A DNA stretch of 32,000 nucleotides from Candidatus Thorarchaeota archaeon (lineage in GTDB: Archaea; Asgardarchaeota; Heimdallarchaeia; Hodarchaeales; Hodarchaeaceae). Of the stretch, positions 1 to 32,000 are shown piece after piece. Location: contig JBHLRO010000016.1 in the NCBI GenBank assembly GCA_048882505.1, positions 1-32,000 on the forward strand, written 5' to 3'. Positions within the stretch are counted from its first letter, which is position 1; every line of letters starts with the position of its first letter. Below the pieces are notes generated by a model. That model was not told the DNA's origin, searched no databases, and was given only the letters and a program-made list of their open reading frames with translations. The position numbers and the translations under genes were made by a program.

Positions 1-879
1 GCTAATCAAGGAGTTATCCAACAGCTGGCGCCGACAGCCGATGATGTTATTTTATCTGATGAATTGAACCACGGATCAATCATAGACGGTGTACGAACCA
101 CCAAAGCTAAACGGGCGATTTACAAGCATGTTGATATGGCCTCCTTAGAGTTAGAACTTACTAAACTTGCTAAAACTGAGCCTCGCAGGATTATTTTGAT
201 TAGCGATGGCGTATTTTCAATGAATGGGAACCACGCCCCGTTAGACGAAATTTACGAGATTTGTGAGCCGTATGCGCAGGCGTTGATATATGTAGATGAC
301 GCCCATGGGGACGGGGTGTTGGGACGGAACTATTCGGGGAAAGGGCTGGTGGATCATTATGGATTACAGGGCAAGGTGGACATTGAGATGGGGACATTTT
401 CGAAAGCGTTTGGAACGATGGGAGGATCCATTGTAGGGTCGAAAGAGCTGATCACATGGTGTCGGAACAAGACTCGAAGTTACTTACTGTCAGGAAGTCA
501 TCCACCGGCAACGGCGGCGGCGTCAATCAAGGCATTGGACATCATCGAGCATGAGGAACCAGATCTGGTTAAAGGACTCTGGGAGAACATTGATTATTTC
601 AAGGATCAGATAATCAGTATGGGATATAATCATGAAATAACAGCGGCTTCGACAACTGCCATTATTCCCATTATTTTTGGAGATCCACATAAAGCCGGGG
701 AAGCATCTTCACTGTTGTACTCGGACTACGGAGTATTCGCCCTCCCCATAGTATTTCCAATGGTCCCGAGGGGATTAGATCGGATTCGGGTACAGATGAA
801 TGCCGCATTGACCAGGGATCAACTGGATACAGGATTACGGGCATTCGAAGAGTTAGGAAAAAAGTTAAAGATTTTTTAA
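1..879 (+). CDS. PLP-dependent alpha-oxoamine synthase (glycine C-acetyltransferase / 8-amino-7-oxononanoate synthase family), 5'-truncated by the window
   Basis: Frame is open from base 1 (ANQGVIQQLAPTADDVILSDELNHGSIIDG), so the true start lies before the window. Family motifs SDELNHGS, DDAHG and GTFSKAFG (PLP lysine). Confidence 0.9.
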   Translation, partial: ANQGVIQQLAPTADDVILSDELNHGSIIDGVRTTKAKRAIYKHVDMASLELELTKLAKTEPRRIILISDGVFSMNGNHAPLDEIYEICEPYAQALIYVDDAHGDGVLGRNYSGKGLVDHYGLQGKVDIEMGTFSKAFGTMGGSIVGSKELITWCRNKTRSYLLSGSHPPATAAASIKALDIIEHEEPDLVKGLWENIDYFKDQIISMGYNHEITAASTTAIIPIIFGDPHKAGEASSLLYSDYGVFALPIVFPMVPRGLDRIRVQMNAALTRDQLDTGLRAFEELGKKLKIF

Positions 880-937
880 ACCAGTTTCCACTGAAAGACC
901 ATTGGGTCTCCCTTTCTTTCCCTTTTTATTTCATTAG

Positions 938-1591
938 GTGACGCAATCCGTGCCAAAAAACGAGTTCTGGACACTGCGTGATCAGGTTTCCACCTGTTTT
1001 AAATGCGGATTACACACCGAAGGGATTCATCCAATCTTTGGGGAGGGTAGGTTTGATTCTAAGGTCATTTTCGTAGGAGAGGCGCCAGGTGCTACAGAGA
1101 ACAAACTCAAACGTCCATTTGTAGGCGCTTCGGGAAATGTTTTGAATGAATTTCTTCAGAAGATTGGATTATCGCGTAATGATGTTTTTATCACAAACAT
1201 TGTAAAATGCCGTCCTCCAGACAATCGTGATCCGAGGATAGGGGAAATAAATGTTTGCTCCCCCTATCTTCTCCAACAAATTAAAATGATGCACGCAGAG
1301 ATTGTGGTGACATTGGGCCGGTTTGCCGCAGGTTTTTTCGTGCCCAATTTTAAAAGTATGAACGAAATTGTCGGCAGAATCCATCAACTTGAAAATTACG
1401 ATTTTTCACTATTACCCATGTTCCATCCTGCCACCACGTTGTATAGTAAGAAAAGGTACTTTCCTATCTTCGAACGTGATTTTATGACTCTAAGAGAATT
1501 TTTAGATAGTAAAAACCTTCCAAGGGTTCAGAATATTAGTGATAAAGAGAAGAAGGGTAGAAAAAAAGGATTAGATCGGTTCTTGGGTTAA
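938..1591 (+). CDS. udg: Family 4 uracil-DNA glycosylase (Fe-S type)
   Basis: CFKC N-terminal Cys pair, GEAPG motif A, KCRPPDNRDP, HP motif B; GTG start. Confidence 0.93.
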   Translation: MTQSVPKNEFWTLRDQVSTCFKCGLHTEGIHPIFGEGRFDSKVIFVGEAPGATENKLKRPFVGASGNVLNEFLQKIGLSRNDVFITNIVKCRPPDNRDPRIGEINVCSPYLLQQIKMMHAEIVVTLGRFAAGFFVPNFKSMNEIVGRIHQLENYDFSLLPMFHPATTLYSKKRYFPIFERDFMTLREFLDSKNLPRVQNISDKEKKGRKKGLDRFLG

Positions 1592-1612
1592 ATTAAAATT
1601 ATTCCATTAGTC

Positions 1613-2077
1613 TTAATCTGGTGGATCTTGAAATTTAGGATTAGCATCATGAACCAGCTTTCGTCTGGGTTTAACATCTATATTCCCCGAAAAGCGGAAG
1701 ACATGTCCACAATCTGGACAAAACCAATACTTACGGGAGGCTTCGTCTCCCTTTGAGAATTGATAAAACCCTTGAAAAACAGCATTAGGATGGCGACATT
1801 TCTCCCCCTTACGTCTTTGTTCATAAGATTGAGTGAAAATCTGAGGAATGGGAGGTGGGCCTCCCTCCACCACACGGGTTATTTCTTTCGGGGAATGTTT
1901 AATTGGTGTCCGCTCTTGGAAGAAGGTTGTATCTTCATTATCTGAAGAAATTTCTCGTTGACAGGAAGCACACCAATAAATGAGTCGTTGTTCTTTACCA
2001 AGTCGTTTAGGAACCACCAAATTTCCACATTTGTCACAAAATGGAGAAACCAACCTTTTTACTCTCGTCCATATCAT
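1613..2077 (-). CDS. TFS/RpoM-like double zinc-ribbon transcription factor (divergent)
   Basis: N-terminal FCDKCG...WCASC ribbon; C-terminal QFSKGDE...WFCPDCG, equivalent to QxRSADE...CxxC of TFS. The start may be a few codons downstream of 2077. Confidence 0.8.
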   Translation of the reverse strand: MIWTRVKRLVSPFCDKCGNLVVPKRLGKEQRLIYWCASCQREISSDNEDTTFFQERTPIKHSPKEITRVVEGGPPPIPQIFTQSYEQRRKGEKCRHPNAVFQGFYQFSKGDEASRKYWFCPDCGHVFRFSGNIDVKPRRKLVHDANPKFQDPPD

Positions 2078-2219
2078 AAGCTGTATCTAACTACCGTAAG
2101 AGAGCAATCTCACAATTCAATCATGTACCTTTTCTTTGGTAAGTCGGATGGAAGCTATCGTAAGAGTAAAGAGCATTCGTCCTCAATCCAAAATTACCGT
2201 CAGAATGAGTGAATGATCT

Positions 2220-4169
2220 GTGCGTATTCCATACCTAGGTAAGATTAGGTTCCATTGGTGTGATAGATGCTATGTACCCCTCATTCGAAAGAATTGTGGT
2301 CTTTGTGGCAAACAGGGCCGAAAGGTACAACTTACCCCACCAGGAGATATCCGACCTGCCTTTGAAGGTGATTTAGTAAGAATCGTAACAACTCTGGAAA
2401 ACCAATTCGGGAGGGAAACTACCATGAGGTTCCAAAATCTAATAAGAAATCAGATAATTTTCCTCAACAAAGTACCATATATTGATAGAATGGACGAGAT
2501 AGTCATCCAAGGACACATTGCAGCCGTGTTTAGATTTAATGTTGTAAGAGGGGATTTTGAGTTTATACCAAAGCTATGGCTGGCGGAGGAAATCTGGTCT
2601 CCTATGGCATTTCGGACGGTGGAGGTTGATATTGGGGCTAAGGAATTTATTAAGCATGGAGCTTCGGTACTATCGCCGGGTGTATCTTTGGCAGACCCAA
2701 GGATACAGGTGGACGATCCAGTCATCGTAACCTGTGAAAACGCGGTTATAGCGGTTGGGTTGGCAAAGATGTGCGGATCAGAGATGGGACATAGCCAACG
2801 GGGTGTAGCAGTCAAAACAAAACATCGAAAGCTAGAAGTTGACACTCCAGTTCAGTCCCTTCCAATAAGTTGGCAACAGATCATAAAAGCAAATTTGAAC
2901 TCAATTGAAACATTAGAGGAGGAAGCCATCAGCTTTATTGAAAGTACAGCAAAAAAATACGAACATCAAGTAGTAGCTTACTCTGGCGGGAAAGATTCTC
3001 TAGTAACACTAGATCTAGTATCCCAATCTAAAGTTCCGTATGAGATAGTTTTCGCTGATACTAATCTAGAGTATCCTGAAACGATAGAAAATGTAAAATT
3101 GGTAGGAACCTATTACAATAAGGATGTCCTAAGTCATGAAAATGTGTCATGGGATTTTTGGGAACGCTTCCAAAAGGAACCACCCACTCGAAACTCACGC
3201 TGGTGTTGCAAATCAGCTAAACTTTTCCCAATAAACAGGATCCTAGAAGAGTGCTTTCCAAAGGCTCAGGAAGTGTTAGCATATATTGGACGCCGACGAT
3301 ATGAATCCTTAGGACGTTCTCGTGAGACACGTATATCAAGGAACCCTTGGATTCCCCGGCAAGTATCTGCGGCTCCTATTAGTAACTGGACAGCTTTGGA
3401 AGTATATCTCTATATTCTAAAACATAATCTCGTCTCAATACTTAATCCTTTGTATCAAGAAGGTTTTATCCGGATAGGGTGCTGGGTTTGTCCAGCTTCT
3501 TCACTATCAGATTTCAAGATAATGGAGGAAATCCATCCCGATCTACTGTCCAAACTCCGAACCAAACTAGAAATGAAACGAAAGGAAAATGGATTGCCAG
3601 CTCAGTACCTATCATGGGGTTTATGGCGATGGAAATATCTGCCCCAGAAAGTGATAAATCTCCTAAAAAGTAAAGATATAATGTATTCTTCTTCCTTCAT
3701 TTCTTCCTCGAATAATGGCGAACTAAAATTTCGGATAACAAATGCACCGTCTCCATGTATAAGAGGGGGGTATTCAGCGTTGTTGTCAGCGAATCAAATG
3801 TTAAACCTTTCACGACTCGAAAAACTTCTACCAATCCAAGGAATAACGCAATATAATGAGCAGCTGGATATTCTTCGTGTGAATATGAAACGTGGACACG
3901 CTGATATTTTCCGAGATGGGTCCATAATTGTTAAAGACCGGTATAAAGAGGTCTTATTGACGAAAAGAATTATCTCTTTAATTAAGACTGTATACCGTTC
4001 ATTTCATTGCGATGGATGTGGAGTATGCACATATCAATGTAGTGAGAAGGCCTTGGTCGTCGAATCCAGTATGGTAAAAGTTAGTCCTGATAAATGTATC
4101 CATTGCTTGGTTTGTAACAACTTTTGTCCATTACTGAGGTACAGATCCGATGCTTCATTTCTCGAATAA
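2220..4169 (+). CDS. PAPS-reductase-family (PP-loop) protein with N-terminal Zn ribbon, PUA domain and C-terminal 4Fe-4S dicluster
   Basis: WCDRC...CGLCG; PUA-like HGASVLSPGV; AYSGGKDS PP-loop; WCC and GCWVCP; C-terminal CDGCGVCTYQC and CIHCLVCNNFC. Confidence 0.87.
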   Translation: MRIPYLGKIRFHWCDRCYVPLIRKNCGLCGKQGRKVQLTPPGDIRPAFEGDLVRIVTTLENQFGRETTMRFQNLIRNQIIFLNKVPYIDRMDEIVIQGHIAAVFRFNVVRGDFEFIPKLWLAEEIWSPMAFRTVEVDIGAKEFIKHGASVLSPGVSLADPRIQVDDPVIVTCENAVIAVGLAKMCGSEMGHSQRGVAVKTKHRKLEVDTPVQSLPISWQQIIKANLNSIETLEEEAISFIESTAKKYEHQVVAYSGGKDSLVTLDLVSQSKVPYEIVFADTNLEYPETIENVKLVGTYYNKDVLSHENVSWDFWERFQKEPPTRNSRWCCKSAKLFPINRILEECFPKAQEVLAYIGRRRYESLGRSRETRISRNPWIPRQVSAAPISNWTALEVYLYILKHNLVSILNPLYQEGFIRIGCWVCPASSLSDFKIMEEIHPDLLSKLRTKLEMKRKENGLPAQYLSWGLWRWKYLPQKVINLLKSKDIMYSSSFISSSNNGELKFRITNAPSPCIRGGYSALLSANQMLNLSRLEKLLPIQGITQYNEQLDILRVNMKRGHADIFRDGSIIVKDRYKEVLLTKRIISLIKTVYRSFHCDGCGVCTYQCSEKALVVESSMVKVSPDKCIHCLVCNNFCPLLRYRSDASFLE

Positions 4170-4279
4170 ATTACTCTAGCCGCGGAGAAAAACACAAAAT
4201 TGGTGGTTAATTGTGCTTAAATATACGTTTAACCGTAGAATAATTCCAACATACTATCATAATCCCAAGTAATGGAGAT

Positions 4280-4828
4280 TTGGCTTTGGAAGGACGTAGA
4301 GAACGAGTTATAGATGGAGCAAAGTCCATTCTTACGACAAGAGGGTTTAAGATCACGAATGAAGCAGATAAGGATGAATACCACGACATCTATGGGAAGA
4401 ATGATGAAAATCAGAAGATTATCGTACGGATCCCTTCCAAAGCGGTAGTCGGAGTGAGTGAGCTTCGAGAATACCGGGATGAGGTTGAAGAGAAAGGATA
4501 TGATCATGCAATTCTTCTTGCACTTGATAAGTATACACATTACGCAAAGAAAGAAGCCAAAGCAGCCAATATTGAGACATTTTCGATTAAGTTCCCTTTC
4601 TTCAACCTTTTCGAACACTATTTGGTTCCCGTACATGAATTTGCCACGAAAGAAGAGGTTCACGAGTTAGAAAAGAAGTATTCTATCTTTAAATACCAGC
4701 TACCCAAAATAACCTCAGATGATCCGGCCGTACAATTGTTAGGTGCTAAAGTAGGGGATGTACTAAAAATTCGTCGTAAATCGCCGACCGCTGGCGAATT
4801 TGTCGTATTTCGAACCGTTGTTCCATAA
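4280..4828 (+). CDS. rpo5: RNA polymerase subunit Rpo5/RpoH with eukaryote-like RPB5 N-terminal domain
   Basis: C-terminal HYLVPVH...QLPKITSDDPAV...GDVLKIRRKSPTAG is the RpoH/RPB5 CTD. About 105 extra N-terminal residues contain VGVSELREY...AILL. TTG start preceded by GGAG. Confidence 0.9.
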   Translation: MALEGRRERVIDGAKSILTTRGFKITNEADKDEYHDIYGKNDENQKIIVRIPSKAVVGVSELREYRDEVEEKGYDHAILLALDKYTHYAKKEAKAANIETFSIKFPFFNLFEHYLVPVHEFATKEEVHELEKKYSIFKYQLPKITSDDPAVQLLGAKVGDVLKIRRKSPTAGEFVVFRTVVP

Positions 4829-5017
4829 ATAAGGGTATATTATGGCTGCCTGACCTGTTTTAGTCAAGCTGATGAGATAATTTATTTCCAAGAGAACTAA
4901 AAAGCGGGGGCAAATTCGACCGATAGCTGTCTTATAACTTCTCATGCAATCGATATGGATAATAATTGACTAATTAGCCCCCATCTGGGCTTGAATAGGG
5001 ACACTGAGGTAACTTAG

Positions 5018-6301
5018 GTGAATAAAAGGAAGAACGCATGGCTCCTGGTATTAATGGTGTTAGTTCTGACTACTATGACCAAAGATATTCAAAAAACTAT
5101 AACAGTTCAGGGAGTGATTAAGCCAGTTCAAGAATCGGAGTTAATCATCGGGCTGGATCTAGCCCATCAGAATAATTTATCCTCAACTGAGCTGCTAAAC
5201 TTAACTAATGTTCTGAATAAAGAGTTTGGATCAGTTATTCCCTACAGTACAGCATTTACATCGGCAAATTTGGAGGATCCAGATGTAATGGTTATTATTG
5301 CACCAACTGTGGCTCTAACAACTTCTGAACTCAGTTTGATGGAGGATTTCGTAAAACAAGGGAGATCCATTCTGGTGGCTAGCGGTTATCGAAACCAGAC
5401 AGGCGACCCAGCAAACGAAATTTTACGCCCTTTCGGTCTAAGTTTCAATCTCACAAGCACTTTAATTCCAGAATCAGTACGTCAAGGTGGTCAATTCAAT
5501 TCCTATTATTACTTGGCAAGAAATTTCACGACACCACTGACTCCTGTCTCAGCAAATATTACTCAGCTTATTCTTCCATCAGCATTAGGTATTTCATTCA
5601 ATGAAACGAAATTAGAAACCTCTGAATCCCCTTCAATTCTCTTCCATAAACCTCTTCTACTCGAAAATTTAGATGCCTCTCCGTCTAAGAACAACACTTT
5701 GGCGTCTACACTTGAATTCGAAAACGGTGGTCGAATTTTGGCGATAGGAAGCGCCAACATGTTTAACAACAGTTTTATCGAACCATTAGCAAATGCTACG
5801 AGTTTTTTCTTTGATAATACGGCATTCATTGTGAATACAATCAAGTGGCTTGGGAAGAGTACCGGGATAATGAACTTTTACGATCCCTGGGTAGACATCG
5901 ATGAGCTCACAGTTGACATTGGACGTATTATACGTGGGAACGTGACGTTGGTTGATGCTCAAAACCATTCGCTTTCCCAGATCCAAATTTCCATTAATCT
6001 AGAGCGAACTGGAACTATTCTTGAGTCTCGGGCAATGAGAATCGATCCGACCAATTCATCGAAATATTCTGGTTGGATAAGTACAGAGGGGTTGAGCTAT
6101 GGCTATTGTGATATCGTTTTTGTAGCGAATCGTGTTGGTTATTTACCCGTCGAGCTAATTGCAGGGCGTATGTACCTCAATCCTCCCTTTCCCTTCCCAG
6201 TTTTTCCTGAATTAGCTATGTGGGGGCTTTTCATTGCCACCGTGATACTATTTGTATCTACTGCATTTCTAATTTGGCGGAACATTAAGACAGATACCTA
6301 A
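5018..6301 (+). CDS. wbp1: OST48/Wbp1 (DDOST)-like oligosaccharyltransferase subunit, type I membrane protein
   Basis: Signal peptide, GATase-like (GIFT) domain (FVKQGRSILVAS; GRILAIGSANMF; IKWLG), beta domain with KYSGW...NRVGY (cf. DDOST KYSVQF...NRLGY from memory), one C-terminal TM helix, about a dozen N-x-S/T sequons. Confidence 0.72.
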   Translation: MNKRKNAWLLVLMVLVLTTMTKDIQKTITVQGVIKPVQESELIIGLDLAHQNNLSSTELLNLTNVLNKEFGSVIPYSTAFTSANLEDPDVMVIIAPTVALTTSELSLMEDFVKQGRSILVASGYRNQTGDPANEILRPFGLSFNLTSTLIPESVRQGGQFNSYYYLARNFTTPLTPVSANITQLILPSALGISFNETKLETSESPSILFHKPLLLENLDASPSKNNTLASTLEFENGGRILAIGSANMFNNSFIEPLANATSFFFDNTAFIVNTIKWLGKSTGIMNFYDPWVDIDELTVDIGRIIRGNVTLVDAQNHSLSQIQISINLERTGTILESRAMRIDPTNSSKYSGWISTEGLSYGYCDIVFVANRVGYLPVELIAGRMYLNPPFPFPVFPELAMWGLFIATVILFVSTAFLIWRNIKTDT

Positions 6302-6349
6302 TACGGGTTCCTTCCTCCTCGATGTACAACTGATAAGGGATCAAAAAAA

Positions 6350-6682
6350 CTATATTCTGGGATTTATAGAGTTGGTAGTTAGTTCGATTCCTTCTGGAAC
6401 AAGTAGAAAATAATCAAGCCTGCCAAGGTTGAGCATTTCGTATTCATATTGGCGTGTTAGTGCATTTAAGCATTGCAGGAATCGTTTTGCGTCCATAGGT
6501 CTTGTAATTCGAAATTCCTTGAAAAAACATACTACTATGCTGTGATGCATCATTTCCAGTTGAATATCATCGGTGTCACGAATATCCTGAACTGAAATGC
6601 ATCTGAATCTTCGGTTTCTTTTTCTAGACCGAGATATCGTTCCATAGAGATTTGGGATTCTTGGACGCATTTTTTTTTCCAA
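6350..6682 (-). CDS. Hypothetical protein (110 aa, basic N-terminus)
   Basis: ORF fills the gap between wbp1-like and rps7 without overlap; no motif recognised. Confidence 0.5.
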   Translation of the reverse strand: MEKKMRPRIPNLYGTISRSRKRNRRFRCISVQDIRDTDDIQLEMMHHSIVVCFFKEFRITRPMDAKRFLQCLNALTRQYEYEMLNLGRLDYFLLVPEGIELTTNSINPRI

Positions 6683-6897
6683 TTAGTACGGTTCTAAGGA
6701 GGAAAACAAGCGAACATAAACCGCTATATTGAGTTCTACTCAAGGGAGTATAACATCTAATCCAGTTAATATGAAAGCGTAATATGTGGAGGCTATTACA
6801 GGCGAGAATTCCCTGATTCCCTATCAGTTCGGCATAAAACTAGCATTTAGAGGCATAAACCGATGTAGCTGGCATTTAATCTATGCGACTACAATCT

Positions 6898-7476
6898 TTA
6901 TCTTGCACTCAGCGCCACGCGTTCAATATCTTGTTTTCTTTTAATAGCATTCGAATTGAGGTTATTTGTAGAGGCTAAAATTAGTTGGTCGGCCAGTATT
7001 TCTTCAAGGGTTCGAACATTATTAAAAGTAGATTTTCTGGAGGCTTGGGCAAGTAAACGTAATGCGACGTCTACTCTTCGTTGTGGAGCGCTATCTACCG
7101 CGGTATGGTACACGATTCCACCGTATGAAATGCGGGTTGTCTCTTCTCGAGGGGCGCAGTTCACAATAGCATCCACAAGCACTTGGAGGGGGTTCTGATT
7201 CGTCTTTAATTCAATGATCTGAAGGGCTGTTTTCACGATACCAAGTGCGAGGATCTTTTTGCCCGTATTTTTTCCTGGACTCATAAGTTTGTTAGCCATA
7301 CGTTCAACAATATGTACGTGTGACTTATGGAATCGTTTATGCTCATGACGACCACCAGAATGAGGAACCATCCGATCTTTTAGATTGATATACCGGACTA
7401 GACTCATGTCTCGGATTTCAATGTCTTTAGAATTCCATAATCCGAATATTCTCATATCATCGGCGGCAGCCATCAC
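6898..7476 (-). CDS. rps7: 30S ribosomal protein uS7
   Basis: GGRHEHKRF, IVERMANKLM, PREETTRISYGG, AVDSAPQRRVDVALR, ERVALSAR. Start is GTG at 7476 or ATG at 7473, after GGTGA. Confidence 0.97.
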   Translation of the reverse strand: MMAAADDMRIFGLWNSKDIEIRDMSLVRYINLKDRMVPHSGGRHEHKRFHKSHVHIVERMANKLMSPGKNTGKKILALGIVKTALQIIELKTNQNPLQVLVDAIVNCAPREETTRISYGGIVYHTAVDSAPQRRVDVALRLLAQASRKSTFNNVRTLEEILADQLILASTNNLNSNAIKRKQDIERVALSAR

Positions 7477-7483
7477 ATCACCT

Positions 7484-7801
7484 TCACGATCTTAATTCAA
7501 TTTCCACAAAGATAGAACGAGATACATTTAGTCTGATTATCTGGCGCATAGTTCTATCATCTGCGTCAATATCTATCAGTCGTTTATGAATCCTCAGCTC
7601 ATAGGATTCCCAAGTCGCCGTTCCCTGTCCGCTAGGAGATTTCCTGACTGGTAATTTTAGTTTTCGGGTTGGGAGAGGAATTGGACCTCTCATTTTCACA
7701 CCTGATTTATCAGCAATTCTCTTCATTTCAGTGCATATACTGTCAAGTTGTCCAACATCAGTACTCATGAGGCGAATTCGAGCGACCGAGACCAAATGCA
7801 T
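7484..7801 (-). CDS. rps10: 30S ribosomal protein uS10
   Basis: ARIRL, GPIPLPTRKL, RKSPSGQG, RIHKRLIDI. Start shortened from the ORF track to ATG 7801 (or TTG 7795) downstream of GGTGA. Confidence 0.97.
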   Translation of the reverse strand: MHLVSVARIRLMSTDVGQLDSICTEMKRIADKSGVKMRGPIPLPTRKLKLPVRKSPSGQGTATWESYELRIHKRLIDIDADDRTMRQIIRLNVSRSIFVEIELRS

Positions 7802-7959
7802 AATCACCTTAACTAAATGAAAAACCACAGTGTTTAAAGTTTAATTGAGCAGTCTTATTGCTAAACTTGGGAGAATATCAAGCGTTTTTAATAGTACTCT
7901 CAGCGGGATAGATATCCGTGGATAGAGAGGAGGTTCACAGTCCTATAAGTAATGGGAAG

Positions 7960-8131
7960 CGCCGGGGAGGGGATTTGAACCCCTGAGTACATATGTACAC
8001 TGGCTATCTTCCCTTACATAAAAGCCTCAAGGCCAGCGCCGTTGTGCGTGGAAGGACTGAGTACCAGTCCGCTTGGCTATCGAGTTCTTTCCTTCAGCGG
8101 CAGTTTCGTGAGTGGAAGAGAAAACCCCGGC
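7960..8131 (-). tRNA. tRNA-Ser(UGA) with three introns (8/9: 8123-8079, 45 nt; 20/21: 8067-8043, 25 nt; 37/38: 8025-8006, 20 nt); no encoded CCA
   Basis: Acceptor GCCGGGG/CCCCGGC with G73; T-arm AGGGG-TTCAAAT-CCCCT; anticodon arm CTGGC-CT-TGA-GA-GCCAG; long variable arm GTAC-ATAT-GTAC. Each intron forms a BHB or relaxed BHB. Spliced length is 82 nt. Confidence 0.88.
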
Positions 8132-8154
8132 AAAACGGATGGCTAAGGTCAACA

Positions 8155-8616
8155 TTAGGCCCGTCCTGTTTTTATATTAAACATCATGAGTATTCCAAAG
8201 GTGGCAATGATCGCCAAGATGATACCTAATATTAGAAATACTGTCGATGTCCGCACGTCATAGGCAAATCTCGTCGAATGTCTGATCAAGTAGACGCCCA
8301 CGCCCCCAATTGCGAATAGAACAGCAGCAATCAAGGACTCTACCAAAAATTGCTCACTGGATGACTGAAATATTGGTACTAAGGCATTTTGAGTTTGTCC
8401 CATTGGAAGGGGGTTTTCAGTGAGGTCATAAATACCACCCGCCAAAATAAAGATCGTAAAGACTAAAATTAACCCTAGAATGTATTTTCCTGGAGCTTCA
8501 TATGGGAGCTGAATATCTGGAATTTTAAAAACCACCGTAGGTCGCTTCAATCCAGGTATCCATGGGAGACGGGAGCTGGACTCGCTTTCATCATCATTCT
8601 CTTGAGGTTTTGACAT
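8155..8616 (-). CDS. ostc: OSTC/DC2 (Ost3/Ost6 family) oligosaccharyltransferase subunit homologue
   Basis: Three TM helices. GGIYDL..NPLPMG and QFLVESLIAAVLFAIGGVG resemble OSTC GGIIYDV..EPPSVG and QYIMEGLASSFLFTMGGLG (recalled consensus). Confidence 0.82.
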   Translation of the reverse strand: MSKPQENDDESESSSRLPWIPGLKRPTVVFKIPDIQLPYEAPGKYILGLILVFTIFILAGGIYDLTENPLPMGQTQNALVPIFQSSSEQFLVESLIAAVLFAIGGVGVYLIRHSTRFAYDVRTSTVFLILGIILAIIATFGILMMFNIKTGRA

Positions 8617-8702
8617 ACTGTAACTCTCTAGGGGGCATAAATATGATCAGCTTAATTTCTTTTCGAGAAGGTATATATCAAGTTATCCCGTAAAAAAAAC
8701 AC

Positions 8703-9746
8703 TTATCCCTTCTTAACCAGATTCGTAAAATCCTCATCTGCCATTTGCTCTAGATCAGAAACCTTTACAACAATGAAATGACGAGATTTTTTTGATTGAC
8801 TAATTGATTCTGGAGAATCATCTTCAATGAACCAAATGGTTTTTTTTCTTAGAAAATTGGAAAGTTTGTCAAGAAGGGTTATACGAACAGTGTCATTTCG
8901 GTCATCACTTTCAACTCCAGTGATGATCGGATAATCAGCATCCATTGATTCCTTGGTGGTTGTGAGATCGATTGTGGGGGCTGAGAAACCGTCAAACGGC
9001 TCAGATTTCTTAAACCAAAACACATTAAAGTTCTTATCTTTGAGATACATATCTATTTCTTTTTGTAATTGTGAATGAGGCTGTGTGAATGCTTTTAATG
9101 GGTTTTTCTGAAGAGCCTTATACTCCGTCTCCAATATATCCAAAGGGGCATCTAGATCGTCGCCTCCTAACGCATTGACTAAAGTATTGTAATTTGACAA
9201 TTTAGGGGAAGTCTGTCCTTTTTCATAACGATAAAGAGACAGACGAGACAGTCCTATTTGTTGCGATAGAATAGTTAAACTCAGCTTTAGTTGTTTTCTC
9301 TTCTGTTTTAGCCGTTTTTCCGAAATATTGACATATATCCCACCACGATGGGCATACTGTGAGATTTTAGCAACTTGTATCCCCTTTTCATACTGAAGGT
9401 ACTTATGCAAAGTCGGCAACGAGACCGCAGAAACATCGTGTCTCCGATAAAGCGTAGCATCTTCCATACTTTTTCCTGCGGCGGCATGGGCCACTACTAG
9501 AGGAAAACCCGAAATAAGCTTGGAGATCAGCTGTAGTTCTATCGAAGCTTGTTTCTTGAACATGTCTAGATCGACAAAGACCTTTGTAACAATTTTTTTC
9601 GATGTCAAATGATGATTCTTTTTAGCGATAAAATCGAAGGCGCTTGATTCAATTGTAGCATCAGAAAGGGCATATCCTGCCTGCTGAAATTCTATCTTTA
9701 CGTCATCTGTCAGTATTTCTTTGGTTACTGGTTTTTGAAGGGACAT
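8703..9746 (-). CDS. Archaeal HTH transcriptional regulator (COG1395/MJ1164-like)
   Basis: SAFDFIAKK and KVFVDLD nuclease-like N-domain; HRGGIYVNI followed by an XRE HTH (LSLTILSQQIGLSRLSLYRYEKG). Confidence 0.8.
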   Translation of the reverse strand: MSLQKPVTKEILTDDVKIEFQQAGYALSDATIESSAFDFIAKKNHHLTSKKIVTKVFVDLDMFKKQASIELQLISKLISGFPLVVAHAAAGKSMEDATLYRRHDVSAVSLPTLHKYLQYEKGIQVAKISQYAHRGGIYVNISEKRLKQKRKQLKLSLTILSQQIGLSRLSLYRYEKGQTSPKLSNYNTLVNALGGDDLDAPLDILETEYKALQKNPLKAFTQPHSQLQKEIDMYLKDKNFNVFWFKKSEPFDGFSAPTIDLTTTKESMDADYPIITGVESDDRNDTVRITLLDKLSNFLRKKTIWFIEDDSPESISQSKKSRHFIVVKVSDLEQMADEDFTNLVKKG

Positions 9747-9788
9747 CGGAGTTCCAAGAAAGGATTTTCTCAGGTTTATTCATGACTA

Positions 9789-9924
9789 TGGTGGACCGAC
9801 CGGGACTTGAACCCGGGGGCTCTGCCTGTTTCGGAAATCCACCCTTTTTGGATCAATTGCGAAGACAGCGTGATACCAACTTCACGTAGATACGAGTTCT
9901 CTCGCTCTATTTCACTATCGGCCC
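9789..9924 (-). tRNA. tRNA-Ala(CGC) with two introns (D-arm, best fit 14/15: 9910-9881, 30 nt; 37/38: 9857-9828, 30 nt); CCA encoded
   Basis: Acceptor GGGCCGA/TCGGTCC with the G3-U70 Ala determinant; D-stem GTGA/TCAC; loop TT-CGC-AA; T-arm CCGGG-TTCAAGT-CCCGG; canonical BHB helix TTCG/CGAA. Spliced length is exactly 76 nt. Confidence 0.92.
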
Positions 9925-10107
9925 AGAGATTCATATTATTTCTCTAGAAACGTGCTTTTTACGGATTGACAAACCTAATCTGTCGCTTGTTTTTAAAAAA
10001 CTAAAAGATTTTCTCATTTCACAGTCTGTGTAGACGGTGGATTATCGGTGTACAAATCAATTTTCAAGCGAACAATGAGAAGAAAATAGAGAAGAGGAAG
10101 ATGTTGA

Positions 10108-10425
10108 TCAACCAAATAGGGCAGACAGCCCTAGATCGTCACCCTCATCTTCTTCATCGCTTTCTTCGGATTCATCCCCAGTTTCTGCTTCGGCATCAGT
10201 TTTACTCTGGGCAGCACCTGCAGCAGCTCCTGATACTCCAGCTGGCATTAGAGATGCACCTTTGATTGCTTCTTCTATATCAATGGACTCTAATGTAGCA
10301 ACGAGGGCTTTTACCTTTCCTTGATCGGGTGTTCCTCCAGCCGCCTTGATGATTGACTCAATTCCTTTCTCGGTGATTTCTTTGCCAGATGAATGTAAAA
10401 CTAACGCAGCATGTAAATATTGCAT
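10108..10425 (-). CDS. rpl12: 50S ribosomal stalk protein P1/L12 (aP1)
   Basis: MQYLHAALVLH, acidic hinge, C-terminal GLSALFG; GGAGGT upstream of ATG 10425 (shorter than the ORF-track call). Confidence 0.96.
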   Translation of the reverse strand: MQYLHAALVLHSSGKEITEKGIESIIKAAGGTPDQGKVKALVATLESIDIEEAIKGASLMPAGVSGAAAGAAQSKTDAEAETGDESEESDEEDEGDDLGLSALFG

Positions 10426-10630
10426 GTTCAGGGTAACCTCCATACATATCTTGACGATAATTGGCATGTTGGAGCGTTTAAGTGTTCCTAGCGCTATTGA
10501 GTTGTGTTGAGTGTATTTTCCAACTCCATATTAACGCTTAGGACATCTTTTCTGCTTATTTGGTCGGCGGTTCAAGCGGCTTAAGAAAGTTGGTCTCTAT
10601 AGAAAGAAAAGGTTCCAGAAGAAGAGATAA

Positions 10631-10712
10631 TGGGCACGGTCGGATTTGAACCGACGATTTCTGGACACCCTGCTTTCTGCGGGGGTGACACCAGGTTTCC
10701 TCTTTTTTCCAG
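10631..10712 (-). pseudogene. tRNA 3' part / tRNA-like element of unresolved identity (possibly Pro-like); no complementary 5' acceptor strand nearby
   Basis: Perfect T-arm GTCGG-TTCAAAT-CCGAC, acceptor 3' strand CGTGCCC plus A73, upstream TCCAG complementary to CTGGA at 10712-10708, and an intron-like hairpin with a CCTG/CAGG helix. No GGGCACG-like strand within about 250 nt upstream or 130 nt downstream. Confidence 0.6.
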
Positions 10713-10812
10713 AACTTCATCATGAGGTCAGTAAACCTAGTGGAGTTCATAGGAGGTGATATAGAACTACGAGCTGAATTGAAGTGAACTTCGAGATGAT
10801 ATATGGAATATG

Positions 10813-10883
10813 TATATAAAGATCTAGAATATGTTCGCCATAATTTCCGAAAATATGCGGAGTATAATCGGCACATTTATATA
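10813..10883. promoter_or_regulatory. Divergent TATA boxes (minus strand 10820-10813; plus strand 10876-10883)
   Basis: TTTATATA on each strand. The plus copy lies 28 nt before ATG 10912; the minus copy faces the tRNA-like element. Confidence 0.55.
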
Positions 10884-10911
10884 GTATTGTAATTTTTCTT
10901 TCTTGAGAACG

Positions 10912-12423
10912 ATGAGTGTTGATATTGATATCATTCAATTTCTGAGGACATGGAATCCTTGGTGGACAACCAATGAAGTACCCGGAAGTCTACTGGAACG
11001 CTTCAAACGAAGAGACTTTTATGTCATTTCTGAACGGATAGAGGAAAGACAAATTCTCTCATTGACTGGCCTTCGAAGAGTAGGTAAAACAACCTTGATT
11101 TATCAATTAATTGATCATCTATTAACAGAATTACATATTCCTGCGAAAAACATCTTGTTTATTAGTCTTGAAAACCCCTATCTGAAAACATTAAAGGTTC
11201 CTTTTCAGAGTATTATGGCATTATATGGAAAGTCAATTGTAGGTCATGATATCTTTGATCTCACATCGGAGATAGAAAGTCAGCCAATTTATGTTTTTTT
11301 GGACGAGGTTCATTATTGGCCTGACTGGGAACGGGAACTTAAGGTCATTTATGATAGAAAAATCCCAATAAAGTTTATTGTTTCTGGGTCATCCAGTCTT
11401 CATCTTCATTCAAAATCGTCTGAATCCCTTGTTGGAAGAATTGATCATCAATTGATTTTTCCGTTTAAATTTCTCGAGATCTGTAGATTCACTTGCCAAA
11501 ACGATAAACCAAAAGACATACAGGCAATGAGGAAGCTCAATGAATTTAACTGGGAGTTTCGGGGGAGTATCAAAACCAGTGTTCTCCGGGATTCATTAAC
11601 GCCAATCACATCTTTTCTTGATAGGACGCAACCCTATTGGATTATCCAGAGCGATTTCTGGAAGCGACTCCTAGACGACTATTTGGTTCGAGGAGGATTT
11701 CCCGAAACGTTTAGCCAGGATTTGGCCCGCGCTCGTAATTATATTCGCACCTTTATTGAGCTGGTAATACATAAAGATGTTCGTGATGTATACTGGAACA
11801 TCAGACATATAGACAAGTTCAAACAATTGTTTCTTTGGATTACACGAGAATCTTCGTCACGAAGCAATATTATATCGTTAGCAAAAAACATTGGTATTGA
11901 CCGTGATACTATTCAGAAGTATTTAGAAGCGTTAGAATCTGTTTACCTAGTAAATAGGTCCCCTTATTATACGAGGAGCACTTCTAAAGTAATTAGGTCT
12001 CAGATAAAATTTTATGTGACTGACATTGGAGTACAATCAGCATATCTGAATCTCCCCTTACAGATTCATTCTTATGATGGGGAAACCCTAGGAAAGGTTG
12101 TGGAAACATTGGTAAGTGATCACATTAGACGACTCAAATTCAATTTAGAATTTGGGTTATCAACAGCCCTTTACTATTGGTATGATCGCAAACAAAGACA
12201 GAAAGAAGTGGATATTGTCTTTGAGTTATCCCAGAAACCTATCCCTGTTGAGGTAAAATATCAAAACAAGGTTGACAAACGGGATCTGAAAGGCATTAGA
12301 CGGTTCCAAGATATCTATCCTGAGAGTCCTTTTGGGATCGTGGTGAGTAAAGATACTCTTGATTATTCATCAAATGAAAAAATAATCATCCTTCCACTAT
12401 GGTTATTTCTTATAGCGCCCTGA
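10912..12423 (+). CDS. AAA+ ATPase, AAA_14 + DUF4143 (COG1373) family
   Basis: WNPWW; GLRRVGKTT Walker A; FLDEVH Walker B; SGSS; GGFPE; C-terminal KEVDIV...PVEVKY nuclease-like motif. ATG at 10912 preferred over 10903. Confidence 0.9.
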   Translation: MSVDIDIIQFLRTWNPWWTTNEVPGSLLERFKRRDFYVISERIEERQILSLTGLRRVGKTTLIYQLIDHLLTELHIPAKNILFISLENPYLKTLKVPFQSIMALYGKSIVGHDIFDLTSEIESQPIYVFLDEVHYWPDWERELKVIYDRKIPIKFIVSGSSSLHLHSKSSESLVGRIDHQLIFPFKFLEICRFTCQNDKPKDIQAMRKLNEFNWEFRGSIKTSVLRDSLTPITSFLDRTQPYWIIQSDFWKRLLDDYLVRGGFPETFSQDLARARNYIRTFIELVIHKDVRDVYWNIRHIDKFKQLFLWITRESSSRSNIISLAKNIGIDRDTIQKYLEALESVYLVNRSPYYTRSTSKVIRSQIKFYVTDIGVQSAYLNLPLQIHSYDGETLGKVVETLVSDHIRRLKFNLEFGLSTALYYWYDRKQRQKEVDIVFELSQKPIPVEVKYQNKVDKRDLKGIRRFQDIYPESPFGIVVSKDTLDYSSNEKIIILPLWLFLIAP

Positions 12424-12574
12424 ATAGTATTCAAGGGTCGTGACCGTAACTTTCGATTCTCAAATTTTCATAACTTTTTCTAAAACATCCTTAACTTCAT
12501 CAGAAGGTTCAAACAAGGATCCATAATATTTTCATTACCAGGAATAGCGAATAATATCAAGTTTAGGTGTTTAA

Positions 12575-13860
12575 GAAGAGAGGGGTCATTGGAATTTCAA
12601 GTCTTTAGCTCCGTTTCTTTCCAACCAGGTTTTTGGTACCATTCTTTTACTGTGAGGATACGAAGTGCTGAAACAGGTGCACGTATTTCGGACAGAACGT
12701 ATTTGGATCAAACCCCATCCAATGTTACGTAAATTATGTCATCTTTCCAAAAACGTATTTAATGAGGCCAATTATTTCATCCGTCAAATATATTTTGCAA
12801 CGGGCACCTGGATAAAGTCAGGGGAATTCCAGGATCACTTAGAAGCCTCTATCAATTTTCAAACGCTACCACGATCTACTGCTCTCAAAATTCTCTCCAT
12901 TGTTGAGGCTACTTGGAAATCATTTTTTGCAGCGTCAAGAGATTGGAAAGTACACCCTGAGAAATATTATCGACAACCGCGTCCACCCAAATACAAACGA
13001 AAAGACGGTGAATTTCTACTGTGGTTCTCTAAAGTCCAACTTTCAATTACAGATGGGCGCCTCCACATCCCGTCTCTGCCCCATCTTCAACTTCAACTAC
13101 GACTAACATCCTTCCAATCTGTCCTCGGCATTCGAATTGTTCCCCAAGGTGTAGGTTATGTGGTCGAGATTCTCTATAAGAAAAAGGTACCTGCTACGTC
13201 TACGAGTGCTCCAAAACGGATTGTAGGGATTGATTTAGGCTTGGTCAACCTCATAACTCTGGTCAACAATATTGGACAAAAACCAATTGCTGTTAAAGGT
13301 GGGGTAGCGAAGTCGATCAATCAATTCTACAATAAGGAACGGGCGCATTTACAGGGTATCTATTCACGACAAGGGATCACCACGGGTACCAAACTCTTCC
13401 GACTCAATTCTAAGCGAAAACGAAAATTTAACCACTATTTTCACGAGGTCAGCCGCTTTATAGTTGATTGGTGTAAGGCCCATCACATTGATACCCTCAT
13501 TATAGGTCGGAACAAACACTGGAAACAAGGAATTCATTTGGGTAAAAAAACCACGCAGAATTTCATCTTTATCCCCTTTCAGGAACTTATCAAGAAGATA
13601 CACTACAAGGCCACCGCTGTTGGAATTCGGGTATGGTATACGGATGAATCGTACACTAGCAAGTGCAGTTTCTTAGATGCAGAACCTATTGCACGGCAGC
13701 AAGAATATCTAGGAGCCCGTGTCACAAGGGGACTGTTTCAATCCCAGAATGGCACAATCATCAATAGTGATGTGAATGGGGGCTATAACATTGTGAAAAA
13801 AGCAGTCCCGAATGCGTTTGCAGACGGGATAGAGGGTGTGTGGTTACACCCGATCAGATG
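12575..13860 (+). mobile_element. Non-autonomous IS200/IS605-type (IS1341-like) element; ends approximate
   Basis: Solo tnpB with no tnpA nearby; hairpins TCCCG-AATGCGTTTGCAGA-CGGGA (13806-13829) and GGGTGT-GTGGTT-ACACCC (13834-13851) at the 3' end. The left boundary is only a guess (after TTTAA at 12570-12574). Confidence 0.5.
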
Positions 13861-13909
13861 GAGAGCCAAGGAGCAACCTGGCTTATTAATTGCTGATAAA
13901 AGTGGATGA
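12665..13909 (+). CDS. tnpB: TnpB RNA-guided endonuclease (IS200/IS605 OrfB) with rearranged RuvC-II and no Zn finger
   Basis: LCHLSKNVFNEANY N-terminal helix; GIDLG (RuvC-I); IIGRNKHWKQ lacking Glu; DESYTSKCS; NSDVNGGYNI (RuvC-III). Confidence 0.92.
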   Translation: MLKQVHVFRTERIWIKPHPMLRKLCHLSKNVFNEANYFIRQIYFATGTWIKSGEFQDHLEASINFQTLPRSTALKILSIVEATWKSFFAASRDWKVHPEKYYRQPRPPKYKRKDGEFLLWFSKVQLSITDGRLHIPSLPHLQLQLRLTSFQSVLGIRIVPQGVGYVVEILYKKKVPATSTSAPKRIVGIDLGLVNLITLVNNIGQKPIAVKGGVAKSINQFYNKERAHLQGIYSRQGITTGTKLFRLNSKRKRKFNHYFHEVSRFIVDWCKAHHIDTLIIGRNKHWKQGIHLGKKTTQNFIFIPFQELIKKIHYKATAVGIRVWYTDESYTSKCSFLDAEPIARQQEYLGARVTRGLFQSQNGTIINSDVNGGYNIVKKAVPNAFADGIEGVWLHPIRWRAKEQPGLLIADKSG

Positions 13910-14226
13910 AAACAGCTTTTCGTCGCTATAACTCTATATAACTGTTTCGAGAATCCTCCACCCTTTTTTAAGCTAAACTTTGTCATTTGCAACCATATTG
14001 ATAATCATTGGTCTCATAAATCGTCGTAAATGGATTTTTCTCGGTTCTCAGGATCAAGACCTGTCTTCTAAACCAGAAAAAGTATTTTTTTATAGTCTAT
14101 ACAGAAAACCTGGGAAATCAGGTGAATCGGCACGCTGGATGTTTACGATCAAATGGTTTGTGATATTTGCTTTTCTACCTTTAAAAGGGTAAAGCACCTT
14201 GATAGGGAAAAATCGAGGTTTTCCTT

Positions 14227-16458
14227 ATGACTCTTAAAAACACCGATATTTCGGATCACTTGATACTTGAAGGGAACCTTCCTCGGCAGGAGCCCCCTGA
14301 AACGGATTACTCCGCCCACTCTTATGTTGATTTGCTAGATAAATATGCCGCCGCCGCGATGAAGGGCTTTCTTCAGACTCAACGTCCTTTAATCGAGTTA
14401 GAACAACTACTACGATCAGGACACCAGTTTTTCATCCTTACGGGAGGCACGGCGCGCGGGAAAACGCGGGCGGCCCTCCTCTATCTCCTACACGAGACCT
14501 GGAAACACCAGACGTATGGATTAGCCATTGTCCGCAGTCGCTCCGACGGCGAGGAACTCCGGAAAAAATGTGCTAAATACCTAAAGTTGCTGGACGATCC
14601 ACGACGGGTTGTGACCTATTACGGGGGTCGAGATCAGGACGAGAAAAATCAGAAATTGCGTAAGGAAATCAAACAGAAATTGAAGGGGAAACCCCGAATT
14701 GCTCTATTGATCACCACACTCTTTAAATATGACCAGTCGTTAACTGCTCACTCTGAACTGGGAGCATCAGCTCATACCAAGTACCTCGAGAAACTGGCAT
14801 CTCCTGGGGACTGGGGAGAAACCTTTGCAAGTGCCGGAGTGAGCTGGTTTAAGAAATTAGCCAGTCCTGCTTTCGTGTTTCTGGACGAAATTGATTCTTA
14901 CCCCCTTCATATGATTTATTGTTTAGCTATGATTGTTCGGATGATCCGCTGGCAGGACACGGAAACCCGAGTTATCCTCTCCTCCGCCACCCTTAGTAAT
15001 CCCGAAGATTTGGCGGAGATGTTTTTTGGACAGAATGCCGCTTTTCTCCATCTATCTGGGACGGGACGGCGTGGCCCCACTCAAGTCAAGGTTTATTATG
15101 AGAAGAACCCCCAAGAACTGCTATGGGAGCGATGTGGGGCCATTCATACCTATATTGGCGCCGAACTCAAAGAAATCAAACCTGGTAAACGCCACATCCC
15201 CCGAAAAATCATTCTCTTCATCAATAATAAACGCGACATTGATACTCATCGGATTATTGGCACATTCACCGATAATTTCGTCACGGTTCACGGTGACATG
15301 CCTACCGAACTCATAGCGCAGAATCTCAAAGAATTTCGCGAAAAAGCCCTGAAAATCTGTTTAGTGGCAACCAATATTGCTCAATCCGCCCTGAACGTCT
15401 CGAATGTATTTTGGGTGGTGGGGTATGGTGTCCCCAATGATGTGCGACAGTATCGCCAGCAACGCGGGCGCGGCAGCCGCAACCCTGACCAACCAGGGTA
15501 CCTCGATATTATTCTCCGCGCCACCCATACCCATGAGGTGGAACTGGCAAATCCACAGAAATTGGACGCCTGTCGCACGTTCATTCTTGGTGATACGCCC
15601 ACCCCCTTGAAGATTCCCCGTTTTACCTCTGTGGGGTTAAAGTATGGTATCATAATCGGGCTCGTGTTTGGGTTTTGGGATGTCCGAGCTCGGTTGAAGA
15701 AAGAGCTGGCCAGCAACGGGAATTTCGAGGTTATACAGGCCTTGGGCCAAGCTTATTTGGATTTGCTCCTAGCTGGGAAAGTTACGGTGGGATCTGAGGA
15801 GCGGATCAGGCCTACCCCTTACACCAGACACTGGGTGTATAATTTTCCAGATCAATTTAGCACTGAACCTTACACCGTAGCTCTGAGACAAAAAGATGGG
15901 ACAGAAAAAAAGCTAGGCACGATCAGCCTCTTGCATCTCCTCCGATCGGGCCTCCCCTCGCAGATATTCCCCTATATCAATGAAAATCTGAAGATAATCT
16001 CCATCATCCCGTGGGAACGAAAAGTAATTGTTGAGCGGGCTTTTCAACCTCTCGAGTATTATCACAACCAGGTTGAAACTACTCTCGAGATAACCAAAAC
16101 CGTGGCCTATCATCCTGAAGCTGAGATCGGGTTGGTGGAGGTTTTAGAGCGCCATCAGGTGACATTTTTAGGAGTTGATAAGCGTTCGAGGGCTGAACTC
16201 GAGCCTTATTATCCTTTTCAGGCATTAGCGGCAGATCAAGATTTCAAGGCGATTTTTCTTCCCAAACGAATCACTCTCCCCGTTGTCAACCAGATGAACC
16301 AGCTATATGACCATCTGAATCTTGATCATGGCTCTTTCAGGCAAGTACGATGTCGACATGAAAAATATGGAGCTGGAACGATATTCACTGACACCACACA
16401 CCTGGGGTTGGCGGAGATGATGTATGAACAGTGGTTGGTTTTGGAGGAGGAGTTTTAA
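14227..16458 (+). CDS. SF2 DExD/H helicase, YprA/Hrq1/SftH-like, with truncated DUF1998-like C-terminus
   Basis: GTARGKT (I), FLDEIDSY (II), SSATLSNP (III), HGDM, VATN (V), QRGRGSR (VI); C-terminal TIFTDTTHLGLAEMMYEQW without the terminal Cys cluster. Confidence 0.8.
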   Translation: MTLKNTDISDHLILEGNLPRQEPPETDYSAHSYVDLLDKYAAAAMKGFLQTQRPLIELEQLLRSGHQFFILTGGTARGKTRAALLYLLHETWKHQTYGLAIVRSRSDGEELRKKCAKYLKLLDDPRRVVTYYGGRDQDEKNQKLRKEIKQKLKGKPRIALLITTLFKYDQSLTAHSELGASAHTKYLEKLASPGDWGETFASAGVSWFKKLASPAFVFLDEIDSYPLHMIYCLAMIVRMIRWQDTETRVILSSATLSNPEDLAEMFFGQNAAFLHLSGTGRRGPTQVKVYYEKNPQELLWERCGAIHTYIGAELKEIKPGKRHIPRKIILFINNKRDIDTHRIIGTFTDNFVTVHGDMPTELIAQNLKEFREKALKICLVATNIAQSALNVSNVFWVVGYGVPNDVRQYRQQRGRGSRNPDQPGYLDIILRATHTHEVELANPQKLDACRTFILGDTPTPLKIPRFTSVGLKYGIIIGLVFGFWDVRARLKKELASNGNFEVIQALGQAYLDLLLAGKVTVGSEERIRPTPYTRHWVYNFPDQFSTEPYTVALRQKDGTEKKLGTISLLHLLRSGLPSQIFPYINENLKIISIIPWERKVIVERAFQPLEYYHNQVETTLEITKTVAYHPEAEIGLVEVLERHQVTFLGVDKRSRAELEPYYPFQALAADQDFKAIFLPKRITLPVVNQMNQLYDHLNLDHGSFRQVRCRHEKYGAGTIFTDTTHLGLAEMMYEQWLVLEEEF

Positions 16459-16461
16459 GGC

Positions 16462-17223
16462 ATGAGCGATCGATTGGCCCGCTACCTTCGGGATTATTTG
16501 TATTCGATTGCATTCTTGGCCGATCTGCATCTGGATGGCACTCCCATCCGTATCCGAGGCCAGAAGGTAGATTTTCGAGAGTTTTGTTATTTCCTCCTCA
16601 CTCCCCTCACGCAGGCTTCCCTCATCGTTTTCCTTGGGGATACAATTGAAGGCATTGGGGAAAAAAAGGATTATCCTAAAGCGCGGGCGCAACTGTTCAT
16701 CCTATATGAAGTGCTAGAGGATTTGGAGCGACTACAGCGTTCGATCTTTGTTCTGGGCAACCATGACCACGATGACCGCTATTTTACCTGGCGACATCCA
16801 ATTCGGATCCATTCAGAACTCATTCTCCCCCTTCTCCCGTACCAAAATCTCATCATCATCCATGGCCATAATACAGGCCTTGAAAAATTCGAGGAGAAGG
16901 CCCAGCTTACCAAGGAGGACATGACTAGCTGGCGTGGAAAATTAAGATACAACGCCCTTGAGGATAATACGACACGCAAAAAAGTGGGCATCAAAGACAT
17001 TGTGGTGGCAGGACACACCCATAGACTGGCGGGATGGTGTGATCGGACTCGTGACAACTCACTGGGTGTCCCCCCCGTACGCAAATTTTGGGAGACCACT
17101 CCACAGAGTAAGCAGGGATGGGTAGGGTTCTTTGGGTTTGGGACGTACGATGAACCCAGCGAGTCTTTAATCGCCATTGAAAACCCTACCAGCCCTGAGG
17201 CCTTCCAGGCTCTCTTGGACTAG
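16462..17223 (+). CDS. Calcineurin-like metallophosphoesterase
   Basis: ADLH, GD, GNHD, HGH and GHTH motifs all present; starts 3 nt after the helicase stop. Confidence 0.9.
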   Translation: MSDRLARYLRDYLYSIAFLADLHLDGTPIRIRGQKVDFREFCYFLLTPLTQASLIVFLGDTIEGIGEKKDYPKARAQLFILYEVLEDLERLQRSIFVLGNHDHDDRYFTWRHPIRIHSELILPLLPYQNLIIIHGHNTGLEKFEEKAQLTKEDMTSWRGKLRYNALEDNTTRKKVGIKDIVVAGHTHRLAGWCDRTRDNSLGVPPVRKFWETTPQSKQGWVGFFGFGTYDEPSESLIAIENPTSPEAFQALLD

Positions 17224-17407
17224 AAACATACTACTTCCATTTCTTCTCGATAGATTCATCTTTTGTCCTCGTCTCCCAAACATTCATTTTGTAACCTTTC
17301 AGCTGTAATAGGCTTATTTTTTGGATGTTGATGGTGTAATTCAGGAGCCTAAGCTAAGGATGCGTCTCATAAATGATAATAACTGATCATTTGTGCCCTC
17401 AATTTGT

Positions 17408-18202
17408 TTAGTAATCTTCTTTGTGAGATAAACGAAGTTTTTTCCCACAACCAGAGCAATAGCGAACATCTTCCTTACCAAAGCAGTCGGAACAGAATGA
17501 AGCGAATTGTTGAGGTTTTATTTCCCCTATAATTTCACCATCTTTCATTTCATATTTTTTATCTCCGATTTGTGCGATTCCAGGGTCATGTGTAACTAAA
17601 ATGATTGTTTTACCGAATTCTTTACTCAAATTTGTAAAAATATCTGACAAAACCTTAGAATTTTCGCTATCCAATTCACCTGTTGGTTCATCCGCAAGAA
17701 TTAATTTTGGATCATTTGCTAATGCTACCAAAACCGCGATTCGTTGTCGTTCACCTCCTGATAAAGCATGTGGAGGGTGATTAGCACGATTTCTCATGTG
17801 AACCCATGATAAGAGCTCATTTGTTCTTTTTATTCTTTCCTCACGGGCCATCCCCAAAATTCTCATGGGGAGTTCAACATTTTCTTTAGCTGTCAAAATA
17901 GGGCTTAAATTTTCAAACTGAAACACAAAACCTACGTCTGATTTACGATATTCAGCTAAATCACCTTCAGATAATTCGTTTAGAATGCGATCGCAGCTAA
18001 GGATTGTTCCGGCAGTGGGATTATCAATTCCCCCGATTAAATGTAATAAGGTCGATTTCCCGCTACCCGAGACCCCCATAAACGTTATTAATTCTCCCGA
18101 ATATACTTCAAGATCAACTCGATTTACTGCGAAGATGTCAGATTCACCCATATGGAAAATTTTAGTTAAATCTGTTGTTTGCACTATTATACTTTCACTC
18201 AA
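17408..18202 (-). CDS. ABC transporter ATP-binding protein (LolD/MacB family) with C-terminal double zinc ribbon
   Basis: GVSGSGKST, LSGGERQR, LADEPTG, VTHD; C-terminal CSDC...CSGC. Confidence 0.95.
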   Translation of the reverse strand: MSESIIVQTTDLTKIFHMGESDIFAVNRVDLEVYSGELITFMGVSGSGKSTLLHLIGGIDNPTAGTILSCDRILNELSEGDLAEYRKSDVGFVFQFENLSPILTAKENVELPMRILGMAREERIKRTNELLSWVHMRNRANHPPHALSGGERQRIAVLVALANDPKLILADEPTGELDSENSKVLSDIFTNLSKEFGKTIILVTHDPGIAQIGDKKYEMKDGEIIGEIKPQQFASFCSDCFGKEDVRYCSGCGKKLRLSHKEDY

Positions 18203-18252
18203 CCTAAAACACCTATCTTGATGTCTAATTATCGATTAAATGGTAAGAAATA

Positions 18253-21099
18253 TCATTCATTAAACCTTAAACCTCTAAGGATATCTTCTTTAGCCCAATG
18301 CAATAATGGAATTATAGTCATAACTAAATGACAAGCAAACATGAGTATTAGTAATACTATAGATCTGGTCATAGGACCTAGGGTGAAAATATTGTTATAC
18401 ATATTGAGTTCGGGAGACATGGATTCAATATAAACTCCCAACGTAAAAAGACCTGATATTAACCCAACACCAACACCAAATAGTTCAATCAACATGAAAT
18501 ATCCTATATTTAATTTCATGATTGATTTGATCGACATTCCCCGAGAGCGATTAATGGAAATTTTTTGTCTTTCTCTATGTAAGATTGAAACATAAAACCA
18601 AGAAATTCCAAAAGATCCTAGTATGATTGTGAAAAATATTAAAACGTTAAAAATCTCAGAAATTTTCCCTTCAAATGAGTTCTGGTGGTCAGTAAGAGCA
18701 TCTTCAAGTATCTCGATTTGTAAGAAGGGGAAGTTATTCTTGAGAATATGGAAAAATTCTTTCCTGTCCTGAATTGTCATATTTTGGTTTAATCGAATTA
18801 GAAATGCGGTTTCTAAGTCATTGATACTACTAGTTTGATTGTTAATATAATCAAAATCACTTATGATCTTCTGAAACCGAAATTGACTTTCTTTGAATCC
18901 AAGACCAGGTAAAACGTCATAGAATCCTTCGACTGAGAATCTTATCGTTTCTTGAGTAATACCAGTTGATAGGGAAATTTCTCGGACTTCACCAGTATTC
19001 CAATGGTATTTTTCAAGAAATTCAAGTGGAACAATAATATTATTATTGCTTACAAGATTAATGAGATCTCCTGATGTTTTCTTGATTGAATATGCAATAT
19101 CACCAAACTTAATTGTACCTAAGTAATCTGTCGGTGATTTTAATGCAATTATTATGATGGGAACTGTTCCAAGAGAACCTGCGAAGAAGGATCCATGTTT
19201 AAAAAGGAAAAGACAAGAATTATCAATACTTTGAGAATTAATGTCTATAAAATCTTGAAACGCATCTGTTTCAAATTGATAGTATAAACCTGTAAGACGA
19301 ATATCTGCACCTATGTCTCTAACGATATACTTTTCTGATAATTCCTCATTTGTTGTCGAAATAAATACTAATGCAATAGATGAAGTAGTTATTAGACTAA
19401 CTAAAAATGCTAGTCCCAATGTTTGTCTTCCTCGCCGCCAGAAATTTCTAAATAAATGAACAGTTAGATCATTTAGAAAGAAGGCAAAAAATGGAGAGAA
19501 TAATCTCTCAATTCTCCTCTGATAATGATAAATTAACCCAAGTAATCCTATACTCAGGAAAAATGGAATAAATAGAAAAAAAACTGATAGAATCTTTTGA
19601 AGATTCATAAGAAGTAAACTCCAAACTCCACCAATTTCAAATATCGTCAAGAAAGCTAATACAAATCGTGAAAACACTAATAATAGAGGAAGAAGAAAGA
19701 AAAAACGCCAATAAGGAAAAAATTTCATTGTTAGATGGCTTTGTTCAGTCTGCAATATTAAATCCTTTATTGGTGTTTCGATTACTGGATAGACCAGCCC
19801 TTGTCCAAATAGGCCAATCATAAGCCCAATTAAACAATTGGTACTTATTATAATTTGAAAATCATTATAAAAATTCGAAAGTAAGAGATAGAAATTGATA
19901 TGGATAATAAACTGATTGATGGCCAGGAATGAACCTATCACCAACAGATTCGCTATTAGTCCTCCTATAAAACCCTCTATCGCTCCTTCAATTAAATAAG
20001 TGGTCAGAATGGATCGATTCCCTAACCCACGCAGTTTTAACATCCCCAGAAGTGGTCTTTCATTTCGATATCTCTGATGAAGGAAAAGAAAATACAAAAA
20101 TAATAACAGAAACATCAAGGCAAGTCCAAATAGGAGGAATATAAATGAAAGATCTGAGATTTTTGAATGAATATTTGTAATTCTGGCTCCTAAGTCACTA
20201 GACCAAATGATTTCTGCATTTAATGGTTTTATGGACTCTACTTTTTTCCAAAGATCATTATTTAAATATACATAGCGATCAATGATGGTAGTTATATTTC
20301 TTCTGTCCACAAGATGAAAATGGTCAACAACCACTGAAATGATCCCGTTGTTAACAATGGTATTAATGGAGACGGTTTGAAAGCTGGTGATCATGAAGCT
20401 AATATAGGTGTCAAGCGCCAAGATTGCGAAATCAACAAATCCTGGGTTTTTTCCTGGCTGTGTAGCGGAAAGCTTTGTAATTTCTAAGAACGCATCATCA
20501 GAAGGGACTAAATTCCAAATATCTCTAATTGTTAATTTGTAAGATGTTTGGGAGGTACTATCATTTGGCGATTCATAATGAAGAAAAAGAGAGTCTCCGA
20601 TAGTTAAATTTAATCTGGTTGCAGTAGTGCTTGAAATTATCGTTTCATCTTTATCTAATCCAATCAATCTAGAATAATCTATAGTAACATCATTCAAATA
20701 GTTGAAATACTCATAATTCAAACCAGAAACACCGATCGGAAGAACGTTGAAACCTGATCTATCTAATATGGTATCCCTACTCAATAGGAAGAGGCCAGGA
20801 AAAACTTCTGGATTGGGAACTAATTTGACAAATACTTTCTCAACGTAAGAAGTAGTGGCAAGACCATTTACAATCTCGGTAATGTTAGTGATGGGGCTAT
20901 CTCTATTTATTATTCTTAAATTAAAATCAATTGATATGGAATCAAGATCATCTGAAACCATACTTAATTGAACAGTACTAATGCCGGTGGTTAAACCCAC
21001 TATAATTGATGAAATAAAAGCAACAAGCAATACAATCATGATTGTTATGCTTTGGCGCCTTTTCATTCTCAGAAAAGCCATTTGCAATCCAAAAAGCAT
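18253..21099 (-). CDS. FtsX/MacB-like ABC permease (two FtsX-like domains)
   Basis: Multiple TM segments; GMLKLRG and NRSRGMS FtsX-type motifs; RDIGADIRL linker; large extracytoplasmic domains. Confidence 0.85.
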   Translation of the reverse strand: MLFGLQMAFLRMKRRQSITIMIVLLVAFISSIIVGLTTGISTVQLSMVSDDLDSISIDFNLRIINRDSPITNITEIVNGLATTSYVEKVFVKLVPNPEVFPGLFLLSRDTILDRSGFNVLPIGVSGLNYEYFNYLNDVTIDYSRLIGLDKDETIISSTTATRLNLTIGDSLFLHYESPNDSTSQTSYKLTIRDIWNLVPSDDAFLEITKLSATQPGKNPGFVDFAILALDTYISFMITSFQTVSINTIVNNGIISVVVDHFHLVDRRNITTIIDRYVYLNNDLWKKVESIKPLNAEIIWSSDLGARITNIHSKISDLSFIFLLFGLALMFLLLFLYFLFLHQRYRNERPLLGMLKLRGLGNRSILTTYLIEGAIEGFIGGLIANLLVIGSFLAINQFIIHINFYLLLSNFYNDFQIIISTNCLIGLMIGLFGQGLVYPVIETPIKDLILQTEQSHLTMKFFPYWRFFFLLPLLLVFSRFVLAFLTIFEIGGVWSLLLMNLQKILSVFFLFIPFFLSIGLLGLIYHYQRRIERLFSPFFAFFLNDLTVHLFRNFWRRGRQTLGLAFLVSLITTSSIALVFISTTNEELSEKYIVRDIGADIRLTGLYYQFETDAFQDFIDINSQSIDNSCLFLFKHGSFFAGSLGTVPIIIIALKSPTDYLGTIKFGDIAYSIKKTSGDLINLVSNNNIIVPLEFLEKYHWNTGEVREISLSTGITQETIRFSVEGFYDVLPGLGFKESQFRFQKIISDFDYINNQTSSINDLETAFLIRLNQNMTIQDRKEFFHILKNNFPFLQIEILEDALTDHQNSFEGKISEIFNVLIFFTIILGSFGISWFYVSILHRERQKISINRSRGMSIKSIMKLNIGYFMLIELFGVGVGLISGLFTLGVYIESMSPELNMYNNIFTLGPMTRSIVLLILMFACHLVMTIIPLLHWAKEDILRGLRFNE

Positions 21100-21116
21100 G
21101 ATTTTCCCGTTTTTTG

Positions 21117-24080
21117 TTAATCTCTAATATGGAGGTAATCGATAATCCTAGATCTGGTGTTCCAATAGTTTTGTACAAAAATACTTATGAAGTAAGTCAC
21201 TGTAAGAATCAATAAGAAACCGCCAATCTTCGACCACGGAAAAAACAAGGTCACTGGAATTATAGGCCAAGGTCTAATAAGCACGTCTTTGTAAACAAAT
21301 GCAGATGTTAGACCAAGCAATATCCCGAAAAAAGCTCCTAGGCTGTTGATGGAGAGCATTTCCACAAGAAATATGTTACGTATATCTCTTAAACTCAATC
21401 CTCGTGCTCGATAAATTGCTACCTCCGTTCTTCTTTCATGATATGTTTGAAAAAATGTTAAACTCAGTCCAAATAATGCCAAAACAAGAATTATAAAGAA
21501 AAAGGAATCCATGAGTATAATGATACTCCCCGATGCTGTGAATAAGTATGAAGAGAGGGTCTTATCCAAGGAGATTACTTCAAAGTCTTTAAATTCAGCA
21601 GTAATACTGTGATACAAATCTGTACGGATTGTTTGATTTGCTTCGGGATTGATTTTGATGAACCATGTCATTTGAGAATCAGGAGGGATATCCATTACGG
21701 ATTCTATATATTCAATTGAAACAATAAGTGATTTCGGAGGGGTAAAATTTTGTTGAGTGAACCCTGGGATAAGGTAATAGAAACCTGCGACTGTATAGTT
21801 AATCAATAATGTCTCCCCATTTGTAGAATCCAACTGAACAGGTAAAACAGAACCAATATCATGGTGAATATAGTCACTTTGGTCTATTTCAAGATTAGTA
21901 AATTCAATTGGTGCTAATGCTGTTGGGCTCTCTGAACTTAATTGGACAAATAACCAATTTGGTTCGGCTTCAGGTATGAAATAATCTTCAAAGAATGTAC
22001 TTGCTACATAATTTTCGGGTTGAATTGCTACAATCCCCGCTGGGTAGATAAAAGCGTACCCACGGTAGGAGCCATTATTTTCATAAGAATAATCTGCAGC
22101 AATAATATCACCGTCAATCCAGATCATCGGTGTACTTTCTTCAATATAGGATGAAAGATTATAAAGCAATGAAGGAGTAATATTCTTCATCTGTTCATAA
22201 GTGCTGGATATTCTAATATCAGATCCAATATCTCTTTTTATCTCCCGAATTGAAACATCTTGAGCCGATTGGGACAACATTATAGGGGTAATACCCATTC
22301 CAAAGGCTAATGCGGTTATCAATGCTAATTTGGAAAAATGTTTTGGTCTTCTCAGATAATTGTACCTCATAATCTCTTTACCACTTTCATTAATAAAATA
22401 TGAAAAAATCTGCATATATTTAGAAAAAATCTTTCTATTTTTGGTGACAATCAAGGTTAATAATAAAACCAAAAGGATTGGGAGGAATAATAAAGCTGCT
22501 GACATAATGTCCTTTGTTACAATGATAAACCCACTAAAAATTCCAGAAATGTCAGTAAGATTAATGATTTCAAGAATAATGAAACTGAGCGAAATGAATA
22601 GAAGAGGAATAATGACAATAGAGAGACTCTTTTGTTGATCTTCATACCATTGCTCCATGTTCGAAGATTGCATCTGAACAGCATCAATAGGAGTAGTCTT
22701 GATGATTCTCCGTGAAATGAAATAATTTATCCCTACTCCCAAAAACAATCCCAAAAAAGTCGCATTTACAATAAAAGAAGGAAGTTGTGAGATATAAATT
22801 GTTACCCAGCGAAGAATGTCCATTTCATTGGGAATGACATTATACAAAGCTAGAACAAAGATCAAACACGTAACAACGCTGGCTAGGGAGGCTACTCCCG
22901 CAATTAATGTTCCTTCAATCAAAAAAGACAATCTAATTTCTCTCTTGCCCAATCCTCGACAAAGTAAAATTCCGTATTCCCTGATTTGGTGACTAATTAG
23001 GATAGAGCGTAGAAACAGTGTTATGAGGAAAACAAGGATAATGATTGGTACTGAAATAGCCAATAATGTGCTTTGTAGGTTTTTTATATCAGCTTGATTC
23101 TTATCTAATTCTTTTACCAATAGATTTTCTGCAAAAAATACCGTCCCAGTAGGTAAATTTTCCCTGAAATTCTGAATTATTTCCTTTTCGATGGAATTTA
23201 GTAGAAGAGGAGATTTTTTCTGATTATATTCCGTAATTATTTGATCTCGGTTAAAGAAAATTGAAATGATCAATCGACTTAATAATTCCTTAACATAAAC
23301 CCCAGGAAGAGACTCCATAATGTATACTAAGGTTTCTGACTCTAAAATCACGAGTTCGTCTAAAACACCCTCATAATTATTGATAAATGGATTTCTTAAG
23401 AGATCTTTAGCAATATTACTTTTTGATGGGATGTAAACAATGTTCTTGATAATGAGGGGAAATGATTTGTTAAATAATGATTGATCTAATGCCCATGAAA
23501 AAGGATGGTTTATATAGTGTAAATAAATTGTGTCATTTATTTTTACATTCAATTTTTGGGCCAAATAGTGAGAAATAATTGTCTCATTTGTCTTCAACTG
23601 AACAGGGTTTTCCTTCTCAAATCTGAGGCCTAATAAGTTTGAATACTCCAAGAAATTCTGACTATCATACCCTACAAGATCAAGACGTTCTCCACCTTGA
23701 AACCTAAAATCAGAAGTTAACACCTGACTTGTATTAACCGTTAAATGGTGAATCAGATTTCCAGTTCCCAAATACCCTTTTATATGATACTTTATAACCG
23801 TTTTATTTGTATAGGGAGATTTTTCTGCTTCAACCGATAGATTATACAAGTTAGGGCGAAATTCGTCATTTGGAAGAGAAACTCCGAGATTTAAATCTGT
23901 AAAAACATCATCAATATCACGAAGTAAGATAGAGGATTGTAAAAAAGTAGTTCCATATGCAGTTCCAAACATAAAGGTGATAGAAAACAACATTGTAAGA
24001 AACATACTTAGAGTGTTCGATTTATTTCTCGTCAAGCGGCCCAAGCTTAATTTTAAGGCTATAATTTCAGAATTGGGCAT
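21117..24080 (-). CDS. FtsX/MacB-like ABC permease (two FtsX-like domains)
   Basis: EYGILLCRG and EVAIYRARG motifs, RDIGSDIRI linker; paralogous to 18253-21099. Confidence 0.87.
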   Translation of the reverse strand: MPNSEIIALKLSLGRLTRNKSNTLSMFLTMLFSITFMFGTAYGTTFLQSSILLRDIDDVFTDLNLGVSLPNDEFRPNLYNLSVEAEKSPYTNKTVIKYHIKGYLGTGNLIHHLTVNTSQVLTSDFRFQGGERLDLVGYDSQNFLEYSNLLGLRFEKENPVQLKTNETIISHYLAQKLNVKINDTIYLHYINHPFSWALDQSLFNKSFPLIIKNIVYIPSKSNIAKDLLRNPFINNYEGVLDELVILESETLVYIMESLPGVYVKELLSRLIISIFFNRDQIITEYNQKKSPLLLNSIEKEIIQNFRENLPTGTVFFAENLLVKELDKNQADIKNLQSTLLAISVPIIILVFLITLFLRSILISHQIREYGILLCRGLGKREIRLSFLIEGTLIAGVASLASVVTCLIFVLALYNVIPNEMDILRWVTIYISQLPSFIVNATFLGLFLGVGINYFISRRIIKTTPIDAVQMQSSNMEQWYEDQQKSLSIVIIPLLFISLSFIILEIINLTDISGIFSGFIIVTKDIMSAALLFLPILLVLLLTLIVTKNRKIFSKYMQIFSYFINESGKEIMRYNYLRRPKHFSKLALITALAFGMGITPIMLSQSAQDVSIREIKRDIGSDIRISSTYEQMKNITPSLLYNLSSYIEESTPMIWIDGDIIAADYSYENNGSYRGYAFIYPAGIVAIQPENYVASTFFEDYFIPEAEPNWLFVQLSSESPTALAPIEFTNLEIDQSDYIHHDIGSVLPVQLDSTNGETLLINYTVAGFYYLIPGFTQQNFTPPKSLIVSIEYIESVMDIPPDSQMTWFIKINPEANQTIRTDLYHSITAEFKDFEVISLDKTLSSYLFTASGSIIILMDSFFFIILVLALFGLSLTFFQTYHERRTEVAIYRARGLSLRDIRNIFLVEMLSINSLGAFFGILLGLTSAFVYKDVLIRPWPIIPVTLFFPWSKIGGFLLILTVTYFISIFVQNYWNTRSRIIDYLHIRD

Positions 24081-24180
24081 TACTGATCCTCAAATTTAAG
24101 TAGTAATATATTATTCATACCTCAATTACATCAACCTAGTGTGGATTAAAACTATCTTTATCCTTTCTGGTACATTTGTT

Positions 24181-24194
24181 GTACAAATTTGTAC
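24181..24194. promoter_or_regulatory. Perfect 14-bp palindrome GTACAAATTTGTAC, candidate operator
   Basis: Self-complementary; about 100 bp upstream of the permease start at 24080; a third GTAC at 24170. Confidence 0.4.
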
Positions 24195-24622
24195 TAAATG
24201 ATGATGAGCTTGTAAGGCACAAAGCCCATTCATTGTTACAGATACACAAAGTGTCTTGAAAGAAACCACGCTTTTGAAATAGAAAAATAAAATTACCTAT
24301 TCAAAGTAACTTCGAATCTTATGTCGCGCCCGAGCTGAATCAAGAGGATTGATCTCACTATTGCAATAGTTACTAGCTCTGAAAGTTTTTCGTTTACTTT
24401 CTGACTAGTTTGACACTTATGCGTCAAGGTGAGATTCATATAGCCCAATGAATGATAAAGGATATTTTTTTCCGTTCTTCATGGTTTTTAGTAGATAATC
24501 TTAGTTTTGGATTGTGAATAATCGTCCAGCAATCCTCGCGTATGGCACGCAACCACAAATCACGATTGTTACGTCTTTGAAAAAAAACGGGTTTAGCTTA
24601 ATAACTTAGGTTAAATAACTCC

Positions 24623-25183
24623 TTAGATGACTATTGTAGAAGTTACAGTTGCGTATCTAGTACCTACTAAGTATATATACACTTTTATCTTCGAATTTAA
24701 TTCAACTGTAATTCCGCCCGAGCCAGAATAACTGACCCAATCATTAGGTGTATCATCACGAGTGCCGCTTACCAAATAAGGATTTGAAACGGAGCCTGTC
24801 CAATCAGAATACCAACCATAGGTTCTAGAGTTTAATCCTACACGAAGTGTGTAACGGTTCCGAACATAATTTAATGTATGAATCCAAGGGGGGAAAAATT
24901 GGGTATTTTGTGCCACCCAATTAAACTTAATTCTGGTGATACGAGCGCGTACAATATCAAAGTCACCACTATATTCAACTTCAACTTTAACATATGAAGA
25001 GTAATCAGTCCCATGGTAAATATAATTAACTCCATAACTTGCATGATTAGGTGGGATGTCTTTTGTGTAAATGTAATACCAGGCGTTAACCCGAGCTATT
25101 GATGGTAACAATACTAATGCAAACAGTAGGGCTGAAAATAAAAGTTTTCGGTGAGTTCTCAAATTTCCATTCATTTTGAACAT
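24623..25183 (-). CDS. Secreted beta-rich, aromatic-rich protein (signal peptide, predicted cleavage VNA|W)
   Basis: Basic n-region (RTHRK), hydrophobic h-region, AxA-like site; AGGAGGT RBS upstream. Confidence 0.8.
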   Translation of the reverse strand: MFKMNGNLRTHRKLLFSALLFALVLLPSIARVNAWYYIYTKDIPPNHASYGVNYIYHGTDYSSYVKVEVEYSGDFDIVRARITRIKFNWVAQNTQFFPPWIHTLNYVRNRYTLRVGLNSRTYGWYSDWTGSVSNPYLVSGTRDDTPNDWVSYSGSGGITVELNSKIKVYIYLVGTRYATVTSTIVI

Positions 25184-25365
25184 AAACCTCCTTACTTTGC
25201 CTGTTCTTATAGCAAGTAAGAGGTTTTTCTTTTTTTAAGGATTTATGAACATCCTGTGATCATTAGGTGAACATAAAGTGAACAAAAGTGAAAATCAAAA
25301 ATAAAATAAACTCTGCTGATTGAAACAAGACTATTACAAGATTTATGAAGTAAGTACCATCTTGA

Positions 25366-25689
25366 TCATAGCAATCCTCTTTCATATGCTTTACATTTTA
25401 CTAATGGGGTTAATTGTGTTACATCTGGGAAAAGTGAGTAGAGTTTTCCCACCTGGTGATCCGTATTTAGACATGTAATGATTTGTTGTGTTTTTAGTGC
25501 CTTTAATGTCCTACAAATAGATGTTAAATGGATTGATTTCCCCTTAGCAAGATCAATTTGAACATCTCGAGCTGTTTTAATACCTTCAGACAATGAGATG
25601 AATACTTTAATGCGATTTACCCCACCTAAGATGAATGCTAATTTCTTGAGGAGTTTCTCATCTTTGATGAATGTACAATTCACCCACAT
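25366..25689 (-). CDS. Winged-helix (ArsR/MarR-like) transcriptional regulator
   Basis: NRIKVFISL...KTARDV...SICRTLKALKTQQII...GKLYSL wHTH pattern. Start is ATG 25689 or GTG 25683 after GGTGA. Confidence 0.8.
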   Translation of the reverse strand: MWVNCTFIKDEKLLKKLAFILGGVNRIKVFISLSEGIKTARDVQIDLAKGKSIHLTSICRTLKALKTQQIITCLNTDHQVGKLYSLFPDVTQLTPLVKCKAYERGLL

Positions 25690-25721
25690 TCACCTGTGTC
25701 AATTTTACCTACAGGATTTAC

Positions 25722-25737
25722 AATCCAAAATTGGATT
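25722..25737. promoter_or_regulatory. Inverted repeat AATCCAA-AA-TTGGATT, candidate autoregulatory operator
   Basis: Perfect 7-2-7 repeat 33-48 bp upstream of the wHTH gene. Confidence 0.45.
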
Positions 25738-25925
25738 CGATGATCAAATCGGCACAGCTCGTGAACTGGCGCCATAGTTTGCTCTTTCTTGTGTTACTCT
25801 TTTGGAATGTATTTCAAATACCAGTTTCCCAGGAGTGATGATGCCTGTCACTTGAATGGCTAGATTTCTTTTATTCATTCACTCTATAACTTACCGTTTA
25901 AGGGAGTAAACTAGCTAGAAACCAG

Positions 25926-26021
25926 AGGTTCGCAGAACCTGCCTACATTGAGAATTCTGCTGCGAGTGTGAATACATCGCTTGCCGGAAGTACGAAAAGC
26001 GAGTTTCTTGCTTGATTTTTT
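25926..26021 (+). ncRNA. Candidate structured small RNA (three hairpins followed by a T6 run)
   Basis: AGGTTC-GCA-GAACCT; GCGA(G)TGT-GAAT-ACATCGC; AAGCGAG-TTT-CTTGCTT; then TTTTTT. Confidence 0.3.
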
Positions 26022-26346
26022 CGAAATATGATTATTATAAATTGGGTTCTCATTTTCACTCTTCCTACCTTTCCCTTGGGTGACATATCCCTTTTCCCTC
26101 TAGTTAACAGTTTAAATAGTGTGTAAGAGAATTTTTTTCATAATATTTAATTATCTTTGGAACCATTTCTTAACCATATTATTGGGAAAAAGTGTAAAGA
26201 AGTATTCCCTCTAATTTAAAAAGGGATATTGGATGAATTAACTCTCTAGTGATGACTAATGACTAATGCACAAGGACTATTTCTGAGTTCTATTACTTTT
26301 CCAAAAGATAGATGTAAAACAGGATTCAGTAGCAACTAATTCACGA

Positions 26347-29298
26347 TTAGAGCGTATTTTCAAGGTTGGAAAAATCAGGACGATAAATAAGGGGATTGTA
26401 TGTCTTTCGAAGGAATTTAGTTCGATCCATAGCATCACTGTAGTCTAAACTCTGTACCAAGCATGAACAGAGATGGTTAACATGGTATTTGTGTGCCTCA
26501 CTAAATGGCATCCACTGGTGGTTGTACCACAGCTTCCAGGGAAAAAGCTCCTTTTTGAGAAGATCTCTTCGGAGCCTTCGCAGTAAGTTTTCAGATGGAA
26601 CATAATAGGGGAGATAATTGTCATCATAGCGGACTTGAAACTCATAAGGCTGAATATTTCCCTGGGCAACCGCCTTACATAAGACAAGGCGGGACAGGAT
26701 TCGTCCCACCTCTTCCAAATCTAAATGTCCTGCTCGACCTGGGTTATCTGGGGTGGTATGGACAAACAAAGGGATGGTATAGAACCCTAATCCCTGTTTG
26801 GCATTCCAAATCCGAAGGCGATACCGCATGCTGCGATGGAGACTGGTCAGGGCTGCGTCATAGGCCGTATAGGCGCCCATAAAATCTAACCCGCGTTTTT
26901 CTTGTTTTTTGACGAGACGGGCAACCAACCGCCCATAAGGCCGCTGGATCAAGGAGGAAGTAGAGCCCCTGACTTGATGAGTCATTCGACGAATACCCTC
27001 CGCAAATGGACGGGAAAACCAGGCCTCAAATTGGGAAACGAAACGAAAACTTTGGTTTTTTAGGGGTTTGACCAGTTCTATTGTCAATCTATCCTCCAGG
27101 GTCGCCAATTTGGACGGACACAGGGGAAGCAGCCGATTCATCCACCTCAAATATCTGCGGCCTAGCTGTTCAACCCCAAACCTGATGGCCAGGCCTGCCA
27201 GATACCAGACCGCATTCATCTGGGAGATCAAGAGACCTTGGATATGTAGAGTGGTGAGGACTTGTCTCACTCCCCTTTGATCAACAGCGGCTTTGATCTC
27301 GTTCATTGGGGAGGAGGAAATTCCCTTTGTCGAAATATTCACTACACGTATCCCCCAGCGTTCGAGAGATTTACTAAGTCGCGGTTTTCCGACATTGTAC
27401 ACCGATTGGAGCTGGTGTAGGGGGTAAGTCTCGGGGTTTTTTTTACGGGGACGCTTGACAGAGAGGACCAAGCAGCGACCATAGGTTTGGATGTGGGCCT
27501 TGTCTCGTGGGGAAATTGTAATGTCAAATTGGCGATAATTGAATTTTACATTAGGATAACTGGCGGCCAGGTCTTCTAACCACCCGTTCCACTGTTCGGT
27601 ATCTATCAGGGTCACATCCCGACCCTTATACGGTTTTTGGTCAACAACTAAGGATCCCTTCTCATACCAAACGTCGGCCTTTTCGGAAATAACTACAACT
27701 CCTGGGGTTCGTTTAAGTATCCAAGACGGGGGATCGATGGTCGGATCATACACCTGCCCTAGAGGTAAAGAGAACTCAGGTTTGAAATGCAGGTCTTGTG
27801 TAGTTTCAATGCCGATCCAGCCTAAATCGTGAAGTAAGGCGGCTGTATTGGCTAAATGGAACCCATAAACGCCTATCTGTGCCAATAATCCAGTGAGAAA
27901 TGAGTACTGACTACTACATCTACAGACGACTGGCCTACCTTTGGTTGGGAGGTTAGGTAGAGGGGAGTGACAACGAATACAAACTGGAGTGGGAACCTGC
28001 GGAAGAACTAAAAAGACGGGGTGTGACGCTTGTGGGGACCAAAAGGGACAAGCTGGTTTCCGTGCGAAAATGGGTTTGACTCGTTCCGTAAATAGGGATT
28101 CTATATGATCGGGAATGGTAGTATACCCGAATTTCTGTAGATATTCTAATTTTTTGAAGAGCAGGCAGTCACATTTCGTGTATGTGGACCAATACTGGCA
28201 ACTACTGCAGGTCTGACGTAATAACTGGGCTTGACGAGCGAATCGAGAATAATAATTGTGGCAAGTCAGTTTAATGCTTAATACACGCCGTTTTTTCCGC
28301 CCTCGATACTTTTGAATAAAATCTACACGGAGATTGGCTTGGAGAAATTTAATAGTTTTGCGAGCGCTCCACTGAACCTTCGGAAGGCTTCGTAGGATAT
28401 CAGTGTCGTCAAGGAATTTCTGTTCTCGAGTGGTAAAACGGCACTTCATGATCCAGGTCACGGTACGGGTGTACTGGGAGACCTGGATGGATCCCTGGTT
28501 GGGATCGCCAGGGACTCGCAGACTTGACTGGCTAGCTGCCTCTAGAATGTCAAAATAGGGCCGCTCAAAACTTCCTGCCTGTCGGTCTAACGTCTCCAAG
28601 GGAACCAGCCAAAAATAAAGATCAGACAAGACTTTAGCCAACACCTCCCCTCGTCTGATTGATCGCGGTTCAGGGATCCGAAAAGACTTGAAACTCGGGA
28701 CTTGGATCAATCGATCTTCGCGTGGGCGCTGTCGTAACGGTCGTCCGAGATGACGTCGGATGTATTCTTCCTTGCGAGATTGATCGATAATGGGGCGGAC
28801 TTCATTTATGAGGGCGTCTTTGGTATCAGCTGAGTCAAATCCATGACAAATTGCCTCCAAAAAGACCTCCAAATGGGAGTTTGGGGTCGAGCTGCTCTGA
28901 CGATACCACTCGCTCACGGCCACCAACACCTGCTTAAGGGTTGAATCTGAAATCTGGTGGGTAGGAGGGCGTTCTAACAAGGGGGTAAGTGTGGGGTCAT
29001 CATAAAATATCTGAATGTATGAAACACAATTGAGGTCATAGGCCAACAGATATTGGCCGAGAACAGAGGTCTGATAGTACTTCCGTTTTAGTAGGCCTGT
29101 CAACTGAGCTAAAAGGATCAGTTCCTCCGTCAGAGGGGTATCGCTTGGAAACTTGCTTGGGGATACTGAAAGGGAAGCTATGAAGTCATCGCGTGTTTGC
29201 ATCCGATGCCCGCATTCTAAGATTGTACGGAGTTTACCTTCAACACCTTGATTGGGAGGTGAATCCTGAAAACGTATTAAATGTCGTTGTTTGGTCAA
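26347..29298 (-). CDS. cas1: Large, highly diverged Cas1-family integrase (Asgard aCas1-like) with N-terminal extension and Cys-rich region
   Basis: YPLHQLQSVYNVG...WGIRVVNISTKG (Cas1 beta domain); FEAWFSRPF (E758); YDAALTSLH...GLGFY...FVH (H847); DLEEVGR (E863); C-terminal YNPL. TTG start at 29298 (ATG at 29202 is an alternative). Confidence 0.82.
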   Translation of the reverse strand: MTKQRHLIRFQDSPPNQGVEGKLRTILECGHRMQTRDDFIASLSVSPSKFPSDTPLTEELILLAQLTGLLKRKYYQTSVLGQYLLAYDLNCVSYIQIFYDDPTLTPLLERPPTHQISDSTLKQVLVAVSEWYRQSSSTPNSHLEVFLEAICHGFDSADTKDALINEVRPIIDQSRKEEYIRRHLGRPLRQRPREDRLIQVPSFKSFRIPEPRSIRRGEVLAKVLSDLYFWLVPLETLDRQAGSFERPYFDILEAASQSSLRVPGDPNQGSIQVSQYTRTVTWIMKCRFTTREQKFLDDTDILRSLPKVQWSARKTIKFLQANLRVDFIQKYRGRKKRRVLSIKLTCHNYYSRFARQAQLLRQTCSSCQYWSTYTKCDCLLFKKLEYLQKFGYTTIPDHIESLFTERVKPIFARKPACPFWSPQASHPVFLVLPQVPTPVCIRCHSPLPNLPTKGRPVVCRCSSQYSFLTGLLAQIGVYGFHLANTAALLHDLGWIGIETTQDLHFKPEFSLPLGQVYDPTIDPPSWILKRTPGVVVISEKADVWYEKGSLVVDQKPYKGRDVTLIDTEQWNGWLEDLAASYPNVKFNYRQFDITISPRDKAHIQTYGRCLVLSVKRPRKKNPETYPLHQLQSVYNVGKPRLSKSLERWGIRVVNISTKGISSSPMNEIKAAVDQRGVRQVLTTLHIQGLLISQMNAVWYLAGLAIRFGVEQLGRRYLRWMNRLLPLCPSKLATLEDRLTIELVKPLKNQSFRFVSQFEAWFSRPFAEGIRRMTHQVRGSTSSLIQRPYGRLVARLVKKQEKRGLDFMGAYTAYDAALTSLHRSMRYRLRIWNAKQGLGFYTIPLFVHTTPDNPGRAGHLDLEEVGRILSRLVLCKAVAQGNIQPYEFQVRYDDNYLPYYVPSENLLRRLRRDLLKKELFPWKLWYNHQWMPFSEAHKYHVNHLCSCLVQSLDYSDAMDRTKFLRKTYNPLIYRPDFSNLENTL

Positions 29299-29334
29299 TA
29301 ATAGTTATTCCAGCGCTTTTTTTATCCTTTAAAC

Positions 29335-29356
29335 AGTTATATACTAATATATAACT
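29335..29356. promoter_or_regulatory. 9-4-9 inverted repeat forming back-to-back TATA-like boxes in the divergent promoter
   Basis: AGTTATATA-CTAA-TATATAACT in the 82-bp gap between the cas1-like gene and the nuclease ORF. Confidence 0.55.
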
Positions 29357-29380
29357 AGAAATACATGGAAGTAAATTTAT

Positions 29381-32000
29381 ATGAAGATAAAACACCGATT
29401 TTTAAATTTTGATAAAAATATTCCTGTAATCCAATCTTCTAAGACTTGGCAGGAGGTACATCTCACTCGTCTGTTTGAAGCGATAGGTATTCCGTTTGAA
29501 AATCAGCGATTATTCGAAGTAAGTTTAGCTAATGGAAAAACACAGCGATATGTTGTGGATTTTTGGTTATCACCAGGGGTGGTCTTGGAGTGTGCAACTA
29601 CTCAGATGCAAAAACATTACGTGCCTCTCCGAAAGAAATCACTAGAACTCGAGGTCAAAAGTGGACATCTCAAGAGACATGATCCCGATTTGGTAGTATG
29701 GGTTCTCCTAGAAAGTCAACAATCGATTTCTAATGCATTCTTTCTCAAATTACGTACATTGATGCCCTCTGTGGATCAATTATTCGTCTCCCGTCACACT
29801 CTGCGATTGGCAATAGAAGAAGGTCTACGTTGCCCCGCAGCGGGAAGTTTCTATCAATGTGTATTTGACCAAGCGATATGTGAGTACCTGAACCAGAATC
29901 TAGAAGTAACTGAACTAGATTTTCCAGATGATCAGATCCGACATTTTACTTGGTTGTGTAGTCACATTTACAGCAGATGGGCAATCAATCATAGAGCGAA
30001 GAAAGCCTTGGATGTCTATCTGCCAGAGAATGGGATAAAAAAGAGAAAAAGAAAGAACCCAATTTTTAAGAAAGATACACCCACCAAATCAAATAGCGTA
30101 AAGGATCTGATAAATCCCCCTCGTCAGAGAAAAAGGTTGGGAAGATTATCAATTGAAGATATTTATTCTGAACTTGAAAATTCTGGAAGATTCTCGGAGA
30201 AGGTCCTCAGAAAGATCATGGATTTACTGTTTAAATACAGGTCACATTACGTAAAAAACCAACCCGTATTTTGGGACAAAGTTTTCAAATCTCTAAGAAG
30301 TCTTGGTCAACGCACAGAGATTTTGAATATTGAGAGGGACGAAATCGTTGAACTAAGGGCAATAGCTAATGAATTAAGGAAGTTTACAAGTCAATTTTCT
30401 AAGCAGACTTGCGATAGAGATGAAATATCTATACAGACAGCTCGTCTTTTCTACGATTTTATTGATGGAAAAATCTCTCTTTTCAGTAGAATATTCAAGT
30501 CTGGATCATTATCAGATGAACATCAAGAATCAATGTATAGAGCACTTTGCGCAGAATTAACAGGAAATAAACCAGACAGTATGGTTACAAGGATATTAAA
30601 GGATAGATATGAATCTACTCTTCTGATAAGAGAAGGAATTACAATAATCCGTACCCACAAATTCTGTGATACGAAGACTCATCTAGGAATTGTAAGTGAG
30701 GTTTTGGATTTAGATGCAAATTATCCCGTCATTTCTGATGATTATGTTCCCCTAAGTAACACGATCCTAAGTCTCGACATTGCCGATTTAAACAGGCTAA
30801 TCACTCACATTGGTAAAATTGATTATCTGAAAAGTTTTACTTTACACGTAATAGACGAAACAGGGAATTTTAGTTCATCCACATTGCCTGAGAAATTTAT
30901 TGGTAAAATAACCAAACATCTAGGTAAATTGACGGGCTTAAAAGATGAAGAATTATATCAGTGGTTTATCGACCTTTTTGCGGATGAAAGAACTTTTTAT
31001 TTTGATAACTTCGGTGATGCTAATTGGTTTAGGCAAGCTAGAAAATCGAATGAGTTATTAAGGCTCTATACGCAGCTTTATGAGACATTTGTAAAATTTC
31101 ATTACACTGAAACACCAAATAACGATCAAATCTTGATTAAGAAGGTCAGGAATACACTTAATAGATTCTTTGAAAATGCCGAGTCATTCAAACTATTTTC
31201 CTCCAATACCAAAACTCTAAGAGGTATATCTAATGATTACTGGCTTAACTGCCTTAAATCCATCAGCCAAGATGAACTGGGATATATCCTTCATTTTGAT
31301 TTTAAGGAGTTGCAGGAAAGAACTTCTTTAGAGCAAGTAAGGAACGGAAAAAGGGGATTTTTCAACAGATTAAGGTACAAACACACCACACGTAGTGAAA
31401 TTTATCCCGATCAATGGGAGGGTGTCATTTATGATAATATGGGGAAATTGGTAGGTGAATCATACCATAAATCCCAAAAATATGACTTTCGGATAAGAAA
31501 AGAAATCAGGTTCTGGAATAACACATTTCGAGAGAAGATCCTAAATGACCTCAAAAACATGGCTAGAATTAATTTCAAAAGATTTCCACGTTATCTTGAT
31601 AAAAACACGGAATTTGGGAGGTATTTAGTAAACATTTGGCTGGAGGCCGGATATCTAAGACCTGCAGAGTATCTGGAATCTCTCGTTACTCCACAGAATA
31701 ATCCTTTAAACTTATTAAAGGAAAAAAGGGTCAAATTTCGGGTAATTAAAGCTGAAAACATCCTTCTCAATGATTACGTTCTTAAGAATCCTTCATTTGA
31801 GTTAAACCAGTTTGTCCAGAGTTTTAACAATGACTATTTAATCAAGAAGAGTATTCAGAGTGATAGCATTGTCGAAGAAGTTATTGAAAAAGGGCTTCCA
31901 TATAAGTACTTGAGTGCGAGTACAAAAAGGCAAGTTCCAATTCCTAGACTATCGAAACGCCACGGAATTGCCTATGCAAATATCTTTAACGAAACCGAAA
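29381..32000 (+). CDS. Large protein (>873 aa, 3'-truncated by the window) with N-terminal PD-(D/E)xK / DUF559-Vsr-like nuclease domain; not in the ORF track
   Basis: Manual translation from ATG 29381 (MKIKHRFLNF...) has no stop through 32000. Motif QE25VHL...GIPFENQ...YVVD60FWL...VLE70C; KKRKRK linker at 30038-30055. Confidence 0.85.
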   Translation, partial: MKIKHRFLNFDKNIPVIQSSKTWQEVHLTRLFEAIGIPFENQRLFEVSLANGKTQRYVVDFWLSPGVVLECATTQMQKHYVPLRKKSLELEVKSGHLKRHDPDLVVWVLLESQQSISNAFFLKLRTLMPSVDQLFVSRHTLRLAIEEGLRCPAAGSFYQCVFDQAICEYLNQNLEVTELDFPDDQIRHFTWLCSHIYSRWAINHRAKKALDVYLPENGIKKRKRKNPIFKKDTPTKSNSVKDLINPPRQRKRLGRLSIEDIYSELENSGRFSEKVLRKIMDLLFKYRSHYVKNQPVFWDKVFKSLRSLGQRTEILNIERDEIVELRAIANELRKFTSQFSKQTCDRDEISIQTARLFYDFIDGKISLFSRIFKSGSLSDEHQESMYRALCAELTGNKPDSMVTRILKDRYESTLLIREGITIIRTHKFCDTKTHLGIVSEVLDLDANYPVISDDYVPLSNTILSLDIADLNRLITHIGKIDYLKSFTLHVIDETGNFSSSTLPEKFIGKITKHLGKLTGLKDEELYQWFIDLFADERTFYFDNFGDANWFRQARKSNELLRLYTQLYETFVKFHYTETPNNDQILIKKVRNTLNRFFENAESFKLFSSNTKTLRGISNDYWLNCLKSISQDELGYILHFDFKELQERTSLEQVRNGKRGFFNRLRYKHTTRSEIYPDQWEGVIYDNMGKLVGESYHKSQKYDFRIRKEIRFWNNTFREKILNDLKNMARINFKRFPRYLDKNTEFGRYLVNIWLEAGYLRPAEYLESLVTPQNNPLNLLKEKRVKFRVIKAENILLNDYVLKNPSFELNQFVQSFNNDYLIKKSIQSDSIVEEVIEKGLPYKYLSASTKRQVPIPRLSKRHGIAYANIFNETE

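Follow-up and report, generated by a model that had tools for sequence, protein, structure and literature searches.

Asgard genomes in which 92–95% of the tRNA genes are interrupted were described in 2024 (Valentin-Alvarado et al., PMC11291895), and up to five intervening sequences per Asgard tRNA gene have been reported in a survey that also found that annotators miss 30% and that most Asgard genomes encode two EndA paralogs (Goswami et al. 2026, bioRxiv 10.64898/2026.10.13.758758). With Asgard genes of up to five inserts documented in these two works, the statement in the original prediction for the locus examined here, that multi-intron tRNAs are known mainly from Thermoproteales, is outdated. 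In the available parts of PMC4090602, the sites named for tRNA introns are 20/21, 22/23, 25/26, 29/30, 30/31, 45/46, 53/54, 56/57, 59/60 and 3/4, followed by 'etc.', and 8/9 is not named there. In the three-intron tRNAs of Cyanidioschyzon merolae, which are interrupted in the D-arm, at 37/38 and in the T-loop, the order of removal tracks the free energy of the motifs, the 37/38 motif being the weakest (Soma et al. 2013, PMC3728597), and archaeal 'nested' introns are known whose motif forms only after another intron has been removed (PMC3728597). The gene described below belongs to a type, the multi-intron tRNA, that earlier work has documented in Asgard archaea; what sets it apart is the splice signal of its first intron, which uses the 5' strand of the tRNA itself and, as modelled, a conserved segment of the transcript leader.

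The host is a Hodarchaeales (Heimdall-group Asgard) archaeon, represented by an assembly of 4.3 Mb in 83 contigs that is 94.5% complete. In the window (the whole stretch of DNA analysed, 32,000 nt), the minus strand from 8131..7960 (172 nt) constitutes a tRNA-Ser(UGA) gene with three introns and four exon pieces (Table 1). Read along this strand, the layout is GCCGGGGT, a 45-nt insert, AGCCAAGCGGAC, an insert of 23–26 nt, (A)ACGGCGCTGGCCTTGAG and a 20-nt insert, followed by AGCCAG, the GTAC/GTAC variable arm, AGGGGTTCAAATCCCCT, CCCCGGC and G. Both the identity and the number of introns had been predicted, and when the three inserts were removed, ARAGORN called the spliced sequence tRNA-Ser(tga) at every boundary variant tried, and its cloverleaf is a normal class II one. 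The features of a class II Ser(UGA) tRNA are present, namely a 7-bp acceptor stem, UGA in a 7-nt loop, a long variable arm and the T-loop TTCAAAT; U8, A14, G18G19 and the discriminator G73 at the end of exon 4 can also be read in the sequence, and CCA is not encoded. The expectation that automated tools would lose or truncate the gene was likewise correct. Over the whole window, default ARAGORN and Rfam at the gathering score returned nothing for the unspliced gene; loosening the threshold of the Rfam tRNA model gave 16.8 bits (cut-off 29) for the 3' exon alone, a sub-threshold score that is expected because the gene is interrupted, and ARAGORN -i misnamed the locus as a truncated tRNA-Tyr(gta), c[7959,8077].

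Table 1. Coordinates in the window of the parts of the tRNA-Ser(UGA) gene and of its 5' leader
Feature	Position	Strand	Remarks
5' leader -2..-8 (TCCGTTT, RNA sense)	8133..8139	-	predicted to pair with A13-A20 of exon 2
Exon 1, G1-U8, GCCGGGGT	8124..8131	-	acceptor 5' strand and U8; C3-G6 double as BHB-1 central helix
Intron 1, 45 nt, site 8/9	8079..8123	-	strict hBHBh'; absent exactly from ortholog L008
Exon 2, A9-C20a, AGCCAAGCGGAC	8067..8078	-	D-stem 5' strand and D-loop
Intron 2, 23 nt, D-loop site 20a/20b	8044..8066	-	relaxed BHB
Intron 2, alternative register (original prediction), 25 nt, site 20/21	8043-8067	-	
Exon 3, N20b-G37, AACGGCGCTGGCCTTGAG	8026..8043	-	D-stem 3' strand, anticodon stem 5' strand, anticodon UGA
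Intron 3, 20 nt, canonical site 37/38	8006..8025	-	relaxed BHB
Exon 4, A38-G73	7960..8005	-	anticodon stem 3' strand, long variable arm (GTAC/GTAC), T-arm, acceptor 3' strand

Searches of the genome with blastn-short, ARAGORN -i and the Rfam tRNA model, together with a census of acceptor and T-arm sequences, uncovered no second Ser(UGA) gene; the census is blind to any gene interrupted in its T-arm or acceptor stem. The same searches did not find Ser(CGA) or Ser(GGA) either, indicating that the tRNA inventory is incomplete. Many other tRNA genes of this genome are interrupted, as judged from blastn-short, ARAGORN -i and the census, and among the genes visible to the census no other 8/9 intron was present. 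Run on the whole genome, ARAGORN -i reported several implausible tRNAs with introns of 700–1800 nt (e.g. C11 1510-3410 and C15 46744-48205) and called no Asp, Phe, Trp, Tyr, Ser(CGA) or Ser(GGA), and the inventory obtained with standard tools is therefore unreliable for this genome. Elsewhere in the window, at 9792-9924 on the minus strand, a tRNA-Ala(CGC) gene with G3.U70 carries two introns of 30 nt each, one in the D-arm and one at 37/38; it was missed by default ARAGORN and Rfam, and ARAGORN -i calls it Ala(cgc) once the D-arm insert has been removed, with CCA apparently encoded after A73. Two candidate 5' halves (GCGGGGG... and GCGGGGA...) turned up in the census on the minus strand of C18:67963-68254; both fit the acceptor 3' strand of one tRNA-Leu-like 3' half, which could reflect genes in tandem or an extra copy of the 5' half.

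The tRNA-Ser(UGA) gene has an OST3/OST6-like ORF (8155-8616) on one side and the S10 and S7 ribosomal protein genes on the other; all of them lie on the minus strand, and the gene order OST3-like/tRNA/S10 is common to 17 related loci. The ORF, located just upstream of the tRNA, has a weak Pfam match to OST3/OST6, a eukaryote-type oligosaccharyltransferase subunit (E 1.3e-5, 25.2 bits, cut-off 27). Its stop codon lies merely 24 nt ahead of G1, which implies either that the tRNA promoter is within the ORF or that the ORF and the tRNA are co-transcribed. Regarding base composition, G+C is 0.32–0.36 at 18001-26000, as compared with 0.39–0.47 across most of the remaining window, and is also low (0.35) in the last 2 kb (30001-32000).

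Orthologous genes were matched in 17 of the 21 congeneric genomes searched and were read directly. Exons 1–3 are 97–100% identical to those of the orthologs, except for L014 at 89%, while the three introns are 38–64% identical, near the level of unrelated sequence, and the flanking proteins are about 62–68% identical across the genus. All strain substitutions within the gene in two other metagenomes (7/7) fall in introns, and the four DNA contig sets compared at the locus contain strain substitutions alone and no joints. A search for RNA runs covering positions 7400-8700 of the window returned none. Near-invariant exons, diverged introns and the failure of our searches to find another Ser(UGA) gene together indicate that the gene is functional and that its inserts must be removed. 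A decaying pseudogene, or a chance tRNA-like sequence, whose inserts stay unspliced has a parallel in the relative G012, where a decayed copy that lost the acceptor 3' strand lies beside an intact one; against this, the cloverleaf is intact here, synteny is conserved, the exons have stayed nearly unchanged next to proteins that have diverged, and the assembly that yielded no other Ser(UGA) gene is close to complete, making such an explanation extremely improbable. We are nearly certain that the locus is a real, functional three-intron tRNA-Ser gene, and it is an essential-looking one.

With respect to the processing enzymes, the genome encodes RtcB and two EndA paralogs, a catalytic one with Tyr/His/Lys and another without the His; the two EndA subunits are encoded at C18:41065-41613 and C18:72020-72661. 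By analogy with characterized enzymes, the host EndA would be of the alpha+beta, relaxed-specificity type, with a substrate range taken from the literature, in which (alpha-beta)2 EndA cleaves non-canonical, relaxed motifs (PMC3239211, PMC5829648).

The boundaries of the first intron are exact. In the ortholog L008/L060, GCCGGGGT is directly joined to AGCCAAGCGGAC with no insert, which delimits the 45-nt insert precisely at the predicted positions, 8123-8079. Placement at 8/9 is the only one that gives U8-A9 in every ortholog; placement at 7/8 yields an identical product in this gene alone. The BHB predicted at this site (BHB-1) proved to be as textbook as proposed, with a central helix C3GGG6/CTCG, bulges GT^T and AT^A, an inner stem TTCT(C)TTCC/GGAAAGAA and outer pairs G1-C11 and C2-G10, and it does occupy the acceptor 5' strand and G10/C11. 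Scoring assumed a 4-bp central helix and 3-nt bulges that are cleaved behind their second base, a geometry that, when applied to the 59/60 intron of the relatives, correctly gives the known T-arm of the mature tRNA; BHB-1 scored 4/4 in the central helix (H2), four contiguous pairs in the inner stem (H3) and two pairs in the outer helix (H1). A box C/D guide inside intron 1 was also considered and was set aside, as the intron is too short and box C is absent.

Strict BHBs arise by chance at about 2.4 per shuffled 188-nt precursor, and the motif was accordingly rejected as stand-alone evidence. At one pre-specified boundary pair, the probability of a strict BHB is about 2.5e-4, and a strict hBHBh' sits on the 8/9 boundaries in 14 of the 15 aligned intron-bearing genes; among the 13 that were scored, H2 is 4/4 in 12 and H3 has at least 2 pairs in all. 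In the 15-sequence alignment, 96% of the cells paired, as compared with 24–43% when the partners were slid, and the value for the leader helix (see below) is 97%. H3 includes three pairs with compensatory changes, while variation in H2 is restricted to GC<->GU. The motif is thus kept across relatives by compatible and compensatory substitutions, as is characteristic of an EndA-type intron; introns 1, 2 and 3 all qualify as such, intron 1 with a strict motif and introns 2 and 3 with relaxed ones (central helix 3/4). Taken together, these results make it very probable that the 8/9 intron is removed through the BHB described.

The original prediction did not include the 5' leader, and the helix that we describe here was added by the present analysis. 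The 11 bases ahead of G1 (CCATCCGTTTT) are nearly invariant in all genes bearing intron 1, while the sequence upstream of them and intron 1 itself are variable. Positions -8..-2 can pair with A20..A13 without gaps and in register with G1-C11 and C2-G10, with a single U.C mismatch at -1/12, which would give BHB-1 an outer helix of 9 pairs instead of 2. As deduced from the DNA, the leader bases -8..-2 may not all be present in the RNA. One could explain the conservation of the leader otherwise, with the same gene and the same three EndA introns, if the leader were inert and its bases were kept as promoter, initiator or RNase P signals or by inheritance, with no fixed order of splicing and EndA capturing the BHBs as they form. 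This account, which we consider rather unlikely, draws support from the intron-1-less clade L013/L016/L017, nested among carriers, in which the leader is retained (with A-5/T16), and from the occurrence of comparable leader/D-region complementarity (at least 7 contiguous pairs) in 3 of the 33 other tRNA genes of this genome and in 1.4% of random leaders. It does not account for the way in which the helix continues the G1-C11/C2-G10 register, nor for its persistence in all 15 aligned intron-bearing genes with compatible changes only: the pair -5/16 is G-C in 12, A-U in 2 and G.U in 1, the switch from G-C to A-U being probably a single evolutionary event, and the pair -4/15 has changed from U.G to C-G twice. 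Also against it, the helix is lost in the four intron-1-less genes L008/L060, L056, L063 and L012 copy 2, which have unrelated leaders, and the leader sequence is not shared by the other tRNA genes of the genome. A copy of the acceptor strand that might act as a decoy was also looked for, and the 150 nt upstream of this gene contain none; the weak hits at -64 in one clade belong to the coding region upstream.

Folding calculations bear on both explanations of the leader. The helix was present in the MFE structure of the 5' domain in 13/13 orthologs folded. In the isolated 76-nt 5' domain of this gene, the strict BHB (-20.4 kcal/mol) lies only 0.6 kcal/mol above the MFE (-21.0 kcal/mol), and the stability of the domain does not differ significantly from that of shuffled sequences (z = -1.12), a result that counts in favour of an inert leader. 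In the full transcript, the MFE was -60.7 kcal/mol, as compared with -52.5 kcal/mol with BHB-1 enforced; the acceptor stem dominates this equilibrium fold, with a probability >0.93, which also counts in favour of an inert leader, and BHB-1 has a probability of about 0, so that its formation needs co-transcriptional folding or capture by the enzyme. In the same full-length MFE, the 5' arm of intron 1 (TTCTCTTCC, 8114-8122) pairs with a complementary 3' part of intron 3 (GGGAAGA, 8008-8014, minus strand) and neither splice motif is formed; this pairing may be a misfolding trap or due to chance.

The energetic cost of BHB-1 depends strongly on the leader. In the primary transcript it was 8.2 kcal/mol with the leader and 13.1 kcal/mol without it, a difference of about 5, while BHB-2 and BHB-3 cost 6.8 and 6.2 kcal/mol, respectively. 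Over the partly spliced states, BHB-1 cost 4.4–8.2 kcal/mol with the leader, which falls in the range of BHB-2 and BHB-3 (2.9–7.2 kcal/mol), and 10.7–14.8 kcal/mol without it. An inert leader is compatible with the small differences, of a few kcal/mol, between orders for the three motifs, but it would leave the 8-nt first exon held by 2 pairs within a motif costing 13 kcal/mol. With BHB-1 in the range of the other two motifs when the leader is present, these values support the removal of intron 1 before RNase P acts. Splicing ahead of RNase P had been part of the original prediction, and this part is supported, for a different reason: the conserved leader would complete the outer helix at 8/9 and also cover G15-G19, the strand required by the D-loop motif. 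We give an even chance to the leader helix being functional, with splicing at 8/9 preceding RNase P. As a more detailed and tentative proposal, to which we assign somewhat below even chances, the leader would be a dedicated cis 'splint' that builds the 9-pair outer helix, tethers the 5' fragment for RtcB, masks the D-loop strand, sets the order intron 1, RNase P, D-loop intron, co-evolves with the intron and decays after its loss.

The second intron is present in every ortholog, and its boundary rests on BHB geometry. Its central helix is formed by G15 C16 G18 G19 against CTGT/CTGC/TCGT. In the 20a/20b register, H2 is 4/4 in 13 of the 17 orthologous genes (14/19 when the partial L019 and the decayed L012c1 are counted), while in the 20/21 register of the original prediction it reaches at most 3/4 in those genes; in the present gene both registers tie at 3/4. 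The mature tRNA would be 84 nt long with a 23-nt intron 2 and 82 nt with a 25-nt one, and the 84-nt product retains A21 and has a D-loop equal in length to that of the Ser(GCU) of the genome. Thus, the D-loop intron exists as predicted, while its proposed length of 25 nt and the 82-nt product are disfavoured by the orthologs, and intron 2 is better placed at 8066-8044 (20a/20b, 23 nt). For intron 3, the central helix is 3/4 with a G35.G mismatch, and this motif is relaxed in most orthologs.

The original prediction further held that the introns must be spliced in a set order, since the 8/9 and D-loop BHBs would compete for G10 and C11 (through G10-C25 and C11-G24 in the latter), with intron 1 leaving first. 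G10 and C11 do belong both to the outer helix of BHB-1 and to the D-stem, and the cost of BHB-2 decreases from 6.8 to 5.1 kcal/mol once intron 1 has been removed, as such an order would have it. However, the core of BHB-2 consists of G15 C16 G18 [G19] with the 3' part of the intron, plus GG/CC, and does not use G10/C11; the D-stem lies outside this core, set off from it by a 2x2 mismatch (A14.A21 and A13.C22), and enforcing it on BHB-2 raises the cost only from 6.8 to 8.3 kcal/mol (+1.5) in the primary transcript and by nothing (+0) after removal of intron 1 or 3. The relation also works in the opposite direction, BHB-1 being cheaper after removal of intron 2 (4.4 vs 8.2 kcal/mol), and the alpha+beta EndA, the relaxed type proposed for this host, accepts motifs without an outer helix (PMC3239211). 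The cores of BHB-1 and BHB-2 share no bases, the conflict being confined to the outer helices, and the order of introns 1 and 2 is therefore not forced. An order imposed by competition for G10 and C11 is thus improbable. More generally, with modelled motif costs shifting by 1–4 kcal/mol depending on the splicing order, a fixed order among the three introns is plausible, not compelled, and in our judgement doubtful. A distinct conflict involves the leader helix: by covering G15-G19 and G10/C11, it competes both with the D-stem and with the central helix of BHB-2.

Taken together, our results make it likely that the locus is explained by three EndA-type introns, leader-aided splicing at 8/9 and the pathway that follows. 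As the first ~76 nt emerge, leader positions -8..-2 together with G1-C2 would base-pair with A20..A13 and C11-G10, C3-G6 would pair with the last-but-two four bases of the intron, and the intron ends would form the inner stem, thus presenting a strict hBHBh' whose cleavage sites follow U8 and precede A9. Cleavage by the alpha+beta EndA would come next, and the 9-pair helix between leader and exon 2 would tether the leader and the 8-nt exon for ligation by RtcB. The acceptor stem would become stable only after that ligation, whereupon RNase P would remove the leader and the relaxed D-loop motif could make use of the freed G15-G19 and G10-C12. Removal of the 37/38 intron could take place at any time.

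The history of the gene was followed on a tree of the two flanking proteins, with a midpoint root. The 8/9 intron is found on both sides of this root and is missing twice, from the L008/L056/L063 group and from the nested L013/L016/L017 clade, a distribution that indicates that it is old in the genus and has been precisely lost at least once. The relatives also bear a textbook 59/60 T-loop intron in tRNA-Ser(UGA), and two orthologs have four introns (8/9, D-loop, 37/38 and 59/60), one of them complete over 221 nt (L064:1476-1696, CP070665.1) and the other cut by a contig end (L019, G002). In G012 (L012/L059), there are two tandem tRNA-Ser(UGA) copies about 235 nt apart: copy 1 carries the 8/9 intron and has a mutated acceptor strand (GCTGGGA), its 3' acceptor strand being the one that is lost, while the intact copy 2 lacks the 8/9 intron and has the T-loop intron. 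This pair looks like a decaying gene replaced by a differently interrupted allele.

These observations are relevant beyond this gene. Among the organisms sampled, the Heimdall group of Asgard archaea is the nearest to eukaryotes, and essential tRNA genes in its genomes escape standard tools, which distorts tRNA inventories and inferences about codon usage. Nature provides a clean test case in the 8/9 intron: its motif is incompatible with the acceptor stem, the exon ahead of it is just 8 nt long, and the relatives offer versions of one gene without the 8/9 intron, with three introns and with four. If the leader helix is functional, it would provide a simple rule for the survival of introns near the 5' end of a tRNA and would explain how a transcript can itself encode the order of its processing, with EndA/RtcB acting ahead of RNase P.

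Compared with the multi-intron tRNAs described in Asgard archaea (PMC11291895; bioRxiv 10.64898/2026.10.13.758758), the gene is similar in having several short BHB-type inserts, many of them non-canonical in those tRNAs, and a D-arm insert, in being missed by standard annotators, in the presence of two EndA paralogs and in the gain and loss of introns between close relatives. Unlike this gene, those of the two works centre on Atabeyarchaeia and on Jordiarchaeia/Freyrarchaeaceae, and acceptor-stem and junction sites form a small 'other' class there. Neither PMC11291895 nor the main text of the preprint, in the portions available, describes an 8/9 intron or an outer helix built by a leader, and the supplementary tables may list one; phrase searches of the literature on 8/9 introns, whose reach does not extend to the main tRNA intron catalogues, returned nothing relevant. 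As in the Thermoproteales, according to the accessible parts of PMC4090602 and PMC4033280 (citing Sugahara 2008), where up to three BHB introns per gene and an alpha-beta EndA are found, the present gene combines three introns with two EndA paralogs. The 3/4 intron of that group, as far as those parts describe it, resembles the 8/9 intron in that its motif uses acceptor-strand bases and, for 3/4, necessarily the leader; such use of bases implies that splicing precedes 5' maturation. By the same sources, the Thermoproteales differ in belonging to a different phylum and in that the 3/4 motif needs the leader, whereas here the leader only lengthens the outer helix and the central helix is independent of it. 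C. merolae shares three-intron tRNAs with this locus, but it is a eukaryote, its evidence comes from RT-PCR, and neither a role of the leader nor an 8/9 intron is part of its system. In the split tRNA genes of Nanoarchaeum equitans and Desulfurococcales, complementarity outside the tRNA joins two pieces for BHB formation and ligation. There the pieces are separate transcripts, while here the putative 'splint' would be the cis leader of one transcript.

Follow-up and report, generated by a model that had tools for sequence, protein, structure and literature searches.

A 32,000-nucleotide stretch of Asgard DNA, here called the window (positions 1 to 32,000 of contig JBHLRO010000016.1, or C16, in assembly GCA_048882505.1 of Candidatus Thorarchaeota archaeon), encodes a giant Cas1-family protein head-to-head with a nuclease-domain partner, and both genes lie on a 22-kb island in a tRNA-Trp gene. 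The explanation that best accounts for the locus as a whole, and that we consider moderately probable, is that the giant Cas1 belongs to a variant of the array-less ARAMP systems, that this cassette is carried as cargo on the island, and that the C-terminal ~850-aa moiety of the partner serves as the integrase. The folds, conserved residues, gene neighborhoods, island borders and empty sites on which this explanation draws were observed directly. New here are the replacement of the RAMP genes by the 850-aa protein, with its fusion to the nuclease, and the 22-kb tRNA-Trp island that carries the cassette. The features of the locus are listed in Table 1, in which contig positions above 32,000 refer to the sequence past the window end.

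Table 1. Features of the giant-Cas1 locus and of the island that carries it
Feature	Position	Strand	Description
Left att repeat	10631-10754	-	Displaced tRNA-Trp 3' part; 124 nt, 94% identical to contig 32765-32888
Island body	10755-32000, ending at contig 32764		~22 kb
AAA_14/DUF4143 ATPase	10903-12423		Island gene
TnpB	12665-13909		Island gene
SF2 helicase	14227-16458	+	Third conserved cassette component, with phosphoesterase
Calcineurin-like metallophosphoesterase	16462-17223	+	Third conserved cassette component, with helicase
ABC exporter	17408-24080	-	Island; between helicase-phosphoesterase and giant Cas1
Two small ORFs	24623-25183, 25366-25689		Island, before giant Cas1
Giant Cas1-family protein P0001	26347-29298	-	983 aa, TTG start
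Cas1 active-site codons	26710-27027	-	E758 27027-27025, H847 26760-26758, D860 26721-26719, E863 26712-26710
Divergent promoter region	29299-29380		82 bp between the head-to-head giant Cas1 and partner genes
Partner gene P0016	29381-31999, open at window end; continues to contig 32692	+	1104 aa in full
Partner N-terminal nuclease domain	29381-29824	+	Residues 1-~148, Vsr/DUF559-like restriction-endonuclease fold
Lys/Arg-rich linker	29825-30145	+	Partner residues ~149-255, no homolog, low-confidence model
~850-aa P0017-like moiety	30146-32000, continuing to contig 32692	+	Start of the moiety; candidate integration enzyme of the island

The giant Cas1 and its nuclease partner

The 983-aa protein is a genuine Cas1-family enzyme. 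Its first ~540 residues form an N-terminal region of no assigned family with eight invariant cysteines (positions 364, 367, 378, 417, 440, 443, 459 and 461), which is followed by an additional beta subdomain (residues ~540-585) and a two-domain Cas1 core (residues ~586-983). An hhalign comparison with a profile of 21 Asgard Cas1 proteins gave a probability of 97.9% (E 5.8e-13, 329 columns), and the alignment spanned both Cas1 domains, reaching from column 27 to column 373 of the 386 in the Cas1 profile. The AF2 model of residues 540-983 had a pLDDT of 90.4 and showed the N-terminal beta domain and C-terminal alpha-helical domain of the Cas1 fold; when it was compared with the PDB using Foldseek, the top 50 matches were all Cas1 or casposase chains, the best including 4n06, 6opm, 7kfu and 8d3p, with E values down to 6e-10. 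One of these 50 chains was deposited as an uncharacterized Aquifex aeolicus protein. Across 35 diverged homologs, E758, H847 and D860 did not vary, and E863 and H858 were almost as constant. In the hhalign alignment, E758, H847, D860 and E863 stand opposite the metal-site columns (Glu, His and Asp/Glu) of the Asgard Cas1 proteins, and the protein thus possesses, at the sequence level, the metal-binding site of the Cas1 superfamily. It is probably catalytically competent.

Standard family searches did not detect this relationship. Pfam and NCBIfam scans of the giant Cas1 and its partner, as well as PADLOC scans, returned no matches, and the gathering score of PF01867 was not reached by the giant Cas1. 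Single-sequence and profile searches of the whole protein against PDB sequences gave no relevant match, and an atlas search with its N-terminal half gave no usable one. The distant relative P0051 scored 17.2 bits against PF01867, under the cut-off of 22.3, and the family profile also matched Asgard giant ORFs of 1,325-1,367 aa (in genomes G041 and G058) that lie above the Pfam Cas_Cas1 cut-off, which speaks further for the Cas1 identity. No informative fusions came to light when family members of greater length (1,224-1,473 aa) were scanned with Pfam.

The N-terminal domain of the partner is homologous to a free-standing gene of 146-203 aa in related loci, termed gene A, and gene A of five other loci matched P0016 residues 11-141. 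AF2 modeling of the full-length partner gave a usable result for residues 20-148 only, with a pLDDT of 80-93 there; this segment shows the alpha-beta-beta-beta-alpha-beta core, the acidic pair and the Lys of the PD-(D/E)xK nucleases. Its invariant residues are E25, D60, E70, K86, E91 and K93, the Lys being off the canonical +2 position, with the invariant K86 in the next helix. Fold matches comprised BbvCI, XisH (TM 0.52-0.55), PspGI, AF1548, the Cas4 protein SSO0001, Bax1 and RecE; they had probabilities up to 1.0 and E values of at least 4e-3, the latter reflecting the use of the entire 1104-aa model as query. The domain also gave a weak Vsr match and had atlas neighbors from the PD-(D/E)xK clan. 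Upstream of the nuclease gene, the motif TCCA(A/G)CGCTTTT is followed by a TTTAAA/TTTATATA box, and both elements were kept in 7/7 of the related loci aligned.

Much of this agrees with an earlier note made from the sequence of the window. The open reading frames, the head-to-head spacing of 82 bp and the codon coordinates that it gave for E758, H847 and E863 were all correct on recount. The Cas1 fold and metal ligands that it proposed are borne out by the profile alignment, the model, the fold matches and the invariant residues, and the nuclease domain of the partner by the confident N-terminal model and the restriction-endonuclease-like fold matches. It had also reported the lack of a CRISPR array, cas2, cas4 and PolB, and searches of the window and of the following 14 kb likewise detected none of these. 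A canonical Cas1 is present elsewhere in the source genome, on contig C55.

The conserved cassette and its relation to ARAMP systems

The giant-Cas1 family is small and Asgard-restricted, with 41 matches among 1.84 billion representatives. Its distribution is patchy, extending to 22/400 Asgard genomes and to 6/21 genomes within the genus, and the locus occupies differing positions in sister genomes; it is hence not fixed at one place, a point on which the mobile element proposed in the earlier note depended. The gene pair itself is conserved, the nuclease gene lying beside the giant Cas1 in every related locus examined. The usual neighbors of the giant Cas1 are this small nuclease (gene A), which is transcribed divergently from it, a Cas7-like RAMP gene, a second gene of ~280 aa and, a few kb away, an SF2 helicase with a metallophosphoesterase. 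The RAMP assignment of gene C is based on a Pfam score of 23 bits, which exceeds the cut-off of 22.1, and on a PADLOC match to Csm3 (1.2e-5). A RAMP gene was found beside giant-Cas1 homologs at four loci (L006, L027, L029 and L031) and on contig C24 of the window's own genome, and the helicase-phosphoesterase was linked to the giant Cas1 at the same four loci, at L004 and in genomes of the genus; in related loci, helicase and phosphoesterase are often one fused gene. Close homologs, 41-42% identical and including CEE45_06915 of B3_Heim, likewise stand beside a Cas7/Csm3-like RAMP gene. The source genome itself contains a second, canonical cassette (Cas1, gene A, RAMP gene and ~280-aa gene) on contigs C24/C82.

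ARAMP (Asgard RAMP) systems are reportedly known from genome analysis, as Makarova et al. are said to have described in 2020 (CRISPR J 3:156). They are array-less Asgard systems with "a distinct form of Cas1" (PMC8730458, PMC12669027), and the features named in these reviews were all found here: a distinct diverged Cas1, the absence of an array and an associated nuclease of the PD-(D/E)xK or HNH kind. Judged by these review descriptions, the giant-Cas1 cassette appears to match such array-less CRISPR-derived systems. The earlier note had presented the locus as a candidate novel Cas1 system, a view that we do not maintain, since the family context (nuclease, RAMP, ~280-aa gene and helicase-phosphoesterase) matches ARAMP. 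The window locus is a variant: the place of the RAMP genes is taken by an ~850-aa protein that a basic linker joins to the small nuclease. Gene B is absent from it too, and the adjacent Cas7/Cas5 RAMP genes after which ARAMP systems are named are thus missing at this locus.

To our knowledge, array-less Asgard Cas1 systems are known from genome analysis alone. The giant Cas1, the small nuclease and the helicase-phosphoesterase persist here without the RAMP effector and are therefore a functional core to test.

The tRNA-Trp island and its candidate integration enzyme

The island is flanked by an imperfect direct repeat of 124-126 nt (94% identity) that corresponds to the 3' part of tRNA-Trp. 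The right copy (contig 32765-32888) lies within a complete tRNA-Trp gene just beyond the window end, and the spliced tRNA-Trp is valid. The Rfam search of the window detected no known RNA; Rfam misses multi-intron tRNAs, as does ARAGORN alone. In three genomes of the same genus the island is absent, and the genes of window 6.9-10.9 kb adjoin those of contig 33.2-44 kb. At the three informative sites of the repeat, the left copy has the bases of the relatives, and the differences from them lie in the island-adjacent copy. The GC content of the island is mosaic (0.33-0.50, compared with 0.41 for the genome). An additional 5' tRNA-Trp fragment is located at contig 33067-33140.

The island would have entered tRNA-Trp at the anticodon-loop/intron junction via att-type site-specific recombination. 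The tRNA-derived att repeats and the empty site in relatives are those of a tyrosine-recombinase element, but no PF00589 integrase was found inside: a six-frame search of the whole genome revealed one clear tyrosine recombinase, with no match on C16 at E<=1. An inverted-repeat search of the island gave no significant TIRs. The scanned island ORFs had no polymerase match and no DDE transposase match apart from TnpB (RuvC-like), the island genes included no cas2-like ORF, and no array was detected.

The ~850-aa moiety of the partner belongs to a family of three full-length and two truncated members. Its best-conserved block, residues 925-1104, contains PD940-G, E954, E958 and K964. The moiety had no Pfam or PDB match and low scores only in the atlas search; its C-terminal block matched nothing among PDB sequences and Pfam, hhalign revealed no relation to genes B, C and D, and the AF2 confidence was below 50 over most of its length. 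At four loci (the window, L004, G120 and G105), the gene is convergent with a tRNA gene and ends 30-92 nt from the 3' end of the latter, and a fifth, truncated copy (L083) adjoins what appears, judged by eye only, to be a tRNA 3' fragment; the tRNA adjacency is thus based on five loci and covers the copies with readable downstream sequence. The truncated C-terminal remnants beside tRNAs resemble decayed integration genes. In the genome G120, a lone gene of the family constitutes a 3.04-kb insertion between tRNA-Pro and ftsZ, at whose borders 19 nt of the tRNA 3' end are repeated without mismatch. The window's own genome has the corresponding site without an insertion, and no giant-Cas1 match was obtained in G120.

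The mobility of the island probably derives from the 850-aa protein and not from Cas1, because members of this family end beside tRNAs and one of them forms a solo insertion in a genome in which no giant Cas1 was detected. In the explanation that we favor, the 850-aa moiety would be the integration enzyme of the island because it abuts a tRNA wherever the downstream sequence is readable and occurs elsewhere as a one-gene mobile insertion. The Cas1, the nuclease and the helicase-phosphoesterase would be its cargo and would act as an array-less DNA-processing or defense module, not as a transposase. Both the identity of the protein that catalyzes integration and the role in defense are what we infer from these data. 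Against this explanation stands the position of the 850-aa gene, which in both the window and L004 takes exactly the slot of the RAMP genes of canonical cassettes, downstream of gene A or of the gene A-gene B pair; it could be an alternative effector instead of an integrase. In L004, Cas1, gene A and the 850-aa gene occur together and unfused. The searches that assigned the moiety to no catalytic family, the few members of its family and the missing RAMP genes of the window locus also weigh against the explanation.

More tentatively, and with some doubt, we suggest that the P0017-like proteins are a new tRNA-gene-targeting integration family that mobilizes islands in Heimdall-group Asgard archaea and that is fused here to a Cas1-associated nuclease. 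Such a family would belong neither to the tyrosine or serine recombinases nor to the DDE transposases and may have a C-terminal PD-(D/E)xK-like site. If this were true, the fusion in the window would physically couple the island integration machinery to the giant-Cas1 module. The mobility event is clean and datable, the site being filled here and empty in three sister genomes, with a one-gene sister element in another genome, and it draws attention to an uncharacterized family of proteins that may represent a new type of integrase acting at tRNA sites.

Alternative explanations and known systems

The earlier note had proposed a Cas1-driven cut-and-paste element similar to Tn7, with the giant Cas1 as integrase and the PD-(D/E)xK partner as a TnsA-like end cutter; such an element could be the island as a whole or the Cas1 cassette inside it. 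Cas1 is indeed the sole recognizable integrase-family protein on a well-bordered 22-kb island, its active-site residues are invariant, the nuclease gene always adjoins it, and the family is patchy, with differing loci in sister genomes. Casposons have tRNA 3' ends among their known targets (cf. PMC8464041). We nevertheless consider a Cas1-driven element quite improbable. The flanking repeat is of the att kind, 124 nt long and imperfect, with its differences in the island-side copy, unlike a target duplication of 14-15 bp; neither TIRs nor PolB were found on the island; and the available sequence of the canonical loci L029 and L006, whose contigs end early, contained no convincing repeats of the att or TSD type. 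The same type of tRNA-end insertion exists in G120 without a giant-Cas1 match, and the usual RAMP effector partners point to a CRISPR-derived system, not a transposon. Of the mobile element that was proposed, the mobility itself stands, as shown by the integrated island and the empty sister sites, whereas the role of Cas1 as its mobility gene is called into question by the G120 insertion; the Tn7-like model is not supported, in view of the att-kind repeat of tRNA-Trp and the lack of TIRs and of a short target-site duplication.

Tyrosine recombinases classically leave behind a long tRNA-derived att repeat and a crossover in the anticodon loop. Both are seen here, and a conventional tyrosine integrase, SSV-like or Xer-like and either lost or acting in trans, would explain them, with the 850-aa moiety being an effector that replaces the RAMP pair. 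The RAMP slot of the 850-aa gene in the window and L004 is consistent with this explanation, as is the mosaic island with its TnpB element, and the 5' tRNA-Trp fragment suggests repeated events at the site. It is unlikely, however, considering that PF00589 had no match on the contig and one clear match genome-wide, that all 850-aa copies with readable downstream sequence end against a tRNA gene, that one of them is a single-gene insertion with 19-nt repeats, and that truncated remnants lie beside tRNAs in the manner of decayed integration genes. Very improbable, in our view, is a decaying ARAMP remnant of no present function, whose effector was lost when a deletion joined gene A with an unrelated neighboring gene. 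None of the four long ORFs (983, 1104, 743 and 253 aa) is disrupted, Cas1 and the nuclease domain have kept their catalytic residues, the promoter motif is retained, and the association of Cas1, gene A and the 850-aa gene is not a one-off accident, because L004 shows the same combination unfused. These data outweigh the signs of decay, which are the missing RAMP genes and gene B, the insertions of TnpB and the ABC exporter between helicase and Cas1, the mosaic GC content and the intact canonical copy elsewhere in the genome.

With Tn7, the locus shares only the idea of pairing a restriction-fold nuclease with an integrase. The hallmarks of its heteromeric transposase were not found on the island, which has no DDE transposase of the TnsB type working with TnsA and no TnsC-like regulator placed as expected. 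Tn7-type ends and a 5-bp duplication are likewise missing, and the partner nuclease is Vsr/DUF559-like. Casposons resemble the locus in having a Cas1-family enzyme without CRISPR and in the island adjoining a tRNA gene, and a casposase structure (6opm) is among the best fold matches of the giant Cas1; in contrast to them, the island has no family B polymerase, no TIRs and, instead of a short target-site duplication of ~14-15 bp, an att-like repeat of 124 nt. The Cas1 of CRISPR adaptation (PF01867; A. fulgidus Cas1, 4n06) has the same two-domain fold and Glu/His/Asp-Glu metal site, but the giant Cas1 is three times longer, with a Cys-cluster N-terminal region of ~540 aa and an additional beta subdomain, remains under Pfam detection and is accompanied by neither Cas2 nor a repeat array.

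ARAMP systems and the window locus have in common an Asgard (Heimdall-group) host, a highly diverged Cas1, a PD-(D/E)xK-family nuclease and the absence of an array and of cas2. They differ in that the window locus has, in place of RAMP genes, an ~850-aa protein fused to the nuclease, and in that an ABC exporter interrupts its cassette, which is located on a tRNA-integrated island. Unlike the tRNA-integrating islands of archaea and bacteria, the island of the window contains no recognizable tyrosine or serine recombinase, and the gene in the integrase position is of an unclassified family that may have a PD-(D/E)xK-like motif. It resembles these islands in the duplicated 3' part of the tRNA, the crossover in the anticodon loop, the empty sites in sister genomes and the large gene that ends against the tRNA-proximal att site.

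Giant Cas1 and its nuclease partner

The assembly holding the window is an Asgard (Heimdall-group) genome of 4.3 Mb (94.6% complete), with Ca. Heimdallarchaeota B3_Heim as the closest named relative. The ORF coordinates confirmed the divergent pair described in the earlier note, namely a giant Cas1 and, head-to-head across 82 bp, a partner that continues past the window. Neither protein was matched in Pfam, NCBIfam, or PADLOC. A word search of 5.8 billion proteins retrieved 13 full-length relatives of the giant Cas1, and only 41 matches were obtained when 1.84 billion representatives were searched exhaustively with a profile. When the giant Cas1 was compared, profile to profile, with 21 canonical Cas1 proteins from Asgard genomes, the match had a probability of 97.9% (E = 5.8e-13) over 329 columns, covering both Cas1 domains. 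The AF2 model of residues 540 to 983 had a pLDDT of 90.4, and its top PDB matches were exclusively Cas1/casposase chains (4n06, 6opm, 7kfu, 8d3p, and others). Taken together, these data show that the 983-aa protein is a Cas1, as had been supposed. ORFs of 1,325 to 1,367 aa from other Asgard genomes, which pass the Pfam Cas_Cas1 cut-off and are likewise matched by the giant-Cas1 profile, connect this family with canonical Cas1.

The C-terminal 444 residues were aligned with 34 homologues (identity as low as 18%). E758, H847, and D860 were invariant and E863 and H858 nearly so, and the Cas1 metal-site columns paired with E758, H847, D860, and E863 in the profile-profile comparison. Since conservation, profile pairing, and fold matches agree, the triad E758/H847/E863 read from the sequence alone was correct, and D860 joins these three as another conserved acidic residue. 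Eight invariant Cys lie in the N-terminal ~540 residues. In the AF2 model, a small extra beta-rich subdomain (residues ~540 to 585, window 27546-27681, minus strand) precedes the Cas1 N-terminal beta domain.

Residues 11 to 141 of the partner are homologous (38 to 46% identity) to a free-standing protein of 146 to 203 aa, encoded by gene A. At all related loci examined, gene A comes first on the divergent side of the giant Cas1, and the gene pair is conserved. The AF2 model of the partner was confident for residues 20 to 148 only, with the topology alpha-beta-beta-beta-alpha-beta-alpha. Its best PDB matches have the restriction endonuclease fold (BbvCI, XisH, PspGI, AF1548, Cas4 SSO0001, Bax1, and RecE), with weak E-values, since the entire 1104-aa model served as query. 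Topology and fold matches bear out the suspected restriction-fold nuclease for this segment. Residues E25, D60, E70, and K86, invariant in gene A proteins and the partner, a weak Vsr match, and atlas neighbours from the PD-(D/E)xK clan agree on a predicted Vsr/DUF559-like nuclease. Residues 256 to 1100 match P0017, a separate 845-aa protein, at 34% identity. The best-conserved block of this P0017-like family corresponds to partner residues 925 to 1104 (pattern PD-G...E...E...K); the AF2 model and PDB-sequence and Pfam searches with the C-terminal block did not establish the fold of this 850-aa moiety.

A 22-kb island at tRNA-Trp

Contig ORFs were compared by tblastn with three genomes of the same genus (G112, G116, and G119), in none of which a giant Cas1 was found. 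In all three, genes of window 6.9 to 10.9 kb directly abut genes of contig 33.2 to 44 kb. The site is therefore filled here and empty in these relatives, as a mobile element would have it, but the borders are att-like and not a target-site duplication. They consist of a direct repeat of 124 to 126 nt (94% identical) at 10631-10754 and 32765-32888, and in the right-hand copy this sequence forms the 3' portion of a tRNA-Trp gene with three introns. The four exons of this gene splice to 74 nt, which ARAGORN calls tRNA-Trp(CCA), and the unspliced gene was detected by neither ARAGORN nor Rfam. The repeat begins four or five bases inside the position 37/38 intron, and the anticodon loop is therefore where the island junction lies. 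The seven mismatches are all intronic, and the left copy carries the relatives' base at all three informative sites. The repeat is what attP x attB recombination leaves behind.

An additional tRNA-Trp 5' fragment was observed at contig 33067-33140 (L002:7067-7140, the stretch at the window end), upstream of the full gene at a distance of 105 nt. The fragment stops at the anticodon loop, the island junction point, its D-loop intron differs from that of the full gene, and it probably records a further recombination event at this site. In genome G105, a comparable 5' copy of its tRNA lies upstream (L078 286-376).

The island (~22 kb) encodes, in order, an AAA_14/DUF4143 ATPase, TnpB, helicase and phosphoesterase, an ABC exporter, two small ORFs, the giant Cas1, and the nuclease fusion. 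An inverted-repeat search revealed none of the TIRs expected at the ends of the proposed element; the island has no CRISPR array, and a genome-wide search found no tyrosine recombinase on it. Its GC content is a mosaic, with 0.47 to 0.50 for helicase, phosphoesterase, and Cas1 and 0.33 to 0.37 for the exporter genes and the 850-aa moiety (genome, 0.41). The exporter separates helicase-phosphoesterase from the giant Cas1, a slot occupied in related loci by an S8 peptidase, KAP and NERD NTPases, GIY-YIG, or PycTM.

Features of the island and of related loci (C16, contig of the window; G000, own genome)
Feature	Position	Strand	Remarks
AAA_14/DUF4143 ATPase	10903-12423		adjoins TnpB within island
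TnpB (OrfB_IS605 + Cas12f1-like TNB)	12665-13909	+	inside island
SF2 helicase	14227-16458		within window
Calcineurin-like phosphoesterase	16462-17223		within window
ABC exporter	17408-24080	-	LolD/MacB-like ATPase, two ~950-990-aa FtsX-type permeases
Giant Cas1 ORF	26347-29298	-	983 aa
Partner ORF	29381-31999	+	open at window end; stop at contig 32692; 1104 aa in full (rest of contig fetched)
tRNA-Trp, three introns	C16 32765-32962 (L002:6765-6962)	-	just past window
P0017-like copy	window		beside tRNA-Trp
P0017-like copy	L004		beside intron-rich tRNA
P0017-like copy	G120		beside tRNA-Pro(GGG)
P0017-like remnant, 241 aa	G105		beside intron-rich tRNA (read by eye)
P0017-like remnant, 162 aa	L083		beside apparent tRNA 3' fragment (judged by eye)
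Second, canonical giant-Cas1 cassette	G000 C24:1-4404, C82:1-2699 (L071, L033)		Cas1, gene A, RAMP gene C, gene D
Bridging ORFs, Pfam-level Cas1 domain	G041:C5:121094-122176; G041:C4:341861-342907; G058:C9:5105-6127		matched by giant-Cas1 profile

Candidate integration enzyme

The P0017-like family comprises three full-length and two truncated members, and wherever the downstream sequence is readable, the gene converges on a tRNA gene, with 30 to 92 nt between its own end and the tRNA 3' end. In genome G120, a solo P0017-like gene makes up an insertion of 3.04 kb between tRNA-Pro and ftsZ, with 19 nt of the tRNA 3' end repeated perfectly at the two borders; in the window's own genome, nothing is inserted at the PAN-tRNA-Pro-ftsZ site. 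The tRNAs beside P0017-like genes at L004:12560-12745, L082:6550-6800, and L083:1525-1620 contain a T-loop insert, whose end, adjoining the acceptor 3' half, is similar in these three unrelated loci (about TTTTCATTAAAA, gene strand). This end could be an element-borne att core instead of an ordinary intron.

A gene ending against a tRNA-proximal att site is in the classical integrase position. Because its genes are so placed, the 850-aa moiety, rather than Cas1, is the likeliest integration enzyme and would have carried out the integration of the island into tRNA-Trp. The earlier note had assigned this role to Cas1, and the best point in favour of that model is that Cas1 is the sole recognisable integrase-family protein on the island. 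However, it is the P0017-like copies that end at tRNA genes, and one inserted alone in G120 (93% complete), where the giant Cas1 had no match; Cas1 is thus not favoured as the mobility enzyme. Beyond the first reading, the analysis provides a well-delimited tRNA-Trp island and what may be a new family of proteins for integration at tRNA sites, joined here to a Cas1-associated nuclease.

Relation to array-less ARAMP systems

In B3_Heim (L006), two related MAGs (L027 and L028), L029, and L031, the operon facing the giant Cas1 reads A, B (~240 aa), C (~280 to 299 aa), and D (~280 aa). Gene C is a RAMP as judged by its matches to Pfam RAMPs (23 bits; cut-off, 22.1) and PADLOC Csm3 (1.2e-5). Within a few kb of the giant Cas1, related loci contain an SF2 helicase fused to, or preceding, a calcineurin-like phosphoesterase, with variable genes between, and the helicase co-occurs with the giant Cas1 across the genus. 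A role in defence or DNA processing may be inferred for the core of Cas1, nuclease, and helicase-phosphoesterase. The second cassette of the window's own genome, split across two contig ends with a helicase on C82, lacks gene B, and its Cas1 is 39% identical to that of the window.

Unannotated genes of 466 to 519 aa recur near the helicase (L006:15323-16723, L006:20103-21509, L071:5821-7377, and L004:582-2138). The B3_Heim pair are paralogues (66% identical), one on each side of the helicase, and the C24 gene of the window's own genome shares 22% identity with that of L004.

ARAMP systems are array-less and type III-derived, with PD-(D/E)xK or HNH nucleases, and most include "a distinct form of Cas1" (PMC8730458, PMC12669027). 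The canonical giant-Cas1 cassette appears to fit these systems as the reviews describe them. In the window, genes B, C, and D are absent and gene A is fused to the P0017-like protein, which hhalign did not relate to B, C, or D; the unfused counterpart in L004 reads helicase-phosphoesterase, Cas1, A, B, P0017. The promoter motif 5' of gene A is kept in all loci, including the window. The new Cas1 transposon was not borne out: ARAMP-type cassettes carry RAMP genes, genome analysis had already revealed systems of this kind, and the window holds a variant of them that lacks the RAMP genes, with its nuclease fused to the 850-aa protein.
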